Assembly (NCBI GenBank): GCA_028687755.1 | Contig: JAQTZL010000003.1 | Location: forward strand, 61,804-125,803 | DNA length: 64,000 bases | Direction: 5' to 3' | DNA from: Candidatus Nanopelagicales bacterium | GTDB taxonomy: Bacteria > Actinomycetota > Actinomycetes > S36-B12 | Part shown: positions 1 through 64,000 of the stretch, in pieces | How positions within the stretch are numbered: the first letter of the stretch is position 1 | Layout of the letters: each line of letters begins with the position of its first letter | Made by a program: the position numbers and the translations under genes | The notes under the pieces: generated by a model | Databases searched by the model: none | What the model was told of the DNA's origin: nothing | What the model saw: only the letters and a program-made list of their open reading frames with translations

Positions 1-238
1 TGACCCAGCATCAACACTGAAGATCGAAGAAACCATTCGTGAATTGTCAAAGGACATCACCATCGTCATCGTTACGCACAATATGCAACAGGCTGTTCGT
101 GTCGCGGATAACACGGCCTTCTTCCTCGCAGCTGAGGGTGAACCAGGTCATGTAGTTGAGCAAGGTAAAACAACTGACATTTTCGGCAACCCACAAGATC
201 AGCGCACCCTTGACTACGTCAACGGTCGTTTCGGGTAA
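1..238 (+). CDS. pstB: Phosphate ABC transporter ATP-binding protein PstB, 3' end (5' end lies outside the window)
   Basis: The reading frame is open to the window start. The C-terminal sequence ...[21 protein letters not shown]...[17 protein letters not shown] carries the ABC H-loop (THN) and the typical PstB tail. Stop TAA at 236-238. Confidence 0.9.
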
Positions 239-241
239 CCA

Positions 242-296
242 ACTGTTCACCATGCATGGGGCTATTCGTGACACCGACTGTTCATCTAACTGTCAG
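242..296. promoter_or_regulatory. Candidate Pho-box-like direct repeats upstream of pstS
   Basis: ACTGTTCACC (242-251) and ACTGTTCATC (277-286), plus a degenerate ACTGTCAG (289-296). The GTTCAyC core resembles actinobacterial PhoP direct-repeat units. The site sits in the 148-nt gap before a PstS gene. The spacing (35 nt and 12 nt) is not the canonical 11-nt phasing. Confidence 0.3.
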
Positions 297-386
297 GTAT
301 ATGTCATAGATCCGACGTAATTCGTAAACCTGGCTTACCTACATTCATAAAAGTAAGACCTACATACATCATCAAAGGAGAAATCA

Positions 387-1442
387 GTGCGTCGCACTCT
401 CGTAGCTATTGCAACGACAGCCCTTGCTGCTTCAGCAATTGCCGTTGCAGCACCTGCTCAGGCAGCAGAGACCATCAGTGGTGGTGGAGCTTCATTCCCA
501 TACCCATTCATTTCCCAGTGCGCGGCTGATTTCAACGCCTCGCAGAAAAACTTCACGATCAACTACACCTCAACGGGCTCAGGCACCGGTAAGAGTAACT
601 TCACCAAGGGCACCTTTGCCTATGGTCAGACCGACTCCGCGTACACAAGTGGCGAGCCAACCTTCGATTGGACCTACGTTCCAAACATCGGTGGCGCGCT
701 TGCTTTCCCAATCAACTTGAAGAACGCCAAGACCGGCAAGACCCTTGGTTCATCAATCCAGTTGAAGCGCACCACACTCAGCAAGATCATGGCTGGCGCA
801 ATCACGAAGTGGAATGACAAGGAAATCCTTGCTACCAATGCTCGCATTGCGGCTTCGATCCCAGCTCAGAACATCACTGTGGTCTACCGCTCAGGCAACT
901 CAGGTACTTCAAACAACACCCTGCAGTATTTGAACGCTTTTGCGCCAAGCATCTGGAGCAAGGTTCAAGATGACTTCTCAACTGCATTCCCAGGCGGCAA
1001 GCCACCTGCCAGTTCATTGGCTGGCAAGGACAACGCCACCATCATCGCGACGATTGATGCCACTTCAGGAGCAATCGGTGCTGTTGACTTCGGCGACGCA
1101 AAGGGCTACCCAGTAGCTCGCATTGAAAACGCTCTTGGCGAATTCATTGCTCCTTCAGCCGCATCAGCAGCGAAGAACCTTGCAACTCAAACCAACCTGA
1201 ACTCACGTGGCTTGGTTGCACTTGACTACAACGTCAAGGCCAAGGGCGCGTACCCAATGGCGATCTTCAGCTACGGCATTGCTCGCACCGATGGCAAGGG
1301 ACCTAACGGTCTGGGTGTTCGTCAGTTCCAGGATTACTTGATCCAGAAGTGTGGACCTTCGCGTGCAGCACAGCTTGGTTACGTTCCAGTTGCTGGCGCA
1401 GTGCTCGCAAAGGCAAAGGCACTTGTAGCAAATATCAAGTAG
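387..1442 (+). CDS. pstS: Phosphate-binding protein PstS (secreted, PBP family)
   Basis: Signal peptide ending AVAAPAQA. Motifs GGGASFPYPF and YTSTGSGTGK are typical of PstS, and ...ITKWNDKEI... is also present. SD AAAGGAG lies 6 nt before the GTG start. Confidence 0.9.
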   Translation: MRRTLVAIATTALAASAIAVAAPAQAAETISGGGASFPYPFISQCAADFNASQKNFTINYTSTGSGTGKSNFTKGTFAYGQTDSAYTSGEPTFDWTYVPNIGGALAFPINLKNAKTGKTLGSSIQLKRTTLSKIMAGAITKWNDKEILATNARIAASIPAQNITVVYRSGNSGTSNNTLQYLNAFAPSIWSKVQDDFSTAFPGGKPPASSLAGKDNATIIATIDATSGAIGAVDFGDAKGYPVARIENALGEFIAPSAASAAKNLATQTNLNSRGLVALDYNVKAKGAYPMAIFSYGIARTDGKGPNGLGVRQFQDYLIQKCGPSRAAQLGYVPVAGAVLAKAKALVANIK

Positions 1443-1481
1443 TCAAACCTTCTGAAAACTCAGTAACACCAAAGCGAAAAG

Positions 1482-2675
1482 GTGAGGGCGATGTCTCGTA
1501 AGAATTCACGGGGCGTCGCCCTCACTGCGTTTTTTGCAGTGCCATTGGCTGCAGCAGCACTGATCCTTAGTGCGTGCACGCCACCTCTTCCACCAGATGT
1601 GTTGGCAGCTCAGGCGGAAGCAAACATCACTTGCCAAACAGGCAGCGTTGATGTGGGAGCTCCTGAAATGTTTTTCGGTGCTGTTGATGCTGTTGGTCAG
1701 TCACTCACCACCACGTGCCCAGACCAGGCGGTGGTTGAAGTGGCAGCAGATCAGCCCGCACCGGTGCAATTAGTTGACGTGCGTCCTTCACCTGCATTAC
1801 TGGCTTCTTTTAAAGCATCGAGTTGTGTATCAGGAACCACACTTGTTGTTCCTGCTTTCACTTATCCGGTAACCATGGCATTAAATGAACCAGGACTTGA
1901 AGGCATTCAATTATCGCCAAAAGCAATTGCTGGAATCCTCAGCGGTACGGTCAAGACTTGGGACGATCCACTGATTACTGCATCAAATGAAGGGTTGCTC
2001 CTTGATGGGCTTCCACCACTGCAATTGGTGACGTCGAAGTTTGATCAAGGCAGTGTCCAGGCAATGACAGCCTGGCTTAGTGCAACAGCCCCAGACACTT
2101 GGAAGCAAGGCACCGTTGGCACTCTGTCGGCCGGTGAATCCTTCGACACGGTTGCCGATCTGGTTACTTCAATTACCTCGAATGAAGGACAAATCGCGAT
2201 TTTGCCAGTCACCACCGCGAATAACAACGTATTGGGTATGGCATCCCTGCCGGCGGGACCTAATACCGACATCTGGGTCACCGCTGAAGATATTCAGTTA
2301 GCCAAGGTCGGATCAGCAGCTATGACAGACCAGACCAGCACACTTGCTGGCAGCGAATCCAAAGACATGCTTGTTTATGGGCCAGGTCTAGGCGGCGTTC
2401 CAGTTGAAGGTCAGTTCGATATTGCTGCTTCAAAGATTGTGCTGAGCGAGGGACAAGAACTTATTGGTTGGCCCGTGATGGGTGTCGCGCACCTTTTGGT
2501 GTGCAACGACAAAGCCAACCCCCTGCCTCTCTCGTTTGCGCAATATCTCGTACGCCTAGCTGGTCAAGGTTCGCTTGAAGCCTTTGGTGTGACGCCACTG
2601 CCAGAACCAATTCGCATCAAGACTTTTGCGCCGCTTCAGGTGAATGCTGCGGCCAATGCTGGTTCGAACGAGTAG
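1482..2675 (+). CDS. Divergent PstS-like/PBP-type lipoprotein
   Basis: Lipobox LILSAC. The internal LSPKAIAGILSGTVKTWDDPLI resembles the PstS I..G.I..W.D..I motif. No clear SGxG phosphate-clamp motif is visible. An alternative ATG start is at 1491. Confidence 0.55.
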   Translation: MRAMSRKNSRGVALTAFFAVPLAAAALILSACTPPLPPDVLAAQAEANITCQTGSVDVGAPEMFFGAVDAVGQSLTTTCPDQAVVEVAADQPAPVQLVDVRPSPALLASFKASSCVSGTTLVVPAFTYPVTMALNEPGLEGIQLSPKAIAGILSGTVKTWDDPLITASNEGLLLDGLPPLQLVTSKFDQGSVQAMTAWLSATAPDTWKQGTVGTLSAGESFDTVADLVTSITSNEGQIAILPVTTANNNVLGMASLPAGPNTDIWVTAEDIQLAKVGSAAMTDQTSTLAGSESKDMLVYGPGLGGVPVEGQFDIAASKIVLSEGQELIGWPVMGVAHLLVCNDKANPLPLSFAQYLVRLAGQGSLEAFGVTPLPEPIRIKTFAPLQVNAAANAGSNE

Positions 2676-2696
2676 CAACTCCACACGTCCTATAAG

Positions 2697-2727
2697 AAAG
2701 AGCCCCAGCCGTCGGCTGGGGCTCTTT
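2697..2727. terminator. Bidirectional rho-independent terminator between convergent genes
   Basis: AAAGAGCCCCAGCC-GTCG-GCTGGGGCTCTTT forms a 13-14 bp GC-rich stem flanked by A-run/T-run. It lies between the stop at 2675 (+) and the ppa stop at 2740 (-). Confidence 0.8.
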
Positions 2728-2739
2728 CTACTGAAAGAT

Positions 2740-3243
2740 TTAGTGCTTGTGACTTCCCGGTACATAACGGCCCTGTGAAGCAACGATTTCTGCTTCTGCC
2801 TCAACGCGACCTTCCCAGTCAGCACCTTCAACGCTCTTACCTGGCTCAAGATCCTTGTAGACCTCGAAGAAGTGCTGAATTTCGAGACGATCGAATTCAG
2901 AAACATGGTGAATATCGCGAAGGTGTTCAAGGCGTGGGTCACCAGCGGGTACACACAGCACCTTGTCATCGCCGCCTGCTTCGTCGGTCATGCGGAACAT
3001 GCCGATAGCGCGGCAACGAATGACAACGCCCGGGTAGGTGGGTTCCTGAGTCATCACAAGTGCGTCGAGTGGATCGCCGTCTTGACCCAAGGTGTCATCG
3101 ATGAAGCCATAGTCATGTGGGTAACGAGTTGAGGTGAAGAGCATGCGGTCCAAGCGAATACGGCCGGTCTCGTGGTCTACCTCATACTTATTGCGGCTAC
3201 CTGCGGGAATTTCAATCGTGACGTCGAATACCAAGGGGTTCAT
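2740..3243 (-). CDS. ppa: Inorganic pyrophosphatase (family I)
   Basis: [23 protein letters not shown] and DGDPLDALV signatures; length 167 aa. Confidence 0.95.
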
Positions 3244-3299
3244 AGTCGCCTAGTCTTCCCTATAGATGGTGCGATGACTGCATAGAAGAGAGGTGACAG

Positions 3300-4595
3300 G
3301 TGACACATAAGCGAAAAATGGCGCTATTTCTAGGGTTTTTGCTGTTGTGGTGTGCGTCACCCATCACGCAATCGCTTGCATCTGCGGCTGATGACTCCTC
3401 GTTAGTGCTGAACCCAATCCCAGTTGTCGGTAGCAAAGCACCGACCCCAACCGCTGCAGGTCTAACAGCGGCGCTGAGTGCCACGGTGAAGCGTCCAGCC
3501 TTGGGCACTGTTGGCGCTTGGGTCGGGGACCCGGCCACGGGGGACATGCTTTTTGATTCACAAGGTTCGACTGCGTTGCTCCCTGCATCAACATTGAAGT
3601 TATTGACCGCAGTAACAGCACTCAAGTTACTCACACCTACACATCGCATTGCTACTCGCGTCGTGGTTGAAGGTTCAACACTGACGCTGATCGGCGGCGG
3701 TGACCCAATGCTCGCAAGTTCCGGTCCAGGAGCGTCACTGACGTCCTTGGCCACTCAAGTCGCCAAGCAAGTGCAGTCAGCTCCAGTGCTTGTGAACTAC
3801 GACAGTTCACTTTTTACTGGCCGTAAGTTGGGCCCAGGCTGGTCAGCGTCATTTCCTGCTGCTGGTGTTGCAGCTCCTGTCGCGGCATTGATGGTTGACC
3901 AAGGTCGTGTCAATCCGCGCGGTAATTCACGCGTTGATGACCCAGCGAAGTACGCCGCTCAATTATTTGTGAAGGCTCTGCGTAAAAGTGGAGTGAAAGT
4001 GAACATCGGTGTGGAGGCCAAAGCGCCAATCAGCGGAACGCAAATTGCCAAGGTTGAGTCAGCGCCGGTTCAACAGCTGGTCAATCACATGCTCACAGAT
4101 TCGGATAATGACTTAGCAGAGTCACTTGCTCATCTGTCTGGTGTTGCGCAGTCGGGAACAGGAAGCTTCGCAAGTGGTGCAGCTGCGATGAAGAGTGCGG
4201 CGACAGAACTGGGTATTCCGGTGCAAGGCATGCAGCTGTCCGACGGCAGCGGTCTGTCGAGTAAGAATCGAATTGCGCCACAAACGCTTGGAAAGATTCT
4301 CGTTCTTGCAGCCAATGGATCATTTGATGGCATCGCACCAGCGTTAGCAGTCGCAGGATTTACTGGGACGTTGGCTGATCGGTTTACTTCAGGATCTCAA
4401 AAGGTGGCCGCTGGTTTCGTCCGTGCGAAAACTGGAACATTGCGATCAGCAGTCGCGCTCGCAGGAATGGTTCCAGATGTTCAAGGACGAGTGCTGGTGT
4501 TCGCGATTCTCGCCAATGACATTGCCTCTATTGCAAAAGCACGAAACGCCGTTGATCAATTCGCGACGAAACTACGTCTGTGCGGATGCGTGTAA
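3300..4595 (+). CDS. dacB: D-alanyl-D-alanine carboxypeptidase/endopeptidase (PBP4, S13 family)
   Basis: Signal peptide present. SxxK (ASTLKLLT), SxN (TDSDNDLAESL) and KTG (AKTGTL) motifs are all present. Confidence 0.88.
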   Translation: MTHKRKMALFLGFLLLWCASPITQSLASAADDSSLVLNPIPVVGSKAPTPTAAGLTAALSATVKRPALGTVGAWVGDPATGDMLFDSQGSTALLPASTLKLLTAVTALKLLTPTHRIATRVVVEGSTLTLIGGGDPMLASSGPGASLTSLATQVAKQVQSAPVLVNYDSSLFTGRKLGPGWSASFPAAGVAAPVAALMVDQGRVNPRGNSRVDDPAKYAAQLFVKALRKSGVKVNIGVEAKAPISGTQIAKVESAPVQQLVNHMLTDSDNDLAESLAHLSGVAQSGTGSFASGAAAMKSAATELGIPVQGMQLSDGSGLSSKNRIAPQTLGKILVLAANGSFDGIAPALAVAGFTGTLADRFTSGSQKVAAGFVRAKTGTLRSAVALAGMVPDVQGRVLVFAILANDIASIAKARNAVDQFATKLRLCGCV

Positions 4596-5647
4596 CTATG
4601 GGCGAAGATATTCCTGAGCGCCATTGGGCATCATCACAGACCTTGACCGTGCGTTCTGCGGTTCACGAGTCACTCGCCAATATTGGATCTGGTTCAACAA
4701 TCATCGTTGCCTGCTCAGGAGGCCCAGATTCATTGGCATTAGCAGCGGCTGCTGCTTTTGTGGGCAAACAACGCGAAATTTCGGTGATAGCGGTCATCGT
4801 TGATCATCAGTTGCAAGACGCGTCAGCAGAGGTTGCTCAAGCTGCAGCAGCTGCGTGTATTGAGTTCGGAATTGATTCCGTCGTCGTTGCTGAAGTCGCA
4901 GTGAACGGGGATGGCGGACCGGAGGCAGCAGCGCGTCGAGCGCGCTATGAAGCTTTAGAAGCAATGGCTGCGAAATATCAAGCCTCGTGCATTCTGCTTG
5001 GGCACACGCAAGATGACCAGGCTGAAACTGTGTTGTTGCGATTGGCAAGAGGATCTGGGACCAGATCGATTGCCGCGATGCAGTTTCGCAATGGATTACT
5101 TGTGCGTCCGCTCTTGCAGGTCTCGCGCGCAGTGGTACATGCAAGTGCCAAAGATGTGTGTTCCGCAATTGGTGTGGTTCCGTGGAGTGATCCGCACAAT
5201 CTTGACCCTCGATTCACGCGAGTGCGAGTTCGCGCTGCCTTTGAAGGGCTGGAGGAAGCCTTAGGTGCGGGGTTTGTTGCGGGGTTGGCGCGATCGGCGC
5301 TATTAGCCAGTGATGATGCTGACGCTTTAGATCAATGGGCCGCGCAGGAGTTTGATTCGCTGGTCACTTTCGATGATTGCTCGATGAGCGTCGGTATAGA
5401 TGATTTTCAATTGCTCCCATCCGCTATCCGTTCCCGAATGATTCGTCGTATGTGTATGGATCTGGGAGCTGGCAGCGACGCAGTCACTTTGGGTCATGTG
5501 CAGGCAGTAGATGCACTTATTACCCAATGGCGAGGCCAAGGTCCAGTGAGTTTGCCAGCCCGTGTGCTTGCCTGTCGTGAATATGGAAGGCTGACCCTTA
5601 CCTCGCCTAAATCAACCCTCAACGCAGGAGACCCCCTTGCTACCTGA
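4580..5647 (+). CDS. tilS: tRNA(Ile)-lysidine synthase
   Basis: PP-loop [11 protein letters not shown] and the [19 protein letters not shown] block. An alternative ATG start at 4598 lies just after the dacB stop. Confidence 0.9.
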
Positions 5648-6191
5648 ACACATTGGTGACGATCTTGCTCACGTACTTCTGAGCGAAGCCGAAATCCAAA
5701 CGCGCATCAATGAAATTGCTGCGCAGATTGAGGTGGATTATCACGGTCAAGATCTGCTGCTGGTTGGTGTTCTCAAGGGTGCGGTCATGATCATGGCTGA
5801 TCTTGCGCGCACGTTGACCCGAAGTACTGAGATGGACTGGATGGCAGTGTCGTCCTACGGCTCAGGCACGAAATCAAGCGGTGTGGTGCGTATTCTCAAG
5901 GACCTCGACAACGACATCGTGGGCCGCAATGTGCTCATCGTCGAAGACATCCTTGACTCAGGGCTGACCCTCTCGTGGCTGATCAAAAACCTAGGTTCGC
6001 GGGGCGCAACCTCAGTTGAAGTCTTCTCGCTCCTGCGCAAACCAGAAGCAATCAAAGTGGAAGTCAATCCAAAATATGTGGGCTTTGACATCCCTAATGA
6101 GTTTGTCGTGGGTTACGGCCTGGATTACGACCAGAAGTACCGTAACTTGCGGTGTGTGGGGACCCTGGCTCCGCACGTCTACGGCGCCTGA
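5637..6191 (+). CDS. hpt: Hypoxanthine phosphoribosyltransferase
   Basis: PRPP-binding loop [14 protein letters not shown]; 184 aa; follows tilS as in many bacteria; TTG start. Confidence 0.9.
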
Positions 6192-6256
6192 TCGCTGAGC
6201 GCGAAAGCCCCGGTCCACTGGCTTGGCAGCCCGTGCACCCGTAGTACCGTCAGGCG

Positions 6257-8218
6257 GTGGACTTCAAAAGGATCATTCGCGGACCAATTTTTTGGGTAGC
6301 TCTTGCTGTTGCCTTCGTATTAGTTGGTTCAAGTTTCCTTTCAGGGGTAGGTGCACCTACCCAGGTCGACACCAGCCAGGCTGTTTCTGACATTCAAAGT
6401 GGCAAGGTTGATACCGCGACTCTGACTGATCGCGATCAGCTCCTAGAGCTCACCCTGAAAGACGGATCCAAGCTCCGCACCTCCTATGTCACTGGCCAAG
6501 GTGTGAACCTGCAGGAGTTACTCCAACTCAAGGCTGACGCTGGTCAATTGCCAGGTGGCTATAACGTGGTGGTACCAAGTGAAAATATCTTGGTCACACT
6601 GCTGTTCTCACTTCTCCCAATTGCCATCGTGGTTTTCTTGTTGTTCTTCTTCATGGGGCAAATGCAAGGTGGCGGCAACAAGGTCATGAGTTTTGGTAAA
6701 TCCAAAGCCAAACTTGTCAACAAGGACATGCCTCAAACCACGTTCGCCGACGTCGCCGGTGCTGATGAAGCAGTTGAAGAACTTGAAGAAATCAAAGACT
6801 TCCTCGCGGACCCATCGAAGTTCCATGCCGTTGGCGCCAAGATCCCCAAGGGCGTATTGCTCTACGGGCCTCCCGGCACCGGCAAGACTTTGCTCGCGCG
6901 TGCAGTCGCTGGTGAGGCTGGAGTTCCGTTCTTTTCGATTTCAGGCTCAGACTTTGTTGAAATGTTTGTAGGTGTTGGCGCAAGTCGCGTTCGCGACTTG
7001 TTCGAACAAGCCAAAGCGAATGCTCCAGCGATTATTTTTATTGACGAGATCGATGCAGTTGGTCGCCATCGCGGCGCTGGTATGGGTGGCGGGCACGATG
7101 AACGTGAACAGACACTGAACCAAATGCTGGTGGAGATGGATGGCTTTGATGTCACCGGTGGTGTCATCTTGATCGCTGCAACAAACCGTCCAGACATTTT
7201 GGATCCAGCGCTACTTCGCCCTGGCCGTTTTGATCGCCAGATTGCAGTTGATCGGCCAGATTTGCTGGGCCGCTTTGCGATTCTTGAGGTACACGCCAAG
7301 GGCAAGCCGATGGCTGATGAAGTTGACCTGATGGCAGTTGCTCGCCGTACGCCTGGTTTCACTGGAGCAGACCTGGCCAACGTTCTCAACGAAGCTGCGT
7401 TATTGACCGCACGCCTTGGGTTCGAGCGCCTTGATGATGCGGCACTTGATGAAGCTATCGATCGAGTGATGGCAGGTCCGCAAAAGCGCACTCGCATGAT
7501 GGACGATCACGAGAAGAGCATCACCGCGTATCACGAGGCAGGCCACGCACTTGTTGCTGCGGCACTTCCTGGCAATGATCCAGTGCACAAGATCACGATC
7601 ATGCCTCGTGGTCGTGCACTTGGTTACACGATGGTGTTACCTGAAGCTGACAAGTACTCAACAACTCGCAGTGAAATGCAAAACCAACTGGCGTACATGC
7701 TCGGTGGTCGCGCTGCTGAAGAGTTGATCTTCCACGATCCAACAACTGGCGCATCGAATGACATTGAGCGCGCAACCGCGCTTGCCCGCGCAATGGTGAC
7801 CCAATACGGCATGACCGAACGTCTGGGGGCAATCCGATACGGACAGCCACAAGGTGAAGTCTTCATGGGTCGCGATTTGGGTCATACGCGTGATTACTCC
7901 GAAGAAATTGCTGGAGCCATCGATGAAGAAGTGCGTACCTTTATTGAAAATGCACACCAAGAGGCCTACGACATTCTCGTAGCCAATCGCGATGTACTTG
8001 ATGCACTCGTGAAGGAACTCTTGGAAAAGGAAACGTTAGATCGCGAACAGATCGCTGCGGTCTTTGAAGCCCTTCATCTCAATGAGCCACGTCCAGCATG
8101 GACAGGTTCCGCTCGCCGCCTGCCTGATTCGCGTGGACCGATTGAGCATCCACGCCCAGCGGTGGTTGCCGAAGTTGAAACTATTGTTGTCGAAGCTACT
8201 ACCGAAGACGAGGCGTAA
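6257..8218 (+). CDS. ftsH: ATP-dependent zinc metalloprotease FtsH
   Basis: Two N-terminal TM segments, Walker A GPPGTGKT, Walker B IIFIDEID and the zinc site HEAGHA. Confidence 0.97.
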
Positions 8219-8826
8219 TGACCATCGATCCAGTCAGCGTTGATCCAAACGCAGCGGTTGGCGAATTTGATGCTCCAGGTGTTGAAGCTGCGATTCGTGC
8301 GCTACTCATTGCTGTTGGTGAAAATCCCGATCGCGATGGCCTGAAAGACACTCCTGCTCGCGTCGCACGTTCGTATCAAGAGATCTTTGCTGGTCTGCAC
8401 ATGCAGGCTGAAGATGTGTTGACCACAACCTTCGACCTTGGTCACGAGGAAATGATCATCGTGCGGGATATCGAGATGTACAGCACCTGCGAGCACCACT
8501 TGGTTCCGTTCCATGGGCGGGCTCACATTGGTTACATTCCTGGTCCAAATGGCCGCATTACTGGCTTATCGAAGTTGGCTCGTCTGGTTGATCTCTATGC
8601 GCGTCGCCCACAGGTACAAGAGCGCCTTACTTCGCAAATTGCAGATGCACTCGTGCGCATTCTTGAGCCTCGCGGAGCCATTGTTGTTGTCGAAGCAGAA
8701 CACCTATGTATGTCAATGCGCGGTATTCGTAAGCCAGGATCAAAGACATTGACAAGTGCTGTACGTGGATCACTGCTCGAACCAGCTACCCGCGCAGAAG
8801 CAATGTCACTTATCCAAGGCCGATGA
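8218..8826 (+). CDS. folE: GTP cyclohydrolase I
   Basis: [22 protein letters not shown] signature. The start overlaps the ftsH stop (TAATG). Confidence 0.95.
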
Positions 8827-9686
8827 ACATTCGACACCCGTTGGGGCTTCCTGCCTCACTTCTTGGTGTCGAGCATGCATTAGTTGTAGGCGTTCTCAAT
8901 GTGACCCCAGATTCATTTTCTGATGGCGGCAAATTCGCTGACGTTGATGCCGCCATCGCCCACGGTGTCGCACTGCGCGACCAAGGTGCGTCTTTTGTTG
9001 ATGTCGGTGGGGAATCAACTCGCCCCGGTGCAACGCGAGTTACAGCAGATGATGAGCAAGCTCGAGTGCTCGAAGTTATTGCCGGGCTCACTGAAGTGGG
9101 AGTGCACGTCAGTATTGACACCATGCACGCGAGCACTGCTGTCGCGGCAATTGAAGCGGGTGCGTTCATGGTGAATGACGTAAGCGGTGGGTTAGCGGAT
9201 GCAGCAATGGTGCACGCTGTTGCTGATATGCAGGTGCCCTACGTGATTATGCATTGGCGCGGCCACAGCACTGAGATGAATGCCCTCACTTCATACGGGG
9301 ATGTCGTAACTGATGTCATTGAAGAATTAGGTGCCCGAGTTGATGTTGCCTTGAGAGCGGGCATTGCTCCAGAAGCAATCGTGATTGATCCGGGTCTTGG
9401 CTTTGCTAAAGAGGCAAATCACAACTGGGCAATTCTTCATCAACTCGAGAAATTAGAAGCGCTTGGTTACCCGGTGCTCATTGGTGCTTCACGCAAACGA
9501 TTCATTGGTTCGTTACTTGGAAGTAGTGACGGAGTGATGCGACCTGTGGACCAACGCGATGGTGCCACAGATGCAATTTCTGCTCTAGCTGCTGCTGCTG
9601 GCGTATGGGCTGTCCGCGTGCACGATGTTGTCGGCAGCGTTGATGCTGTTCGAGTAGGTTCAGCTTGGCGATTGGGGCGAGGATGA
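8823..9686 (+). CDS. folP: Dihydropteroate synthase
   Basis: [30 protein letters not shown] and GASRKRF motifs; ATGA overlap with folE. Confidence 0.95.
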
Positions 9687-10042
9687 GCGCGGATCAGATT
9701 CTGGTGTACGGGATTACTGCAACCGGTTTTCACGGTGTCTTCGACCATGAACGCCGTGACGGTCAAGAGTTTTCCGTTGATCTTGTCGTTCACCTGCATC
9801 CGAGCAAGGCTGCCGCGAGTGATGACCTTGCAGACACAGTCGACTATGGAGCGATTTCACAAGCCGTTCACGATCGCATTGTTGGTCCACCATTGAACTT
9901 AATTGAAACGCTTGCGGAAAGAATCTCGGAAGATGTCTTGGCATTTGCGGGTGTGGAAGGCGTTGAAGTTATTGTGCATAAGCCGCAAGCACCAATCCCG
10001 GTTCCCTTTACCAACGTAGCTGTGAAAATCATTCGTCCATGA
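9665..10042 (+). CDS. folB: Dihydroneopterin aldolase
   Basis: ATGFHGVFDHERRDGQEFSVDL block; 125 aa; positioned between folP and folK. Confidence 0.9.
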   Translation: MAIGARMSADQILVYGITATGFHGVFDHERRDGQEFSVDLVVHLHPSKAAASDDLADTVDYGAISQAVHDRIVGPPLNLIETLAERISEDVLAFAGVEGVEVIVHKPQAPIPVPFTNVAVKIIRP

Positions 10043-10542
10043 CTCGTGCAGTGATTGCACTCGGTGCAAATTTGGGTGATGCGAAAGCAGCCTTGCAGGG
10101 TGCAGTGGAGGCGCTTGCGGCGACGCCAGGCATTGAAGTGATTGCAGCCTCACCTGTGTTTGAAACTGAACCAGTAGGCGGGCCAGAACAACCGGTCTAT
10201 GTCAATGCAGTGGTCCTTATTGACACTTCCCTTACACCTGATGATTTATTGACAAGAGCGAACGCAATTGAAGCTGATTGGCAACGCACTCGTGAAGTGC
10301 GTTGGGGTCCGCGAACTCTGGATATCGACATTATTGATATCGATGGCTTCATTTCAGATTCGCAGCGGTTGACGATTCCGCATCCGCGTGCGCATGAACG
10401 TGGCTTTGTGCTGGTTCCATGGTTAGCGGTTGACTCAACCGCAGTGATTCACGGTGAGCCAATTGCTGAACTCATCCAACGTGTTGATGTGACTGGCGTA
10501 CGAACACTGGAACCGCGGGTAGATCTGATGGTCTCCCAATGA
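10039..10542 (+). CDS. folK: 2-amino-4-hydroxy-6-hydroxymethyldihydropteridine diphosphokinase
   Basis: ALGANLGD, GPRTLDIDII and IPHPRAHERGFVLVP motifs; ATGA overlap with folB. Confidence 0.93.
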   Translation: MTRAVIALGANLGDAKAALQGAVEALAATPGIEVIAASPVFETEPVGGPEQPVYVNAVVLIDTSLTPDDLLTRANAIEADWQRTREVRWGPRTLDIDIIDIDGFISDSQRLTIPHPRAHERGFVLVPWLAVDSTAVIHGEPIAELIQRVDVTGVRTLEPRVDLMVSQ

Positions 10543-11021
10543 AGCCCACCCGTATTCGCCTGCTGCTCATCATTACTGTCATCGGTGCCTTGGTGGGATT
10601 TGTTCTCGCAAGTGTGATGAACGGCCAAGTTGGCCGCGCGGTACCCGTGCCGTTTCTGGCTGCCCTCACCCTCTGGATACTTGCGCTCGCACTCTTCATT
10701 TGGGCCTACTTGGCAAAGCCACGCCTGCAGCGTGCTCCGGGTTCAGTGCCGTTGGCGCCCATCGTGGCGGCCCGCACCGCAGCACTCGCGATGGCTGCAT
10801 CAAGAACTGGTGCTCTTGTTGCCGGTTTCTATATTGGTCTTGGCGTTGGCACGCTGCCCGATCTGGCTACCCCAGCAGGAACGTCAACGGTGTGGTCGGC
10901 GGGGGCAGCGGCGCTTGGAGCAATCGCGCTTGTAGCCGCGGCGCTATGGCTAGAACATCTGTGTCGATTGCCGGCAGAGGGTGACTCGGATGGATCAGGG
11001 CTAGATAAGGTCAGTCCATGA
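10539..11021 (+). CDS. DUF3180-like integral membrane protein
   Basis: Four predicted TM helices. It occupies the slot directly after folK, which a DUF3180 membrane protein also occupies in other actinobacteria. ATGA overlap with folK. Confidence 0.7.
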   Translation: MKPTRIRLLLIITVIGALVGFVLASVMNGQVGRAVPVPFLAALTLWILALALFIWAYLAKPRLQRAPGSVPLAPIVAARTAALAMAASRTGALVAGFYIGLGVGTLPDLATPAGTSTVWSAGAAALGAIALVAAALWLEHLCRLPAEGDSDGSGLDKVSP

Positions 11022-11305
11022 GCACCGAACCAGTCCTTGAAGACCTTCCATTCGAAGAATTGCGCCATCAGGCCTTTCACCTGGCTGAAAAGCATCTTGA
11101 TTTGGGTTTCTTCACTGATGTGTTCAGCCACATGCCCAGCATGAACGCAATCGAGGGCGAAGGCGGAGACTTAGGGGCTGTTGGTGGAACATTCATCGAC
11201 ACAGTTCGTGCCGTTCGTGAGATGTTTGGTGAAACAGAACTCGATGACACCACCGAAAGCTTGCTGCGCGCACGCTTTGCTACCTACATTCGCGAGCGTT
11301 CGTAA
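11018..11305 (+). CDS. Hypothetical acidic 95-aa protein, last gene of the fol-linked coupled chain
   Basis: ATGA-coupled to the preceding gene. No family recognised by eye. No TM segment or signal peptide. Confidence 0.5.
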   Translation: MSTEPVLEDLPFEELRHQAFHLAEKHLDLGFFTDVFSHMPSMNAIEGEGGDLGAVGGTFIDTVRAVREMFGETELDDTTESLLRARFATYIRERS

Positions 11306-12421
11306 TTAGCGGTCGGCGTCGCCGACCATAAACGTGCACGATTGCAACATGGGCACTAACGCATCCATTGGAAGCCCAACAAGAGTGCTCGTCAAGCTCT
11401 GAATTGTTGCGAATGCTGGCGTACGTAATTTCAAACGCCACGGTGTTTTTTCGCCGATACTGTCGAGCAAAATCCCGATAGTTCCAAGTGGACCTTCAAT
11501 CGCGCCATAAATCGTAAGTTCTGGTGCGCGGACCACCTTAGGAAGTTGAACTGAGGTGGGTCCGTCACCTGCTGCAAGAAGCCACTGGATTGCCTCGTCC
11601 ATGATGCTCAAGCTTGCGAGTAAGTGTTCAGCAATCAACGTAAAGCGCGATGGGATATCGCCAGATCCGTGAGCTATCGGAAAACAATGAGGGACGTGTT
11701 CGTAAGCAAGATAGGGAGTTGTGATGCGTAAATCATTCGCAACCCCACTGCTCCAAGCTATCGATCCAGAAAGCCCATATTCGTGTATTTGTTCTGGAGT
11801 GATAACTCCAATGCCTTCCAACTGCGCAAAGCGATCGCCTATTTTCTGAGGTAAATCATGAAGATCCGTCTGAAGTTCCTTGATGACTGGCGAGAGTAAA
11901 TTGAGCCATTCAGGGAAGCAGGGAGTGGCAATGCCACCGATGCGCACAAACATTGGGTGAATGCGTGATCCAGTGAGTTCTTCGAGAAGCGCTAGAAAGG
12001 TTTCCCGGTGTGCCATGAGCTGGGAAAATTTTGGATCAGTCGTGCCAAGCATGATCAAACTCGCAGTTACGCGATTCATTTCGGCGAGTAACATTCGAGA
12101 CCAGGTTGCACGTTCCGGAGTCAGTATTCCCATTGCATCTTCAAGAACAAGTGCGATGGCCAGTTCTGAACTCATGGCGCTGAGCCAGTCATGGCGATTC
12201 GCCAACATCATCAGTTGTCGGTAGTCGCGGGCTTCGAAGAGTTTTTCGGCACTGCGATGAACAAAGCCGATCCGCGGATCTGCTGAAGTGATGATGGATT
12301 CGTTTGTGTGCAAGGCCAATTGCATAGCGCCTTGCCCAGTGGGATGGAGTTCCCCGAGATCAAGATGGAAATCAGCCGGCAGATTTCGCGCCGCACCTAT
12401 TGCAACTAAGACCTCGTTCAC
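11306..12421 (-). CDS. NuoD/NDUFS2 (complex I 49-kDa subunit) paralogue, orphan, outside the nuo operon
   Basis: It aligns without gaps against the NuoD in this window at both ends. Near the N-terminus, LGELHPTGQGAMQL matches [25 protein letters not shown] matches [11 protein letters not shown], and NRHDWLS matches TRMDYLA. At the C-terminus, EGPLGTIG...TPWRLKLRTPAFATIQ...MVGDADR matches EAPRGELG...[16 protein letters not shown]...VMGGVDR. The [NiFe]-hydrogenase CxxC pairs are absent. Confidence 0.8.
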   Translation of the reverse strand: MNEVLVAIGAARNLPADFHLDLGELHPTGQGAMQLALHTNESIITSADPRIGFVHRSAEKLFEARDYRQLMMLANRHDWLSAMSSELAIALVLEDAMGILTPERATWSRMLLAEMNRVTASLIMLGTTDPKFSQLMAHRETFLALLEELTGSRIHPMFVRIGGIATPCFPEWLNLLSPVIKELQTDLHDLPQKIGDRFAQLEGIGVITPEQIHEYGLSGSIAWSSGVANDLRITTPYLAYEHVPHCFPIAHGSGDIPSRFTLIAEHLLASLSIMDEAIQWLLAAGDGPTSVQLPKVVRAPELTIYGAIEGPLGTIGILLDSIGEKTPWRLKLRTPAFATIQSLTSTLVGLPMDALVPMLQSCTFMVGDADR

Positions 12422-13329
12422 GGTGTCATCTTCGCAGGTTGAGGAAATTCAATTGCATACGCAGCAATAAGCCACCAGAAATCAGGAGTAGGGCCGTCTT
12501 GAAGCATGGTGATGTGTGGTGTTCCTGATGAAGCGTCAGCAAGAGCATCGAGAGCAACATGTGCAGTGATGTTCATTTCCCCAGTCGCCTGCGGTGTAAG
12601 TGTTTGCCCAGCGCGGTAACCCGTAAGTGTGCCGCCATCCCACACTCCTCGAATTCGATCGGCCCGCATGTGCGCGTAATCAATGGCTATGGCAAAGCCT
12701 GACGAGACGAGCGCTGTGAGGTCACGCCAACAAGCATCGCGAGTTATTCCAATTTCGCACCGCATGAATGGGCGAGTAGTCGGCCACCACTTCTTTAACC
12801 ATTCATATTCTGGGCTTGTCGTATCTAAGGCCGCGCCAAGTGTGGGTGTGAAATGCGTGTGATCAGCAACCATGATGTGCGCCACTCCATCGCTACCTAC
12901 TTCTGCCATTGCGCAGGGGAGGTCATCGAGGAATTCATGTGCCACCAACACAGTGTGTCCCGCAGGAATCTGGATGATGGTTTCCCTGACATCACCCTCA
13001 ATCCAGTCGATAGCTGCCGAGAGATGTGCCGGTCGCGGTCTGACATCAAGACAGATAAGGGTCGTGCGTTCGCGCTCTGCAGGTGTAAGCAAATCTGAAA
13101 TGTGCTCCGCCAATAATCCGGTTCCAGCGCCAACATCAATGAACCTGAGAGGCCCTTGGAGCAGGGCGGTGCGCACATAGGGCAGCAGGTCGGTAGCCAA
13201 TGTGGATTGTTGAACGCTGGTGGTGAAGTGGTCATAGGGCAGGGAATGGGAGTAGAAGCCACGATCACCGGTCGCGGCCTTTGCCCAGGCCAGATCCCAA
13301 GCGAGATCTTCGGGAATTTTGGCCACCAC
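12418..13329 (-). CDS. MidA/NDUFAF7-family class I SAM-dependent methyltransferase
   Basis: Family-typical blocks appear in order: DHFTTS (DFxTSPE-like), FIDVGAGTGLLAEHI (SAM motif I), LVAHEFLDDLP (ANEFFDALP-like), AIAIDYAH (DYG-like), GTLTGYRAGQ and GEMNITAHVALDAL (DxTAHVDF-like). Its stop overlaps the GTG start of the NuoD paralogue (GTGA). Confidence 0.75.
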   Translation of the reverse strand: MVAKIPEDLAWDLAWAKAATGDRGFYSHSLPYDHFTTSVQQSTLATDLLPYVRTALLQGPLRFIDVGAGTGLLAEHISDLLTPAERERTTLICLDVRPRPAHLSAAIDWIEGDVRETIIQIPAGHTVLVAHEFLDDLPCAMAEVGSDGVAHIMVADHTHFTPTLGAALDTTSPEYEWLKKWWPTTRPFMRCEIGITRDACWRDLTALVSSGFAIAIDYAHMRADRIRGVWDGGTLTGYRAGQTLTPQATGEMNITAHVALDALADASSGTPHITMLQDGPTPDFWWLIAAYAIEFPQPAKMTP

Positions 13330-13365
13330 AGCAACGCACGGTAGCGAGCCTCTACGCTCCTACGT

Positions 13366-14253
13366 GTGATGGCTCCTCCCCGCCTCCGTGTCGGTGTCAT
13401 TGGCACCGGTCGAGCGGGTTCCGTGATTGGCGCGGCCCTGCATCGTGTTGGTCATGAAGTGGTGGCTGTTGCCGCTGTTTCTGAACTCTCACGCCTTCGA
13501 GCTCAAGCGCTTTTGCCGGGTGTCCCTATCGTTGATATTGATCAGGTGGTTGCGGCCTGTGATTTGGTGCTGGTCGCAGTTCCCGACGATGCGCTAGCTG
13601 GGTTACTCGAAGGTCTTGCTGCGAGCCAATCAGTGAAGCCAGGTCAGTTCTGGGTGCACTTGAGTGGTCGTTATGGCACTGACGTGATGGCGCCAGTAGC
13701 TGCGCTTGGGGCCCTGCCGCTAGCTATCCATCCGGTGATGTCTTTTACCGGAACAAGCATGGATCTCCAACGCCTCGAAGAGTGCCCGTTTGGAGTGACG
13801 GCGCCTGATGAATTGCGAAGTGCTGCCGAAGCGCTCGTCATTGAGATCGGCGGCGATCCCATTTGGGTGCCAGAAGAGAAGCGAGTGCTGTATCACGCAG
13901 CTTTGGCGTTCGGCTCCAATTACCTCATCACCCTGGTAGCCCAAAGTGCCGAGTTGTTGTCGCGGGCCGGCATCGAAGAACCGCGTCGTGTTCTTGCTCC
14001 ACTGTTGAGTGCGAGTTTGGATAACGCGTTGCGACTGGGCGACCAAGCATTGACCGGGCCAGTGGCGCGAGGTGACGCGGCGAGCGTCAAGGCACATCTT
14101 GCTGTGCTTACTGAGCAATCCGAGCTCGCAGGTTCAAGTTACCGAGTACTGGCCCGCGTAACTGCAGATCGAGCAGTTGATGCTGGGTTACTGTCTACAG
14201 CGCATGCAGAGGCACTCTTGGGTGTGCTGAGTGAAGAAGGGGAATCGACATGA
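13366..14253 (+). CDS. Rossmann-fold, DUF2520-type putative oxidoreductase (panC-associated)
   Basis: N-terminal GVIGTGRAGS dinucleotide-binding motif and C-terminal ...LTGPVARGD... block. ATGA-coupled to panC, the usual actinobacterial position for this family. Confidence 0.7.
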   Translation: MMAPPRLRVGVIGTGRAGSVIGAALHRVGHEVVAVAAVSELSRLRAQALLPGVPIVDIDQVVAACDLVLVAVPDDALAGLLEGLAASQSVKPGQFWVHLSGRYGTDVMAPVAALGALPLAIHPVMSFTGTSMDLQRLEECPFGVTAPDELRSAAEALVIEIGGDPIWVPEEKRVLYHAALAFGSNYLITLVAQSAELLSRAGIEEPRRVLAPLLSASLDNALRLGDQALTGPVARGDAASVKAHLAVLTEQSELAGSSYRVLARVTADRAVDAGLLSTAHAEALLGVLSEEGEST

Positions 14254-15113
14254 CCTCACTCTTGGCTTCCACTCACGCTGAACTCCTCGCAGCACGTGGC
14301 GCGTCGCATCCTGTTGCTGTTGTGATGACGATGGGTGCGCTTCACGAAGGCCACGCGTCCCTTATTCGCGAAGCGCGTGCAGTGGTTGGTCGTTCAGGAT
14401 TTGTGGTCGTCACGAATTTTGTAAACCCGACGCAGTTTGGTGCGGGTGAAGACTTTGATCGTTACCCACGAACCCTTGATCGCGACCTTGAAGTGAGCGA
14501 GCTCGCAGGTGCAGACGTGATGTACGCGCCTTCAGTTGAAGAAATGTATGGCACTGATCGTCTCGATGACCTCGGTGGTCAAGTGATGGTGGATCCAGGA
14601 AAACTCGGTGACATTCTTGATGGCGTTGCGCGCCCGGGTCATTTCAAGGGAATGCTGACCATTGTTGGCAAGCTGCTTCACCTGACCGCTCCTGATTACG
14701 CCTTCTTCGGTGAAAAGGATTTTCAGCAACTGGCACTCATTACTGCCATGGTGAAGTCCTTGCGGTTTCCCGTGAAAGTGATCGGCGTTCCTACTGTGCG
14801 CGAAGATGATGGCTTGGCTATGAGCAGTCGCAATCGTTACCTCTCAACGCAAGAACGCAAGGTCGCATCCCTTGTTCCGCGCGCAATTCAGGTTGCTGCT
14901 GAGGTTGCAGCTCATGATGGAGCGCGTGCAGGTGAGCGCGCAGGCATCGCTCTTCTTGCTGATCACCCAGAGTTTTCCCTTGATTATCTGGTCATCACGA
15001 ATCCACAACTGGGTGAAGCAGTTCCAGGGGAAGGGCGAGTGCTCATCGCAGTTCGCCTTGGAAGTACACGCCTGATCGACAACATCGCTTGTCGTGTTGG
15101 TGGATCATCGTGA
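14250..15113 (+). CDS. panC: Pantoate--beta-alanine ligase
   Basis: MGALHEGHASLI (HxGH) motif, FGEKDFQQ and AMSSRN blocks. Confidence 0.95.
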   Translation: MTSLLASTHAELLAARGASHPVAVVMTMGALHEGHASLIREARAVVGRSGFVVVTNFVNPTQFGAGEDFDRYPRTLDRDLEVSELAGADVMYAPSVEEMYGTDRLDDLGGQVMVDPGKLGDILDGVARPGHFKGMLTIVGKLLHLTAPDYAFFGEKDFQQLALITAMVKSLRFPVKVIGVPTVREDDGLAMSSRNRYLSTQERKVASLVPRAIQVAAEVAAHDGARAGERAGIALLADHPEFSLDYLVITNPQLGEAVPGEGRVLIAVRLGSTRLIDNIACRVGGSS

Positions 15114-16774
15114 TTCGTTTACCTGTACAGCTTGCTGCCGCTCAACCGGGCTGGACAGTGCGAGCAGACGTGATAGTCGTGGGCTCTGGTATCGCTGGTC
15201 TGGCTACTGCCTTACATGCACGCAGGGCTGGTCGGACTGTTCTTGTCATAACAAAAGCCCAAGTCAATGAAGGTTCTACGCGGTGGGCGCAAGGCGGGAT
15301 TGCTGCAGCACTTGCTGATGATGATTCACCTGCTGAGCATCTTGAAGATACGTTGCTTGCTGGTGTTGGGCTTTGTGACGAGGAAGCCGTGCGCGTACTT
15401 GTCACGGAAGGGCCGGGAGCGGTTCGCGGATTGATTCAACTTGGGGCTCGGTTTGATACTGAACCAGACGGTGGAATTTCACTCACGCGTGAAGGCGGTC
15501 ACCATCGCGATCGCATTGCACATGCTGGTGGAGATGCAACAGGCGCAGAGATTTCACGCGCAATGGTTGAGGCTATAGCTCGCGATCCAGGTATTGAACT
15601 TGTAGAAAATGCACTTGCTTTGGATCTGATCACTGATGAAACAGGAGCAGCACAAGGCATCACCTTGCATGTGCTTGGCACTGGGCAGCGCGACGGTGTT
15701 GGGGCAGCGCTTGCGCCAACGGTGGTGCTCGCCACGGGAGGCTTTGGGCAAGTCTTTCGCCAGACCACGAATCCTTATGTCTCCACAGGCGATGGTGTCG
15801 CACTTGCGATGCGTGCTGGGGCAGATGTGGCTGACCTTGAGTTCGTGCAGTTCCATCCCACGGTGATGTGGCTTGGTCCATTTGCTCAAGGCCAACAACC
15901 TTTGGTCTCCGAAGCCGTGCGCGGTGAAGGTGCATTCCTGATTGATGCTGAGGGCACTCGCTTCATGACTGCCGAGCATGAAATGGCTGACTTAGCGCCG
16001 CGCGATGTTGTTGCTAAAGCCATTATGCGTCGCATGCGCGCAACGGGTACTGATCACGTGTGGCTTGACGCCCGGCACCTTGGCGCAGATATGTGGGTTC
16101 AACGATTCCCGACAATCCTTGAATCCTGCCGATCACGCGGTATTGATCCCATCACTGATCTCATTCCAGTATCTCCAGCTCAGCATTACGTTTCAGGTGG
16201 GGTGCTCACCGATTTAGCCGGCCGCACTTCCATACCTGGGTTGTACGCCTGTGGTGAAGTTGCCTGCACGGGTGTACATGGAGCCAATCGGTTAGCGTCG
16301 AACTCATTGCTTGAAGGCCTGGTATTTGCTGGCCGCATTGGTGCACAAATTGAACGCGGGCTTCGTGTTGTTCGCGATCCAATTCTCCCCTCGCATAGTG
16401 ACCAACGGTTATTGCCACATCAGGTACGTCGTCGAGTACAAACCACCATGGATCGCCATGTGGGCGTGTTGCGCAGTTCTGAGTCATTGCAGTTAGCGAG
16501 TACTGAACTCAACGCCCTCGCAGCGACTGAGCAAGGTAAGCCAATTGCGGAAGACTGGGAAACGACCAACATCGCGACAATTGCAACGGCACTCACACGC
16601 CACGCAGCATTGCGTGAAGAAACCCGTGGATCTCATTGGCGGGAAGACTTTCCTGATCAAAATGACACTCAGTGGCGGGTTCGACTTGTAAGCAACCTCA
16701 ATAGTGATGGAACATTGACCACTCGCACGGTGCCTCGGTCAGGGGTGTCGTACTCAGATGGAAGGCAAGCATGA
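15110..16774 (+). CDS. nadB: L-aspartate oxidase
   Basis: FAD motif VIVVGSGIAGL plus SEAVRGEGA and HGANRLASNSLLEGLVF. I chose the GTG at 15110 (GTGA overlap with the panC stop) over the longer ORF-track start at 15089. Confidence 0.92.
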   Translation: MIRLPVQLAAAQPGWTVRADVIVVGSGIAGLATALHARRAGRTVLVITKAQVNEGSTRWAQGGIAAALADDDSPAEHLEDTLLAGVGLCDEEAVRVLVTEGPGAVRGLIQLGARFDTEPDGGISLTREGGHHRDRIAHAGGDATGAEISRAMVEAIARDPGIELVENALALDLITDETGAAQGITLHVLGTGQRDGVGAALAPTVVLATGGFGQVFRQTTNPYVSTGDGVALAMRAGADVADLEFVQFHPTVMWLGPFAQGQQPLVSEAVRGEGAFLIDAEGTRFMTAEHEMADLAPRDVVAKAIMRRMRATGTDHVWLDARHLGADMWVQRFPTILESCRSRGIDPITDLIPVSPAQHYVSGGVLTDLAGRTSIPGLYACGEVACTGVHGANRLASNSLLEGLVFAGRIGAQIERGLRVVRDPILPSHSDQRLLPHQVRRRVQTTMDRHVGVLRSSESLQLASTELNALAATEQGKPIAEDWETTNIATIATALTRHAALREETRGSHWREDFPDQNDTQWRVRLVSNLNSDGTLTTRTVPRSGVSYSDGRQA

Positions 16775-17679
16775 CTGAACACAATTCGAAGGTGTTTGGT
16801 CCAACCATCTCATCGATGCTCATCGATGCTCGTTTGAAACCATTGGCATTGGAAACCCTGATCAACCTAGCTATCGAGGAAGACCTTGATGGCGGAGTCG
16901 ATGTCACGACTGTCGCAACAGTGCCAACAGATCAAATCGCAGTGCTCGACCTGTGTGCACGACGTGGTGGTGTGATCGCAGGTGTGCCGGTTGCTGCCGC
17001 CGTATTCATGGCCGTATGTGGCGATGAAGATGTGGAAATTGAATTCGGGGCGCACGATGGCGAACTCGTTGAAGCTGGTCGCGTTGTAATTTCAGTGCGC
17101 GCCTCAACGCATGCACTCTTGCAAGCCGAACGCCCTGCCTTGAATTTCCTTGGTCACCTCAGCGGTATCGCAACCGCGACTCGCGTGTGGGTCGATGAGA
17201 TCGCTGGAACTGGTGCAGCAATTCGCGATACCCGTAAAACCACACCGGGCATGCGTACCCTGGAAAAATACGCGGTTCGTTGTGGTGGTGGCGTGAACCA
17301 CCGCATGTCACTTTCCGATGCTGCATTAGTGAAAGACAACCATGTGTTAGCTGCCGGTGGAGTTGCGGAAGCATTCAATTTGGTTCGTCAAAACTTCCCG
17401 GGAGTTCCTGTTGAGGTTGAAGTTGATTCAATCCAGCAGCTTGATGATGTGCTGGAAGCTGGAGCTGACCTCGTGCTTCTCGATAATTTCACGACCGAGC
17501 AGATGCTCGATGCTGTTGCTCGAACCAAGGGCCGCGCTCGATTGGAAGCCTCGGGTGGATTGAGCTTGGAGGTGGCTCGTGAGGTCGCCGCAACGGGAGT
17601 CGACTACCTTGCTGTCGGTGCGCTGACCCATTCAGCGCCGGTACTCGACATTGGTGCTGACCTGAGGACGGAGAGCTAA
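16771..17679 (+). CDS. nadC: Nicotinate-nucleotide pyrophosphorylase (carboxylating)
   Basis: AIEEDLDGGVDVTT, RKTTPGMRTLEKYAVRCGGGVNHR and LVKDNH blocks; ATGA overlap with nadB. Confidence 0.93.
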   Translation: MTEHNSKVFGPTISSMLIDARLKPLALETLINLAIEEDLDGGVDVTTVATVPTDQIAVLDLCARRGGVIAGVPVAAAVFMAVCGDEDVEIEFGAHDGELVEAGRVVISVRASTHALLQAERPALNFLGHLSGIATATRVWVDEIAGTGAAIRDTRKTTPGMRTLEKYAVRCGGGVNHRMSLSDAALVKDNHVLAAGGVAEAFNLVRQNFPGVPVEVEVDSIQQLDDVLEAGADLVLLDNFTTEQMLDAVARTKGRARLEASGGLSLEVAREVAATGVDYLAVGALTHSAPVLDIGADLRTES

Positions 17680-18440
17680 TGCTTCTCACGATTGACGTTG
17701 GCAATACCAACACAGTTCTTGGCATGTTCGATGGTGAGGAACTCAATGCTTCCTGGCGAATCAAAACTGATTCACGCACTACGGCTGACGAAATTGCCCT
17801 GACTTTCCATGGATTACTTGAGGATCACCCACCGGTAACCGGCATTGCGCTGTGCAGCACTGTCCCCGCAGTACTTCGTGAAATGCGCGTGATGCTTGCG
17901 AAGTACTTCGCTGATGTTGAAACGGTCATTGTTGAGCCAGGAACAAAAACAGGCGTGCCGGTACTAACTGACAACCCAAAGGAAGTCGGAACTGATCGCA
18001 TTGTTAACACGGTTGCAGCGTTTGCTCTCTATGGCGGGCCTAGCATCGTGGTTGATTTTGGTACGTCAACCAATCTTGATGTTGTGTCAGCGAAAGGTGA
18101 GTTCATCGGTGGTGCGTTAGCGCCCGGTATTGAAATTTCACTTGATGCCTTGGCTCAGCGAGCAGCTGCCCTGCGCAAGGTTGAACTTGTTCGTCCACGT
18201 GCAGCGATTGGCAAGAACACAGTCGAGGCGCTGCAGTCTGGTGCCCTGTATGGCTTTGCTGGTCAGGTTGATGGCATGGTTGAGCGCATCAGTGAAGAAC
18301 TAGATGAAGTCACTGCAGTGATTGCTACGGGTGGGCTTGCATCGATCGTGATTGGTGAATCACGCACAATTACCCATCATGAACCTGATCTCACCTTGAT
18401 TGGTTTGCGTTTAGTGTTCGAGCGCAACACCACTCGCTAG
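17679..18440 (+). CDS. coaX: Type III pantothenate kinase
   Basis: MLLTIDVGNTNTVLG N-terminus, plus GTDRIVN and DFGTSTN motifs. Confidence 0.93.
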   Translation: MLLTIDVGNTNTVLGMFDGEELNASWRIKTDSRTTADEIALTFHGLLEDHPPVTGIALCSTVPAVLREMRVMLAKYFADVETVIVEPGTKTGVPVLTDNPKEVGTDRIVNTVAAFALYGGPSIVVDFGTSTNLDVVSAKGEFIGGALAPGIEISLDALAQRAAALRKVELVRPRAAIGKNTVEALQSGALYGFAGQVDGMVERISEELDEVTAVIATGGLASIVIGESRTITHHEPDLTLIGLRLVFERNTTR

Positions 18441-18452
18441 GTTCACGACGTT

Positions 18453-19157
18453 TTACTGCGACGCAGCAACAAGACCAACCACCACAGCCAGACCATGAAG
18501 TGGTCCGCGCGTGCGCGGAAGCACCAAGGTGCGCATGCCAAGTGCTGTGCCACCGACATCGTCGTGGCCGCTGTCGCCGACCATCAAAGTTTCGGCTGCT
18601 GTGCTGCCAATTGAACTCAGGCTGGCTTGAAACATTTCTAGGTTAGGTTTCACCACTCCAATTTCACAAGACAGCACGATGCCATCAGCGAACTTTGCCA
18701 AACCTTCTCGTTCAAGAACATGATGAATGGAAACGCCAACATTGGAAAGCAAGCCGATCTTGATACCGAGATCTTTCAATGCTTGAAGTGTGGGCACTGC
18801 ATCCTCGTAGGCGTGCCAGGTATCCAGCATCACGTCATACAGTGCTCGAGCCAGGGCCGGGGCAACTGCGGGGCCTTGTGAAACAAGCGCGAAGAAGACA
18901 TCCGCATGTGCCTCTGGCGAGAGATCTCGGGAACTTTGTGGATCCACAACCCGGCCGTTCTCCCAAATTCGGTCAAGAAAGAGTTCGAGGGTTTCGCGAT
19001 GAGCCGCGGTCAGATCAGTTGGCGCCTTGATCAGAGCCAGTTCGAGCCAGTCGGCGCTGCTGCCCTGATCCACGAGGGTGGAGTGCACATCAAAGAGAAC
19101 GCTGGTGATGGGGGAGGCTGGATTGAACGGCGCGTTTGCGGCTGCTTTGACGAGCAT
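18453..19157 (-). CDS. HAD-superfamily hydrolase
   Basis: HAD-like blocks VLFDVHSTLVD (motif I variant), LLSNV and MVGDSGHDDVGG (motif IV). Confidence 0.7.
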   Translation of the reverse strand: MLVKAAANAPFNPASPITSVLFDVHSTLVDQGSSADWLELALIKAPTDLTAAHRETLELFLDRIWENGRVVDPQSSRDLSPEAHADVFFALVSQGPAVAPALARALYDVMLDTWHAYEDAVPTLQALKDLGIKIGLLSNVGVSIHHVLEREGLAKFADGIVLSCEIGVVKPNLEMFQASLSSIGSTAAETLMVGDSGHDDVGGTALGMRTLVLPRTRGPLHGLAVVVGLVAASQ

Positions 19158-19185
19158 GTGGGCAGCGTAGGGCTAGCCGATAGCC

Positions 19186-20700
19186 TTGCTCACCGTGACT
19201 ACCGAACATGACGAGGAGCTTGAGCTCCCAGAGCAAATGCGGATCCGCCACGACAAGCGCGACAAGCTTGCCGAGCAGGGTCGCGAGCCGTACCCGGTAG
19301 CGCTACCGATTACTTCCACGATCGCTGCTGTCAGAGCACAATTCCCTGACCTTGAGATTGATGTGCAGACCGGCGTCAGTGTGGGCATTGCTGGCCGAGT
19401 CATCTTTGTACGTAACACCGGCAAGTTGTGCTTTGCCACCTTGCGTTCGGGCGACGGCACCGAGATTCAGGCGATGTTGTCACTTGCCAAGGTTGGCGAA
19501 GAAGCACTTGAAAGCTGGAAAGCCTTAGTTGACCTCGGTGATCATGTATTCGTCGAAGGCGAGGTCATCACTTCGAAGCGTGGTGAGCTTTCCGTGCTTG
19601 CCGATTCATGGGCTATGGCCGCGAAGTCACTTCGGCCGCTGCCTGTTTCGCATAAACCAATGAACGATGACAGTCGTATCCGTCAGCGTTATCTTGATTT
19701 GATCATGCGCCCAGAAGCTCGCCAGATGGCTCAAACGCGAGTGAAGGCCGTCGGACAGATTCGTCAGAGTTTGAATGACCGTGGCTATCTTGAAATCGAA
19801 ACACCAATGTTGCAAACCATGCATGGTGGTGCGACTGCACGACCATTCATCACGTCGTCAAATGCCTTTGATCTTGAGTTGTATTTGCGTATCGCTCCTG
19901 AACTGTTCTTAAAGCGAGCAGTTGTTGGTGGCATGGAGCGCGTATATGAAATCAACCGAAACTTCCGCAATGAAGGTTCCGATTCCACGCATTCACCTGA
20001 GTTTGCAATGCTCGAGTTCTATCAGGCATATGCGGATTACCGTGAGATGGCGAAAATTACTCGAGAAATCATTCAAGAAGCTGCCGTTGCCGTGTTTGGT
20101 TCGCAGGTTGTTACTCACATGGATGGAACCCAGTACGACCTGTCAGGGGAGTGGCGCGAGGTTTCACTGTATGGCTCGCTCTCGGAAGCAGTCGGCGAAG
20201 AGATCACTCCGCAAACCCCACGCACACGTCTAGTAGAACTTGCCAATGCTGTTGATATTGCGGTTGCACCTAATTGGGTCGAAGGCAAAATTGTCGAAGA
20301 GCTATTCGAGCACCACGTGATTTCGACCTTCGATGGTCAACCAACCTTCGTGATGGATTTCCCAGTTGATACCTCACCGCTGACTCGCGATCACCGAACT
20401 GAAGTTGGCAAGGTGGAAAAGTGGGACCTCTACATCAACGGATATGAACAAGCCACGGGCTACTCAGAACTTGTTGATCCAGTCATTCAGCGTGAGCGCC
20501 TTATGGCACAAGCTGCCCTTGGTGCGCGAGGGGATGATGAAGCGATGAAGCTTGATGAAGACTTCCTGCGCGCACTTGAACACGGCATGCCGCCTTCAGG
20601 TGGTGTGGGCATCGGGGTTGACCGCTTGCTGATGACTCTCACTGGGCTGGGAATTCGTGAGACGATTCTGTTCCCATTGGTCAAGCCCGAGCGGGCTTAA
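19186..20700 (+). CDS. lysS: Lysine--tRNA ligase (class II)
   Basis: OB-fold N-terminal region, motif 2 region NRNFRNEG, motif 3 [12 protein letters not shown]. An alternative GTG start is at 19195. Confidence 0.95.
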
Positions 20701-20720
20701 CCCCAACCGCAGGAGTTATC

Positions 20721-21212
20721 GTGCTTATTCGTCCGGCGCATCCTCGCGATGTTCCTGCGATTCGCGAGATGGTTGATCACTATGCCTCGCGTGGCATTTT
20801 GCTGGCCAAGGCCACGGTCACGCTGTATGAAGACATTCAAGAATTCTTCGTTGCTGAAGATGATGGCGTGGTGATCGGCTGCGGTGCACTACACGTGATG
20901 TGGGAAGACCTTGCAGAAGTGCGCACCGTTGCGGTGCGAGCGAACACTGTTCGTGTTGGTGTGGGCTCAGCAATTCTTGAAGCGCTGCTCGTTCGTGCGC
21001 GCGAACTCGATATCACTCGGGTGTTTTGCCTGACCTTTGAAACACGCTTCTTTGGCAAGCATGGGTTTGTTGAAATTGAGGGCGCTCCGGTGGATCCTTC
21101 GATTTACCCACACATGCTTGAGTCGTATGACGAAGGCGTTGCGGAAATGCTTGGCCTTGAACGGGTGAAGCCCAATACCTTGGGTAATCACCGAATGTTG
21201 CTTGAGCTGTGA
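20721..21212 (+). CDS. GNAT-family N-acetyltransferase (ArgA-like small type)
   Basis: 163 aa. Acetyl-CoA binding block RVGVGSAILEALL and an overall GNAT pattern. Confidence 0.75.
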   Translation: MLIRPAHPRDVPAIREMVDHYASRGILLAKATVTLYEDIQEFFVAEDDGVVIGCGALHVMWEDLAEVRTVAVRANTVRVGVGSAILEALLVRARELDITRVFCLTFETRFFGKHGFVEIEGAPVDPSIYPHMLESYDEGVAEMLGLERVKPNTLGNHRMLLEL

Positions 21213-21967
21213 AACAGTTTCGCGTTTTAGCAATTTCACTTGCGCTGTTGGCATTGGCAATTCCGTCAGCACAGGCAACTGACGGACGGCTCACTGGCGC
21301 GGTGATTGCGCTGGATCCGGGACACCAACTGGGTAATAGCAATCCGAAGTTCGCGTCGCAGATGAAGCAGACTCGGTTCAACGGCTCGATCGTGAAGTCG
21401 TGCAACACCACTGGTACCGCCACGAATGCTGGTTTACCTGAATCGACCTTCAACTGGAAGGTTGCCAACAAACTTAAAGCACTGTTGGAAGCTCAGGGAG
21501 CTCAAGTACATCTGACTCGAGATGTGAACTCACGCAACGCTTGGGGGCCTTGTGTGTGGGATCGCGGTGGTTTTGGCGTCAAAGTGAATGCCAACTTGCT
21601 CGTCAGCATTCATGCTGATGGTGCGCCATCAAGTGGACATGGTTTTCATGTCATCGCTCCCGTGAACATTAAGGGTTGGACGAATGACATCGCCAAACCC
21701 AGTCGAGCACTGGCAACCTCGCTCATCGCTGGGATGCAAAAAGCAGGCGCTACACCAACGACGTATTTGTCCAGCCCGTTATCAATTCGCCGGGATCAAT
21801 CGACCTTGAATTTCAGCAATGTCCCGGCGGTGATTGTTGAACTCGGCAATATGCGCAATAGGCAAGATGCCAAGAAGATGAGTACATCTACCGGGCAGCT
21901 GCAGTATGCAAAAGAACTCGCTGCAGGAATCAACCGGTATTGCGCAGTCCAGTCGCGATGCCGTTGA
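21209..21967 (+). CDS. Secreted N-acetylmuramoyl-L-alanine amidase (Amidase_3)
   Basis: Signal peptide (...AIPSAQA). Blocks IALDPGH, LVSIHADG and VIVELGNM are present. GTGA overlap with the GNAT gene. Confidence 0.85.
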   Translation: MKQFRVLAISLALLALAIPSAQATDGRLTGAVIALDPGHQLGNSNPKFASQMKQTRFNGSIVKSCNTTGTATNAGLPESTFNWKVANKLKALLEAQGAQVHLTRDVNSRNAWGPCVWDRGGFGVKVNANLLVSIHADGAPSSGHGFHVIAPVNIKGWTNDIAKPSRALATSLIAGMQKAGATPTTYLSSPLSIRRDQSTLNFSNVPAVIVELGNMRNRQDAKKMSTSTGQLQYAKELAAGINRYCAVQSRCR

Positions 21968-24659
21968 TCGTGACTGACAACGCGCGGCTTAACGACTGAT
22001 CGGGTTCAGTGCCTGCGGCCCTGTTCTCGCGAACGCGCTCCATTAATGTCACTTGAAGTGAGTGCAGCGGCAAGAGATAGGTGTCGCGAACAGCAAGCGT
22101 GCGTTGCAGCGTGGGATTGTTACTGAGTAGCTCACTTTCACCTGTGATCGCTAAAACTTCAGCAACAGTGCGCGCGTACTCCTCTTGGATGAGCGCGAAA
22201 GGACTTGCAATTTCTGTAGGCACAAGGGCATCAACATATGTGGATGCAACTTTGAGATCTGTTTTCGCCAACGTCATTTCTACGTTGGCAATGAAGTTGG
22301 CGAAGAATTCCCAACCTTCATACATTGCACGAAGCGCTTCGCCGTGTCCGGCTTCACGTGCAGCAGCAAGGCCCGCTCCGACACCAAACCACCCTGGAAC
22401 AACTTGGCGTGATTGAGTCCAACCAAAAACCCATGGAATCGCGCGCAACCCGCTGATGCCCGCTGATGTATCAGGGCGACGAGATGGCCGCGACCCCAAG
22501 TGCATCGCGCCAAATTCATCAACGGGAGTTGAAGCTGCAAAATACTGCGGCAGCACTGGGTTCTCGACAAGTGCGCGATATTGCGCTTGGGCGCTGGCTG
22601 AAGCGAGGTTCATAATCGTGTCCCATTGGTCGCGCTGAACAGCTGGAACGCGTGGCGCGCGGTGAAGCAAAGTTGCATCCATCACTGCTGCAACCATTTG
22701 CTCGAGATTGTCGCGAGCAAGGGTTGGAAGTAAGTACTTGTCAGAAATAACCTCACCTTGCTCAGTGACTTTTATTTCACCATCAAGAACGCCCCATGGC
22801 TGAGCCAAGATCGCTTGGTAGGTCGGGCCTCCACCGCGACCGACAGTTCCACCACGGCCATGGAAAAGACGCAGGCGCACTCCATGCTTCGCAGTGATGT
22901 CGCGCAGTCGGCGCTGTGCAAGATGGATTTCCCACTGCGAAGTGGTGATTCCCGCATCCTTATTTGAATCGGAGTAGCCAAGCATGACTTCTTGCACATC
23001 ACCGCGGGAGGCAACAAGTTGGCGATAGACCGGATCACTCAACAAGGTATCGATGATTGAACCGGCTGCGCGTAACTCGTCAACCGTTTCGAGTAAGGGC
23101 ACGAAACCAACTCGAGCACTGCAGGCTGTTGGATCAACTAATCCAGCTTCGCGTGCAAGGAGTACCGCAGCGAGTACGTCATCGGCACCTTGAGTCATCG
23201 AAATTATGCAGGATTCAATCGAGCCTGCTCCGAAAGTGTCGAGGGCAGCGCCAACAGCGACGTAAGCATCGAAGGTGCGCAAACCGAGGTCATCAAGTGG
23301 CGGCGGTGTCGGTGCTAAAGGTCGAAGGGATGACAACTCCATTTTGAGAACCGTGAGGCGATCATCGCGCGAAAGCTCTTCGTACTTTTGTTCACCTGTG
23401 CGGATGCGATCAAAGAGTTGACCAACTGCATGGTGGTACTGCTCCGCGTGTTCACGAATATCCAGTGTCGCCAGATTGAGCCCAAGGGCTGCAATCACTC
23501 GACTTGCACGGTCAAGTACTCCTTGCGCAGCAATTGCGTTTCCGGTTTCCAGTAATGCGACGCGTACTTCTTCAAGATCAGCAAGAAGGTTTTCGGTTGA
23601 TAAGTAATCGCGACCTGGTTGATGTGGTCCATTTCCGCGTGCGGCGGTGAGTTGCAAGCGAGTGCGGATGATGCGCAACTTCAATCGAATTGGTTCGTCC
23701 GCGTTAATGAGGAGATAACGCTCGTCAAATTCGGGCAACAAAGCGAGATCTTCATTGACTGCCTGACGCAGTGCTAGATGTACGCCGCTGATCCGTTCTG
23801 AAATCGAAAGATCATCAATGAGTGCATCAATATGCGGAAGGATCGCGAGTACTGCTTGTTCGCGTTGGAATTGCAGCACTGAAGTGGTGACATCAGCGGT
23901 GACAAAAGGATTTCCGTCACGATCGCCACCGATCCAGGTACCAAAGGTCAGTGGCTGCGCATATGCAGGAAGAGGTGCACCGAGTGTGGTGAATGCAGCA
24001 TTGAGATCTTCAAGCACAGCGCCGATTGGACCGCGGCTCAGTTCGGAGAGATAACCAAGCACGTTACGGGCCTCGTCCATCACCTGTGGGCGCTCCAACC
24101 GAAGCTCGTCTGTTTGCCAGAGCAAATCAACAAGTTCCGCGATGCGAGCACGATTGGGCAATTCACCCGTTATGGCATCTGCGTCGTCAAGGAGGAGAGC
24201 AGCGATGCGACGCAGTTTGATCAAGACTGATCGACGTGCGGCTTCGGTGGGGTGAGCGGTGAATACCGGACGAACTGACATCACCTCAGCGAGATGATTG
24301 ATGTCTTGTTCACTCACTTGTGCAGCCAAAGCTGTGGCAGCCACCTGTCGGATTGGTCCGCCAGTGCGCCGGCGAAGGTCGGCAACCTCACGGGAGCGCT
24401 CAACTTGTTCGGCAATATTGGCCAGATCGAAATAGATCGAAAAAGCGCGGGCTAGGCGAGTAGCGGTAGGCAGGTCCACGTCAGCCAGAGCGCGAGCTGC
24501 GGCTGAAGGATCGGTCCGCACCAGTTGACGAACCTCCTCGACGAGGTCAAGCAGACTTTGACTTTCCTGGCGGACCATGGTCTGGCCAAGCAGGGCTCCG
24601 AGTTCGCGGATGTGCTCACGGAGGCGGGCATCAGAGTCCTTGTGTGACATGGGCAACAT
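21930..24659 (-). CDS. ppc: Phosphoenolpyruvate carboxylase
   Basis: VFTAHPTE, GYSDSNKDAG, FHGRGGTVGRGGGP and the C-terminal ...GLRNTG signatures; 909 aa. Confidence 0.97.
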   Translation of the reverse strand: MLPMSHKDSDARLREHIRELGALLGQTMVRQESQSLLDLVEEVRQLVRTDPSAAARALADVDLPTATRLARAFSIYFDLANIAEQVERSREVADLRRRTGGPIRQVAATALAAQVSEQDINHLAEVMSVRPVFTAHPTEAARRSVLIKLRRIAALLLDDADAITGELPNRARIAELVDLLWQTDELRLERPQVMDEARNVLGYLSELSRGPIGAVLEDLNAAFTTLGAPLPAYAQPLTFGTWIGGDRDGNPFVTADVTTSVLQFQREQAVLAILPHIDALIDDLSISERISGVHLALRQAVNEDLALLPEFDERYLLINADEPIRLKLRIIRTRLQLTAARGNGPHQPGRDYLSTENLLADLEEVRVALLETGNAIAAQGVLDRASRVIAALGLNLATLDIREHAEQYHHAVGQLFDRIRTGEQKYEELSRDDRLTVLKMELSSLRPLAPTPPPLDDLGLRTFDAYVAVGAALDTFGAGSIESCIISMTQGADDVLAAVLLAREAGLVDPTACSARVGFVPLLETVDELRAAGSIIDTLLSDPVYRQLVASRGDVQEVMLGYSDSNKDAGITTSQWEIHLAQRRLRDITAKHGVRLRLFHGRGGTVGRGGGPTYQAILAQPWGVLDGEIKVTEQGEVISDKYLLPTLARDNLEQMVAAVMDATLLHRAPRVPAVQRDQWDTIMNLASASAQAQYRALVENPVLPQYFAASTPVDEFGAMHLGSRPSRRPDTSAGISGLRAIPWVFGWTQSRQVVPGWFGVGAGLAAAREAGHGEALRAMYEGWEFFANFIANVEMTLAKTDLKVASTYVDALVPTEIASPFALIQEEYARTVAEVLAITGESELLSNNPTLQRTLAVRDTYLLPLHSLQVTLMERVRENRAAGTEPDQSLSRALSVTINGIATGLRNTG

Positions 24660-24694
24660 TCTTGCCGATGTTTATTACGGCCTGGTTACCGCCT

Positions 24695-24708
24695 GTTCGC
24701 GGCAGGCG
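24695..24708. promoter_or_regulatory. Candidate ClgR operator (GTTCGC-N5-GCG) upstream of clpC
   Basis: GTTCGC GGCAG GCG is an exact match to the Streptomyces-type ClgR motif. It lies about 150 nt upstream of the clpC start, in a 194-nt intergenic region. Confidence 0.45.
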
Positions 24709-24797
24709 TACAGCTCATCGGGAAGGTTTTCCCCCAAGGCGTGGTTGTCTTAGAACAAGCGTCCACGCTGCTTGATGAGCCCACCTCGGGGTTAGGC

Positions 24798-24826
24798 TTG
24801 CTGAGCACACCGGGCGCTTGTATGAG
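24798..24826 (+). promoter_or_regulatory. Candidate sigma-70-type promoter of clpC
   Basis: TTGCTG (-35), a 17-nt spacer and TATGAG (-10). It ends 27 nt before the clpC ATG. Confidence 0.3.
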
Positions 24827-24853
24827 TAGTCCGTCTAAGAAGGGTGTGAGGCG

Positions 24854-27340
24854 ATGTTTGAACGGTTTACCGACCGAGCCCGTCGTGTAGTGGTGCTTGC
24901 GCAAGAAGAAGCGCGCATGCTGAATCACAACTACATCGGCACTGAGCACATCCTGCTGGGCCTGATTCATGAAGGTGAAGGCGTTGCTGCCAAGGCCCTT
25001 GAATCCTTGGGTATCTCCCTTGAAGCCGTACGCAGTCAGGTCGAGGAAATTATTGGCCAGGGTCAGCAGGCACCAAGTGGACACATTCCTTTCACTCCTC
25101 GTGCAAAGAAAGTGCTCGAACTTTCCTTGCGTGAAGCGCTGCAGCTTGGTCACAACTACATCGGCACTGAGCACATCCTGCTTGGCTTAATTCGCGAAGG
25201 TGAAGGTGTCGCTGCTCAAGTACTCGTGAAGCTCGGCGCAGATCTCAACCGTGTGCGCCAGCAGGTCATTCAGTTGCTCAGTGGTTACCAAGGCAAGGAG
25301 CCTGCAGCTGCAGGTCCAGCTGAAGGCACTGCGTCAACGTCACTCGTCCTTGATCAATTTGGTCGCAACCTCACCGTTGCTGCACGCGAAGGCAAGCTTG
25401 ATCCGGTCATTGGCCGTGAAAAGGAAATAGAGCGCGTGATGCAGGTGTTGTCACGTCGTACCAAGAACAACCCAGTGCTCATTGGTGAGCCAGGTGTTGG
25501 AAAAACGGCAGTCGTCGAAGGTCTTGCCCAAAACATTGTGAAGGGCGAAGTTCCAGAAACCCTGAAAGACAAGCAGTTGTACTCACTTGATTTGGGTGCA
25601 CTCGTTGCTGGTAGCCGTTACCGCGGTGATTTCGAAGAGCGCTTGAAGAAGGTTCTTAAGGAAATTCGCACCCGTGGCGACATCATCCTGTTCATTGATG
25701 AAATGCACACGCTTGTGGGTGCTGGTGCTGCAGAAGGTGCGATCGATGCTGCAAGCATCCTGAAGCCAATGCTGGCTCGTGGTGAATTGCAAACCATTGG
25801 TGCAACAACGCTTGATGAGTACCGCAAGCACATTGAGAAAGATGCTGCACTTGAGCGTCGCTTTGCGCCGATTCAGGTTGATGCGCCTGACGTTGCTCAC
25901 ACCGTAGAAATCCTCAAGGGTCTTCGTGACCGTTACGAAGCACATCACCGAGTTTCGATTACAGACGGAGCCCTTGAAGCAGCAGCTCGTCTTTCAGATC
26001 GCTACATCTCAGATCGTCAGTTGCCCGACAAGGCAATCGACCTCATTGATGAAGCTGGTTCGCGTTTGCGTATCCGTCGCATGACCGCACCACCTGACCT
26101 ACGTGAGTTCGATGATCGCATCGCCGTTGTGCGCCGTGAAAAGGAATCAGCGATTGACTCGCAAGATTTCGAAAAGGCCGCAGCACTTCGTGATGATGAG
26201 AAGAACCTCATCGCAGAAAAGGCTCAGCGTGAAAAGGAATGGAAAGCAGGCGACCTTGACGTCGTTGCTGAAGTCGATGAGCGCCTGATCGGTGAAGTGT
26301 TGGCACTCATGACTGGTATCCCAGTTACTGATCTCACTGAAGATGACATCGCGCGTTTGCTTCGCATGGAAGATGAGTTGCACAAGCGCGTCATCGGCCA
26401 GGAGCAAGCCATCAAGGCGTTGTCGAAGTCGATTCGTCGTACTCGCGCAGGTTTGAAGGATCCAAAGCGTCCATCAGGTTCATTTATCTTCGCCGGTCCA
26501 TCAGGTGTGGGTAAAACGGAACTCAGTAAGACCTTGGCTGAATTCCTGTTCGGCGATGAAGATGCACTGATCTCTCTCGACATGAGTGAGTACTCAGAGC
26601 GCCACACTGCTTCACGCCTCTTTGGTTCACCTCCGGGTTACGTTGGCTATGAAGAAGGCGGCCAGCTCACTGAGAAGGTTCGTCGCAAGCCATTCTCTGT
26701 CGTGCTGTTCGACGAGGTTGAAAAGGCTCACCCAGACATCTTCAACTCACTGTTGCAGGTGCTCGAAGAAGGTCGTTTGACTGATTCGCAGGGTCGAGTT
26801 GTTGACTTCAAGAACACCGTGATCATCATGACCACGAACCTTGGTAGTCGCGATGTTTCACAGGGCGTCATGCTCGGCTTCGTTGCAGAAAATGAAGATG
26901 ACACTGCGTACGAGCGGATGAAGGCAAAGGTTCAACAAGAACTCAAGCAACACTTCCGCCCAGAGTTCTTGAACCGCATTGATGATGTCATCGTCTTCCA
27001 TCAGCTCACCAAGATGGAAATCATCGAGATTGTTGATTTGATGATTGCTAACTTGGAAAAGCGTCTGGCCGACCGCGATATCGACATTGAGTTGACCACT
27101 GGTGCCAAGGATCTCTTGGCGGAACGTGGATATGACCCACAGCTTGGTGCGCGACCATTGCGCCGCACGATTCAGCGCGATATTGAAGATCCACTGAGCG
27201 AGAAGATGCTCTTTGGTGACCTTCAGGCTGGAAACATTGTGGTTGTCGATGTTGAAGGAGAAGGAACTGATCGAGAGTTCACCTTCACCACCACTCCACG
27301 CGCCGAGTTACCAGATGCGCCACCGATTGAAGCGGTGTAA
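24854..27340 (+). CDS. clpC: ATP-dependent Clp protease ATP-binding subunit ClpC
   Basis: Duplicated Clp_N repeat (...[15 protein letters not shown]... twice). Two AAA+ modules (GEPGVGKT and GPSGVGKT) and a UVR-like linker are present. Confidence 0.97.
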
Positions 27341-28291
27341 CTACTGGGGTAGCGCATAACCTCGATCAACGCGAATGACGAGCCCATCATTGATGAGGCT
27401 CGTCATCGCTTTTTCACGTTGCAGTTCGTCTGCCCAAGCAGCCTCGATCACACTGGTCGCCACAACAGGCTCGGCACTGACAGCACGAAGCAGTGCGCCA
27501 CGTGCCTGTCGGTCACTGCCAGCAAATGAGGGCTGCTTTCGACGAACGGGAGCGTTGTCTGGTTTGCCAGCAGCTAGCCATGCGCAGGTTTTGTTGAGCG
27601 GACAAATGTCGCACTGTGGGTTGCGCGCTGCGCACACAAGCGCACCAAGTTCCATCACGGCTGCCGACCATTGAGCGCCATCCTGATCGCGTACTAATGC
27701 GGTAGCGCGCTCGACTTCGGGCTTGGTGAGGTGGGCGGGTGGCATGGCCTGCGCTGACCAGGCTCGTTCGATCACTCGTCGAATATTGGTATCAAGCACC
27801 ACGGTGGGTTGGTGAAACGCAAAGGCACAAATCGCTGCAGCGGTGTAGTGGCCGATACCAGGCATCGCCAAGAGTTCAGCCTCAGTACAGGGAACTTCAC
27901 CGTTGAACTCGTCAGTAATCACTTGAGCACAAGCCTGCAATCGCATCGCTCTGCGTGGGTAACCCAGACCTTGCCAAGCGCGCAAAACGTCAGCTGTGGA
28001 TGCGGCAGCGAGATCGGCGGGGGTAGGCCAGCGCTCCATCCAGTCCAACCATTTGGGAATCACCCGATCAACCTGCGTTTGTTGCAACATGAATTCGCTG
28101 ACAACGATGCCCCAAGGCGTGACGTTCGACCCACGCCAGGGCAGGTCTCGCCGATGCAGCTCAAACCAGTTGATAACTGCAGTGACTTCATCGAATCCTC
28201 GCGCCACGAGTGGATCGTCGCATGAGGCATGCGCGCTGCCACTACCGTGGGGGCGTGAGTGGAATGATGTCACCAGTTGGCCCTGAAGCAC
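27341..28291 (-). CDS. mutY: A/G-specific adenine DNA glycosylase
   Basis: HhH-GPD region (MPGIGHYTAAAI) and the [4Fe-4S] loop C-x6-C-x2-C-x5-C (CAARNPQCDICPLNKTC). A C-terminal NUDIX-like domain follows. The true start may be downstream of 28291. Confidence 0.9.
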   Translation of the reverse strand: MLQGQLVTSFHSRPHGSGSAHASCDDPLVARGFDEVTAVINWFELHRRDLPWRGSNVTPWGIVVSEFMLQQTQVDRVIPKWLDWMERWPTPADLAAASTADVLRAWQGLGYPRRAMRLQACAQVITDEFNGEVPCTEAELLAMPGIGHYTAAAICAFAFHQPTVVLDTNIRRVIERAWSAQAMPPAHLTKPEVERATALVRDQDGAQWSAAVMELGALVCAARNPQCDICPLNKTCAWLAAGKPDNAPVRRKQPSFAGSDRQARGALLRAVSAEPVVATSVIEAAWADELQREKAMTSLINDGLVIRVDRGYALPQ

Positions 28292-28896
28292 CGACCGTCT
28301 ATTGGGTACGCCGCGGCGCAGTCGTATTGGTGGCGCTTACCGTGCTGGTTGGGCTTTGGTGGATGATCGGTGGCGGTTCGGGCTCGGAGCCTGCCGCGAA
28401 TCCCACGCCAGCGGTGTCGGCAAGCGCGAGCCAAACAGCAACTGCGACAGCGACTCCAGTAGCCAGCTCAACCGCGCTGGTCCCCGTGAGTGATCCAACG
28501 GCTCCTTGCCCAGATGCCAACATTGAAGTGACAGCCACCTCTGATTCCTCAACCTATGTTGTTGGTTCAACCCCACGTTTGACTCTCGGTATTCAGAACA
28601 TCGGCACCTTCGCCTGTACGCGCGATATCGGACCAAAATCCAATGCTCTAGCAGTGACTTCGGGTGGGTACCCCGTGTGGTCAAGTGATGACTGCGATGC
28701 CAGTGACGTTGTAAAAGACTCGGTACTGCAGCCAGGCCAATTGTTCCGCACGACGATTACGTGGGATGGACGCAAAGCAGGGGCAAGCTGCGATAAGCAG
28801 GGAGCTTTCGCCAAGGCAGGCACTTATGACGTGAGCGGCACCAATGGCGCAGTGGAAAGCATCAAAACCCCGTTCGCGATTACTGCAAAGCGCTAA
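28264..28896 (+). CDS. Membrane-anchored extracytoplasmic protein with a T/A-rich linker and a 4-Cys C-terminal domain
   Basis: Single N-terminal TM (VVLVALTVLVGLWWMIGG), a low-complexity TATATP linker and a beta-rich domain with 4 Cys. It sits between mutY and radA, where mycobacteria also carry a conserved membrane protein. ATG at 28264 was chosen over the ORF-track start at 28210. Confidence 0.5.
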   Translation: MMSPVGPEAPTVYWVRRGAVVLVALTVLVGLWWMIGGGSGSEPAANPTPAVSASASQTATATATPVASSTALVPVSDPTAPCPDANIEVTATSDSSTYVVGSTPRLTLGIQNIGTFACTRDIGPKSNALAVTSGGYPVWSSDDCDASDVVKDSVLQPGQLFRTTITWDGRKAGASCDKQGAFAKAGTYDVSGTNGAVESIKTPFAITAKR

Positions 28897-30269
28897 CGTC
28901 GTAACGCAGAAACTGCGCGACCCAAGGTTGGCACTTCCACGAGTTCAATTGCTTTATCGCGGACTCGAGCTTTGGTGCCAACGGGTACGAGCAATCGGGT
29001 AAACCCGAGGCGAGCAGCTTCACTGACACGTTCAGTCATGTGAGGAACAGGGCGAACATCGCCAGAAAGAGTGACTTCTCCAATGGCTGCAACATCAAGA
29101 GCAATCGGCGCTTCTTGACTTGCTGAAACCACTGCGAGGCATACAGCAAGATCGCTGCCAGGGTCCGACAAGCGCATCCCGCCGATGGTTGCAAGAAACA
29201 CATCTTTGTCAAAGAGTTTCAAGCTTGCAGCACGTTCAGTAACGGCAATCAACATCGCCATGCGTGAACTATCAAGTCCAGACACACCGCGACGAGGATT
29301 GGGGTTGGTTGTCGGTGCAACGAGAGCCTGCACTTCGGCAGTTAACGCTCGGTTGCCTTCGACGGTAACCGTGATGCAGGTTCCAGCAACCGGAGTATCT
29401 CGGTGCCCGCGGAACAACATGCTGGGGTCGAGTACTTCAGCCATACCTGTGTCAGTTTGTTCGAATGCCGCAACTTCAAGTGATCCATATCGGTTTTTTA
29501 CTGATCGAAGCAGGCGCAGGGAAGTGTGTGCATCGCCTTCCAAGGAAAGCGTTGCATCGACAATGTGTTCAAGCGCACGCGGACCAGCAACATTTGAATC
29601 TTTGGTGACTTGACCAATGAGAATTATTGGCAGGTTTCGAGTCTTAGCTACGCGGGTCAGCGCTTGTGCAACTTCCATGACCTGAGTAACGCCACCTGCG
29701 CGACCTTCAATATCCGACGAGGCGATGGTTTGAACAGAGTCAACGATCACGAGTGCAAGTTCAGGTGAATGCTCATCAATATGCCCGATAGCCGATCCCA
29801 ATTCGGTGTCATCAACGAGCAGGAGGTGCTCGCTGGTTGCACCGATGCGTTCAGCACGAATAGCAATTTGCTCCACGGACTCTTCACCTGAGATATACAG
29901 CACTGGACGGCCAAGGCGCTTGGCTAGAGAGTTGGCGACGGCAAGCACGAGCGTGCTTTTGCCTGAACCCGGTGCGCCGCTGAGCAAACACATTTGGCCA
30001 GCAACTAATCCGCCGCCAAGCACTCGGTCGAATTCACCAATGCCCGTGGTGATCCGCGGGACTGGGCCAGACTTGGTAATTGATGTAACAGGGCGAGCGG
30101 GGCGTAGGGGAGTTGTGCCAGTGAGGTTGCTCTTCATTCCAGGCGTTGCGGCCGTGGGAGTTTGTAGATCCATCGTGCCGAACGCTGCGCACTTGGGGCA
30201 TTTGCCCGCCCAGCGAATGGTGGTGGCATCGCACGCGGTGCACCGATAAGAACTGGAAACCTTGGCCAT
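28893..30269 (-). CDS. radA: DNA repair protein RadA
   Basis: N-terminal zinc finger CTACDATTIRWAGKCPKC, Walker A GAPGSGKST, the KNRYG motif and a Lon-like C-terminal domain. Confidence 0.95.
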   Translation of the reverse strand: MAKVSSSYRCTACDATTIRWAGKCPKCAAFGTMDLQTPTAATPGMKSNLTGTTPLRPARPVTSITKSGPVPRITTGIGEFDRVLGGGLVAGQMCLLSGAPGSGKSTLVLAVANSLAKRLGRPVLYISGEESVEQIAIRAERIGATSEHLLLVDDTELGSAIGHIDEHSPELALVIVDSVQTIASSDIEGRAGGVTQVMEVAQALTRVAKTRNLPIILIGQVTKDSNVAGPRALEHIVDATLSLEGDAHTSLRLLRSVKNRYGSLEVAAFEQTDTGMAEVLDPSMLFRGHRDTPVAGTCITVTVEGNRALTAEVQALVAPTTNPNPRRGVSGLDSSRMAMLIAVTERAASLKLFDKDVFLATIGGMRLSDPGSDLAVCLAVVSASQEAPIALDVAAIGEVTLSGDVRPVPHMTERVSEAARLGFTRLLVPVGTKARVRDKAIELVEVPTLGRAVSALRR

Positions 30270-30299
30270 GGGTTGACCGTACCGGTCCAGACTGACGTA

Positions 30300-31052
30300 T
30301 TACTGAGGGTCGGCTGGATGTGGGGCGAGGTTCAGTCCGCTGGTGTTGACCTGTTGTTCATACTTTTGGCACGCATCAACGGCAATCTCGTAGGCCGCTG
30401 GGCCGATGAGTGCAACGAGTTCATTTTTATTGCTGATGTACACCGGCTCCGAACCAATATGTGCCTCAGTATTTGAACTGCAGTACCAGTCGAAATCATG
30501 ACCACCGGGGCCCCAGGACGCACGATCAAATTCGCTGATGACGACGACGGTCTTTTCGGTTTCGTCAGGGCTTTCCAAGGTTTCAAATGAACGACGCATC
30601 GGCACTTGCCAGCACACATCGGGCTTCACATCGACAAAGGAGAGGCCTTCGCGATCTGCTAGGTGGTGCAATGCGCAGCCGTAACCACCGGAAAAGTCTG
30701 GATCATTGTGGAAGATACAGGCCTTGCGCACGACGCGGGTCTTCCATTCGCCGTCTTCCTTGACCATCCAGCCCTTTTTCGTGCCGGTCTTGTGGTTTTG
30801 CCACAGGGTTTCATCTAGCTTGGCCACCCAGCCTTCAGTGCGCTTGCGATCATCTTTGTCAGTGAAGTGCGCACCAAGGGTGCAGCATCCTGCCTCGGGA
30901 GCACTCTTGTAGACGCCTGGGCAGCCGCGTCCAAAGATGCAGGTCCAACGTGAGGTGAGCCAGGTGAGATCGAGGCGGATGCGCTGGTCTTCATCGGCAG
31001 GATCAGCAAATTCAAACCACTGACGCGGAAACTCCAAGAGGATCTCAGGCAT
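30300..31052 (-). CDS. Conserved Cys-rich protein, YkgJ/CxxCxxCC-like putative Zn/Fe-chelating fold
   Basis: Cys pattern C38-x5-C44-x11-C56C57 ... C112-x13-C126-x20-C147. Context (ACIFH, GCALHH, KPDVCWQVP) resembles the UPF0153/YkgJ layout. It is divergent from ppx. Confidence 0.55.
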   Translation of the reverse strand: MPEILLEFPRQWFEFADPADEDQRIRLDLTWLTSRWTCIFGRGCPGVYKSAPEAGCCTLGAHFTDKDDRKRTEGWVAKLDETLWQNHKTGTKKGWMVKEDGEWKTRVVRKACIFHNDPDFSGGYGCALHHLADREGLSFVDVKPDVCWQVPMRRSFETLESPDETEKTVVVISEFDRASWGPGGHDFDWYCSSNTEAHIGSEPVYISNKNELVALIGPAAYEIAVDACQKYEQQVNTSGLNLAPHPADPQ

Positions 31053-31056
31053 GCGC

Positions 31057-31078
31057 TCACCTTAAGGGTTCAAGGTGA
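31057..31078 (-). promoter_or_regulatory. Anti-SD/SD inverted repeat in the 5' leader of the Cys-rich protein gene
   Basis: On the minus-strand mRNA, TCACCTT-N8-AAGGTGA. The 3' arm AAGGTGA is the only SD-like element, 5 nt before the ATG at 31052. The 5' arm is its exact complement. Confidence 0.4.
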
Positions 31079-31134
31079 ACGTGAATTCAGGAGTCGGCTG
31101 TGTGTTTGCCCGTGGATTTGGGTACCGTCAGCAC

Positions 31135-32064
31135 GTGCGTATGGGAGTTCTCGATATCGGTTCGAACACAGTCCACCTATTGTTGGTTGACGCCCATTAC
31201 GGTGCTGCTCCAATTCCGGCATCAAAGTTAAAGATCCCCCTGCGCCTGGCTGAGCATCTCACCCCAGAGGGAAATGTTGACGACGCTGCAGTGGAAACAC
31301 TGATTGATTTCATCCACAAAGCACAAGAGCTCGCTGAGGATCTCGGTGTTACCGAACTCATGGCTTTTGCGACAAGTGCAATCCGTGATGCAGGCAATGG
31401 TGTAAATGTATTGAATCGTCTAGTCGAGGAAACTGGACTTCAAGTTGAAGTGCTTTCAGGTGAAGATGAAGCTCGTATGACCTTCCTTGCAGTGCGTCGC
31501 TGGTTTGGGTGGTCCGCTGGTCGACTCTTGGTGCTAGACATTGGTGGTGGCTCCCTTGAACTTGCTTCAGGAGTGGATGAGGAACCAGATGTTGCGGTGT
31601 CATTGCCACTTGGTGCAGGGCGCTTAACGAGGGCCTATTTGCATAGTGATCCCCCGTCTGCTGAAGATTTGCGCGAACTGCGTAAATATGTGCGCGCATC
31701 AATAGCAAGTGTTGCCGGCAAGGTTCGTCGCGGTGGAGAACCACGCATCGCCGTTGCATCGTCTAAAACGTTTAGGCAACTTGCGCGCATTGCAGGTGCA
31801 GCTTCCTCTAGTGAAGGTCCATTCGTTGAGCGCACGCTCACATTAGAAGCGGTGCAAAAGCTTGTGAAAGATCTCGCTGCAATGCCAGTTTACGATCTTG
31901 CGCAATTGCCTGGAGTGTCTGAAGGCCGCGCCGAGCAATTGCTCGCGGGCGCAATCGTCGCTGAAGGAGCGATGGAGCTTTTGGGTATTGATGAGTTAGC
32001 GATTTGCCCTTGGGCATTGCGCGAAGGCGTGATCTTGCATCGAATGGACTCGCTCCCGTCATGA
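31135..32064 (+). CDS. ppx: Exopolyphosphatase (Ppx/GppA family)
   Basis: GVLDIGSNTVHLLLVD, MAFATSAIRDA and LDIGGGSLEL blocks. I chose GTG 31135 (VRMGVLDIGS), which matches the usual family N-terminus; the ORF-track start 31075 is the alternative. Confidence 0.88.
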   Translation: MRMGVLDIGSNTVHLLLVDAHYGAAPIPASKLKIPLRLAEHLTPEGNVDDAAVETLIDFIHKAQELAEDLGVTELMAFATSAIRDAGNGVNVLNRLVEETGLQVEVLSGEDEARMTFLAVRRWFGWSAGRLLVLDIGGGSLELASGVDEEPDVAVSLPLGAGRLTRAYLHSDPPSAEDLRELRKYVRASIASVAGKVRRGGEPRIAVASSKTFRQLARIAGAASSSEGPFVERTLTLEAVQKLVKDLAAMPVYDLAQLPGVSEGRAEQLLAGAIVAEGAMELLGIDELAICPWALREGVILHRMDSLPS

Positions 32065-34385
32065 TCACCGTGCAGTTAGGGCTCACTTCACAAGAGGTTG
32101 AGGCTCGCATTGCAGCCGGACAGGTCAACCACGCACCGTCAGCGACTAGTCGCAGCCTTGGCGACATCATCAAGGCCAACACCCTCACCTGGTTCAACTT
32201 CGTCATCGGTGCGATGTGGGTGGTAATGCTGATCGTTGCGCCTTTTCAAGATTCGTTATTCGGGTTCGCGATCGTTGCAAACACTGCAATCGGCATCATT
32301 CAAGAATGGCGTGCTGCACGTGCGCTAGAAAAACTTTCTGTTCTCGGTGCTGCGCAACCAGTAGTGCGTCGCAATGGTGAAGATTTGGCTATTCCAGCAA
32401 ATGAAGTAGTGCTGGACGATCTCATTGTGCTCACTTCAGGTGACCAACTGGTTGTTGATGGCATTGTGGTGGAGTCCATCGGGTTAGAAATAGATGAGAG
32501 CCTGCTGACGGGTGAAGCTGATCCGGTCGACAAGGTTGCCCAAGACGATGCGATGTCTGGCTCCTTTGTCGTAGCGGGCAATGGGCTCATGAAAGCAACG
32601 CGAGTAGGTAGGGATTCATTTGCCGCCGGATTGACCGAGCAAGCCAAAAAGTTTCATCTCACAAATTCAGAACTGCGTGATGCGATCAATGGGTTTATTC
32701 GATCTGTCTCTTTCTTATTACTTCCCGTTGGTGCGCTGCTGTTGTTCTCGCAAGTTGTGCGAGCAAACGCATCCTGGCCCGATGCGATTCGCGGAACGAT
32801 CGCAGGCATGGTCACCATGGTGCCTGAAGGCTTGGTATTACTTACCAGCATTGCCATGGCGGTTTCAGTTATCCGCCTTGCCGCCAAAAAGGTGCTCGTC
32901 CAAGACATGCCTGCGGTTGAAGTGTTAGCAAGAGTCGACACCGTATGTGTTGATAAAACTGGAACTCTGACCGAGCCGGGCATGCATGTGCGTTCTGTTG
33001 TGACCCTGAGCGGCACTGAATCTGAACTCACAGAAGCCCTGGCAGCTTTGGCTTCGGTTGAGTCAGCACCAAATCCAACGGTTCAAGCAGTTGCCGATTC
33101 TTATCCGCATTCCACTTGGGTTACCACATCAAGTGTGCCGTTTTCGAGTGCTCGCAAGTGGTCTGGTGCCAGCTTCGGGGAACACGGCACATGGGTCTTG
33201 GGTGCACCTGAAATGGTGCTAGCCCAAGGTGATGGTGTGCTGGCTCAAGCAGATCAGTTAGCGGCAGATGGCTCGCGAGTGCTCGTGGTTGGCACCGTTG
33301 CTGGGCAGCTCCAGGTTGATCAACCACTGAGCGGTGTTACCCCTGTTGGTTTTGTGGTGATTGATCAGCGTCTTCGTGCTGATGCTGCTGCGACTGTGGC
33401 TTACTTCCTTGAACAGGGAGTGAAAGTCAAAGTCATTTCAGGTGACAACGCGGTAACTGTCGGTGCTATCGCGGCCTTAGCGGGAGTTCCGGGAGCCGAT
33501 TCACCTGTTGATGCACGAACATTGCCAACAGATCTTGCTGAACTCGCTGTGGTGATGACGAAAGCGTCGGTATTTGGTCGCGTGACGCCAACGCAAAAAC
33601 AAGCGATGGTCGATGCGCTCCACCTGAATGGTTCCGCGGTGGCTATGACCGGTGATGGAGTGAACGATGTTCTGGCGCTGAAGTCTGCAGACCTTGGAAT
33701 ATCGATGGGTTCTGGATCAGCGGCCACGCGAGCGGTTGCGCAGTTAGTTCTCTTAGACAATAAGTGGTCTGTAATGCCTGGTGTTGTTGCTGAAGGCCGC
33801 CGTGTGCTTGGCAACATTGAACGTGTCTCCGATGTCTTTCTCACAAAGTCCTTTTATGCGGTTCTGATTTCAATTGCAACTGGATTGTTCGCTGTTGAGT
33901 TCCCTTTCCTACCGCGACACTTAACGCTCATTGGTGCGCTCACTATCGGTATCCCAGGATTCTTCCTAGCGTTGATGCCCAACACCGAGCGCTTCCGACC
34001 AGGGTTCTTCAGGCGGGTATTGCTCTTTACTGCTCCTGCAGGAGCAATCTGCGCGATCGCTGCATTTACAAGTTATGGTGCTGCGCTTCGTGTTGGTGAA
34101 CCAATTCCGAGTGCGCAGGCCGCGGCAACAGTTACCTTGTTTATTGTGGCGATTGCAGTGCTTATTCAAAGTGCGCGCCCATTGAACGCGATTCGGTTAG
34201 CAATTGTTGTGGCGATGATCGCAGCCTTTGTGGCAGTCCTTTACATACCGTGGCTCTCGAATTTCTTTGCACTGTCGCTGGCTCCTGAGCGTTATTCAGT
34301 CGTCGCAGTTGTGGTTGGTGTCATTGGCGCACTCGCAGTCGCAGTGGCTACGAAGATCACAGACAAGTGGCGTCGAGCTTCATGA
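32061..34385 (+). CDS. Cation-translocating P-type ATPase (P2-type, PEGL motif)
   Basis: Phosphorylation site [12 protein letters not shown]4 MVPEGLV, hinge [12 protein letters not shown]; no CPC metal motif. ATGA overlap with the ppx stop supports the start at 32061. Confidence 0.9.
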
Positions 34386-35173
34386 CACTTCCGCTCGTTG
34401 GGCTATCGACCTCATCGGTCTTTCCAGAGTCAACGCAAACCGCGTTCGAAATGGCTGCTGAGTTGGGGTACGACGGTGTTGAGGTCATGGTCGGTACTGA
34501 TACTGCAAGTCAAGATTCATATATCTTGAATGAATTCGTGCAGGAGTATCAGGTTCCGATCCTTTCCATTCATTCACCTTGTCTCTTAGTTACCCAACGA
34601 GTGTGGGGCACTGATCCCTGGGGAAAATTGCGCAAAGCACAAGCAACTGCCGAGTTACTTGGAGCCCAAACAGTCGTCGTACATCCACCATTTCGCTGGC
34701 AACGAAGTTATGCACAAGACTTCGTCACGGGATTAGCGCGCATGGCTGATGAAACGGACATCGTGTTCGCAGTAGAAAACATGTTTCCTTGGCGTGCCTT
34801 GAGCCAGGAAATCGCGGGCTATGCACCGGGGTGGGATGTTCGAGATGAGGAATACCTGCACACCACTGTGGATCTATCGCACACATCGGTCTCACGTACT
34901 GATGCTCTGGAGCTGATTCGCGACCTAGATTCGCGGGTAGCGCACATGCACCTCGCTGATGGACGTGGATCAGCTAAAGATGAGCACCTCGTTCCTGGCC
35001 GAGGCACACAGCCAGTTGCCGAAGTACTTCAGGAGCTTTCGCGCAGGAGTTTTACCGGCAACCTGATTGTTGAAGTGAGTACGAGATCGGCACCTTCAGC
35101 TGATGTGCGCAAGGCAGACCTTGCCGAGGCATTGGCCTTTACACGGTTGCACAGCGCTCCCATGGCAGGCTAG
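34382..35173 (+). CDS. Sugar phosphate isomerase/epimerase (xylose isomerase-like TIM barrel)
   Basis: Family-like blocks GYDGVEV, VVVHPP, FAVENM and HMHLADG. ATGA overlap with the ATPase stop supports the start at 34382. Confidence 0.75.
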
Positions 35174-35218
35174 GGGCGCAACAACGGTTGTGTTCGATGT
35201 TTCAAGGAGGGTGCTGTC

Positions 35219-36013
35219 ATGACGCGCATTGCTGTACTTGGTGGCGGAGTGATGGGCGAGGCCCTGATTGCTGGGCTACTTGAACTTCAACCGGTTCCAG
35301 AAATTGTTGTGGTGGAAAAGCGCCCGGAGAGAGCTGCAGAGCTCGTTCGTATCTACGGCATCGACGTTGCGCAAGCCCCAGAAGCAGTTGCAACCGCAGA
35401 TGTGGTGATCGCGGTCGTTAAGCCACAAGACATGCGTGCAGCCTTAACTGAGATCTCCTCTTCAGTGCCACAGGGCGTTGTCATCATTTCAATTGCAGCC
35501 GGGATCACAACCCAAACAATCGAAGCGCTGGTTCCTCAATCAGCTGTAGTTCGCGCGATGCCAAATACGCCCGCCCAAATTCAGCGCGGAGTAATTGGTG
35601 TGAGTGCCGGTGCGTCATGTGCTGATGAACAGCTCGCGAAAGCCGAAATGCTATTAAGTGCAGTGGGCACCGTGCTGCAAGTACCTGAGTCGTTGCAGGA
35701 TGCGATTACCGCAACCTCGGGAAGCGGGCCTGCGTATGTGTTCTATCTGGCCGAAGCGATGATCCGCGGAGCTGAACTTGCGGGTTTGAGCGCGCAGGAT
35801 GCGCGCACGGCTGTTGTGCAAACCATTCTTGGGTCCGCGGAACTCCTTGCAGCATCAGATGAATCACCCGAATCACTGCGGGCGAAAGTGACGTCACCAA
35901 ACGGCACAACTGCAGCGGCGATCGCAGCCTTTGACGAACTCAATGTTCGTGAGTCGATTGTGGCCGGCATGGTTGCAGCGCGCGATCGAAGCGTGGAGTT
36001 GTCGAAGTCATGA
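35219..36013 (+). CDS. proC: Pyrroline-5-carboxylate reductase
   Basis: N-terminal Rossmann IAVLGGGVMGEAL, plus RAMPNTPA and VTSPNGTTAAA signatures. Confidence 0.93.
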   Translation: MTRIAVLGGGVMGEALIAGLLELQPVPEIVVVEKRPERAAELVRIYGIDVAQAPEAVATADVVIAVVKPQDMRAALTEISSSVPQGVVIISIAAGITTQTIEALVPQSAVVRAMPNTPAQIQRGVIGVSAGASCADEQLAKAEMLLSAVGTVLQVPESLQDAITATSGSGPAYVFYLAEAMIRGAELAGLSAQDARTAVVQTILGSAELLAASDESPESLRAKVTSPNGTTAAAIAAFDELNVRESIVAGMVAARDRSVELSKS

Positions 36014-37206
36014 GTGAGCGCGTAGGTGTGGTGTGGGACGACGCACTTACGGGGTATGACTTTGGCCCAGGTCACCCACTTGCACCTATTCGCGTGCAGT
36101 TAGCGATGAAGCTCACTGCTGATCTTGAGCTCCTTACGCACGAAAATGTTGAACTACTCACGCCTGTTGTATCAGCAACGCGCGAGGAGTTGGAACGCGT
36201 ACATACAGTCGATTACATCGATGCAGTTGTTAAGGCCTCGCAAGATGCGGCAACAGTTGATGCGCTACATGGTTTGGGTACTGCAGACGTGCCTGTATTC
36301 CCGAACATGCACCAAGAGAGTGCGCGAGTGTGTGGCGCAACCCTGGCAGGCGCCAAAGCAATACATCACGATGGTTTCGAACACGTCGTGAGTTTGGCTG
36401 GTGGCTTGCATCATGCGATGCCAAGTGCAGCAGAGGGTTTTTGTGTGTACAACGACATTGGGGTGGCAATTCAATGGCTACTCGATCAAGGCTATGAGCG
36501 CATTGCCTATCTGGATCTCGACGTACATCACGGCGACGGTGTTCAAGCCATATTTTGGGATGACCCCCGGGTTGTCACCATTTCACTGCATGAGAGTCCG
36601 AAAACGTTGTTTCCAGGCAGCGGATATCCCACGGAAAGTGGCGGTCCAAACGCACCTGGCACTGCGATCAATGTGGCGCTGCCGGCAGGCACTGGAGACC
36701 AGGGCTGGCTGCGCGCATTCAATGCGATTGTGCCGAATGTTCTTGAAGAATTTTCGCCTCAAATCATGGTTTCCCAACATGGGGCCGATGCGCATCGAGC
36801 TGATCCGCTTGCTCACCTGATGATGAGTCTTGATGGCCAGCGGATGTCGTATGAGTTGGTCCATCGTTGGGCGCATAAATACGCAGGCGGCAAGTGGCTG
36901 GCAGTGGGCGGCGGTGGTTACGCCTGGGTAGAGGTGGTCCCGCGGGCTTGGGCTCATCTTGTGGGTGAACTCATCGGTCATCCAGTAGCCCCGGAAACCG
37001 TGATTCCGGCCGATTACCTCACCTTTGTCCAGGAGAACGTTCATCAGACAAGTCCATTAACGATGAGTGATGGGCAAACCCCGTGGGCTCGCCCCTTCGA
37101 TAGCGGATTTGATCCTGACGACCACCTTGACCAAGCAGTTATGGCCACCCGAAGGGCTGTATTTCCCTCTTGGGGATTGCTGATCGAGCCATCAGACTGG
37201 TTCTAA
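36010..37206 (+). CDS. Acetoin utilization protein AcuC / histone-deacetylase-family protein
   Basis: Arginase/deacetylase fold blocks: GGLHHAMPSAAEGFCVYND, DLDVHHGDG and the charge-relay HH. ATGA overlap with proC. Confidence 0.85.
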   Translation: MSERVGVVWDDALTGYDFGPGHPLAPIRVQLAMKLTADLELLTHENVELLTPVVSATREELERVHTVDYIDAVVKASQDAATVDALHGLGTADVPVFPNMHQESARVCGATLAGAKAIHHDGFEHVVSLAGGLHHAMPSAAEGFCVYNDIGVAIQWLLDQGYERIAYLDLDVHHGDGVQAIFWDDPRVVTISLHESPKTLFPGSGYPTESGGPNAPGTAINVALPAGTGDQGWLRAFNAIVPNVLEEFSPQIMVSQHGADAHRADPLAHLMMSLDGQRMSYELVHRWAHKYAGGKWLAVGGGGYAWVEVVPRAWAHLVGELIGHPVAPETVIPADYLTFVQENVHQTSPLTMSDGQTPWARPFDSGFDPDDHLDQAVMATRRAVFPSWGLLIEPSDWF

Positions 37207-37329
37207 TCGTCTGGGTTTTCACCTTCCACTTTGCTTTGGGGCGTAAGACGACTAGATTGCCGTTTCGCATTGCAAGTCGTTGGTCACCAGAGTGCTGGTG
37301 CGATGAGCAAACAGGAAGTTTGGTGTGAG

Positions 37330-37536
37330 ATGTCGACTAGCACTGACCGGTCGCTCAGCGAGGTCCGTTTTCTAACGGTGGCTGAGGTGGCTTCGCTCAT
37401 GCGTGTGTCGAAGATGACCGTGTACCGCTTGGTTCACCATGGTGAGCTCCCAGCCGTGCGCGTCGGTCGTTCATTTCGCGTCCCTGAGCAAGCAGTGCAT
37501 GACTACTTGCGCGATTCTTACGTAGAAATCGCCTAG
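37330..37536 (+). CDS. Small excisionase/MerR-type helix-turn-helix DNA-binding protein
   Basis: LTVAEVASLMRVSKMTVYRLVHHGELPAVRVGRSFRV is the Xis-family winged HTH. It sits between proC and the bS22 ORF, as in mycobacteria. ATG 37330 was chosen over the long ORF-track start at 37231. Confidence 0.8.
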   Translation: MSTSTDRSLSEVRFLTVAEVASLMRVSKMTVYRLVHHGELPAVRVGRSFRVPEQAVHDYLRDSYVEIA

Positions 37537-37648
37537 TTCCACCTGTCGACCAAGCCAGCCGCTTGGCAAAGGTTGAGCCGCGATAGGCTCAATGCTCCAA
37601 AGCACGGGTGAATTTCACCTGTCAGCAATAAACGTGAGGTTTGTATCA

Positions 37649-37747
37649 ATGGGCTCAGTGATCAAGAAGCGTCGCAAGCGGATGGCGAAGAAGAAGCATA
37701 AGAAGCTACTGCGCCGTACCCGCGTTCAGCGTCGTAACAAGAAGTAG
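37649..37747 (+). CDS. 30S ribosomal protein bS22 (32 aa), not in the supplied ORF track
   Basis: ATG...TAG encodes [32 protein letters not shown]. This is near-identical in pattern to the actinobacterial bS22 mini-protein. GAGG lies 8-11 nt upstream. Confidence 0.8.
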
Positions 37748-37757
37748 CGAATACTTC

Positions 37758-38690
37758 TTGGCTGTGGTCACTCCATCGCAGGCAGCTCGTGCTGCTGGAA
37801 ACACTGGACCACAAGCCCCACGCTTAACTCAATCTTCGCAAGTACCCGGCCGTGAAGCCGTCGATGTGCTGCAGGAACTCTTCGGAGCGCTGCAGTCGAC
37901 ATTGACGGCTTCCGGTTCGAGTGGGGCATCCGGCTTCGATCCGGAATTCACCGCCAATGTGCTCCTGCCGATTGTTCGGCCCCTGTATCGCGCTTGGTTT
38001 CGCGTCAGCACTGTCGGTATTGAAAACATTCCCGCAGCAGGTTCCGGATTAATTGTTTCTAATCACGCAGGAGCCATTGCGGTTGATTCAGTGATGACCC
38101 AAGTCGCCATTCATGATGAACATCCCCAACACCGTTTCTTGCGTATGTTGGCGGCAGACCTAGTGTTCAATCTTCCACTCATTGGCGATGCGGCTCGTAA
38201 AGCCGGGCATGTGCCGGCAAATGTTAAGAATGCAGAAGCCCTTCTTGGTGAAGGTGAACTTGTTGGCGTGTGGCCAGAAGGTTTCAAAGGCGTTGGGAAG
38301 CCATTTCATAAGCGCTACCAGCTTCAACGATTTGGCCGTGGAGGGTTTGTTGCAGTCGCATTGCGCACTGGAGCGCCGATCATTCCTACGGCGGTTGTAG
38401 GTTCAGAAGAGATCTATCCAATCATTGGCGACGCGAAGGGGTTAGCGAAGTTATTTGACCTTCCATATTTCCCCATCACGCCGACATTCCCGTGGTTTGG
38501 TCCGTTGGGAATGATTCCGTTACCGAGTAAGTGGACCATTGAATTTGGTGAACCGATTCCAACAGCGCATTACGGTGCTGAAGCTGCAAATGATCCTGCA
38601 GTGGTTTTCGAGTTAACAGACATCGTTCGAGATAAAATTCAAGCGATGTTAATTGCGAGATTGATGCATCGCACTCATGTGTTTGAGTAA
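37758..38690 (+). CDS. Lysophospholipid (1-acyl-sn-glycerol-3-phosphate) acyltransferase family protein
   Basis: PlsC-type blocks VSNHAGAIAVDS, WPEGFKG and PIIPTAVVGSEE. Confidence 0.75.
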   Translation: MAVVTPSQAARAAGNTGPQAPRLTQSSQVPGREAVDVLQELFGALQSTLTASGSSGASGFDPEFTANVLLPIVRPLYRAWFRVSTVGIENIPAAGSGLIVSNHAGAIAVDSVMTQVAIHDEHPQHRFLRMLAADLVFNLPLIGDAARKAGHVPANVKNAEALLGEGELVGVWPEGFKGVGKPFHKRYQLQRFGRGGFVAVALRTGAPIIPTAVVGSEEIYPIIGDAKGLAKLFDLPYFPITPTFPWFGPLGMIPLPSKWTIEFGEPIPTAHYGAEAANDPAVVFELTDIVRDKIQAMLIARLMHRTHVFE

Positions 38691-38694
38691 TTCC

Positions 38695-39597
38695 TTAGCC
38701 GTGTGATTTGCGACCGCGGCCCGCAAGCAAACCAACTGCTAAACCTGCGGCCAAGCCGCCAGCTGCTGCAATCGCTGCAGGGGAGGCAACCTTGCGAAGA
38801 TGAGCGCGGGCTCGAAAATCCTCAATTGGCCACATGTGTGTTTCTGCGTATGCGCGCAATATTGGATCTGGATTTACGCACACAGGATTGCCGACGGCGC
38901 TGAGCATTGGAATGTCATTTGTGGAATCCGAATACGCCCAACACTCACCTAGGTCAAGGCCTTCTCGTTCTGCTAGAGCGGTTACAGCTTCTGCCTTAGC
39001 CAGTCCGTGCAATGGTGCGCCGACAAGGTGCCCTGTATAGCGGCCGTCTTCGACTTCAGAAACTGTGCCAAGGGCGCCTGTGAGCCCAAGTCGCCTCGCA
39101 ATCACTTGCGCGAGTTCAATTGGAGTCGCGGTAACCAGCCACACTTGTCGACCGGCATCAAGATGTTCTTGGGCAAGTGCCAATGTTCCTGGAACGAGTT
39201 TGTCGACCATTGATTCATCGAAGATCTCTTGACCAAACGCGACGATTTCATCAACCCTGCGGCCCTTGACGAATGCGAGTGCAGATTCAGTAGCAAGTGC
39301 CATGTCATCTGGATTCTCGGTTCCGCGCAAAATGAATCGTGCTTGCGCCATCCCGAAAGCGGCGATCTCTCGAGGAGTGAAGAAACTGCGCCGAGCCATC
39401 CCGATAGCTACATGGAACAAACTTGAACCGCGCATGATCGTGTTGTCGACATCAAAGAATGCCGCTGCGCATTTTGCGTCATATTCACTCGGTAGCTGGG
39501 CTGCAGCTGCGGAGGCAAAGCCCGCAACGCGGGCACGGTCTACTGCATCAGCCATTGTTCGAGCGTAGTCTGCGTTGTGTGAGTGACCTACCGGCAA
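38695..39597 (-). CDS. HAD-IB family hydrolase (SerB-like phosphatase)
   Basis: AAFFDVDNTIMRGSS (DxDxT), VWLVTATP and AYSDSTNDIPML motifs. A C-terminal hydrophobic tail follows. Confidence 0.8.
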   Translation of the reverse strand: MPVGHSHNADYARTMADAVDRARVAGFASAAAAQLPSEYDAKCAAAFFDVDNTIMRGSSLFHVAIGMARRSFFTPREIAAFGMAQARFILRGTENPDDMALATESALAFVKGRRVDEIVAFGQEIFDESMVDKLVPGTLALAQEHLDAGRQVWLVTATPIELAQVIARRLGLTGALGTVSEVEDGRYTGHLVGAPLHGLAKAEAVTALAEREGLDLGECWAYSDSTNDIPMLSAVGNPVCVNPDPILRAYAETHMWPIEDFRARAHLRKVASPAAIAAAGGLAAGLAVGLLAGRGRKSHG

Positions 39598-39827
39598 GTC
39601 GCGTTCAACTCATTGGTAAACCCGATTGCCACCTGTGTGAAGACGCGCGTGCGGTAGTCCAGTTGGTGTGTTCGGAGTTGAATATCGGGTTTGATGAACA
39701 CTCAATCCTGGATGACCCGCAGTTGTATGACGAGTATTGGGAGCGGATCCCAGTTGTACTGGTAGATGACCGAGTTTTGGAATTTTGGCGGATCAATCCT
39801 GAGCGTTTACGAGGGGCATTGTCCTAA
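39579..39827 (+). CDS. Glutaredoxin-like small protein (DUF836 type)
   Basis: VQLIGKPDCHLCEDA (CxxC) and a thioredoxin-fold-like remainder. The start is uncertain; GTG 39579 was chosen and the ORF-track start 39459 is unlikely. Confidence 0.6.
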   Translation: MSDLPASRVQLIGKPDCHLCEDARAVVQLVCSELNIGFDEHSILDDPQLYDEYWERIPVVLVDDRVLEFWRINPERLRGALS

Positions 39828-39853
39828 TATCGGACGCAAGTGTCCGATGAACT

Positions 39854-39871
39854 TTGTGCACGAAGGCACAA
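39854..39871. promoter_or_regulatory. Candidate Rex operator upstream of rex
   Basis: TTGTGCA-CGAA-GGCACAA has a perfect 6-bp palindrome (TTGTGC/GCACAA). It matches 11 of 14 specified positions of TTGTGAA-N4-TTCACAA and lies about 105 nt before the likely rex start. Confidence 0.45.
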
Positions 39872-39976
39872 GTCCTTACCCTTAGGGCAGTGGCCTGCAC
39901 CATTAAAGCCGCTTTCACTAGGTCTTCCCGCGGTGTCTCCCGATACCAGCGCCTAGTGATCCAACCCTGGAGCACC

Positions 39977-40693
39977 GTGTCCTTGTCCCGCCAACTGAGC
40001 CCTAGTCGCACGCGCGACGATGGTCGTGGGATTCCCGATGCAACAGTGGCCCGGCTGCCGGTCTACCACCGAGTTCTTCGATCATTCGCCGAAGAGGGTG
40101 TGCAGACAATTTCTTCTGATCACTTGGCACAAAGTTGCGGTGTCAGTCCAGCGAAACTTCGCAAAGACCTTTCGCACCTGGGTTCGTACGGCACCCGCGG
40201 CGTTGGGTACGACGTAGCCCTATTGAGCTATCACATCAGCCGCGAACTCGGGTTGTCACAGCCCTGGGGTGTCGTCATTGTTGGTGTTGGCAATCTGGGT
40301 CAGGCATTGGTGTCTTATCGCGGTTTTGCATCACGAGGTTTTGAAATCGTTGGCTTACTTGATTCCCATCCAGATGTTGTGGGAAAGAGAGTGGCAGCAA
40401 CTGGTGTTGATCTGGTTGTTGCTCCGATGGCGGAGCTTGAATCATTGGTGCGTGACAGTGGAGCAAGCATTGGCGTCATTGCTACGCCGGCCGAAGCCGC
40501 CCAAAAGGTTTGCGATCGACTCGTTGACGCCGGAGTGAAAAGCATTTTGAATTTTGCTCCCGCAGTTCTGGTCGTTCCTGAAGACGTAGAAATTCGCAAG
40601 GTCGACCTTGCTGTTGAACTACAAATCTTGGCCTTCCATGAACAACGAAGAGTCGATGACTCCACTCATCTTGCGAAGGTGATGAACGCATGA
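39977..40693 (+). CDS. rex: Redox-sensing transcriptional repressor Rex
   Basis: N-terminal winged helix GIPDATVARLPVYHRVL and Rossmann IVGVGNLGQALVSY. GTG 39977 was chosen by comparison with typical Rex N-termini; the ORF-track start 39854 lies inside the putative operator. Confidence 0.9.
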   Translation: MSLSRQLSPSRTRDDGRGIPDATVARLPVYHRVLRSFAEEGVQTISSDHLAQSCGVSPAKLRKDLSHLGSYGTRGVGYDVALLSYHISRELGLSQPWGVVIVGVGNLGQALVSYRGFASRGFEIVGLLDSHPDVVGKRVAATGVDLVVAPMAELESLVRDSGASIGVIATPAEAAQKVCDRLVDAGVKSILNFAPAVLVVPEDVEIRKVDLAVELQILAFHEQRRVDDSTHLAKVMNA

Positions 40694-42447
40694 CTGCGAC
40701 AACAGTGAGCACCGCAACATCAAAGGTGCCAAAACAGGTGGTGCCTCCCCAACCTGAGGCCGCCCCGAAAAAGACGTCCAATTCCGCCACTACCGCAGGA
40801 GAGCACCAAGTGACTCGTGCAGCAACCGCAACAGCAGCACCAACTGAAGAAACACCAGTTATCGCTGCTGTGATTCCCGCAAAAGCACGTAAGAAAACAA
40901 CGGCTATTGGCACTGTGGCACTCGTTGCTGCAGGTCCTGGCGACCCTGATCTGTTGACGCTGCGCGCAGTTGCGCTGATTCGCGATGCTGACATGGTGAT
41001 CGCCGATGAAATCACTGAGCCAATTGCGCGTTTACATGCGAAAGCAGACGCAGAATTTGTAGTAGCTGGAGATCACGGCAAGGCCATGGTCGATGCAGCA
41101 AAGGATGGCAGAAATGTCGTTCACCTCATTGCTGGTGACCCAATCATTGACGGCACGCTGGTCGCAGAAGCCGCATCACTTCGTAAGTCAAAGATTCCTT
41201 TTGAAATTGCTCCTGGCGTCAGTGACGTCACGGGTATCCCTGCATACGCCGGCTTTAGTTTGACCGGCGGCAAAGTCCGCCAGGTTCGCGTTGTCGACGG
41301 AACCGACCCTGAGTTGCAGTGGGCTGACCTCGCGTCCCCTGGCATCACCACGGTGTTCCTCAATGGCGCAGATCTGTGCACTGAAATTGCAGCGAATTTG
41401 ATGGCCGCGGGTGCTGATGGAAAAACCCCGATCGCGGTAACGCGTCAAGGCACCACGGTGGATCAGCGCACACTCGCGGGAACCTTGAGCGACATTGGTG
41501 CAATCGCTAAGCGCACAAAGCAGACAGGTCCTGGCGTTGTTGTTGTTGGCGAAGTTGTGTCGCAGCGCGAAAAGGCTGACTGGTTTGAAGCTAAACCACT
41601 GTTTGGCTGGCGAGTACTCATTCCGCGCACCCAAGAGCCTTCAGATTCAATTGTTGCGCTGCTGCGTCGTCACGGAGCTGTTCCTATGGAAGTTCCAACG
41701 ATTTCTGTTGAGCCACCTCGCACCCCGCAGCAGATCGATCGCGCAGTGCACGGCTTGGTTTCTGGTCGCTACGAGTGGATTGGCTTTACTTCGGTCAACG
41801 CTGTACGCGCGATCCGCGAAAAACTTGCTTCATACGGTTTGGACGCACGCTCGTTTGCTGGCCTCAAGGTTGCCGCCGTCGGTGATGCCACTGTTGCAGC
41901 ATTGATTGAGTTTGGGGTGCGCCCTGATCTGGTCCCAGAAGGCGAGCAGACCACGGCTGCACTCCTTGATGAATGGCCAGGGTACGACTCACTGATTGAT
42001 CCAATCAATCGCATTTTCTTGCCTCGCGCCGATATCGCAACTGAATCGTTGGTCGCAGGCCTCACCGAACTCGGTTGGGAAGTTGAAGACATCACGGCCT
42101 TCCGCACAGTTCGTGCAGCACCACCTCCGGCGCCTACGCGCGAAGCCATCAAGACGGGTGGATTCGATGCAGTGTTGTTTACTTCAAGCAGCACCGTGCG
42201 TAACTTGGTTGGTATTGCAGGAAAGCCACATCACACCACTGTTGTTGCTGCGATCGGTCCTCAGACCACAAAGACTGCGCAAGAACATGGTCTACGTGTA
42301 GACGTTCAAGCTGATACCAGCACGCTTATCGGCCTCGTTGAAGCTCTCGCCGCTCATGGCGAAGAGCTTCGCTTGGCTGCTCTGGAAGCCGGTGAAGGTA
42401 GCTGGCGTCCAAGTCGTCGTCGTACACCAGCTCGACGTAAGGCGTAA
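40690..42447 (+). CDS. Bifunctional uroporphyrinogen-III C-methyltransferase / uroporphyrinogen-III synthase (CobA-HemD fusion) with a T/A/P-rich N-terminal extension
   Basis: SUMT blocks VAAGPGDPDLLTLRA, HLIAGDPIIDG and APGVSDVTGIPAYAGFSLTG. The C-terminal half has the two-lobed HemD pattern (...FTSVNAVR..., ...LFTSSSTVRN...). ATGA overlap with the rex stop. Confidence 0.8.
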   Translation: MTATTVSTATSKVPKQVVPPQPEAAPKKTSNSATTAGEHQVTRAATATAAPTEETPVIAAVIPAKARKKTTAIGTVALVAAGPGDPDLLTLRAVALIRDADMVIADEITEPIARLHAKADAEFVVAGDHGKAMVDAAKDGRNVVHLIAGDPIIDGTLVAEAASLRKSKIPFEIAPGVSDVTGIPAYAGFSLTGGKVRQVRVVDGTDPELQWADLASPGITTVFLNGADLCTEIAANLMAAGADGKTPIAVTRQGTTVDQRTLAGTLSDIGAIAKRTKQTGPGVVVVGEVVSQREKADWFEAKPLFGWRVLIPRTQEPSDSIVALLRRHGAVPMEVPTISVEPPRTPQQIDRAVHGLVSGRYEWIGFTSVNAVRAIREKLASYGLDARSFAGLKVAAVGDATVAALIEFGVRPDLVPEGEQTTAALLDEWPGYDSLIDPINRIFLPRADIATESLVAGLTELGWEVEDITAFRTVRAAPPPAPTREAIKTGGFDAVLFTSSSTVRNLVGIAGKPHHTTVVAAIGPQTTKTAQEHGLRVDVQADTSTLIGLVEALAAHGEELRLAALEAGEGSWRPSRRRTPARRKA

Positions 42448-42453
42448 TTCACA

Positions 42454-43101
42454 ATGGCTACACCAAAGCGCACCGTTGTTCACTTGCTTCGCCATGGAGA
42501 AGTGCACAACCCCGAAGGCGTGCTGTACGGCCGACTTCCTGGCTACGTGTTATCAGATCTCGGCCACGAAATGGCGCAGCGTGCGGGCAATGCGCTTCGC
42601 GGACACGACATCACCGGAGTGATCTCGTCGCCAATGGAGCGGGCGCAACAAACAGCTGTGCCAGTTGCTGGTGCGCATGGATTAGAAATCGGTACTGATG
42701 CCCGTTTGATCGAAGCTGACAATATTTTTGAAGGCCAGCGGGTCAGCGTCGGCGATGGTGTTCTTAAGCAACCCCGCACGTGGAAGCATCTTTACAACCC
42801 ATTTAAACCTTCATGGGGCGAGCCGTATGACGAAGTTGCGGCACGCATGACTCAGGCAGTGCATGCTGCTCGTGATCAATTCCGCGGCGGCGAAGTGGTC
42901 CTCGTCAGTCATCAGTTGCCAATCTGGATTGCGCGACTCGCGGCAGAGTCACGCCGGTTGTGGCACGACCCGCGTAGTCGGCAATGCTCGCTTGCATCCA
43001 TCACTTCGCTGACGTATCGCGATGATGAACTTGCGGCGATTACCTATACCGAACCATCACGTGATTTATTGGATAAGGCAAGCAAGGTGGCGGGCGCCTG
43101 A
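42454..43101 (+). CDS. Histidine phosphatase (phosphoglycerate mutase) family protein
   Basis: HLLRHGEV (RHG catalytic motif) and a later VSHQ block. Confidence 0.85.
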   Translation: MATPKRTVVHLLRHGEVHNPEGVLYGRLPGYVLSDLGHEMAQRAGNALRGHDITGVISSPMERAQQTAVPVAGAHGLEIGTDARLIEADNIFEGQRVSVGDGVLKQPRTWKHLYNPFKPSWGEPYDEVAARMTQAVHAARDQFRGGEVVLVSHQLPIWIARLAAESRRLWHDPRSRQCSLASITSLTYRDDELAAITYTEPSRDLLDKASKVAGA

Positions 43102-43118
43102 CCCAGGGTCGCGCTGAA

Positions 43119-43718
43119 ATGCTTATGCGTCATACACGAGTTCGTTTAAGCATTGGCGTCGCGCTGTTTGCATTGGTTGCAATGCCGATTGCTGGTTGCA
43201 GTAGTTCTCAACCTGGTTCAACTTCTGGCAGTGAGACCAACTTCGTCGCAGGTGATGGTTCTATCGAGGTAATTCCAGTAGGTCAGCGCGTTGCAGCCCC
43301 TGATTTCACCTTGCCAACCCTGGATGGCGGAAAGTTCACGCTGAGTGCGCAACGTGGCAAGGTTGTAGCAATGAATGTCTGGGCGTCATGGTGTGCTCCT
43401 TGTCGCAAAGAAGCTCCGGATCTAGAAGCGGTTTGGAAGCAATCAGATAAACGCAAGGTTGTTTTTGTTGGACTCAACACCCGCGATTCGCAAACATCTG
43501 CTGAAGGTTTTGTTCGCAACTACGGGATTACCTATCCGCAGGCGATTGATACCGACGGTCAAGTTCAATTGCTGTTCAGGAAAACCTTGCCCGCGCAAGC
43601 GATTCCATCAACGGTCATTGTTGATGCGAACGGACGAGTCGCGGCTCGAATCTTAGGAACAGCCACTGAGGCTACGTTACGAAGCGTTATCGATGATGTG
43701 CAACGAAGTTCGTCATGA
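43119..43718 (+). CDS. resA: TlpA/ResA-family thiol:disulfide oxidoreductase lipoprotein
   Basis: Lipobox IAGCSS and the thioredoxin motif WASWCAPCRKE. It is the first gene of the ccs cluster. Confidence 0.85.
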   Translation: MLMRHTRVRLSIGVALFALVAMPIAGCSSSQPGSTSGSETNFVAGDGSIEVIPVGQRVAAPDFTLPTLDGGKFTLSAQRGKVVAMNVWASWCAPCRKEAPDLEAVWKQSDKRKVVFVGLNTRDSQTSAEGFVRNYGITYPQAIDTDGQVQLLFRKTLPAQAIPSTVIVDANGRVAARILGTATEATLRSVIDDVQRSSS

Positions 43719-44458
43719 TTAGTGATGTCATTTCGCAAGGTACGTTGCTGTTTGCATTACCGCTGGCATTTGCAGCCGGCGTACTCGCTTTCCTTTCTCC
43801 TTGCGTTTTACCTCTAGCTCCTGGGTACTTGTCGTACATCACGGGTTTAACTGGCGCTGAACTTGCAGACGTAAAAGGCAACCGCGGGCGAGTGTTTCTT
43901 GGCAGTGTGCTCTTTGTTGCTGGATTCAGTGTCGTCTTTGTTTCTTACGGAGTGTTGTTTGGATCAATCGGTGCGACTTTGTTGGAATACCAAGTCACTA
44001 TCGATCGTGTGCTCGGAGTACTTGTCATCATCATGGGACTGGCCTTCATGGGATTGATACCAGGGCTCCAGCGTGAATGGCGGATGCATCGCTTGCCAAC
44101 ATGGGGAGTTGCGGGCGCGCCACTGCTTGGTCTGTTGTTTGGATTGGGCTGGTCTCCGTGTATCGGTCCAACTCTGGCAGCGGTCCAAAGTCTGGCATTT
44201 ACGGAAGCAAGTGCATTGCGTGGCGCAGTGCTTTCATTGGTCTATTGCTTGGGCCTTGGTTTGCCATTCGTGTTACTCGGTTTGCTCTTCACTCGCATGG
44301 GGCGTGCGCTGAGTTGGGTGCGCAATCACTATGAGCTTGTCATGCGCATCGGAGGAGCAATGTTGGTGATCGTTGGTGTATTGCTTGTCACTGGTTGGTG
44401 GAGTGATTTCACGATTTGGTTGCGAGTCACGCTTCCTGGATTTGAGACAGCGCTATGA
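43715..44458 (+). CDS. ccdA: Cytochrome c biogenesis thiol-reductant transporter CcdA
   Basis: Six TM helices with the two conserved Cys (FLSPCVLP and WSPCIGP). ATGA overlap. Confidence 0.9.
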   Translation: MISDVISQGTLLFALPLAFAAGVLAFLSPCVLPLAPGYLSYITGLTGAELADVKGNRGRVFLGSVLFVAGFSVVFVSYGVLFGSIGATLLEYQVTIDRVLGVLVIIMGLAFMGLIPGLQREWRMHRLPTWGVAGAPLLGLLFGLGWSPCIGPTLAAVQSLAFTEASALRGAVLSLVYCLGLGLPFVLLGLLFTRMGRALSWVRNHYELVMRIGGAMLVIVGVLLVTGWWSDFTIWLRVTLPGFETAL

Positions 44459-46014
44459 GTCAATTGCCACCACTGAGTAATACCGGGTTCTTGCGATGGA
44501 CTTGGCGTCAATTGACGAGTATGAAAACCGCGCTCGTATTGTTGTTTTTGCTTGCACTTGCCAGTGTTCCCGGTTCCATTTACCCGCAACGTGGTGTAGA
44601 TCCAATCAAAGTTCGCGATTACATCGCGAATAATCCGACATGGGGTCCAACTCTTGATCGTCTTGGATTCTTCGAGGTTTACTCGTCGCCTTGGTTTTCG
44701 GCGATCTACTTATTGCTCTTCATTTCGCTTATCGGCTGTGTCGTTCCGCGTGTAGGCGTGCACTTCCGCGCAATGCGCAGTGCGCCTCCCGCGGCTCCTC
44801 GTGTACTTGATCGATTGGCTGGCACGCGAACGCTGGCCACAGATGCGTCAGCGAGCGAGGTGTTGCACATTGCGTCCAAGGCGTTACGCAAACATAAATG
44901 GCGCGTAGTCAGCGGTCCAGCATCGTCGCCTGAGTGGGTTGCGGCTGAAAAGGGCTACTTGCGTGAAACAGGAAACCTGGTATTCCACGTTGCATTGCTC
45001 TTCGTGCTCGCTGCGATTGCGATAGGCGGATTGTTTGGTTGGAAAGGCAACGTGATAGTTCGTGAAGGGTCAAGTTTTTCTAACACCTTGACGCAGTACG
45101 ACGCATGGGGAGGCGGGCGATACACCAATGCGCAAGACCTTCCCCCATTTTCGTTCACCCTAGATAAATTCACCGTGGACTTCGAGCGCGGAGTTGCGCA
45201 GCGTGGTGCGCCACGAGCCTTTGAAGCGGATGTTTCGTACAAGACAGATCCAGCTGCTCCTCGCCAGCATGCGCTTATCGAAGTTAATGAGCCGCTCGTG
45301 ATTGGTGGGGCAAAAGTCTTCTTGGTCGGACATGGCTACGCGCCGATCGTGAAAGTCACGGATAAAAATGGAAACGAAATATTCAAAGACGCTGTGCCAT
45401 TCCTGCCACAGGACGGAATGTTTACCTCCACTGGTGTGGTGAAGATCCCGGATTCAACGCCTCAATTAGGTTTGCAAGCGCTCTTTTTGCCTACGGCGGC
45501 CCTGGATCAAATTCGGGGACCGCACTCAACCTTCCCGGGCCCTGATGATCCAGCGTTGTTCATGTCTGCTTGGAAGGGCGATCTGGGCTTAGATACGGGA
45601 AAGACACAAAGCGTCTACCGGCTCGTGACGGACAAGATGTCCAGAATTGGCCTAGAGCAACTCAAGGTTGGCGAAAGCTGGAAGCTTCCTGATGGATCCG
45701 GAACGGTCACGTTCGTAGGCTTTAAGCGGTGGGCTTCTTTCCAAATTGCTTCTGATCCGGGTAAAGAAATTGCACTCCTGTTCGTGGCTATTGCCATTCT
45801 CGGGTTATCTCTGTCACTTTTCATTCGTAGGCGACGGGTCTGGGTGAAGGTCATGACCCGTGATGGGGTTACCGTTATCCAAATCGCTGGAATCATGCGG
45901 ACGTCGACCTTTGAAGATGAAGACATCGGTGCGCTTGCAGAAGACCTCGATGTTGTTGAACAAGCACTGATTGCAGCTGATGTTGTACGGGGTAACCCGG
46001 AGGAGGAACATTGA
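44455..46014 (+). CDS. resB: Cytochrome c biogenesis protein ResB/Ccs1
   Basis: N-terminal TM pair (MKTALVLLFLLALASVPGS), a large extracytoplasmic domain and a C-terminal TM. ATGA overlap. Confidence 0.9.
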   Translation: MSQLPPLSNTGFLRWTWRQLTSMKTALVLLFLLALASVPGSIYPQRGVDPIKVRDYIANNPTWGPTLDRLGFFEVYSSPWFSAIYLLLFISLIGCVVPRVGVHFRAMRSAPPAAPRVLDRLAGTRTLATDASASEVLHIASKALRKHKWRVVSGPASSPEWVAAEKGYLRETGNLVFHVALLFVLAAIAIGGLFGWKGNVIVREGSSFSNTLTQYDAWGGGRYTNAQDLPPFSFTLDKFTVDFERGVAQRGAPRAFEADVSYKTDPAAPRQHALIEVNEPLVIGGAKVFLVGHGYAPIVKVTDKNGNEIFKDAVPFLPQDGMFTSTGVVKIPDSTPQLGLQALFLPTAALDQIRGPHSTFPGPDDPALFMSAWKGDLGLDTGKTQSVYRLVTDKMSRIGLEQLKVGESWKLPDGSGTVTFVGFKRWASFQIASDPGKEIALLFVAIAILGLSLSLFIRRRRVWVKVMTRDGVTVIQIAGIMRTSTFEDEDIGALAEDLDVVEQALIAADVVRGNPEEEH

Positions 46015-46961
46015 GTCCTGAGTCGCTCGCGCGTATGAGCAATGTCGCAATTTATTCGTCGATGCTGGCTGTGGCTTTTGCCATGTTTGCGTTTGCTGCC
46101 TCCTTCGCAGGCGGTCGTCGCAAGCCCGCCAATGTCATCGTGACTACTGAGATGAGTGCTGGCGGAACAGCAGTCATCACCAAGACTGAACTTCCTGTTG
46201 CAGAACCTGGGAGACGTGCCGCAAATATTGGCGTTTCGCTGAGTTGGCTTGCTTTTGCACTGTTGCTGACTGGTGTTGTGCTTCGCGGAGTGTGGGCAGG
46301 CCGTGCGCCTTGGGGCAACATGTACGAGTTCTCCATTACTGCAGCCCTAAGCGTGTTAGGCGTCTACCTGATCGCAAACACGCGTGTAGATCTACGCTGG
46401 CTTGGATTGTTTGTTGTTATTCCTGTGTTGCTGACCTTGGGTGTCGCGGTCACAGTTCTGTACACGGAAGCAGCTCAACTTGTTCCTGCGCTGAAGTCTT
46501 ATTGGTTGGTCATCCACGTGTTCGCTGCGATAATTTGCGCCGGCGCCTTCACGATGGCTGCGGCGACTGCTGGTTTGTCACTCGTGCGCGACCGTGCTGA
46601 GAAGCGTGGCAATGTCGAAGGCGCATTGTCTTCGCGTATTCCTGATGCCGAACGTTTACGCGCACTTACCAACAAAACGCTGGCTTTCGCCTTTCCTTTG
46701 TGGACGTTCACTGTTGTTGCTGGAGCAATTTGGGCAGAAAATGCTTGGGGTCGTTACTGGGGCTGGGATCCAAAAGAAACCTGGGCCTTCATTACTTGGG
46801 TCGTATACGCCGCTTACCTTCATGCCCGTTCAACCGCAGGATGGCGCGGCAATAAGGCATCGATCATTGCGATAGCCGGTTGGATCGCATTCTTGATGAA
46901 TTACTTCGGTGTGAACTTCTTGGCAAACAGTCTGCATTCGTATGGGGGCGTCGGTAGTTAA
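46011..46961 (+). CDS. ccsB: Cytochrome c-type biogenesis protein CcsB/ResC
   Basis: Trp-rich heme-handling motif WGRYWGWDPKETWAFITW plus conserved His residues; polytopic. Confidence 0.92.
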   Translation: MSPESLARMSNVAIYSSMLAVAFAMFAFAASFAGGRRKPANVIVTTEMSAGGTAVITKTELPVAEPGRRAANIGVSLSWLAFALLLTGVVLRGVWAGRAPWGNMYEFSITAALSVLGVYLIANTRVDLRWLGLFVVIPVLLTLGVAVTVLYTEAAQLVPALKSYWLVIHVFAAIICAGAFTMAAATAGLSLVRDRAEKRGNVEGALSSRIPDAERLRALTNKTLAFAFPLWTFTVVAGAIWAENAWGRYWGWDPKETWAFITWVVYAAYLHARSTAGWRGNKASIIAIAGWIAFLMNYFGVNFLANSLHSYGGVGS

Positions 46962-46970
46962 TCGACTTCG

Positions 46971-47264
46971 TTAGCTCGTTTCGCCACGGCGCTCACGCAT
47001 TTTGCGGCGCCATTCGTCTTCAGCGAGTTTCGCGAGGAATTTAGGGTCATCATCTGGCGCTGCCGTTGATTTGCGACGGCGACTTGATCGTGGGCGCCCA
47101 GTGAGCAACCAAATGATTCCGCCAAGAAGCGGAAGTGCGAACACGATGAGCAGCCAAACCACCTTGGGTAGATTGCGCACGTTGCTTTTTGGTGTTTGCG
47201 AGACATCAATCAGGAACCAGATATAGAACGCCACCGCGATGACGATGCCCAACACTCTGATCAC
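46971..47264 (-). CDS. PLD-nuclease-N (PLDc_N) domain small membrane protein
   Basis: FLIDVSQTP...LPKVVWLLIVFALPLLGGIIWLLTGRP pattern. GTG 47264 is preceded by a strong SD AAGGAGGAA with 5-nt spacing; the ORF-track start 47321 is unlikely. Confidence 0.65.
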   Translation of the reverse strand: MIRVLGIVIAVAFYIWFLIDVSQTPKSNVRNLPKVVWLLIVFALPLLGGIIWLLTGRPRSSRRRKSTAAPDDDPKFLAKLAEDEWRRKMRERRGETS

Positions 47265-47332
47265 GACTTCCTCCTTGCCACACCTTAACTCCCAAATTGA
47301 ATCGTTCGCACCGTGTCGCATACGGTGGGCTC

Positions 47333-47767
47333 ATGTCAAAAGCACCTAATCGGTGGCTCACAGCAGTGATGTACACCGCAGCACGCTTACTGCTCTGGTT
47401 GGTCATCTGGGCGCTGCTTCAGTTCCTCACACCGGTGAAGGGCCTACTTGCAGTCGTATTGAGCCTGCTGATCTCAAGCGCCATAAGCATCATCATGCTC
47501 GATCGTCAACGTGATGTGATGAGTGAAGGTGTTGGTGCGTTCTTTGGTGGAATCAATCAAAAAATTGCAAACTCAGCGGCTGCAGAAGATGCCTGGCAGG
47601 AGGAAATTCGCGCAGCACAATCAGGTCCAGGCCAGCAAAGCGCCGCAAGTCAGGCCGTAGATCAAGATCAACAAGCCACTTTGCTTGAGGGGAATGATCA
47701 ACGCGGGACCGACAGCGCCACTGATAACAATCCGCACGGGTTGGATAGCGAAAACAAAACTGAGTAA
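47333..47767 (+). CDS. DUF4229-like small membrane protein with a disordered acidic/Q-rich tail
   Basis: Two TM helices followed by MLDRQRD, typical of DUF4229. The last 147 nt overlap the 3' end of convergent menA. Confidence 0.55.
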   Translation: MSKAPNRWLTAVMYTAARLLLWLVIWALLQFLTPVKGLLAVVLSLLISSAISIIMLDRQRDVMSEGVGAFFGGINQKIANSAAAEDAWQEEIRAAQSGPGQQSAASQAVDQDQQATLLEGNDQRGTDSATDNNPHGLDSENKTE

Positions 47768-48496
47768 GCCAAGTAGTAGCCACCAAGTGGTGAGTGCTGC
47801 AAGCTCAACCGTGAGTGCAAAGGCAAGTGCGACAAAGACGACATAGAGAATTCGTGTTCCGCGATCTCCAAGTCTCACCGCCAACGTGTGTTTTCCAGCT
47901 TGAGTATCCGTTGGAATATCGCGCAAGTTGTTCACCACTAAAAGAGTGCAGATCAGTAAGCCAATTGCACATGCCGCAGCGACATCAGCTGCGTTCACCT
48001 TGAGGGTTTGGACGTACACGGTGCCGATGACGGGTACGAGACCAAAAAAGATGAAAACAAAAACTTCACCTAAACCTATGTACCCATATGGGCGCTGGCC
48101 ACCTGTGTAGAACCATGCTGCCGCGATGCAAGCAACGCCAACCAGAATGAGCCACCACTGTGATGTCATGAGCACTAGACCAAGGCCAGCAACCATCGCG
48201 ACGAAATAGCAAAGGAATGCTGCGAGTTTGACCTGCTTTGGCTCTGCGAGTTTCTGGCCGACGAGTCGCACTGGACCGACTCGCACCTCATCAGTGCCCT
48301 TGATGCCGTCGCTGTAGTCGTTTGAGAAATTCACACCGACCTGGAGGGCGAGTGCCACGATGAGCGCAAGCGCCACTCGGCTGAGCATGAAACTATCGAG
48401 GCGAGCAGCAAGGCCAGCTCCGATAGCAACAGGTGCAATTGCAGAAGGAAGGGTTCGAGGGCGTGAGCCACCAACCCATTGGCTCAGCGTTGCCAT
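47621..48496 (-). CDS. menA: 1,4-dihydroxy-2-naphthoate polyprenyltransferase
   Basis: UbiA-family polytopic protein with NDYSDGIKGTD (NDxxD) and a second D-rich loop NNLRDIPTD. Confidence 0.9.
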   Translation of the reverse strand: MATLSQWVGGSRPRTLPSAIAPVAIGAGLAARLDSFMLSRVALALIVALALQVGVNFSNDYSDGIKGTDEVRVGPVRLVGQKLAEPKQVKLAAFLCYFVAMVAGLGLVLMTSQWWLILVGVACIAAAWFYTGGQRPYGYIGLGEVFVFIFFGLVPVIGTVYVQTLKVNAADVAAACAIGLLICTLLVVNNLRDIPTDTQAGKHTLAVRLGDRGTRILYVVFVALAFALTVELAALTTWWLLLGLLSFVFAIQPVRIVISGAVGPALIIPLKQSGLLILIYGLTCGALLAWT

Positions 48497-49707
48497 ATTG
48501 CTCCGTCATGTGTGAGTTGAGTGACTGCTCGTCGATCGATCTTGTTATTGGGAAGTGTTGGTAGCGAATCAACAAAAGCAAAATTGCGAGGCACAGCTGC
48601 TTTTCCGAGTGCAGTGTGAAGTGAAGTGCGCAAAATTTGCGCAAGTTCAGATTGATCGACTAATGAATCCTCAAGAGTGATCGCTGCGTAGAGTTCAAAT
48701 TCACCATCGTTAGATGGTTGAGCGACTACGGCTGCAAGTTGCACACCTGCGAAGTTATTGATCACTTCTTCAACAGCATTAAGCGAAACATTGATGCCAT
48801 TAATCGTGATCACATCATCGCTGCGTCCGTCAATCACGAGCATGTTCTCGTAAGAACCTAAATCGCCAGTTCGATAACTTCGACCAAAGAATCGTTCAGC
48901 CGTCTGTTCTGGTTGGTTTCGGTATCCCAACGCAACCATGTCGCCAGTCAACACGATTTCGCTATTGAGCGGATCAATACTGATGCCAACGCCCGGCAGA
49001 GGTTGTGAGTTATAGACACACCCGCCGGCAGTTTCTGTTGCGCCGTATGTAGTGGTGAGGCTGACACCTGCTGCTCGGGCTGCTTGAGCCGTGGAAGCGG
49101 GGAGTGGCCCGCCACCAACAAGAATCTGAGCGCAGGATCGCAAGGCTTCTGTGCCTTCAGCTTCGCTCAACAACCGTCGAACTTGGGCCGCAACCAACGA
49201 GACACGAACATCGGGCGAGTGCTGCAAAGCAATGCGAACAGTTGCAGAGAATTCTTCTGAGGTGAATGGATTGAGCCCACCCAAACTCGAAAGTCCCAAC
49301 GCTGGCAGATCAGTTTCGGCAGCTCGCAGCACCACATTGAAACCACCCATTGACGTAATTGGCAGTGCTGCAATCCATTGAGGATTCGCATCGCCCTGGA
49401 TTGCCTTCGAAAGAGCGTGCAAGGTCGCAGCACTATGAAGGACGCCCTTGGGATGCTGCGTGGATCCTGACGTGGCCAGCACGACGGCGATCTCATCAGA
49501 TTCCAGAGGGATCGATTCATCGTCAGGTCTTGTCGCGGTCACGAGTTGGCTGACGTACTGAGGTGAAGTAGCTGGGGTAACCGTTGGAATGGGAGCGATA
49601 GCTGGGCCTGTGCCGTCTAAGGCAGTGCGTAGTGCCTCAGTGAGCACGCTCACGCCCTCAGCGCCCGGGGGGACCGAGAGGTGGAGGAGGGGTCGGGCAG
49701 GCATCAC
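48484..49707 (-). CDS. menE: o-succinylbenzoate--CoA ligase
   Basis: AMP-binding motif [13 protein letters not shown], plus YGATE and YRTGD. It sits in the men cluster. Confidence 0.8.
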
Positions 49708-49737
49708 TGCAAGCGTAGTCGCGATAGCGTTTCACTC

Positions 49738-50670
49738 ATGGATACCCGTACGCGTTACACCTTGCCTCCCGTTGTTGCTGCTGATTCACCGGCAAAGTCA
49801 GATCCGGGGTACTCATCAGCCCTTCCTGCGTGCGTGTGGGAATCACAAGGTGAGTTTGGAGATATCAAATATGAAATCTCCACGGGAGATGCTGCTGGCA
49901 TCGCGAAGATCACGATTAACCGTCCGGAAAAACGAAATGCCTTCCGTCCACAAACCATCATCGAGTTGATCGACGCGTTTTCTCGTGCCCGAGATGACGG
50001 TCGCGTTGGCGTCATCATCTTGTGTGGCCAAGGAGACCTCGCCTTTTGTTCAGGTGGCGATCAGATCATTCGTGGCGACGATGGGTATATCGGCGATGAT
50101 GCTGTTGCTCAAGCTGGCGTTGGTCGTCTGAATGTGTTGGATCTTCAGATTTTGATTCGTCGTATTCCAAAGCCAGTAATTGCCATGGTGGCTGGTTATT
50201 CGATGGGTGGCGGACATGTGCTGCACGTGGTGTGCGACATGACTGTTGCTGCTGAGAATGCGCGCTTTGGTCAAACAGGCCCACGGGTTGGTTCATTCGA
50301 CGGTGGATATGGCTCGGGTCTGCTGGCTCGCATCATTGGTCAAAAGCGTGCCCGCGAAATTTGGTACCTGTGCCGTCAATACGGCGCAGAGCAGGCCTAT
50401 GACTGGGGCTTGGTCAACGAAGTCGTACCACTGAAGGACCTTGAAGTTGCAACCGTTGATATTGCACGCGAGATGTTGCAGTTGTCGCCTTTGGCTTTGC
50501 GTATGTTGAAGGCATCACATAACGCAGCTGACGATGGCCTTGCAGGAATTCAGCAGCTCGCGGGCGACGCCACCTTGTTGTTCTACATGAGCGAAGAAGC
50601 CCAAGAGGGTCGCGATGCTTACAAGGAAAAGCGCACTCCTGACTTCTCGAAGTTCCCTAAGCGTCCGTGA
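49738..50670 (+). CDS. menB: 1,4-dihydroxy-2-naphthoyl-CoA synthase
   Basis: Crotonase fold with [25 protein letters not shown] and C-terminal [20 protein letters not shown] 49738 was chosen over the ORF-track start 49681. Confidence 0.95.
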
Positions 50671-51689
50671 CGTTACCCGGCGCGCTTCTCCAAGGCGTCA
50701 CACCGTTTGCGATCACGTTGCATCGCGAATTTCGTGGTGTGACGTCGCGCGAAGGTGTCGTGATTCACGGTCCATCTGGATGGGGAGAATTCGCTCCATT
50801 TGAGGATTACGGAAATGAATACGCCGGCCGTTGGCTGGCCACCGCTTTAGAAGCTGCTTTTGGTGATTGGCCAACGAGCAAGCGTGAATTCATTGCAGTC
50901 AACGCAATCATTCCCGGAGTTACAGGTGAAGTCGCTGCTCAGCTTGTTCGTGATGTCGTGGGCACTGATGGCTGTTCAACAATCAAAGTAAAGGTGACGG
51001 GCGATCTTGCCAGCGATGAGGCGCGAGTTGCGGCCGTGCGTCAAACCCTGGATGAAGTGCTTGGCCTGGGCGTTGGCCAGATCCGCATTGATGCAAATGC
51101 TTGTTGGAGCGTTACGCAAGCAATTGACGCAATCCAGTGCCTATCTGCCTACTCGCTTGAATATGTAGAGCAACCAGTTGAACACAATGATGAATTGCGT
51201 GAAGTGCGCAGTGCCATTGATGTACCGATAGCTGTCGATGAATCCATTCGCAAAGATAAGAATCTCGATGCGCGGGCTTTGAAAGAATTACGGGAACTTG
51301 CCGATGTCGCGATCATCAAACCTGCACCTGTGGGCGGAGTTCATCGTGGCGTAGAAATCGCTGAACTGCTCAATATGCCGATCGTGGTCAGTAATGGCAT
51401 GGAATCGTCAATCGGTTTATGTACATCCCTTGCGTTAGCGGGAGCCCTGGATATTGATCGTGCTTGCGGTTTGGGTACTGGGAAATTGATTGCTCAGGAT
51501 CTGATTGCCGCACCGTTGGTGTCTCGCGGCGGAAACATGAAAGTGCAGCGTTTGGCGCCGGATGCTCATTCGTTGGCGGCCGCCCGTGCTCGGATAACTG
51601 AAGATCAGGCACAGTTCTGGCTTAAGCGTCTTGAGCAGGCATGGCACTCCGAAGCGGTCGCCCCATGGCATGAAAAGGTGGGAATGTGA
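50667..51689 (+). CDS. menC: o-succinylbenzoate synthase (enolase superfamily)
   Basis: TIKVKV..., [15 protein letters not shown] and AVDES metal/acid-base blocks. GTGA overlap with menB. Confidence 0.82.
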
Positions 51690-53476
51690 ACCCAAGTACA
51701 GCGTTAGCGCGAGTCATTGTTGATGAACTTCTTCGATGTGGCATCACTGATGTAGTACTCGCGCCCGGTTCGAGGTCTGCTGGCTTGGCGATTGCGCTTG
51801 CTGCCGCTGAAAGCCGCGGTGAATTAACGCTGCACGTGCGAGTTGATGAGCGATCCGCTGGCTTCTTAGCGTTGGGTCTTGGCAAGCTAAGTGGAGTACC
51901 TGCTGTTGTTGTCACTACTTCCGGCACTTCAGTTGCCAACCTGTTGCCGGCAATCATTGAGGCGGACTACTCAAATGTTCCCCTGTTGGCGTTGACTGCC
52001 GATCGACCTAGCGCACTTCGAGGGATTGGCGCGAATCAAACCATCAATCAGGTTGGAATTTTTGGTGGCAGTGTGCGCGATGCGATTGATCTTGCCGCAC
52101 CAGCCTCGGCGCATAACGACGACGATCAAGTTGCCCAGAATCGGGTGTGGCGATCAACGGTGGCCCGTGCAGTTGCTGCGACTACTGATGTCATGCGTGC
52201 AGGCCCAGTACATCTCAATGTGCAATTTGCTGAACCGCTCGTGCCAACAGATGAGTTGACTCCTGAAGAACAACTTGAAGTGATGCAGAGTGGTCCATTT
52301 GCCGGTCGACCAGATGGCCGCCCTTGGGTAGCCGATGCACGCCTGCTTGGCGGCATGAGTGTGCCTATTGATGAAGTCTTTGAAATGTTGCTTGATGACG
52401 CAACAATTCCAGAGCGAGGCTTGATTGTTGTGGGTGATCAAGCTGATGGTGAAGTGACTGATCTCGTTGATGAGTTGGGTGACGCCCTTGGTTGGCCGAT
52501 CATCGGTGAACCAAGCGGCAACGTCGCTGCATGTGACACCACGCTCGCGCACGGTGCGTTGATTCTCGCCAATGGTGAGTTTGCTGATGCGCATGTTCCA
52601 GATGTTGTGATCACGCTTGGTCGCATTGGGCTGAGTCGTGCAGTGCAAGGTCATATTGCTCGTGCAAAATTCCATATTGCTGTGGATGCGCAACCTCAAT
52701 GGAATGACTCCGCGCGTACAGCCGACGTTGTTGTGGCTTCGTGTCCGCTGCCACCAAGTGAGGGTGAGATTGGCAGCGATTGGCTGGAGTCGTGGCAGCG
52801 TGCTGATCTTCTCGCCGCTGTTGCGATTGAAACTGTGCTCGCTGGCGAGATTGCAAGTCTCACCGGAATGCATGTCGCTCGTGCTTGTGGGCAAGCGGTT
52901 CCTGAAGATGGTGTGTTCTTTGTTGGGCCTTCATGGCCGGTACGCCATGTTTACAATTTCGCTGCAAATGCATCTGGCAGTGCAGTGACGTTAGGTAATC
53001 GTGGCACTTCAGGCATTGATGGTTGTGTTTCAACTGCATGGGGTGCTGCAGTTGCGGCGCAGCGTGACAGTCAAGCCTCATGCATTGCATTACTTGGCGA
53101 TTTAACATTCTTGTACGACATCAATGGCTTGCGAGTTCCTTCAGTTGAGGCGCAACCAAATCTTGTCTACGTCATTAGCGACAACAACGGCGGCGGAATC
53201 TTCTCGCAGCTTGAACAAGGTGCACCGAAATTTGCTAGCTCGTTTGATCGAGTATTTGGCACGCCTCTTGATGCTGATATTGCGGCGACTGTGCAAGCTT
53301 TGGGTATCCCATGCATTGTTGTGACGAGTGTGGAAGAGCTCAATGTGGCGCTGACAAGATCAATAGCGGCTGGTGGGGTTGAGGTAATTGTTGCGCGAAC
53401 ATGTTCGCGTGAAAATGAAGCCGACGCGTTGAAAACAGTCAATGATGCAATCGAGCAAGCTCTCGCAACTGCTTAG
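51686..53476 (+). CDS. menD: 2-succinyl-5-enolpyruvyl-6-hydroxy-3-cyclohexene-1-carboxylate (SEPHCHC) synthase
   Basis: ThDP enzyme with APGSRSAGLA, TTSGTSVANL, LTADRP and GDLTFLYDINGL...DNNGGGIF. GTGA overlap with menC. Confidence 0.92.
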   Translation: MNPSTALARVIVDELLRCGITDVVLAPGSRSAGLAIALAAAESRGELTLHVRVDERSAGFLALGLGKLSGVPAVVVTTSGTSVANLLPAIIEADYSNVPLLALTADRPSALRGIGANQTINQVGIFGGSVRDAIDLAAPASAHNDDDQVAQNRVWRSTVARAVAATTDVMRAGPVHLNVQFAEPLVPTDELTPEEQLEVMQSGPFAGRPDGRPWVADARLLGGMSVPIDEVFEMLLDDATIPERGLIVVGDQADGEVTDLVDELGDALGWPIIGEPSGNVAACDTTLAHGALILANGEFADAHVPDVVITLGRIGLSRAVQGHIARAKFHIAVDAQPQWNDSARTADVVVASCPLPPSEGEIGSDWLESWQRADLLAAVAIETVLAGEIASLTGMHVARACGQAVPEDGVFFVGPSWPVRHVYNFAANASGSAVTLGNRGTSGIDGCVSTAWGAAVAAQRDSQASCIALLGDLTFLYDINGLRVPSVEAQPNLVYVISDNNGGGIFSQLEQGAPKFASSFDRVFGTPLDADIAATVQALGIPCIVVTSVEELNVALTRSIAAGGVEVIVARTCSRENEADALKTVNDAIEQALATA

Positions 53477-54759
53477 TTCTGTGTGAGTGCTTCGCGAATC
53501 GGTACGAGTTTGGCATTTGATTCCGCTAGCTCTTGGGTGGAATCTGATCCAGCGACAATCCCGCACCCGGCAAAGGCTCTGATTGTTCCAGCGTCTTGGT
53601 TAATTTCTGCACATCGCAAGGCGATGCCAAATTCACCATCACCGTGAGCATCAATCCAACCAACTGGCCCTGCATAACGCCCTCGATCCATGCCTTCGAG
53701 TTCGCGAATAGTGGCAAGTGCGCGCTCCGTCGGCGTTCCGCAGACCGCAGCTGTTGGATGCAAGAGCGCAGCAAGAGCAAGCACTGGTACATCGTCAGCG
53801 AGGCGACCAGTCACATCGGTTGCAAGATGTTGCACATTGGCAAGTTGCAACACATGTGGTTGATCAGGAACATCGAGGTCCGTGCAGTGCGCAGCAAGGG
53901 AGCGTGCGACCGAACGCACGGCATATTCATGTTCAGCAAGATCTTTTTCGGATGCAAGCAGCGCCTGCGCCATGTTTGCATCCACTTTCGCGTCGCCTTG
54001 GCTACGCACGGTTCCTGCAAGAACTCGGCTGGTAACGAGATCACCAGTTCGACGCACCAACAGTTCAGGTGTTGCACCTATGAGTCCGGAAACATTGAAC
54101 GTCCAGCACGATGGATACGAAGTTGCTAATGCGCTCAATACGCTTCGCGCATCAATGCTTCCTTCAACTTGGCCAATGATGTCGCGTGCAAGCACAACTT
54201 TATCGAGCTCGTTGTGGTTGATGCGGGTGATTGCCTCTTCAACGGCAAGCTTCCAGTTCGTTGAAGTTTGACTGCCATCAGTCCATTGCACATTGACCGG
54301 AGCCTTAGGAATGCTGACTGCGCGCAATTCATGGCGTGGATCGCCGTCGGTTCCAATTGTGGTGATCCACGATTGTCCGTTCTTGCGCCCAATGAGAACG
54401 CGCGGCACGATGATGATTGATCGGCCTGGTTCTGGATCGAAAGCAAATGAGGCAAATGCAACTGGACCAGTGCCGGGGATGGACACAGTGTCGTCAATTG
54501 CGGCTTGAGCGCAGAAATTGGACCACCAGCGCTGTGCGCGACTAAAACGTTCAGCACCGCTGACTTCAAGGCTGGCAGCGATTCCCCAGCCAACCATGCC
54601 CTCGCCATTGCGCACCCAACTGACTGCGTCACCGGAAGGAAGGAGGGCTAGCAAGTTGCCTGGATCATCAAGGTGGCGAGTGCGAACCTGAATGGGCGCA
54701 CCGATGCGCACGATGTTGCGCCCGGCTTGTTTGGCGAGCTCAATACTTGGGTCAGGCAC
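53473..54759 (-). CDS. menF: Isochorismate synthase
   Basis: Chorismate-binding core with LHPTAAVCGTP, GMDRGRYAGPVGW and AGCGIVAGSD. Confidence 0.88.
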   Translation of the reverse strand: MPDPSIELAKQAGRNIVRIGAPIQVRTRHLDDPGNLLALLPSGDAVSWVRNGEGMVGWGIAASLEVSGAERFSRAQRWWSNFCAQAAIDDTVSIPGTGPVAFASFAFDPEPGRSIIIVPRVLIGRKNGQSWITTIGTDGDPRHELRAVSIPKAPVNVQWTDGSQTSTNWKLAVEEAITRINHNELDKVVLARDIIGQVEGSIDARSVLSALATSYPSCWTFNVSGLIGATPELLVRRTGDLVTSRVLAGTVRSQGDAKVDANMAQALLASEKDLAEHEYAVRSVARSLAAHCTDLDVPDQPHVLQLANVQHLATDVTGRLADDVPVLALAALLHPTAAVCGTPTERALATIRELEGMDRGRYAGPVGWIDAHGDGEFGIALRCAEINQDAGTIRAFAGCGIVAGSDSTQELAESNAKLVPIREALTQN

Positions 54760-54809
54760 ATACCTAGCCTAGATGTGCGCAAGACTGGCCGCGGTGCAAG
54801 GATGCTTGC

Positions 54810-55502
54810 GTGACTCGTGCTGACTTATCCAAAGATCCTTCTGCAGTTGCGGCCATGTTCGATGGGGTTGCTGAGCGCTATGACCTCGCAAATGATGTGT
54901 TGGCCTTAGGTCAAACCCGCATCTGGCGCCGAGCGGTCCTCCAAGCGGTCAAACCTCAACCGGGCGAAATGATTTTGGACCTTGCTGCCGGTACCGGCAC
55001 TTCTAGTGTGCCGTTTGCTAAGGCTGGGGCAACCGTGATTCCCACCGATTTTTCCCTAGGAATGCTGCGAGTCGGCCATGAGCGCCAGCCTGAGCTGCCA
55101 TTTGTGGCTGGAGACGGACTAAACCTCCCATATCGTGACAAATCCTTCGATGCGGCCACAATTTCCTTCGGTTTACGCAATCTGGCCGACCGAGCCCGCG
55201 GATTGGCTGAATTTCGCAGGGTGCTCAAGCCTGGTGGGCGTTTAGTGATCTGTGAGTTCTCCCATCCCACCTTCAAGCCGTTTCGCACGGTGTACACCGA
55301 ATATCTGATGAAAGCCCTCCCGGCTGTCGCAACCAAAGTTGCGACCAATCCAGATGCGTACGTGTATTTGGCAGAGTCAATCCGAGCCTGGCCCGATCAA
55401 GCTGACCTAGGGCAAGAGCTCACCGATGCAGGGTTTGGCCAGGTCCAGTGGCGCAACCTTTCCGGAGGCATCGTGGCTGTCCACCGAGCAGTGAACCCGT
55501 AG
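54810..55502 (+). CDS. menG: Demethylmenaquinone methyltransferase
   Basis: UbiE/MenG blocks [32 protein letters not shown] and [13 protein letters not shown]. Confidence 0.9.
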
Positions 55503-55539
55503 CGCGTGTCCCTCATAGCCGCCACTATGCTTACGCCGG

Positions 55540-55557
55540 TCGTGAAGCCGTTCACAA
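55540..55557. promoter_or_regulatory. Rex operator upstream of nuoA
   Basis: TCGTGAA-GCCG-TTCACAA matches 13 of 14 specified positions of TTGTGAA-N4-TTCACAA. It lies 45 nt upstream of the nuoA GTG, in the 99-nt menG-nuoA gap. Confidence 0.65.
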
Positions 55558-55601
55558 ACGCGCAATCTGGCCACAATGTTTGCGAACCTCAGGAGCGTTG
55601 A

Positions 55602-55961
55602 GTGAACGTATATACGCCGATCCTCGTATTGGGTCTGCTCGCATTTGGTTTCGCTGTGTTCTCAGCAGTGATCGCACCCATTACTGGCCCCAAGCGTTAC
55701 AACCGCGCCAAGGTGGATGCCTACGAATGTGGCATCGAGCCAACTCCGCAACCCGTGGGTGGCGGACGTTTCCCGGTGAAGTACTACCTCACCGCAATGC
55801 TCTTCATCGTGTTTGACATTGAAATCGTCTTTTTGTATCCGTGGGCAGTTGCCTTCGATCGCATGGCTGTTTTCGGCTTGATCGAAATGGGGCTGTTCAT
55901 CGTCACCGTCCTCGTCGTCTACGCATACGTGTGGCGTCGTCGTGGACTCGAGTGGGATTAA
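55602..55961 (+). CDS. nuoA: NADH-quinone oxidoreductase subunit A
   Basis: Three TM helices with YECGIEP and FIVFDIEIVFLYPWA. SD AGGAG lies 6 nt upstream of the GTG. Confidence 0.95.
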   Translation: MNVYTPILVLGLLAFGFAVFSAVIAPITGPKRYNRAKVDAYECGIEPTPQPVGGGRFPVKYYLTAMLFIVFDIEIVFLYPWAVAFDRMAVFGLIEMGLFIVTVLVVYAYVWRRRGLEWD

Positions 55962-55973
55962 CCGGGAGTTCGC

Positions 55974-56528
55974 ATGGGTCTTGAAGAGAACCTGCCGTCT
56001 GGCGTCCTGTTGACGTCAGTTGAAAAGCTGGCTGGATACGCGCGTAAAGGGTCACTGTGGCCAGCAACCTTCGGTCTTGCCTGCTGCGCAATTGAGATGA
56101 TGGCCGTTGGCGGCCCACGTTTCGACATCGCACGTTTTGGCATGGAAGTGTTCCGTGCTTCACCACGTCAAGCCGATCTCATGATCGTTGCCGGCCGGGT
56201 GAGCCAGAAAATGGCCCCAGTGCTTCGTCAGATTTACGACCAAATGCCAAACCCAAAGTGGGTTCTAGCTATGGGCGTATGTTCGTCAAGCGGTGGCATG
56301 TTTAACAACTACGCAATCGTGCAAGGTGTTGATCACGTTGTTCCAGTCGACATCTACTTGCCTGGTTGCCCCCCTCGGCCTGAAATGTTGATCGATGCAA
56401 TCTTGAAATTGCACGATGAAATTCAAGACATGAAGCTCGGATCAAACCGTCGCGCACAAATGCGCGAGTTGGAAGCAGAAGCTCTCGTTGCGCCATCCAC
56501 TTCAGACATGAAGGGGCTCTTACGATGA
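55974..56528 (+). CDS. nuoB: NADH-quinone oxidoreductase subunit B
   Basis: N2 cluster ligands GLACCAIEM, ...GVCSSSGG... and LPGCPPRPE. Confidence 0.96.
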
Positions 56529-57235
56529 GTGACACTCCTGTAGTGCCAGTCGTTCCCGCTGGTGTGAGTCAGTTTGAAGTCTTCCATGTGCGCGAAGGCG
56601 CTTTCGGTGCATCAGGTTCCGGCGACACTAGCGGTTTTGGTGGACTCGTTGAACTCATGCACATGCCAGAAGCATCAGTTCGCCCGTTCGGTGGATGGTT
56701 TGATGAAGTTGCAGATGAACTCGAGCTCTCGTTGAAAGCTCGCAACATCAGTGCGGCAGATGCAATTGAAAAAGTTGTGATTTCCTTCAACGAAATCACC
56801 TTCTTCATTCGCCGCGCGCAACTTGTCACAGTGCTCTCAACCCTGCGTGATGAGCCAGGCCTGCGCTTCGAATTTTCAACAGGCGTCAGCGGCGTTCATT
56901 ACCCAGGCGACACTGGCCGCGAATTGCATGCGGTTTACCACCTAATGTCGATCACCCACAACCGCCGCGTCCGGGTTGAAGTGGTGACTCCTGATTCAGA
57001 TCGCCACATTCCTTCCTCAGTCAGCGTGTACCCAACCAATGACTGGCATGAGCGCGAAACCTTTGACTTCTTTGGCATCATCTTTGATGGCCATCCAGCA
57101 TTGACGCGCATTGAAATGCCAGATGATTGGCCAGGTCACCCACAGCGTAAGGACTACCCATTGGGTGGCATTCCAGTTGAATACAAGGGCGCAACTATTC
57201 CGCCACCAGATCAGCGGAGGTCGTACAACTCATGA
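56525..57235 (+). CDS. nuoC: NADH-quinone oxidoreductase subunit C
   Basis: The 30-kDa subunit block [27 protein letters not shown] overlap. Confidence 0.95.
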
Positions 57236-58593
57236 CCACAGATAACGTCACCTACACCAGTGCACCAGCGCAGGCCAACGATCCATATGCCAACCTCGGT
57301 GATTCCGAAGAGGGACGCATCTTCAACGTTGGCGGCGGCGACTGGGATTCAATCACTGTTGACCCCGATAGCGATTCAGAGCGCATCGTCATCAACATGG
57401 GTCCGCAGCACCCGTCAACTCACGGTGTGCTCCGTTTGATTCTTGAAATTGAAGGCGAGTACGTCACTGAAGCCCGCTGCGGCATTGGTTACCTACACAC
57501 CGGTATTGAAAAGAACATGGAGTTCCGTTCATTTACCCAAGGTGTTACGTACGCAACACGTATGGACTACCTAGCACCGTTCTTTAACGAAGCGGTGTAC
57601 TGCCTAGCAATTGAAAAGCTTCTTGGCATTACCGATCAAATTCCAGAACGTGCCAACGTCATTCGCGTGATGATGATGGAACTCAACCGAATTTCATCTC
57701 ACCTCGTGGCGCTTGCAACTGGTGGCATGGAGCTAGGTGCGCTCACCGCGATGGAATTTGGTTTCCGCGAACGCGAACTCATTCTCGACATTTTCGAAAT
57801 GATCACCGGCCTTCGCATGAACAATGCGTACATCCGTCCGGGCGGCGTTGCTCAGGATCTTCCTGCTGGCGCAGAAGAAAAGATTCGCGAAACTATTCCG
57901 CTACTTCGCAAGCGCTTGAAAGACACTGCTGATCTCTTAGTTGATAACAACATCTGGATGGGTCGCACCGTCGGCATCGGGTTCCTTGATCTCACCGGTT
58001 GTATGGCTCTTGGTGTTACTGGTCCAGTGCTTCGCGCGACTGGTTTCCCTCAAGACCTTCGTAAGTCTCAGCCTTACTGTGGCTATGAAAACTACGAGTT
58101 CGAAATCGTTACTGAAACCACTAACGATGCATACGGCCGCTTCCTCATTCGCATTCGCGAAATGGAGCAATCAATTCGCATCGTTGAGCAGGCACTTGAT
58201 CGCTTGCAGCCAGGTCCAGTGATGGTTGAAGACAAGAAGATTGCATGGCCAGCTCAGTTGTCTGTTGGCAGCGATGGCCAGGGCAACTCCCTTGAACACA
58301 TCCGCGAAATCATGTCGGAGTCAATGGAAGCGTTGATCCACCACTTCAAGTTGGTTACTGAAGGTTTCCGTGTTCCTGTTGGTCAGGTCTACACGGCGAT
58401 TGAAGCACCACGTGGAGAACTTGGATGTCACTTGGTGAGTGCTGGTGGCACTCGTCCATTCCGTGTGCACTTCCGCGATCCGTCATTCACGAATCTTCAG
58501 TCAGTTGCGGCTATGTGCGAAGGCGGTCAGATTGCTGACGTCATCGCAGCTGTTGCAAGCATCGATCCAGTTATGGGCGGAGTCGATCGCTAA
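57232..58593 (+). CDS. nuoD: NADH-quinone oxidoreductase subunit D (canonical)
   Basis: [32 protein letters not shown] and the C-terminal [11 protein letters not shown]. It sits in operon position between nuoC and nuoE. Confidence 0.97.
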
Positions 58594-58615
58594 CGCGGTC
58601 GAGAGGTGAGAGAAC

Positions 58616-59269
58616 ATGGCCATTAACGAGCAGACACTTGCGAGCATGCGCGAACTTGTCGCACGCTACCCACAGCCGCGCTCTGCGCTACTGCCAATGC
58701 TGCATCTTGTGCAAAGCGCCGAAGGTGAAGTCACGAGCGAGGGCATTGCTGCTTGTGCTGAGGTGCTTGGCATATCGCCTGCTGAAGTCACTGGAGTTTC
58801 AACGTTCTACACGATGTACAAGCGCAAGCCAGTTGGCGAACACCACATTGGTGTTTGCGTCAACACGTTGTGTGGCCTCCTTGGTGGCGATGCCGTGTAC
58901 GAAGCACTTTCTGAACGCCTTGGTGTTGGTCACAACGAACCGACTGCTGATGGCAAGTTCTCACTTGAGCGCATTGAATGTCAGGCAGCATGTACGCACG
59001 CGCCAGTTATGACCGTCGACTGGGAATTCATGGACGACGTCACACCAACATCGGCACTGGATGTTGTTGAGCGTTTATCGCGTGGCGAACGCGTTGAATC
59101 AACGCGCGGTCCAGTTATCCGTAACTTCCAAGCAACTGAGCACACTTTGGCGTTCCCTGACGACGGCCTTGCCGGAGAAGGTAGTTCGGTCGATGCCAAG
59201 ATGCTCGCAGGTTTGCGTTACGCAAAAGAACACAACATGGCGGCCCCTCGTTCCGGACAGGAGGGCTAA
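58616..59269 (+). CDS. nuoE: NADH-quinone oxidoreductase subunit E
   Basis: [2Fe-2S] ligands in ...HIGVCVNTLC... and ...ECQAACTHAP... Confidence 0.95.
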   Translation: MAINEQTLASMRELVARYPQPRSALLPMLHLVQSAEGEVTSEGIAACAEVLGISPAEVTGVSTFYTMYKRKPVGEHHIGVCVNTLCGLLGGDAVYEALSERLGVGHNEPTADGKFSLERIECQAACTHAPVMTVDWEFMDDVTPTSALDVVERLSRGERVESTRGPVIRNFQATEHTLAFPDDGLAGEGSSVDAKMLAGLRYAKEHNMAAPRSGQEG

Positions 59270-59272
59270 GTC

Positions 59273-60577
59273 ATGACTCTTACCCCCGTAATTACCGAGC
59301 ACTGGGATCAACCAGATCTCTACACGCTGGATGGATACAAGCGCGTTGGTGGATATGTCGCTCTTGAAAAGGCGTTGAAGCAAGATCCTGACGCAATTAT
59401 CAGCACTGTTAAGGATTCTGGCCTGCGTGGCCGCGGTGGCGCAGGTTTCCCTACGGGAATGAAGTGGAGCTTCGTTCCACAAAATGATGGCAAGCCTCAC
59501 TACCTCGTGGTGAACGCTGACGAGTCAGAGCCTGGTGCCTGCAAAGACATTCCCATCATGATGGCCAACCCGCACGCGTTGATCGAAGGCGTGATCATTA
59601 CGTCGTTTGCGATTCGCGCAAACCACGCCTTCATCTACATTCGCGGTGAGGTACCAAACGCTCTTCGTAAGGTGGCAAGTGCAGTTGCGGAAGCGCGACG
59701 TGCCGGGCTTGTGGGCAAGAACATCTTGGGTTCAGGATTTGACCTTGAAATCGTTGTGCATTCAGGTGCAGGTGCATATATCTGCGGTGAGGAAACTGCG
59801 CTCCTTGATTCACTCGAGGGTTTCCGCGGTCAACCGCGTTTGAAGCCACCGTTTCCTGCTGTCGCAGGTTTGTATGCATCACCAACAGTGATCAACAACG
59901 TTGAAACCATCTGCAATATCCCGTACATCATTGATCGCGGTGTTGATTGGTTCCGTTCATTTGGTACGGAGAAGTCACCGGGCTTCAAGGTGTGGGCAGT
60001 TTCCGGGCACGTGAACAACCCGGGCATCTTCGAAGCACCACTGGGCATCACGATGCGTCAGCTCTTGGAATATGCCGGCGGTGTCCGTGGTGGCGGAAAG
60101 GTGAAGTTCTGGCTTCCAGGCGGTTCATCGGTGCCTTTGCTTACTGAAGAACATCTTGATCTACCGATGACCTACGAAGAGATGGCTGCTGCCGGAACCA
60201 TGCTTGGCACCGGAACACCAATGATCTTCGACGAAACGGTCAGCGTCGTAAAGGCAGTTACTCGATGGCTTGAGTTCTATAAGCATGAGTCCTGCGGAAA
60301 GTGCACACCGTGCCGTGAAGGCACGTACTGGATCACCGGCATGCTGGAAAACTTCGAGCACGGTCACGCCAAGGAATCAGATCTCGAACTGCTGGTCAGT
60401 GCGTGTAACCAGATTTCTGGCCGTTCGTTCTGTGCGTTGGGTGATGCGGCAGCGACGCCGTTCCCAGCTGCACTCAAGTACTTCCGTGACGAATTTGTCG
60501 CGGCAACCAATTCACCGGTCGATGATGCATTCGATCCGGTGGCTTCCTACATCTACGCGGGAGCTGCAACCCGATGA
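59273..60577 (+). CDS. nuoF: NADH-quinone oxidoreductase subunit F
   Basis: FMN/NADH site GLRGRGGAGFPTG, CGEETALL and the N3 cluster ESCGKCTPCREG. Confidence 0.96.
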   Translation: MTLTPVITEHWDQPDLYTLDGYKRVGGYVALEKALKQDPDAIISTVKDSGLRGRGGAGFPTGMKWSFVPQNDGKPHYLVVNADESEPGACKDIPIMMANPHALIEGVIITSFAIRANHAFIYIRGEVPNALRKVASAVAEARRAGLVGKNILGSGFDLEIVVHSGAGAYICGEETALLDSLEGFRGQPRLKPPFPAVAGLYASPTVINNVETICNIPYIIDRGVDWFRSFGTEKSPGFKVWAVSGHVNNPGIFEAPLGITMRQLLEYAGGVRGGGKVKFWLPGGSSVPLLTEEHLDLPMTYEEMAAAGTMLGTGTPMIFDETVSVVKAVTRWLEFYKHESCGKCTPCREGTYWITGMLENFEHGHAKESDLELLVSACNQISGRSFCALGDAAATPFPAALKYFRDEFVAATNSPVDDAFDPVASYIYAGAATR

Positions 60578-62940
60578 GCGAAAACCTCACCACTGAAGTG
60601 GTGCCAATGGTCAATGTGAACATTGATGGCGTTGCCATTGCTGTCCCCAAGGGCACCTTGGCAATCCGCGCCGCCGAAATGATCGGCGTGGAGATCCCAC
60701 GTTTTTGTGACCACCCATTGCTCGAGCCGGTTGCTGCTTGTCGCGCTTGCTTGATCGAAGTTGAAGGCATGCCAAAGCCGCAGCCTGCATGTGCGCAGGT
60801 TGTGAACGATGGCATGACCATTCGTACGCAGCAGTCATCCGAGGTCGCTAAGGAAGCACAAGAAGGCGTGATGGAGTTCCTGCTCATCAATCACCCACTT
60901 GATTGCCCTGTATGCGACAAGGGCGGCGAATGCCCACTTCAAAACCAAGCGATGTCTGTTGGTCGACCAGAATCACGCTTTGAAGGTGAAAAGCGCACGT
61001 TCGAAAAGCCAATTAACGTCAGCGCTCAGATTCTTCTCGATCGCGAGCGTTGTGTTTCCTGCGCACGTTGCACGCGCTTTGCAGATCAGATCGCTGGCGA
61101 TCCAATGATCGAACTTCTTGAGCGCGGCGCAAGCCAGCAAGTCGGCACTGCGGACGATCAGCCCTTTGATTCCTACTTCTCAGGCAACACGGTACAAATT
61201 TGCCCAGTGGGTGCACTGACCAGTGCGGCGTACCGCTTCCGTTCCCGCCCATTCGATTTGGTTTCAGTACCAACAACCTGTGAGCACTGTGCATCAGGTT
61301 GTTCACTGCGCACGGACTACCGTCGTGGTGAAATTACGCGGCGTTTGGCGTGGGAAAACCCTGAAGTCAACGAAGATTGGAACTGCGACAAGGGTCGTTT
61401 CGCATTCCCATACCTCACTGAAGGTCGCATCAGCACACCGTTGGTGCGCGAAAACGGTGAACTTCGCCCAGCATCATGGCCAGAAGCCATTGACGTTGCA
61501 GCTCGCGGGCTGACACAAGCTGGCGCATCAACTGGTGTGCTCACCGGTGGTCGCCTGACTCAAGAAGATGCATACGCATACGCAAAGTTTGCTCGCGCAA
61601 TTCTTGGCACCGACAACATTGACTTCCGCGCACGTGCGACCTCAGCTGAAGAAACACAGTTGCTTCGTTCAACAATCGCGGGAACTCCAATCAAGGTTAC
61701 TTATGACGCCCTTGAGTCGGCACCGTTTGTGCTGTTGGTTTCATTTGAACCTGAAGATGAGTCACCAATGGTCTTCTTGCGCTTGCGTAAGGCACACACC
61801 AAAGTGGCAAGTATTGGTGCAGTTGCAACTCGCGGCTTGAACAAAATGGGTGGCACTTTGATCACCGCTGCGCCTGGCGATGAAGCAGCAGCGCTTAACA
61901 ATCTTTCCGCAGATCTCAAGCAGGCACTTACTCAACCTGGTGCTGTAATTCTGGTGGGCGAACGCATTGCAGCGAGCGAAGGTGCTGCATCTGCAGTTGC
62001 CAAGTTGGCGAGCGATACAGGTGCAGCCCTTGCTTGGGTTCCACGCCGAGCAGGGGAGCGCGGTGCACTTGATGCAGGTGCACTTGCAGGTTTGCTTCCA
62101 GGTGGCCGTCCACTCACAGATGCGTCAGCTCGCGCAGAAGTTTCTGCAGTGTGGGGTATTGATGCAGATGCACTGCCAAGTTCAGTTGGTCTTTCTGGTG
62201 ACAGCATTCTGAACGCAGCTAGCCGCGAAACACTCTGGGCACTTGTTGTTGGTGGCGTTGATGCTGTGGATCTTCCTGAACCAGAAGTTACCGCCGCCGC
62301 TGTGCGCCGTGCTGGCTTCGTAGTTTCCCTTGATCATCACCACTCAGAGTTCACCCAATCTGCAGACGTCGTATTGCCGATTGCCTTGGTCACCGAGAAG
62401 GCTGGAACGTTTGTGGATTGGGAAGGCCGTCCACGTCCGTTTGGGCAGGTCTTTAAGGATGCTCTCGCAATGACTGATGCAACGGTGCTGGGAATGATCG
62501 CAAATGCGATCGGCAAACAAGCTGGTGCTTGGGATGTTGCCGGTATTCGTCGTGAAATTGCAGGCCTAGGTCACTGGAATGGGGCTCGTGAAGACGCACC
62601 TGCACTCCAGGGCAGTGCCAAGGATGTTGATGGATTCCGTTTGGCTTCATGGCGCGAATTGCTCGACGCAGGCGTGATGCAAGAAGGCGAACCATTCTTA
62701 GCGGCTACAGCTCGTGAAGTTGTCGCATTGGTATCCGCGAACTCGAGTGCCCAACTTGGTTCACCCGCAACGGTTACTGTTGCAGGTCCGTCAGGCTCCG
62801 TTGTGTTGCCACTTGTTATTGGCGATGTCATCGACAACGTGATCTTCGTGCCGATGAACTCAACCGATTGCTCCATTTACCGTGATCTTGGTGCTCGCAT
62901 CGGATCTTCGGTTGCCGTAACTGCAGGAGGTGTCGCATGA
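60574..62940 (+). CDS. nuoG: NADH-quinone oxidoreductase subunit G
   Basis: N-terminal 2Fe-2S/4Fe-4S Cys clusters ([32 protein letters not shown]) and a molybdopterin-like C-terminal domain. ATGA overlap with nuoF. Confidence 0.95.
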
Positions 62941-64000
62941 CCGAAGGCCAGTGGGGATGGTTTGGTGTAGATCCTTGGTGGATCGTCATCGTCAAAGTAC
63001 TTGGCATCTTCGTACTCTTGGTGTTGCTCACGCTCTTTACTATTTGGTGGGAACGCCGCGTTGTATCGCGCATGCAACACCGCATCGGACCAAACCGGGT
63101 TGGCCCATTTGGTTTATTGCAATCCTTAATGGATGGCGTGAAGCTTGCACTCAAGGAAGAAATCGTTCCTAAGGGTGTTCACCTTGCCGTGTATTGGATC
63201 GCTCCAATCATTTCGGCGACAATGGCGTTCGTTGCATTTGCAGTGATTCCCTTCGGTCCGCTTGTGAATATGTTCGGTGTTGAGACTCCACTGCAGCTCA
63301 CGGACTTCCCAGTTTCAGTTCTCTACGTGCTCGCAATTGCTTCGATTGGTATCTACGGCATTGTGCTTGCGGGTTGGGCCTCCGGTTCGATCTATCCGTT
63401 GCTTGGTGGATTGCGATCAAGTGCACAGATGATCTCTTATGAAATTGCGATGGGTCTGTCTTTCGTGGCGGTGTTCCTGTACGCAGGATCAATGTCGACT
63501 TCAGAGATCGTTGCTTCACAGGAGCCGATCTGGTTCGCCGTAATTTTGTTGCCATCGTTCTTGATCTACGTCACGGCCATGGTGGGCGAAACCAACCGTG
63601 CACCATTTGACCTTCCAGAAGCAGAAGGCGAACTCGTTGGTGGTTTCCACACGGAATACTCCTCCATGAAGTTCGCACTCTTCTTCTTGGCCGAATACAT
63701 CAACATGGTGACCGTTTCCGCATTGGCAACCACACTCTTCCTTGGCGGCTGGCGTGCACCTTGGCCAATTTCACTTTGGGAAGCATCGAACACTGGTTAC
63801 TGGCCAATTCTTTGGTGGCTACTCAAGGTTCAAATCTTTATCTTTGTCTTCATCTGGCTACGCGGCACGCTGCCTCGTTTGCGTTACGACCAGTTCATGA
63901 AGTTCGGCTGGAAGGTGCTTATTCCAGTATCGATCGCTTGGATCCTGATTGTCGCAACCGCACGCGTAGTGCGAAACGACATCACGATGAGTAACACACA
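62937..64000 (+). CDS. nuoH: NADH-quinone oxidoreductase subunit H, 5' portion (continues beyond the window)
   Basis: It is not in the ORF track because there is no stop in the window. ATGA overlap with the nuoG stop. My translation gives [10 protein letters not shown]...[34 protein letters not shown]...[30 protein letters not shown]...[12 protein letters not shown], the classic NuoH signatures. Confidence 0.93.

Follow-up and report, generated by a model that had tools for sequence, protein, structure and literature searches.

A translationally coupled methyltransferase-NuoD paralog pair of Actinomycetota suggests a bacterial version of the NDUFAF7/NDUFS2 enzyme-substrate system

We found that two minus-strand genes of a Candidatus Nanopelagicales bacterium, one encoding a compact methyltransferase of the MidA/NDUFAF7 family and the other a divergent paralog of the complex I subunit NuoD (NuoD2), form one translationally coupled operon, and that the linkage between these genes is conserved in Actinomycetota. 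By analogy with the mitochondrial proteins, the pair suggests a bacterial version of the NDUFAF7/NDUFS2 enzyme-substrate system. Specifically, the reading that we favor, which we hold to be about evenly balanced between right and wrong, is that NuoD2, once the methyltransferase has modified its Arg56, docks on an Fe-S partner of the NuoB type within an alternative complex-I-like enzyme that has no NADH-oxidizing module. The genes lie in a window (the whole stretch of DNA that was analyzed) of 64,000 nucleotides, with the following features.

12418 to 13329, minus strand: methyltransferase gene (open reading frame of 303 aa, GTG start), the upstream gene of the pair
13117 to 13137, minus strand: codons of SAM-binding motif I of the methyltransferase, D65-V-G-A-G-T-G71, read from the sequence
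11306 to 12421, minus strand: NuoD2 gene (open reading frame of 371 aa, GTG start), the downstream gene of the pair
12418 to 12421, minus strand: GTGA overlap of the methyltransferase TGA stop and the NuoD2 GTG start (sequence ...ccGTGAacg...)
13330 to 13365, no strand: 36-bp spacer between the divergent starts of the methyltransferase and DUF2520 genes, from the open reading frame coordinates
57232 to 58593, plus strand: housekeeping NuoD gene in the nuo operon, outside the unit, used for comparison

Both open reading frames are present where the first-pass annotation of this DNA had placed them, and the stop codon of the methyltransferase gene does overlap the GTG start of its neighbor, as had been noted. 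Profile annotation of the window also bore out the flanks described at that stage, in which the pair separates folE-folP-folB-folK-DUF3180-orf95 from DUF2520-panC-nadB-nadC-coaX; the nuo operon lies ~44 kb from the NuoD2 gene. Any promoter of the pair must be within the 36-bp spacer or inside the DUF2520 gene. We saw no sigma-70-like match in 10800-13700 and no Rfam match around the pair, and terminator-like sites around it occur at chance level only. Both genes are under purifying selection, with dN/dS values relative to the closest relative of 0.11 for NuoD2 and 0.18 for the methyltransferase (0.12 for folK). A recent horizontal insertion was considered and rejected: GC content is 0.50-0.55 over the pair versus 0.51-0.61 in the flanks, with no strong compositional break, and the class-wide synteny argues against it.

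Pfam and fold both identify the 303-aa protein as a SAM-dependent methyltransferase of the MidA/NDUFAF7 family (PF02636, COG1565), in a compact form. As had been predicted from its sequence, it matches PF02636 (Methyltransf_28; E 4e-17; 62.9 bits, cutoff 23.3), for which the Planotetraspora ortholog scores 65.8 bits, and all six blocks picked out at first reading (DHFTTS, VGAGTG, AHEFLDDLP, DYAH, TLTGYR and NITAHV) occur in the translation, where they fall on columns that are invariant in the family alignment. Among 24 family members, D65, G67 and G71 of motif I are invariant and G69 is nearly so. Motif I aligns with 'EFGAGTG' of 4f3n, and in the profile alignment the HF.TS, AHEFLDD.P, DYAH, GTL.GY and NITAHV blocks fall on their 4f3n counterparts. 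A single-sequence search of the PDB returned nothing, and matches required a profile of the family, which found 4f3n (1.6e-13), 1zkd (5e-11) and Dictyostelium MidA 5ztz (0.0056). For the AF2 model (pLDDT 93.4), the top six fold matches in the PDB all belong to MidA/COG1565 [4g67, 5zu0, 5ztz, 4f3n and 1zkd (chains A, B); TMq 0.65-0.74, E 6e-14 to 9e-13]; the next methyltransferases have E-values of at least 9e-8, so that the MidA-type matches are set apart from other methyltransferases by about six orders of magnitude. The protein is shorter than the full-length MidA architecture (~390-430 aa): the profile spans residues 97-352 of the 432-aa 4f3n, and thus the N- and C-terminal parts are absent. 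Identity to solved family members is only 12-22%. We count against the favored reading that the protein is ~90-130 residues shorter than its NDUFAF7 relatives and that 5ztz is matched so weakly, at 12-13% identity.

The 371-aa protein has the NuoD/NDUFS2 fold and is a divergent short-form paralog. It matches PF00346 (Complex1_49kDa; E 1e-36; 126.9 bits, cutoff 24), again as predicted, and its AF2 model (pLDDT 85, pTM 0.88) retrieves NDUFS2/NuoD chains of complex I in Foldseek (TM 0.78-0.87, E about 1e-19). The claim of collinearity with the window's canonical NuoD held (NuoD2 20-371 versus 54-453, 25% identity, E 1e-38), as did the claim that NuoD2 has no counterpart of the first 34 residues of NuoD; the main internal difference proved to be a single gap of ~41 residues after NuoD2 residue 297, which matches a NuoD segment with '[11 protein letters not shown]'. 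NuoD2 can be aligned over its whole length with PRK12322 (17-370 versus 6-365), a 366-aa model that we take to be the Bacillus-type short-form NuoD. Like the short-form NuoD/FpoD of NuoEFG-less enzymes (PRK12322, NF040602), NuoD2 has no ~41-residue long-NuoD segment; unlike these, it lies outside a nuo operon and scores below every NCBIfam NuoD equivalog cutoff (PRK12322 219.9/522, PRK06075 218.5/360 and TIGR01962 200.9/459 bits), and it has Trp for the quinone-binding Tyr. The Planotetraspora NuoD2 ortholog is above the PRK06075 cutoff (388 versus 360). The housekeeping NuoD scores 570 bits with the same model, has M. smegmatis NuoD (8e9g, E 1e-215) as its best PDB match, and carries the motifs 'LHTGIEK', 'RMDY' and 'RMNNAY'. 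We rejected a group 4 [NiFe] hydrogenase large subunit (HycE, EchE, MbhL), since NuoD2 has no Cys ligands: no Cys is found among its invariant or nearly invariant columns, both hydrogenase Cys pairs (RxCGxCxxxH and DPCxxCxxH/R) are missing, with LHPTGQGAM as the N-terminal motif and FMVGDADR as the C-terminus, and PDB profile matches to MBH and FHL are far weaker than those to NuoD.

The residues that bear on the function of NuoD2, for which we counted states in 118 proteins of the family, are encoded as follows.

12332 to 12334, minus strand: codon of Q30, at the position of the beta1-beta2 loop His (Thermus H38; quinone head group); aligns with canonical H64
12242 to 12259, minus strand: codons of the HRGxE motif, H55-R56-S-A-E-K60, read from the sequence; R56 (12254-12256) is the proposed methyl acceptor
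12185 to 12187, minus strand: codon of W79, at the position of the quinone-binding Tyr (Thermus Y87); aligns with canonical Y113
11957 to 11959, minus strand: codon of H155, at the position of the N2-proximal His, from the alignment

H55, R56 and E59 are invariant (118/118). At the R56 position, the canonical NuoD of the window has Thr (T90), as do the housekeeping NuoD proteins of M. smegmatis and Thermus. Thus, NuoD2 is the only NuoD-type protein here that has the known NDUFAF7 target residue. H155 aligns with the His of 'GARLHAAY' in Paracoccus and 'GQRFHHNY' in Thermus and is likewise His in all 118 proteins; the canonical NuoD here has N197. The position of W79, which aligns with the Tyr of 'RLDY' in Paracoccus NuoD, is Trp throughout the family (118/118), and that of Q30 is His in 108 proteins, Gln in 9 (the window protein and its closest relatives) and Asn in 1; the NuoD2 of the window has neither of the quinone head-group ligands of NuoD, the Tyr and the loop His. 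The only segments below pLDDT 50 in the model of the free subunit are the HRSAEK loop (56-62) and residues 159-161, which, as far as a model can tell, fits loops that would become ordered only on a partner and would be accessible beforehand.

We found NuoD2 in more than 600 species of Actinomycetota, and the neighborhood survey that the first-pass annotation had proposed showed that the adjacency is conserved beyond this genome. Seeded with NuoD2, it found a methyltransferase gene no more than 6 kb away in 69 of the 75 species-representative loci that were informative, directly adjoining and on the same strand in ~39; seeded with the methyltransferase, it gave 45 loci with NuoD2 and about 3 with none in range, the rest being too short for judgment. 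The 4-nt overlap (ATGA/GTGA) recurs in 23 adjoining pairs elsewhere, including Kitasatospora, Streptacidiphilus, Actinoplanes and Streptomyces, and most other adjoining pairs are <40 nt apart. The two-way linkage, the recurrent overlap and a target Arg that is present in all 118 NuoD2 proteins and absent from the housekeeping NuoD of the window all support the original idea of a hard-wired NDUFAF7-like/NuoD-like gene pair. Not borne out was the proposal that the pair, together with the 95-aa open reading frame, is an insertion relative to the mycobacterial gene order. The usual site of the pair is the same folK/DUF3180-DUF2520/panC position, a slot that holds it from Nanopelagicales-type MAGs to Actinoplanes, Nonomuraea and Kitasatospora; thus, the arrangement of the pair is ancestral, and the mycobacterial order reflects a loss. 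The 95-aa frame does not belong to the unit: it is on the opposite strand, overlaps the DUF3180 stop with its ATG, and travels with the fol genes.

Other neighbors of the pair vary. A cytochrome P450 gene on the opposite strand lies between the partners in 22 of 80 loci, bPH_2 membrane proteins lie between them in marine loci, and a SufS-family cysteine desulfurase-like (PLP) gene immediately precedes NuoD2, in the same orientation, in 12 Streptosporangiales-type loci, which hints at an Fe-S association. Each of these intervening genes is lineage-restricted, and we rejected all of them as a third conserved partner. We also rejected two apparent fusions (a 574-aa protein and a 729-aa open reading frame) as evidence of interaction; the extra sequence in each is read-through antisense to DUF2520, with no methyltransferase in it. 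In six loci, NuoD2 has no methyltransferase in range but keeps R56, which we count against the favored reading; the neighbors in such loci are unrelated (ABC and MFS transporters, a histidine kinase, a type III PKS and GNAT).

The interpretation of the pair leans on a system known from mammals, yeasts and Paracoccus, in which the HRGxE Arg of NDUFS2 (bovine R85, Yarrowia R121), 3.7 A from cluster N2, is symmetrically dimethylated (PMC8042128) by NDUFAF7 (PMC3829151). Pfam and fold place the pair in the same two families as this system of mitochondria and Paracoccus denitrificans, and NuoD2 shares with NDUFS2 both the invariant methyl-acceptor Arg and the N2-proximal His. Unlike in that system, however, the presumed substrate is an orphan paralog, the respiratory NuoD having Thr at the site; the genes are translationally coupled in one operon; the methyltransferase is shortened; Trp takes the place of the quinone Tyr; and the host lineage is Actinomycetota, whereas the NDUFAF7 system is regarded as alpha-proteobacterial in origin (PMC9006661). 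A precedent within the phylum, which we count in favor of the proposed mechanism, comes from Ca. Actinomarinales, in which an 11-subunit nuo operon is followed by an NDUFAF7/PF02636 gene (bioRxiv 10.1101/2021.02.01.429150). This 'ancestral-type' operon likewise links PF02636 to the nuoD of an enzyme without N-module, but there the methyltransferase gene follows a complete nuoABCDHIJKLMN, while here it comes first and nuoD stands alone, far from other nuo genes.

We infer that the methyltransferase would methylate newly made, unassembled NuoD2 on the guanidino group of Arg56, which lies in the HRSAEK (HRGxE) loop. The modified NuoD2 would then dock onto a NuoB-type [4Fe-4S] subunit, such that Arg56 and His155 would flank an N2-like cluster in the way known from complex I of Paracoccus and mitochondria, and would serve as the Q-module of an alternative complex-I-like membrane enzyme without NADH-oxidizing module. 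That enzyme would be the Streptomyces 'nuo2' set (A2, B2, H2-N2); failing nuo2, NuoD2 could sit on the membrane arm of the housekeeping enzyme as a variant Q-module. With Trp at the quinone Tyr position throughout the family (and Gln for the loop His here), the chemistry of the acceptor site must differ from that of the housekeeping enzyme. Site-directed mutants with Trp at the quinone Tyr have severely reduced quinone reductase activity (PMC4758237), and the match to these mutants calls a normal catalytic role of NuoD2 into question. The Streptomyces nuo2 operon has no nuoD, which we count in favor of this mechanism, and also no nuoC, which we count against it.

The first-pass annotation knew of no functional description of such a pair. 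The paralog itself turned out to have been noted already, as a 'nuoD2' apart from the other nuo2 genes of Streptomyces (PMC8388888, PMC3765725), and belongs to the same family as NuoD2 of the window (40-41% identity, same flanking methyltransferase); these papers mention it in passing, with no reference to the methyltransferase, the Arg/His/Trp pattern or the phylogenetic spread. In the literature we found no paper on S. coelicolor SCO3392 (NuoD2), no functional work on nuo2 and, beyond the works cited, no link of NDUFAF7 to NuoD in bacteria.

We considered that NuoD2 might belong to no membrane complex and form a soluble two-protein unit with the methyltransferase, which we think unlikely but to be taken seriously. 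Such a unit could help to assemble or chaperone the housekeeping NuoB/N2 cluster, or it could sense redox state or a ligand, with something else bound in the former quinone/NiFe cavity (invariant W79, R76, D78 and H155); methylation of R56 or another site would regulate NuoD2. Homologs of NuoB, C, E, F and G were found within 5-6 kb of NuoD2 in none of 160 loci, which favors this explanation and counts against the mechanism above. It is further favored by the retention of the pair under purifying selection in very compact freshwater genomes with spacers of 0-36 bp, by the replacement of the catalytic Tyr in all members and of the loop His in this lineage, and by the far drift of NuoD2 of the window (220 bits versus 416 for the Planotetraspora ortholog with the same model). 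However, the best conserved parts of NuoD2 are the N2-facing R56 and H155 and the C-terminal G-D-x-D-R/K end, as expected if a NuoB-type partner is still bound, and both the absence of nuoD from the Streptomyces nuo2 operon and the Actinomarinales precedent for PF02636 at a complete 11-subunit operon speak for a complex. A narrower form, which we consider rather improbable, is that in streamlined freshwater Actinomycetota with a single 14-subunit nuo operon the two proteins are a soluble module controlled by arginine methylation and independent of a second complex, for example a maturation factor for the NuoB N2 cluster or a sensor of redox state or a quinone analog. If true, it would make the pair the first protein-arginine-methylation switch of bacteria to have a defined substrate encoded alongside its enzyme.

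It is similarly improbable, in our estimate, that the methyltransferase acts on a small molecule, a nucleic acid, another protein or another residue of NuoD2, such that NuoD2 would be a functional partner or merely co-expressed. Arg methylation by the family has been demonstrated only for eukaryotic NDUFAF7/MidA, and the function of prokaryotic MidA is inferred in silico only; Wolbachia MidA expressed in E. coli methylated DNA (PMC12455994). We count the in silico status and the Wolbachia result against the favored reading. Moreover, the methyltransferase is a trimmed, very divergent member of its family, and the P450 and PLP enzyme between the genes in many soil lineages could hint at small-molecule chemistry. 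In contrast, the only substrate known for this family belongs to the very protein family that the neighboring gene encodes, the established target residue is kept in every NuoD2 and lost from the housekeeping paralog, the coupling to NuoD2 is conserved, and the P450 gene is restricted to some lineages and to the opposite strand.

There is a very small chance that the adjacency is inherited within a conserved housekeeping block and carries no functional connection. The whole ftsH-fol ... pan-nad-coaX block is indeed syntenic across the class, and 1.6-4.7 kb of unrelated genes are tolerated between the partners in many soil lineages. But the genes still adjoin in Streptomyces loci in which the flanks are dispersed (no fol or pan genes within 6 kb), they keep the same strand and very often the 4-nt overlap, and it would be a remarkable coincidence for the pairing to mirror a known enzyme-substrate pair.

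Least probable, and very unlikely, is that NuoD2 replaces NuoD in the 14-subunit complex to give an inhibitor-insensitive Q-site, with the methyltransferase as its assembly factor: the Y87-to-W change matches mutants with strong resistance to Q-site inhibitors and was reported in the 'NuoD' of piericidin-producing Streptomyces, but the mutants are severely impaired on long-chain quinone analogs (PMC4758237), and every lineage has the Trp, even planktonic lineages of fresh and marine waters that are not known to produce inhibitors. Since all NuoD2 proteins share this Trp, the 'NuoD' of the piericidin producers may in fact be NuoD2. The missing 34-residue N-terminal extension and 41-residue segment also make a simple swap doubtful.

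Assembly of human complex I requires that NDUFAF7 dimethylate an arginine of NDUFS2, and we know of no account that settles the mechanistic role of the methyl-Arg. Mutating this Arg destroys cluster N2, and thus the effects of charge and of methylation are inseparable there (PMC8042128). Housekeeping actinobacterial NuoD has neither the Arg nor the adjacent His, whereas the paralog has both. A MidA-like enzyme hard-wired to a dispensable-looking NuoD paralog offers a clean genetic and biochemical system for the role of the methyl-Arg, and the pair occurs in hundreds of actinomycetes, tractable Streptomyces among them. NuoD2 may be conflated with NuoD in automatic annotation and in at least one comparative study, and the origin of the methylation system may not be purely alpha-proteobacterial.

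The methyltransferase and NuoD2 genes form a two-gene unit on the minus strand, as follows:

12418-13329, minus strand: methyltransferase gene, upstream, 303 aa, GTG start
11306-12421, minus strand: NuoD2 gene, downstream, 371 aa, GTG start

The sequence reads GTGA at their junction, such that the TGA of the methyltransferase gene overlaps the GTG of NuoD2, the stop/start overlap that the first-pass annotation had claimed. The housekeeping genes on either side also are as it had them, with folE, folP, folB, folK, DUF3180 and orf95 (a 95-aa ORF) on one flank and DUF2520, panC, nadB, nadC and coaX on the other. Gene packing is extreme at both ends of the pair: the NuoD2 stop codon abuts the stop of the convergent orf95 with zero spacer (window 11303-11308), and the methyltransferase and DUF2520 genes, which diverge, have start codons only 36 bp apart (13330-13365). 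We detected no Rfam family around the pair, no sigma-70-like promoter in 10800-13700, no terminator above chance level around the pair and none between the orf95 and NuoD2 stops; GC content across the pair and its flanks reveals no sharp island. In the lineage of the window, purifying selection acts on both genes (dN/dS 0.11 for NuoD2; 0.18 for the methyltransferase).

The methyltransferase matches Pfam PF02636, as had been expected, and the six motif blocks named for it are present and invariant in the family. A search of solved structures with its sequence alone gave no match; with a profile built from 24 family members, the search reached two bacterial COG1565/DUF185 structures, plus a weak match to Dictyostelium MidA. 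The six best PDB fold matches of its structure model (pLDDT 93.4) are MidA/COG1565 structures, and other methyltransferases follow with E-values that are higher by some six orders of magnitude. Thus, based on the Pfam, profile and fold matches, we conclude that this protein genuinely belongs to the MidA/NDUFAF7 family, although it is compact and highly diverged.

NuoD2 likewise matches its anticipated family, PF00346, well over the Pfam threshold. Its score of 220 bits is far under all of the curated NuoD equivalog cutoffs of NCBIfam (360-522), and housekeeping NuoD (57232-58593, plus strand) obtains 570 bits on one of these models, PRK06075. The proposed collinearity of the two proteins holds, at 25% identity. 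What NuoD2 lacks is a stretch of 34 residues at the N-terminus and, internally, a single segment of ~41 residues beyond position 297. The 366-aa NuoD model PRK12322 and the 372-aa FpoD model both match NuoD2 from end to end, and the internal "deletion" is common to short-form relatives. The AlphaFold2 model of NuoD2 (pLDDT 85, pTM 0.88) superposes on the NDUFS2/NuoD chains of solved complex I with TM 0.78-0.87. We ruled out a hydrogenase large subunit, because the conserved cysteines are absent.

The NuoD2 lineage of the window evolves much faster than soil lineages (220 compared to 416 bits on one NuoD model for the NuoD2 of the soil locus L030, 5926-7161), and it reads GELHPTGQG and HRSAEK where the L030 counterpart reads GPQHPSTHG and HRGAEK. 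This fast evolution in streamlined freshwater genomes may reflect relaxed or shifted constraint on a former quinone site.

Relatives of NuoD2 with 360-410 aa number in the thousands. When each species was represented by a single genome, a scan yielded at least 600 matches. From these we kept 80 loci, all from Actinomycetota except two MAGs, one labelled "uncultured bacterium" and the other, probably mis-binned, "Bifidobacterium breve". These loci come from Nanopelagicales-type freshwater MAGs, Streptomyces, Kitasatospora, Actinoplanes, Nonomuraea and Streptosporangium, as well as Nocardioidaceae, Flexivirga, Geodermatophilaceae and Acidothermaceae. We found the methyltransferase within 6 kb of NuoD2 in 69 of 75 informative loci: essentially adjacent and on the same strand in ~39, 1.6-4.7 kb away in 27, and in another arrangement in 3; it was absent from this range in the remaining 6. 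In the reciprocal direction, among 80 metagenome loci seeded from the methyltransferase, NuoD2 was present in 45 and not in range in 3, the rest being too short to judge. Twenty-three adjacent pairs, from distant genera, share the 4-nt ATGA/GTGA overlap, and in most other adjacent pairs the genes are <40 nt apart. No fusion proteins of the pair exist among the loci examined.

The earlier proposal that the pair and orf95 form an insertion was not borne out for either. In most loci the pair lies between folK/DUF3180 and DUF2520/panC, such that this position is ancestral, and orf95 (11018-11305, plus strand) belongs to the fol operon rather than to the NuoD2 unit, since the stop of DUF3180 and the ATG of orf95 overlap (ATGA, 11018-11021). 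With a dN/dS of 0.012 relative to its closest relative, orf95 is a real, extremely constrained gene; freshwater and marine relatives keep 72-98% identity in it, although their NuoD2 is only 40-50% identical. Its 285 homologues (93-97 aa) are "hypothetical" in every source, and orf95 itself has no Pfam or NCBIfam match.

Genes that intervene between separated partners are lineage-restricted. One is a cytochrome P450 gene on the opposite strand, inserted between the methyltransferase and NuoD2 in Streptosporangiales and several other lineages from soil (L030, region 3128-5901, and ~22 further loci, among them L020, L022, L034, L062 and L070). In 12 loci, the gene directly upstream of NuoD2, on its strand, encodes a SufS-family cysteine desulfurase-like protein; in L030 this gene ends 24 nt short of NuoD2. 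It scores 262 bits where the cutoff is 475, and it has a resemblance to encapsulin cargo desulfurases as well. In five marine and other metagenome loci (L113, L114, L117, L136, L146), the methyltransferase is inverted relative to NuoD2, co-directional with DUF2520, and separated from NuoD2 by ~2 kb with two bPH_2-type (YdbS/YdbT-like) membrane protein genes; a bPH_2 gene is also directly upstream of NuoD2 in locus L060. One locus, L012 (CAVZPI010000033.1), is a near-perfect mirror, in which ftsH-fol-orf95-NuoD2-methyltransferase fragments are followed by NuoD2-orf95-fol-ftsH reversed; this looks like an inverted-duplication assembly artefact, not biology.

We compared housekeeping NuoD of the window with 118 full-length NuoD2 proteins in one alignment.

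Residues of NuoD2 and of housekeeping NuoD at functional positions
HRGxE motif (H55, R56, E59): NuoD2, invariant in 118/118; housekeeping NuoD, T90 at the Arg position (codon 57499-57501)
N2-proximal His (H155): NuoD2, His in 118/118; housekeeping NuoD, N197
Quinone-binding Tyr (Thermus Y87): NuoD2, Trp in 118/118; housekeeping NuoD, Y113
Beta1-beta2 loop His: NuoD2, His in 108, Gln in 9 (window and closest relatives), Asn in 1; housekeeping NuoD, H64

At the HRGxE position, solved M. smegmatis NuoD (8e9g) and Thermus Nqo4 have LHTGxEK, and at the N2-proximal His position they have N-H and H-H, respectively; in Paracoccus NuoD, the HRGxE Arg, N2-proximal His and quinone Tyr positions are occupied by R, H and Y, respectively. 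Complex I of mammals, yeasts and Paracoccus carries a symmetric dimethylation on the HRGxE Arg, which is located 3.7 A from cluster N2 and is Thr in Thermus (PMC8042128); the enzyme that methylates it in NDUFS2 is NDUFAF7 (PMC3829151). Since this Arg is invariant in NuoD2 and Thr in housekeeping NuoD, the only NuoD-type protein of these bacteria to offer the known NDUFAF7 target is the one that shares an operon with an NDUFAF7 relative. Around N2, NuoD2 looks more "mitochondrial" than the respiratory NuoD, because Arg and His are both kept. In the model of the free subunit, pLDDT falls below 50 only in the HRSAEK loop (56-62) and at residues 159-161, consistent with loops that would be exposed until a partner binds.

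We propose that the methyltransferase would methylate Arg56 of nascent NuoD2, after which NuoD2 would dock onto an Fe-S subunit of the NuoB type, as part of a complex-I-like enzyme lacking the N-module. Such docking has indirect support: conservation is highest in the N2-facing residues; NuoD2 has the short form; the Streptomyces nuo2 operon lacks its own nuoD; a Ca. Actinomarinales 11-subunit nuo operon is followed immediately by NDUFAF7/PF02636; and certain lineages have a cysteine desulfurase-like gene immediately before NuoD2 in the same orientation. A weakness of the docking model is that nuo2 also lacks nuoC. Alternatively, NuoD2 and the methyltransferase might be a soluble stand-alone module, a view that gains weight if the compact genome of the window has no nuo2 genes; no other nuo-type genes lie near NuoD2 in 160 loci. 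The methyltransferase might also act on a different substrate: prokaryotic MidA function is inferred only, and one bacterial MidA methylated DNA heterologously, both of which count against the proposed mechanism.

A third possibility is that NuoD2 serves in inhibitor-resistant subunit swapping. Trp at the quinone Tyr position corresponds to mutants in which quinone reductase activity is severely reduced and resistance to inhibitors is strong (PMC4758237); given the invariant Trp, NuoD2 acceptor chemistry, if any, would have to differ. In the "NuoD" of piericidin-producing Streptomyces, a rare Y87-to-W substitution is said to confer inhibitor resistance (PMC4758237). This claim may rest on NuoD2 sequences, because Trp is universal in NuoD2, freshwater plankton included; some NuoD2 proteins do pass the NCBI NuoD naming cutoff (Planotetraspora, 388 compared to 360 bits). 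Finally, the adjacency could be mere synteny; against this, the pair stays together in Streptomyces even where the fol and pan genes are no longer within 6 kb.

NuoD2 of the window is the gene named nuoD2 in the Streptomyces literature, which places it apart from a partial nuo2 operon (A2, B2, H2-N2) without C, D, E, F and G; it is thus already known, by name only. In Streptomyces coelicolor, nuoD2 is annotated as SCO3392, reads HRGAEK at the motif and has the PF02636 gene upstream. A large phylogenomic survey of complex I in bacteria used chromosomal placement to resolve multiple copies of a subunit (PMC4453560), and therefore stray copies were not analysed as complex I parts. In the searchable literature, outside which much subscription literature lies, a single preprint, on a complete 11-subunit operon, treats NDUFAF7 in an actinobacterial gene context. 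The pair may be likened to the NDUFAF7/NDUFS2 system, from which it differs in that its presumed target is a dedicated paralogue, its genes are in one coupled operon, its enzyme is trimmed, the Q-site of its putative substrate is altered, and its phylum is outside the presumed alpha-proteobacterial origin (PMC9006661). Thus, the pair is well supported as an observation, and methylation followed by docking is a plausible but unproven mechanism for it; the value of the pair lies in its direct testability in Streptomyces.

Follow-up and report, generated by a model that had tools for sequence, protein, structure and literature searches.

An orphan NuoD-like protein encoded beside a MidA-family methyltransferase in Actinomycetota: a putative non-respiratory counterpart of the NDUFAF7/NDUFS2 pair

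Introduction

The methylation of an NDUFS2 arginine by NDUFAF7 is essential to the assembly of human complex I. The residue concerned, Arg85, is dimethylated early in the assembly (PMC3829151), and the arginine methylation has also been found in Paracoccus (PMC8042128). The function of MidA in bacteria has so far been inferred and does not derive from methylation data (PMC12455994).

The DNA analysed here, a 64-kb stretch of a Nanopelagicales genome (hereafter the window), encodes two NuoD-related proteins: the canonical NuoD of a nuoA-N operon and an orphan paralogue whose gene adjoins that of a MidA-like methyltransferase (Table 1). This raises the question of why a NuoD-like protein encoded outside any nuo operon should keep the arginine that is methylated in NDUFS2, and what part the neighbouring enzyme may have in it. 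The initial annotation of the locus described a reciprocal pattern, in which the paralogue retained the methyl acceptor but lost both quinone ligands and the canonical NuoD did the opposite, and proposed a dedicated methyltransferase with a non-catalytic substrate. In the current study, this proposal was followed up by comparison of homologues, gene neighbourhoods and predicted structures.

Table 1. Positions of the genes and codons discussed in the text, numbered along the window.
Feature	Position	Strand	Basis or remark
MidA/NDUFAF7-family SAM-dependent methyltransferase	12418..13329	-	303 aa, Pfam Methyltransf_28
Orphan NuoD-like paralogue	11306..12421	-	ORF, 371 aa, GTG start
Q30 codon, HPTGQG (NDUFS2 His59 / Thermus H38 column)	12332..12334	-	translation, alignment
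R56 codon, FVHRSAEK (NDUFS2 Arg85 / Thermus T64 column); proposed methyl acceptor	12254..12256	-	
R76 codon, equivalent to Thermus R84; N2-facing Arg retained	12194..12196	-	96/97 clusters
W79 codon, RHDW (NDUFS2 Tyr108 / Thermus Y87 column)	12185..12187	-	translation, alignment
H155 codon, equivalent to Thermus H169; family signature R-[VIM]-H-P	11957..11959	-	94/96 clusters
C-terminal SCTFMVGDADR and stop codon	11306..11341	-	T363/F364 in place of Thermus D401/P402
Canonical NuoB	55974..56528	+	R75 codon 56196-56198, equivalent to Thermus Nqo6 R83
Canonical NuoD of the nuoA-N operon	57232..58593	+	H64, T90 (GYLHTGIEK), Y113 (RMDY)
T90 codon of canonical NuoD	57499-57501	+	

Results

Identity and Fold of the NuoD-Like Paralogue

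In HMMER searches the paralogue was aligned with Paracoccus NuoD (E = 2.6e-40) and Arabidopsis NDUFS2 (E = 2e-39), in both cases gap-free across the region HPxxHG...LHRGxEKL...DRLDY, and therefore the spacing of +26 and +49 between the three diagnostic residues holds. The span 12185-12334 reaches exactly from the W79 codon to the Q30 codon. The correspondence of Q30, R56 and W79 with H64, T90 and Y113 of the canonical NuoD and with His59, Arg85 and Tyr108 of NDUFS2 was confirmed to the base, and these columns remained unshifted in a MAFFT alignment of 120 homologues, across 80 genome loci and in the hmmalign alignment of 150 cluster representatives that is described below.

The Pfam model Complex1_49kDa recognizes the paralogue with 126.9 bits (E = 1e-36; curated cut-off 24), while the protein falls below the cut-offs of the NCBIfam NuoD equivalogs TIGR01962 (219.9 vs 522), NF004739 (218.5 vs 360) and NF008974 (200.9 vs 459). 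The canonical NuoD of the window passes NF004739 (570 vs 360). The AF2 model of the paralogue (pLDDT 89.7, pTM 0.91) has the NuoD fold, with Foldseek TM values, normalised to the query, of 0.80-0.86 to NuoD/NDUFS2 chains of complex I. The loop that carries R56 (residues 53-57) is the sole internal region with pLDDT <50 in this monomer, which is compatible with an exposed loop that would depend on a partner.

The Neighbouring Methyltransferase

To judge by its sequence and predicted fold, the product of the adjacent gene is a real MidA-family methyltransferase, as the initial annotation had supposed. Pfam Methyltransf_28 matches it with 62.9 bits (E = 4e-17; curated cut-off 23.3). No PDB entries were matched by the single sequence in phmmer; a profile of orthologues was required, and it matched 4f3n (4e-15), 1zkd (1e-13) and the Dictyostelium MidA 5ztz (5e-7). 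In the AF2 model, which was predicted with database homologues as input (pLDDT 93.4), the best six Foldseek matches were all MidA/COG1565 structures, with E of ~1e-13 to 1e-14, in comparison to 1e-6 or weaker for other methyltransferases. The SAM-binding and catalytic motifs DVGAGTG, AHEFLDDxP, IDYxH and ITAHV are conserved, and a dN/dS of 0.18 indicates purifying selection. The protein is short for its family: other MidA proteins have ~390-430 aa.

Gene Linkage and Synteny

The TGA stop codon of the methyltransferase gene overlaps the GTG start codon of the paralogue by 4 nt (GTGA). As read from the DNA, the interval 11306-13329 of the minus strand is a two-gene, translationally coupled module for a predicted methyltransferase and a stand-alone NuoD-like protein. 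This linkage recurs across orders. Of the 74 genome loci that are informative, 62 have the methyltransferase gene immediately upstream of the paralogue. The other 12 have no MidA gene near the paralogue, which carries the same Arg and Trp; five more contexts, including a region of the complete Luteococcus chromosome, likewise lack the methyltransferase and keep the Arg. At least three clades have lost the methyltransferase from the paralogue locus. The initial annotation had stated that many MidA-lacking genomes with the same residues would tell against its proposal, and the loci without a nearby MidA gene partly bear this out. Since the Arg is invariant even where no methyltransferase is nearby, it must be conserved for a reason beyond methylation.

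In the opposite direction, all four methyltransferase loci with long flanks (Nonomuraea, Microbispora, Solihabitans and a marine Micrococcales MAG) have the paralogue within ~6 kb, even with genes inserted between the two. Such a one-sided association, which does not hold in the other direction, would be expected of a methyltransferase that needs the paralogue. The paralogue was absent from 17 methyltransferase-centred metagenome loci, recovered with an alignment of 11 closer methyltransferase sequences, in which only 0.6-4 kb downstream is visible.

The surrounding gene order is deeply conserved: folK-DUF3180-p95 is followed by the paralogue (with the methyltransferase) and then by DUF2520-panC-nadB. 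Because of this deep synteny, the adjacency of the paralogue and the methyltransferase may be partly inherited and not selected. The small p95 ORF persists at loci that lack the methyltransferase. In all contexts examined the paralogue is a solitary gene outside any nuo operon, with fol genes on one side and pan/nad genes on the other; no nuo gene, including one for a Thr-type NuoB, was found beside it in ~95 contexts. In Cryptosporangium and Actinoplanes, where nuo-like and Fe-S genes were looked for beside the paralogue, only a P450, an ABC-2 transporter and unknown genes were present. An involvement in the synthesis of folate or pantothenate was considered and set aside as a matter of synteny only, the paralogue being convergent or divergent to those operons.

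Conservation Within the Orphan Family

The paralogue belongs with other orphan NuoD-related proteins in a family that is old and monophyletic and extends across Actinomycetota. For the counts of clusters, the best-scoring 150 representatives of 50%-identity clusters were aligned with hmmalign, and 97 of them belong to this family. The Arg at the R56 column, homologous to Arg85 of NDUFS2, is invariant among all homologues (118/118), loci (80/80) and cluster representatives (95/95). Within the family, the Trp at the W79 column and the whole ANRHDW motif do not vary either. R76, which we take to be the equivalent of Yarrowia R141, and H155, at whose column the NuoD of the window has Asn, are nearly invariant as well (Table 1). 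The side that faces cluster N2 in the complex I counterpart is preserved (R56, R76, H155 and the C-terminal GDxDR). These residues hint at a possible Fe-S partner of the paralogue, and none is encoded near it.

The quinone side has a different history. The headgroup ligands of respiratory NuoD are a Tyr (Thermus Y87) and a His (H38), with the D139 partner and D401; in the paralogue W79, Q30, a short loop and T363 are found in their place. Asp at the D401 column occurs in none of 79 members of the orphan family vs 38 of 44 representatives of canonical NuoD, hydrophobic residues have taken the place of the C-terminal Asp-Pro, R350 of the quinone site is replaced by Leu, and in the Nanopelagicales members the T135-F146 loop is 3-7 residues shorter. 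The His at the Q30 column is kept in 51 of 84 family clusters, the others having A, Q, T, P, N, D, M or S; it is gone from 39% of the clusters, with at least five independent replacements. Gln30 itself is confined to the lineage of the paralogue. Of the two lost ligands that had been reported for this protein, the exchange of Tyr for Trp applies to the entire family, whereas the loss of His is specific to certain lineages and most of the family retains it.

Because the Trp is invariant, the His is often replaced and the D401 column never holds Asp, the view that the orphan family has no quinone-reducing site, and would not reduce quinone, is well supported. The earlier suggestion that the paralogue is unlikely to catalyse this reaction is in line with these data and with the shortened loop.

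The family is under evident constraint. There are ~50 invariant positions; hundreds of genomes, those of the streamlined Nanopelagicales among them, carry an uninterrupted ORF; and the dN/dS of the paralogue (0.11 vs L001) indicates purifying selection. Between genera of Micromonosporales and Cryptosporangium the orphan protein is 83-98% identical, and the Micromonosporales-type members keep the full loop and have 36-38% identity to canonical NuoD. The paralogue evolves much faster than NuoD does in Nanopelagicales: it shares 44% identity with its Cryptosporangium orthologue, whereas the canonical NuoD and M. smegmatis NuoD align with 720 bits. One long protein, P0102 (574 aa), was examined as a natural fusion and rejected, as it has an over-called Arg-rich N-terminal extension and no fused domain.

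The Canonical NuoD and NuoB of the Window

The canonical NuoD matches M. smegmatis NuoD (8e9g_D) with E = 1.1e-215 and 720 bits over 425 residues, and the GYLHTG motif is common to M. smegmatis NuoD and Thermus Nqo4. NuoB was aligned gap-free by HMMER to the Thermus MIVAGRLSKKMAP and Yarrowia MIVAGTLTNKMAP segments, which places R75 at Nqo6 R83. As described by Hameedi et al. (2021), R83 of Thermus Nqo6 makes up for the Thr of NuoD. The combination of T90 and R75 in the window is of exactly the same type as in Thermus Nqo4/Nqo6 and M. smegmatis NuoD/NuoB, and the Thr is the ordinary Thermus/Mycobacterium state, with NuoB R75 as the compensating residue. Our analysis does not support the assumption that the reciprocal pattern reflects a specialisation between the two paralogues. 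The known switch accounts for the canonical Thr only; the mitochondrial-type Arg of the paralogue would not match the NuoB of the window.

With Thr at the acceptor column, the canonical NuoD cannot be methylated there, as had been pointed out at the outset. No second NuoD target with the acceptor Arg is present in the 64-kb window, the sole other NuoD being this Thr-type protein.

A Second MidA-Linked NuoD in Actinomycetota

A heliorhodopsin-linked nuo operon of 11 subunits, followed by NDUFAF7, has been described in "Ca. Actinomarina"-like marine Actinobacteria (Bulzu et al., 2021). According to our analysis, its NuoD carries H, R and W at the three columns (H-R-W type), its NuoB belongs to the Thr type, and nuoN is followed by a Methyltransf_28 gene. 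The operon resembles the locus studied here in the Arg at the Arg85 column, the Trp at the Tyr108 column and a short MidA-family gene. It differs in that its NuoD is part of a full nuoABCDHIJKLMN set with a Thr-type NuoB and keeps the His, the full loop and the D401 equivalent; its MidA, 3' of nuoN, has just 23% identity to the methyltransferase of the window. This second context lies outside the fol/pan region, and thus MidA accompanies Arg-type NuoD homologues in Actinomycetota there too.

The 11-subunit NuoD is the nearest relative outside the orphan family (distance 0.89), and it was placed as a possible sister of the family by 40% of the bootstraps (NJ on Kimura distances, 100-200 replicates). 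The orphan module may go back to an 11-subunit nuo complex that had a NuoD of this Arg/Trp type and its own MidA. The operon also shows that an Arg/Trp-type NuoD is able to sit in a full membrane complex, and since the NuoD of a complete operon has the Trp, this residue alone is no proof of a non-catalytic role.

Discussion

The best reading of the locus, which we hold with confidence evenly divided between acceptance and doubt, is a dedicated methyltransferase together with a non-catalytic NuoD-like substrate, for which we infer both the methylation of R56 and a cellular role. The methyltransferase would bind the free paralogue and methylate R56 in its flexible HRSAEK loop, a reaction that would equal that of NDUFAF7 on NDUFS2 Arg85 prior to the docking of NDUFS7. 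The modified paralogue might then assist a NuoB-type Fe-S protein in a non-catalytic manner, whether as its partner, as its chaperone or as its regulator, and would not itself reduce quinone. It probably does not serve as a replacement NuoD for the resident 14-subunit complex, because the resident NuoB R75 already supplies an Arg for the same space. A more specific version, in which the paralogue, derived from a core subunit, would depend on its methylarginine to assist the assembly or the regulation of the Fe-S (NuoB/N2) module of complex I or of a related complex, with MidA as its dedicated protein-arginine methyltransferase in Actinomycetota, is tentative and seems to us rather doubtful.

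The two genes could also be neighbours by inheritance only, the methyltransferase having some other substrate or role and the Arg of the NuoD-like protein being structural or Fe-S-related. This is unlikely, although several observations would fit it: lineages that have no methyltransferase nearby keep the Arg without exception, the fol to pan/nad interval is syntenic across orders, the literature infers the function of bacterial MidA, and Arg121 of Yarrowia NDUFS2 is required for N2 stability whether methylated or not. E. coli NuoCD also carries the Arg. Inheritance alone does not sit well with the 4-nt overlap of the genes, the presence of the paralogue in every long-flank methyltransferase locus despite insertions, the non-syntenic second link between MidA and an Arg-type NuoD in the 11-subunit operon, and the proven enzyme-substrate relation of the eukaryotic homologues. 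A methyltransferase ~90-130 residues below the solved MidA proteins, translationally coupled to the paralogue and seemingly in need of it without the converse, might instead use the paralogue as an obligate non-catalytic partner that presents another protein to it. The paralogue itself retains the acceptor Arg with strict conservation, and no third conserved neighbour protein is found except that of the small p95 ORF, which is kept without the methyltransferase too; such an adaptor role therefore appears quite improbable.

It is also improbable that the paralogue is an alternative Q-module subunit that replaces NuoD under certain conditions, with an altered or blocked quinone chemistry and the methyltransferase as an assembly factor. 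According to the published Thermus/Yarrowia overlap, NuoB R75 and R56 would put two Arg in the same space; in ~95 contexts no nuo gene, that of a Thr-type NuoB included, accompanies the paralogue, and the Nanopelagicales lineage combines a shortened quinone loop and a lost His with a divergence much faster than that of NuoD. These points have to be weighed against the invariant N2-facing R56, R76 and H155, the proximity of the Micromonosporales-type members to canonical NuoD, with their full loop and their conservation across genera, and the H-R-W NuoD that is a regular subunit of the 11-subunit operon. In C. elegans, NDUFS2 paralogues (gas-1 / nduf-2.2) are reportedly employed as alternative subunits (PMC11265314). 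The progressive decay of the quinone site within the family, and an 11-subunit operon NuoD as the nearest outgroup, might finally suggest a functionless, decaying remnant of a lost second nuo operon. The low dN/dS, the intact ORF in hundreds of genomes, streamlined Nanopelagicales included, the ~50 invariant positions and the high identity across Micromonosporales and Cryptosporangium genera indicate otherwise, and the conservation data effectively refute such a relic.

The preferred pair of a methyltransferase and its NuoD-like substrate has parallels among known systems. It shares with NDUFAF7/NDUFS2, and with Paracoccus NuoD, the Methyltransf_28 family and MidA fold of the enzyme, the NuoD/NDUFS2 fold of the partner and the Arg in the same HRGxEK column. 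It differs in that the partner, as a putative substrate, is an orphan paralogue and not a respiratory subunit, in that this family always lacks the Tyr and this lineage also the His, and in that both genes lie in one operon with a methyltransferase ~100 residues shorter. The concept of a subunit paralogue other than the standard catalytic subunit is shared with assembly factors and alternative subunits of complex I. One such case is NDUFAF2 vs NDUFA12, in which a subunit paralogue serves as an assembly factor of complex I; NDUFAF2 has no sequence relationship to the paralogue described here. The C. elegans gas-1 and nduf-2.2 keep the catalytic residues, unlike our protein. No published description of an orphan NuoD-like/MidA pair was found in the literature searched.

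In conclusion, the locus would represent a compact two-gene bacterial counterpart of NDUFAF7/NDUFS2, in which the presumed substrate is separate, soluble-looking and non-respiratory. The presence of MidA appears to follow the known switch between NuoD-Arg/NuoB-Thr and NuoD-Thr/NuoB-Arg. The large orphan family is labelled 'NADH-quinone oxidoreductase subunit D', and this inflates the calls of complex I in Actinomycetota. The pair is found in cultivable genera (Actinoplanes, Dactylosporangium, Cryptosporangium, Microbispora, Nonomuraea and Solihabitans), and therefore both its enzymology and the purpose of a methyl-Arg could be tested without perturbing respiration. Protein-arginine methylation in bacteria would thus become directly testable with a widespread, uncharacterised pair.

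Results

Identity of the orphan NuoD-like protein

The paralogue, an orphan NuoD-like protein, matched Pfam Complex1_49kDa (E = 1e-36) and fell well short of all NCBIfam NuoD equivalog cut-offs (e.g., 219.9 bits vs. 522). Its AlphaFold2 model (input of 32 family members; pLDDT 89.7, pTM 0.91) fitted complex I NuoD/NDUFS2 chains in Foldseek with a TM of about 0.85; pLDDT fell below 50 only in the loop 53–57 (FVHRS, with R56 inside) and the last three residues. Translation placed Q30 in LHPTGQGAM, R56 in GFVHRSAEK and W79 in NRHDWL, and the span noted in the initial annotation runs exactly from the W79 codon to the Q30 codon.

HMMER aligned the paralogue with Paracoccus NuoD (8qby_D, E = 2.6e-40) and with Arabidopsis NDUFS2 (8bpx_D, E = 2e-39); neither alignment opens a gap between HPxxHG and DRLDY, LHRGxEKL included. 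This gap-free alignment makes the three columns truly homologous to bovine His59/Arg85/Tyr108, which correspond to Thermus Nqo4 H38/T64/Y87 (numbering checked against the Thermus sequence). The proposed contrast of Q30/R56/W79 with H64/T90/Y113 in the canonical NuoD was thus confirmed by translation and alignment. The presumed equivalences to Yarrowia R141 and H226 build on this checked Thermus numbering.

Features discussed, in window coordinates unless a genome or metagenome locus (L-number) is named
Feature	Position	Strand	Description
p95	11018-11305	+	95 aa; next after DUF3180, where the folE-folP-folB-folK operon ends
Paralogue	11306-12421	-	371 aa, GTG start
W79 codon	12185-12187	-	
Q30 codon	12332-12334	-	
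N-terminal motif	12362-12418	-	paralogue residues 2-20
Methyltransferase	12418-13329	-	303 aa, above the Pfam Methyltransf_28 (MidA/NDUFAF7) cut-off
Rossmann-like/DUF2520 gene	13366-14253	+	directly before panC, divergent from the methyltransferase
Menaquinone-biosynthesis-like ORFs	47624-55502		by position and length; immediately upstream of the nuo operon
230-aa ORF	54810-55502		resembles UbiE/MenG-type methyltransferase (position and length)
Start of the 14-subunit nuo operon	55602-63998		begins with nuoA, just downstream of the menaquinone-like ORFs
Canonical NuoB	55974-56528	+	R75 at switch position
Canonical NuoD	57232-58593	+	H64, T90 (GYLHTGIEK), Y113 (RMDY)
11-subunit nuo operon	L170 5959-8197; L171 8344-19338		nuoN followed by MidA gene, HtpX, rhodanese, PfkB
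Methyltransf_28 (MidA) gene	L171 18385-19338		317 aa, directly after nuoN
Locus with PF00266 gene, Microbispora	L162 11190-13685	same as NuoD-like gene	just upstream of NuoD-like gene, 64-nt gap
Locus with PF00266 gene, Nonomuraea	L161 12571-16013	same as NuoD-like gene	just upstream of NuoD-like gene
Split methyltransferase matches (MAG)	L048 4093-5829	opposite	several frames

Conservation and decay of the quinone pocket

Relatives of the paralogue number thousands and carry the database label “NADH-quinone oxidoreductase subunit D” (UniRef names a Luteococcus orphan “subunit D-related protein”). Among its 120 best matches R56 and W79 were invariant, and position 30 was a His in 99 of them and a Gln in 20. 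When 1.84 billion cluster representatives were scanned in full with HMMER, 97 orphan-family clusters emerged at 50% identity, with R56 in 95/95, R76 (Thermus R84) in 96/97 and H155 (Thermus H169) in 94/96. Position 30 was His in just 51 of 84 clusters and otherwise A, Q, T, P, N, D, M or S. The Asp of the Thermus D401 column was found in 0/79 clusters vs. 38/44 canonical NuoD representatives; R350 was changed to Leu and P402 to Phe or Leu (Thermus numbering). The T135–F146 loop was shortened by 3–7 residues in Nanopelagicales members, including the paralogue. Less derived orphans, e.g., that of Cryptosporangium (L064), kept the full loop and the His, with 36–38% identity to canonical NuoD; among themselves, those of Cryptosporangium, Actinoplanes, Dactylosporangium and Phytomonospora share 83–98% identity.

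The family was monophyletic in 200/200 neighbor-joining bootstraps, and a tree of 81 sequences (all trees being distance-based) required five or more independent replacements of the His. The family signature is therefore Arg, Trp, His155 and a hydrophobic C-terminal loop, with Gln30 as a late, lineage-specific step within progressive decay of the quinone pocket. Loss of both quinone ligands does not define the family.

A conserved N-terminal motif, LVAxGAARxLPxD, was also seen in the family (G9, A11 and L14 hardly vary, and D17 never does). Read by eye, the canonical NuoD sequences examined apparently have nothing equivalent, and the motif could be a family-specific interaction surface.

The neighboring methyltransferase and gene linkage

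The neighbor is a bona fide MidA. Its orthologue profile matched the COG1565 structures 4f3n and 1zkd and Dictyostelium MidA 5ztz, and the motifs DVGAGTG, AHEFLDDxP, IDYxH and ITAHV were conserved. The six best Foldseek matches of its AlphaFold2 model (pLDDT 93.4) were all MidA/COG1565 structures (E about 1e-13 to 1e-14), other methyltransferases all scoring 1e-6 or weaker. Its TGA stop overlaps the GTG start of the paralogue (GTGA), which suggests translational coupling. Purifying selection acts on both genes: compared with the closest genome locus, the paralogue has a dN/dS of 0.11 and the methyltransferase one of 0.18.

Scanning from the paralogue side, with each species represented by a single genome, gave 249 loci; 80 of these were retained. 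In 62, the gene immediately upstream, in the same orientation, is a MidA homologue, and six were too short to judge. The other 12, with ample flank, were methyltransferase-less, a term that refers to the flanks seen and not to the whole genome; there the divergent DUF2520-panC-nadB genes lie right next to the paralogue. These 12 loci form at least three separate clades and all keep Arg and Trp, HRSAEK becoming NRSVEK in one clade. Arg and Trp thus go with an adjacent MidA gene in most loci, but also persist without it. In five further paralogue-side contexts, including a complete Luteococcus chromosome, the methyltransferase was not found within 7–8 kb.

From the methyltransferase side, the paralogue lay within about 6 kb in all four long-flank loci (Nonomuraea, Microbispora, Solihabitans and a marine Micrococcales MAG), the pairing surviving inserted P450, FAD-oxidase, TerC, DoxX or aminotransferase genes. 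In methyltransferase-centered metagenome loci it was adjacent in 33, nearby in 13 and absent from the available 0.6–4 kb in 17, with 17 too short. Co-occurrence is therefore asymmetric: the methyltransferase is almost always accompanied by the paralogue, which often occurs alone. Such a pattern is expected of an enzyme that relies on the paralogue, when the paralogue's own core function can do without that enzyme.

The interval folB-folK-DUF3180-p95/paralogue ± methyltransferase/DUF2520-panC-nadB is syntenic across orders, and the adjacency is therefore partly inherited. The p95 ORF, without a match in Pfam or NCBIfam, is convergent with the paralogue, with 0 nt between its end and the paralogue stop; it occupies the same place in 73/80 genome loci, and versions of 93–99 aa also occur in methyltransferase-less loci. 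The DUF2520 gene, presumably a PanG-type ketopantoate reductase, forms a cofactor-biosynthesis block with nadB, nadC and coaX. PF00266 (Aminotran_5), seen in two loci, includes cysteine desulfurases and may hint at Fe-S chemistry, or be a coincidence. In L048, a second, partial NuoD-like ORF (-) stands beside the intact paralogue; this locus may reflect a duplicate that was rearranged or has become a pseudogene, or else an artefact of assembly.

A second setting and the resident complex I

Outside the family, the top score among the cluster representatives went to P0443/P0521, the NuoD of a heliorhodopsin-linked nuoABCDHIJKLMN operon. The same arrangement, with an NDUFAF7 homologue behind the operon, was described in Ca. 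Actinomarina (Bulzu et al., 2021). This NuoD is of the H-R-W type (GYMHRGYEK, NRIDW), and the NuoB of the operon carries Thr in the switch column (MIVAGTVTDKMAP). Two unrelated Actinomycetota settings thus pair MidA genes with NuoD homologues of the Arg type (and Trp type). Since a Trp-type NuoD belongs here to a complete membrane complex, Trp at the Tyr column alone is no proof of a non-catalytic role, and the question of the electron acceptor of this NuoD is raised. Of the non-family sequences, this NuoD is the nearest to the orphans (minimum distance 0.89 vs. 1.02–1.23 for the four others compared). It groups with them in only 40% of bootstraps, so their descent from an 11-subunit-type complex is no more than plausible. 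Another protein, P0469 (500 aa), matched the family profile only over residues 140–500 and is possibly a NuoC-NuoD-type fusion; it has Trp at the Tyr column (TDRMDWL) and keeps the His, Arg and D401 equivalents.

The Thr of the canonical NuoD is not peculiar to the source genome: GYLHTG also occurs in M. smegmatis NuoD (8e9g_D) and Thermus Nqo4 (2fug_4). With Thr90 at the Arg85 column, this subunit indeed cannot be methylated there. An intersubunit switch has been described in which Arg83 of Thermus Nqo6 (NuoB) fills the space of the NDUFS2 Arg, Yarrowia NDUFS7 having Thr instead (Hameedi et al., 2021). At this position we found Arg in the window NuoB, Thermus and M. smegmatis, and Thr in Yarrowia and Aquifex. 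The resident complex I is therefore of the ordinary NuoD-Thr/NuoB-Arg type.

Discussion

NDUFAF7 acts on NDUFS2 Arg85 by methylation (PMC3829151), and by homology we infer that the methyltransferase may methylate R56. The residue pattern suggests that the paralogue does not reduce quinone, and it is probably a non-catalytic partner of an Fe-S protein and not a NuoD replacement. That the two proteins form an enzyme and its substrate is, in our estimate, an evenly balanced proposition. Their functions might instead be unrelated, with the neighborhood merely inherited; the cross-order synteny from fol to nadB favors this, but the second setting of MidA with an Arg-type NuoD strengthens the functional link, and we regard unrelated functions as rather unlikely.

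Should the paralogue be an alternative Q-module subunit, its canonical docking on the resident NuoB would bring its Arg and R75 into competition for one position, which argues against a simple subunit swap and makes this role distinctly improbable. It is at least as doubtful that the paralogue serves as an adaptor rather than a substrate, and very improbable that it is a relic.

Our literature searches turned up no account of an actinobacterial pair of MidA and an orphan NuoD-like protein; reviews treat prokaryotic MidA function as inferred only and hold the family to be alpha-proteobacterial in origin. What comes closest in print is the NDUFAF7 gene that follows the 11-subunit operon of Actinomarina (Bulzu et al., 2021). 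The pair of paralogue and methyltransferase represents a variation on the known NDUFAF7-NDUFS2 system and not a new category. The invariance of the Arg in methyltransferase-less lineages means that its primary role does not depend on methylation; the equivalent Arg of Yarrowia stabilises cluster N2 (Hameedi et al., 2021). Methylation of R56 would in that case come on top of this role, to modulate it or to aid assembly, as in mitochondria.

Follow-up and report, generated by a model that had tools for sequence, protein, structure and literature searches.

A rex-linked heme biosynthesis locus of Candidatus Nanopelagicales reduced in place to a conserved SUMT-like/HemD fusion gene

The window analysed here is the whole 64,000-nucleotide stretch of a Candidatus Nanopelagicales contig, and all genes located below lie on its plus strand. 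Upstream of the rex gene, beside a HAD gene, is a Glrx-like gene (39597..39827; PF05768 in Pfam, 56.8 bits, residues 48-121 of ORF 39459-39827) whose start is uncertain; the longest ORF, from 39459, would overlap the HAD gene. This upstream neighbour is conserved, a Glrx-like gene occupying the equivalent position in the loci of relatives. The gene for the redox-sensing repressor Rex (39977..40693) is given the GTG start at 39977, as in the sequence-only reading, and the longest ORF begins at 39854; its product scores 342.9 bits with NCBIfam NF003992, for which the cut-off is 226, and contains the Pfam domains Put_DNA-bind_N and CoA_binding. The rex TGA stop, ending at 40693, overlaps the ATG at 40690 (gcATGAct) of a gene for a 585-residue TP_methylase and HemD fusion (40690-42447), which is separated by a spacer of 6 nt (42448-42453) from a histidine phosphatase gene (His_Phos_1; 42454..43101; PF00300, 121.9 bits). 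Then follow resA/tlpA (43119-43718; AhpC-TSA/Redoxin), ccdA (43715-44458; DsbD_TM), resB (44455-46014; ResB, 465 bits), and ccsB (46011-46961; Cytochrom_C_asm, 162.6 bits), four adjoining genes (43119..46961) that according to Pfam supply 4 of 4 components of System II cytochrome c maturation, and men genes and nuoB lie 3' of this block within the window. The ATGA overlap (40690-40693) and the 6-nt gap leading into the phosphatase and resA-ccdA-resB-ccsB had both been pointed out in the sequence-only reading, and the coordinates and Pfam assignments bear them out.

An operator-like palindrome, TTGTGCACGAAGGCACAA (39854..39871, no strand assigned), lies about 105 nt 5' of the rex start. It is the single match to TTGTGN8CACAA in the 64 kb, where 0.19 matches are expected and at least one match arises in 17 of 100 shuffles, and we take it to fit the Streptomyces ROP consensus. 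Operator-like palindromes are present at the equivalent place in six relatives (L001, L002, and L004-L007). With a Rex product scoring above the cut-off and an upstream site of the type TTGTGAA-N4-TTCACAA, the rex-fusion cluster is a putative Rex-regulated operon, and its predicted site is conserved in close relatives.

Two related Nanopelagicales MAGs, the sole intact loci sampled, carry a longer gene set between the same flanks as in the window: the order rex-hemA-hemC-fusion-hemB-hemL-phosphatase-resA-ccdA-resB-ccsB is found in L019 (GCA_041393815.1) and is identical in L017 (GCA_038906575.1). In both, the fusion sits between hemC and hemB, and the phosphatase is directly 3' of hemL. The HemA, HemC, HemB, and HemL proteins of L017 gave no tblastn match at E<=1e-3 in the six frames of the 64-kb window, and likewise none in L001-L016; L018 and L019 were fetched after these searches, and L018 has no hem genes in its called-gene list and no match to HemA, HemC, HemB, or HemL of L019. 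Family scans of about 50 window ORFs recovered no further tetrapyrrole gene. Because L019 and L017 carry the intact locus between the same flanks, exactly four genes (hemA, hemC, hemB, and hemL) have been excised at this locus, and their absence from the syntenic slots, as first noticed from the letters of the window, holds. The ancestral state would be a single long Rex-controlled cluster of the L019 order with the SUMT-like/HemD fusion in its middle, from which two deletions would have removed hemA and hemC 5' of the fusion and hemB and hemL 3' of it; they would have left the tight boundaries described above and zero pseudogene remnants, and the surviving fusion would still be expressed together with rex.

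Of 19 loci fetched, 16 show the reduced arrangement, drawn from L001-L016 and L018; L001-L003 come from the same or close strains, of which L001 and L002 span rex to ccs and the short L003 covers the fusion onward only. It is old and widespread, its carriers spanning 54-73 % GC. Nor is it peculiar to a streamlined genome, since relatives at 60-73 % GC share the locus: because these reach 73 % GC and include a closed contig of 3.46 Mb, streamlining is not a condition of the loss, which extends to large, GC-rich genomes. In a neighbor-joining tree (computed without support values), the reduced P0121 lineage adjoins a complete-locus group, apart from the window's clade; this position suggests two independent losses with the fusion kept both times, so that the reduced locus seems to have arisen at least twice. 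None of the reduced loci sampled has a broken copy of the fusion gene. Since it persists without rex in L008, L015, and L018 and without ccs genes in L014, neither neighbour explains its retention, and a tie to rex or ccs was rejected.

The fusion protein begins with an extension (aa 1-72; 40690..40905) that is rich in T, A, P, and K (64 % together) and predicted to be disordered (pLDDT <50 for residues 1-67). It is the least conserved part of the protein (33-61 % identity, dN/dS 0.09-0.33), and the number of residues before the GPGD motif varies from 16 to 113 among relatives. The extension is thus a tail of low complexity and variable length, disordered in the structure model, that many clade members have and some members with a reduced locus lack. 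Of its initial description as an unusual T/A/P/K-rich extension of about 85 aa, the composition stands, the length comes down to about 72-80 aa, and the unusualness does not survive the comparison with the clade. An origin as a hemA/hemC remnant was rejected as unsupported: L014 and L018 have a reduced locus yet a short N terminus, and when the extensions were compared by tblastn with the hemA-hemC DNA from L019 and L017, only scattered low-complexity matches resulted, in all frames. At the other end, the conserved C-terminal segment (aa 557-585, ...SWRPSRRRTPARRKA; 42358..42447) forms a helix end and a basic tail, of which residues 578-585 are predicted to be disordered; it is 72-100 % identical in relatives, and L017 and L019, whose proteins are of the prototroph type, have the tail as well.

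The SUMT-like domain (aa 73-303; 40906..41598) matches the TP_methylase family (PF00590, 125.9 bits) over residues 75-269. GPGD at positions 82-85, D106 (the equivalent of CysG D248), the Pfam match, and Foldseek all assign it to the class III methylase fold; 2ybq, 1pjq, and 1s4d are retrieved at E about 1e-20, NirE (2ybq) being the best with a TM score of 0.78, and the best 50 Foldseek matches cover the methylase only and none the HemD half. The active site is degenerate. The equivalents of NirE K102, R111, E114, and R149 (CysG K300, R309, E312, and R347) are I147, T156, A159, and a gap or G193 in the window, whereas canonical fusions have K, R, E, and R at these positions in 49-50 of 50 sequences, and in NirE the substitutions R111K, E114Q, and K102A each cost 84-100 % of the activity (PMC4731766). 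All NCBIfam SUMT equivalog scores are below the cut-off (TIGR01469, 141.1 versus 185; NF004790, 153.5 versus 198; NF007922, 155.7 versus 400). Checking the SUMT catalytic residues, as had been proposed, therefore shows that the 'cobA' half is not credible as a working uroporphyrinogen-III methyltransferase. Because the catalytic and substrate residues of SUMT are absent, this half is probably a pseudo-enzyme domain, judged from its sequence. Its SAM-binding motifs are nevertheless invariant within the clade, and the residue loss is common to the whole actinobacterial type of fusion, across which the catalytic residues would already have been lost.

The HemD half (aa 304-556; 41599..42357; PF02602) contains a complete HEM4 domain (201.5 bits, cut-off 27.5; fusion residues 320-551, profile positions 2-231 of 231). 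It is 78 % identical to the corresponding half in L019, and over its full length the protein shares 64-65 % identity with the L017 and L019 fusions, which makes it an orthologue of the HemD encoded in the intact clusters. Among heme enzymes, uroporphyrinogen-III synthase (U3S) is usually conserved least; at this locus no protein is more conserved than HemD, in lineages where published gene tables show every other step missing. With relatives of 60-73 % GC (the window has about 54 %), across genera, its identity is 85-86 %, compared with 77-80 % for MenB, 73-76 % for CcdA, and 63-73 % for CcsB, and 172 of its 253 positions do not vary among 121 sequences of 54-73 % GC. The HemD half also leads between the two prototroph-type loci, L017 and L019 (HemD half 83 %, HemL 72 %, HemB 69 %, HemA 58 %, HemC 56 %). 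Its dN (0.03-0.10) is the lowest among 10 neighbouring genes, and its dN/dS is 0.015 against L003, in a comparison in which dS is saturated. DNA-level constraint, such as an antisense gene, was rejected as the cause of conservation because dS is saturated. Between reduced lineages and those presumed complete, a group assigned from the two sampled intact loci only, 205 HemD positions are conserved alike and 12 are fixed differently, mostly conservatively. The surviving gene would thus be an ordinary actinobacterial HemD whose constraint tops that of any neighbour, whether the pathway was kept or lost.

These data bear on whether the fusion is merely stranded, at a halfway stage towards the state of the acI lineage. 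The acI group proper (Nanopelagicaceae) has a value of zero for the common module of hemB, hemC, and hemD (COMMON=0) and has lost the fusion altogether (10.1101/2021.01.11.426183), and an epimerase gene and an acyl-CoA ligase gene are further losses from this locus in the lineage of the window. However, the gene is intact in all reduced loci sampled, and because no segment of the locus is as conserved as its HemD half, in prototrophic relatives too, the fusion is not a decaying relic; with the low dN under saturated dS and the invariant positions, the selection data already contradict such a reading, which we regard as highly improbable.

Kim et al. 2021 provide a KO table (10.1101/2021.01.11.426183) in which the S36-B12 family has values of COMMON=0.33, SIRO=0.17, and CPH=0. 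The same values recur in UBA4592, S36-B12 IN43 and RS404, UBA10649, Baikal-G3, ATZT02, UBA5976, and AcAMD-2, with PPH <=0.25, and the 'only cobA-hemD' signature appears in S36-B12 genomes including UBA4592 (GC 53.5-54.2 %, about 2 Mb, 85-94 % complete), which is likened to the window solely by its GC content, its habitat, and its labels at NCBI. The window would come from a Nanopelagicales member outside acI, probably of family S36-B12 and possibly of genus UBA4592. That study also demonstrated that acI strains need hemin, in agreement with the reading's statement that heme auxotrophy has been reported for streamlined freshwater actinobacteria; an estuary preprint on S36-B12 leaves heme unmentioned. 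Because of the signature in S36-B12 genomes we infer, from the locus and the family-level table, that the window organism is likely heme-auxotrophic, a trait already documented for relatives, and because the Ccs genes are retained, heme is still needed. Heme synthesis would have been lost, and heme would be imported for the respiratory chain and cytochrome c maturation, as in the acI relatives.

Relocation of the hem genes, the other option left by the initial reading, would mean that heme is still made and that the fusion is a normal U3S. The window covers 64 kb of the genome; the very strong purifying selection on the HemD half, at the same conserved positions as in full-cluster relatives, would fit; in S36-B12 NP52 and UBA11398 the upper and common modules are complete or almost so (10.1101/2021.01.11.426183), and Nanopelagicales HemB proteins exist (P0444). 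In a search with HemB of L017, the best 120 matches were flat at 69-75 % identity and mostly from Micromonosporaceae. Against relocation, more than 10 non-acI Nanopelagicales MAGs from different studies, three of them UBA4592 genomes at 85-94 % completeness, have a third of the common module but nothing of the coproporphyrin branch, and the window's sub-clade has F at the position aligned to the catalytic Tyr of U3S. Auxotrophy is thus the likelier of the two, and relocation is rather unlikely.

That position deserves closer attention. Tyr168 of U3S, which we take to be the residue of clearest catalytic effect, corresponds to F471 in the window and in the 12 closest cluster representatives, in an alignment to 3re1 that is weak (phmmer, LPLYRR), while 107 of 120 clade members, as well as L017 and L019, have Y there. 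A link between loss of this Tyr and loss of the pathway was rejected: F is limited to the window's sub-clade, and most lineages with a reduced locus keep Y.

Alternatively, HemD may still act as U3S, or on a related tetrapyrrole, linear or cyclic, fed by a non-homologous route or an imported precursor. Its constraint is unchanged after loss of hemA, hemB, hemC, and hemL, as is also expected if U3S activity is still needed (hydroxymethylbilane still being made somehow), and the invariant SAM-binding motifs would suit such a pathway; unrecognised heme pathways are allowed for by Kim et al. 2021 (10.1101/2021.01.11.426183). By tblastn, there is no HemC within the window or the relatives' reduced loci, and the published table suggests its absence in the family. 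Against this reading, we know of no alternative to HemB or HemC; hydroxymethylbilane is unstable, so its import is implausible; and no candidate gene for an alternative tetrapyrrole route adjoins the fusion in the 19 loci. An unrecognised pathway of this kind is improbable.

Our best guess is that the fusion was retained, probably, for a second function that does not depend on heme synthesis. That the gene is under very strong purifying selection is consistent with another role for the retained enzyme, as the sequence-only reading had suggested. Both the existence and the nature of this function we infer: it would predate pathway loss and keep the gene in place, and it may consist in binding or handling of tetrapyrroles or in a protein-protein role; because acI proper has lost the fusion, any such function is dispensable there. 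That the actinobacterial HemD fusion in general has a further function, under strong selection and separate from uroporphyrinogen III synthesis, is a tentative proposal. The whole account, in which in-place deletions, auxotrophy, and retention of the fusion for a function older than the loss are combined, seems to us on balance the probable one.

With auxotrophy already known in this group, gene loss itself adds little; the loss is seen here as in-place excision from one rex-hem-ccs cluster. What is new is the pairing of a degenerate SUMT half with a hyper-conserved HemD half, prototrophic relatives included. If the second role is true, the Nanopelagicales would be natural experiments in which the rest of the pathway was removed at least twice, exposing that role; the annotation of thousands of actinobacterial 'bifunctional CobA/HemD' genes would be concerned, as would the scoring of pathway completeness (K13542 adds spurious hemD and SUMT steps) and the interpretation of the essential mycobacterial HemD, Rv0511 of Mycobacterium tuberculosis being the orthologue of this actinobacterial fusion.

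Streptomyces has a rex-hemACD cluster. In Mycobacterium tuberculosis, Rv0509-Rv0512 are hemA-hemC-hemD-hemB, and Rv0524-Rv0529 are hemL-phosphatase-thioredoxin-ccdA-resB-ccsA (gene orders partly after a table in PMC8192938); hemD of this species (Rv0511) and of M. smegmatis (MSMEG_0954) is annotated as a methyltransferase/synthase fusion. Compared by description, these hem/ccs clusters resemble the window cluster in genes and order, with rex at its head, and L019 joins both M. tuberculosis-type blocks as a single cluster in a Nanopelagicales relative. The window differs in having no hemA, hemC, hemB, or hemL, its fusion abutting rex and the phosphatase. Canonical CobA/HemD proteins (about 500-515 aa), which combine SUMT and U3S and are known from Firmicutes and sulfate reducers, among others, share the TP_methylase-then-HEM4 order and 36-42 % identity with the window fusion; unlike in the window's clade, conservation of the HemD half does not exceed that of the methylase half, each being about 38 % identical to the window protein. 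The actinobacterial regulator NnaR contains an N-terminal HemD-fold domain that is reported to be without U3S activity and proposed to bind a heme-like ligand (PMC6277429), setting a precedent for a non-catalytic HemD fold; however, it has a DNA-binding output domain, whereas the window protein has none and is an orthologue of housekeeping HemD rather than of NnaR (NnaR-type model PRK07239 in NCBIfam, 43 bits against a cut-off of 273). A further parallel is acI (Kim et al. 2021), a lineage of the same order and freshwater habitat that also lacks the pathway and keeps respiration and heme proteins, but acI lost hemD too, whereas the window lineage keeps a hyper-conserved HemD fusion.

An ORF map and family scans bore out the gene order and junctions described in the sequence-only reading. 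Upstream of rex (NCBIfam NF003992 score, 342.9 bits; cut-off, 226), a glutaredoxin-like gene has its end at 39827. The TGA of rex (40691 to 40693) overlaps the ATG at 40690 of the fusion gene (40690 to 42447), which encodes a 585-aa protein with Pfam TP_methylase at residues 75 to 269 and HEM4 at residues 320 to 551. A gap of 6 nt separates the fusion from the histidine phosphatase gene, which is followed by the genes for ResA/TlpA, CcdA, ResB, and CcsB and, downstream of these ccs genes, by menA/E/B/C/D/F/G and nuoB. The upstream side carries proC, a deacetylase gene, an HTH gene, a basic ORF of 32 aa, and acyltransferase and HAD hydrolase genes, and pst, ftsH, fol, pan, nad, and lysS genes lie in the first 27 kb of the window; no tetrapyrrole gene other than the fusion was seen in the window by ORF map or family scans. 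A perfect Rex-operator-like palindrome, TTGTGCACGAAGGCACAA, lies upstream of rex at 39854 to 39871; it is the sole such match in the 64 kb and recurs at the equivalent place in the relatives' loci L001, L002, and L004 to L007, and more distant loci have no exact match. The very basic ORF (37649 to 37747, plus strand) has a called 32-aa counterpart at the equivalent place in all relatives and may be the actinobacterial small ribosomal protein bS22, which it resembles. Between folK and panC, a separate group (11306 to 14253) comprises an orphan NuoD-like gene (371 aa; Complex1_49kDa, 126.9 bits) that is far from the real nuo operon and scores far under the NCBIfam NuoD cut-offs, an adjoining minus-strand Methyltransf_28 gene (12418 to 13329), and a divergent Rossmann-like/DUF2520 gene (13366 to 14253).

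Two relatives' loci display the full arrangement between the same flanks (acyltransferase, HAD, acyl-CoA ligase, and glutaredoxin-like genes), and they confirm that hemA, hemC, hemB, and hemL are missing from the slots where they had been expected. In L019 (GCA_041393815.1), the order is rex-hemA-hemC-fusion-hemB-hemL-phosphatase-resA-ccdA-resB-ccsB, with every junction overlapping or 0 to 2 nt apart. L017 (GCA_038906575.1) has the same order, but its rex and resA are remnants, namely, a 103-aa ORF (7400 to 7711) and a 77-aa ORF (14631 to 14864) of partial similarity, which could be due to real decay or to assembly errors. All other sampled loci are reduced like that of the window, in its own species and in relatives at 54, 60, 64, 66, 68, 70 to 72, and 73% GC; among them are a closed 3.46-Mb contig (ctg13286_56x_c, ERZ25074234) and two further contigs, 1.15 and 1.08 Mb long. 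Queries with L017 HemA, HemC, HemB, and HemL gave no match at an E value of ≤1e-3 in the window or in L001 to L016, and no pseudogene remnants of the four genes are left in these sequences. The four genes were excised from a single ancestral cluster. In a rough neighbor-joining tree of the fusion, built without support values, the complete-locus protein P0302 adjoins the large reduced clade holding the window, and the reduced P0121 lineage adjoins the complete-locus P0278 group, a placement suggesting that the four genes were probably lost at least twice and that the fusion was spared each time.

An NAD-epimerase gene (after the 32-aa ORF and before the acyltransferase gene) and an AMP-binding acyl-CoA ligase gene (between the HAD and glutaredoxin-like genes) are present in the higher-GC relatives L010, L012, L013, and L016 and absent from L005 and from the window (compared at 37207 to 37757 and 39597 to 39830). 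Shrinkage of the locus thus took place in several steps. L014 (GCA_054605155.1, 10001 to 12766) keeps rex-fusion-phosphatase, its slot is devoid of resA-ccdA-resB-ccsB, and PLDc_N/DUF4229/men genes come directly after the phosphatase.

The fusion protein is 80 to 99% identical to proteins of freshwater MAGs, several of them labeled Candidatus Nanopelagicales bacterium. The GC content of the window is 54%, and UBA4592 (family S36-B12) is the Nanopelagicales genus with such a value (53.5 to 54.2% GC) and genomes of about 2 Mb (Kim et al. 2021 supplementary table, 10.1101/2021.01.11.426183); from this GC match, we infer that the genus is probably UBA4592. In that survey of 25 heme KOs across GTDB genomes, three UBA4592 MAGs (85 to 94% complete) have the module scores COMMON=0.33, SIRO=0.17, CPH=0, PPH 0 to 0.25, and C5 0 to 0.5, which match the expectation for a lone cobA-hemD KO. 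The signature is identical in S36-B12 IN43 and RS404, UBA10649 (68% GC), Baikal-G3, ATZT02, UBA5976, and AcAMD-2; NP52, NAT138, and UBA10799 have nearly complete heme modules; and acI proper has COMMON=0, with a hemin requirement shown experimentally for two acI strains (10.1101/2021.01.11.426183). The survey makes no comment on the lone hemD. The earlier interpretation, which weighed relocated hem genes against heme auxotrophy, is partly supported; auxotrophy was already known for the order, and its signature is visible in the published table for the probable genus. The published evidence for auxotrophy at the family level is good, this genome is likely to be heme-auxotrophic and would depend on external heme, and the presence of the hem genes elsewhere in the genome is rather improbable.

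The methylase domain can be aligned with CysG, NirE, and CobA, whose fold it is predicted to adopt, and it retains both the GPGD motif and an Asp corresponding to CysG D248. The equivalents of NirE K102, R111, E114, and R149 are I147, T156, A159, and a gap/G193; NirE itself is inactivated by K102A and loses 94% of its activity with R111K and 84% with E114Q (PMC4731766). Among representatives of 50%-identity clusters, the four residues are kept in 49 to 50 of 50 canonical fusions (about 500 to 515 aa), and hydrophobic or variable residues occupy these positions in 58 actinobacterial-type proteins; a degenerate methylase domain therefore characterizes the actinobacterial type as a whole, including its prototrophs. 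All NCBIfam SUMT models fall under their cut-offs for the fusion. The earlier identification of this half as CobA does not hold: judged from the loss of the four substrate/catalytic positions, it appears to be a dead SUMT domain. M. tuberculosis has a separate cysG.

The T/A/P/K-rich N-terminal extension is real; it had been called unusual and is in fact a common variable region in the clade. Residues 1 to 72 (64% T/A/P/K) are predicted to be disordered and are under less constraint than any other part of the fusion, and in relatives, 16 to 113 aa precede the GPGD motif, often with Lys/Ala/Pro repeats. Both L014 and L018, with a reduced locus, and L017 and L019, with a complete one, have a short version of this region; the extension has no link to gene loss. 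In the high-GC relatives L012 (10001 to 10340), L013, and L016, it comprises 100 to 113 aa with AKKAAPAKK-like Lys/Ala/Pro repeats, and some homologues are marked PF07382 (histone H1-like HC2) in precomputed Pfam. All of these proteins, prototrophs included, share a conserved basic C-terminal tail, SWRPSRRRxxARRKA.

The HemD half (aa 304 to 556) is under extreme purifying selection. Its identity to relatives of 60 to 73% GC is 85 to 86%, compared with 77 to 80% for MenB, 73 to 76% for CcdA and for Rex, 63 to 73% for CcsB, 58 to 62% for the methylase half, and ≤35% for the N-terminal extension; in 121 sequences, 172 of its 253 positions are invariant (the methylase half has 79 of 231). Even in the comparison with L003, which is 92% identical, synonymous sites are saturated; among ten neighboring genes the HemD half has the lowest dN, and its dN/dS is 0.015 against L003. 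Between the intact loci L017 and L019, the HemD half is 83% identical, and HemB, HemL, HemC, and HemA are 69, 72, 56, and 58% identical. When the reduced clade is set against the presumed complete group, 205 positions show the same conservation in both and only 12 are fixed differently, mostly conservatively; therefore, the constraint predates pathway loss and was not relaxed later. These selection data contradict the view that the fusion is a neutral relic. At the position that aligns with the U3S catalytic Tyr, the window (F471, 42100 to 42102) and the 12 cluster representatives closest to it, which form its own sub-clade, have Phe; 107 of 120 clade members and the prototroph-type proteins have Tyr.

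Retention of the fusion cannot be tied to its neighbors, since it is kept in L008, L015, and L018, from which rex is absent, and in L014, from which the ccs genes are absent. HemD might still be fed by an unknown route, an explanation that we regard as unlikely. A second function of the fusion would be the simplest way to reconcile genomes that, according to the published tables, are unable to supply its substrate with a constraint above that of any true hem enzyme. Lineages that discarded the remaining pathway have a pseudo-SUMT/HemD fusion as the best-conserved gene at this locus, and the reason for this would merit an experiment. Actinobacterial NnaR offers a precedent for a HemD-fold domain that reportedly lacks U3S activity (PMC6277429).
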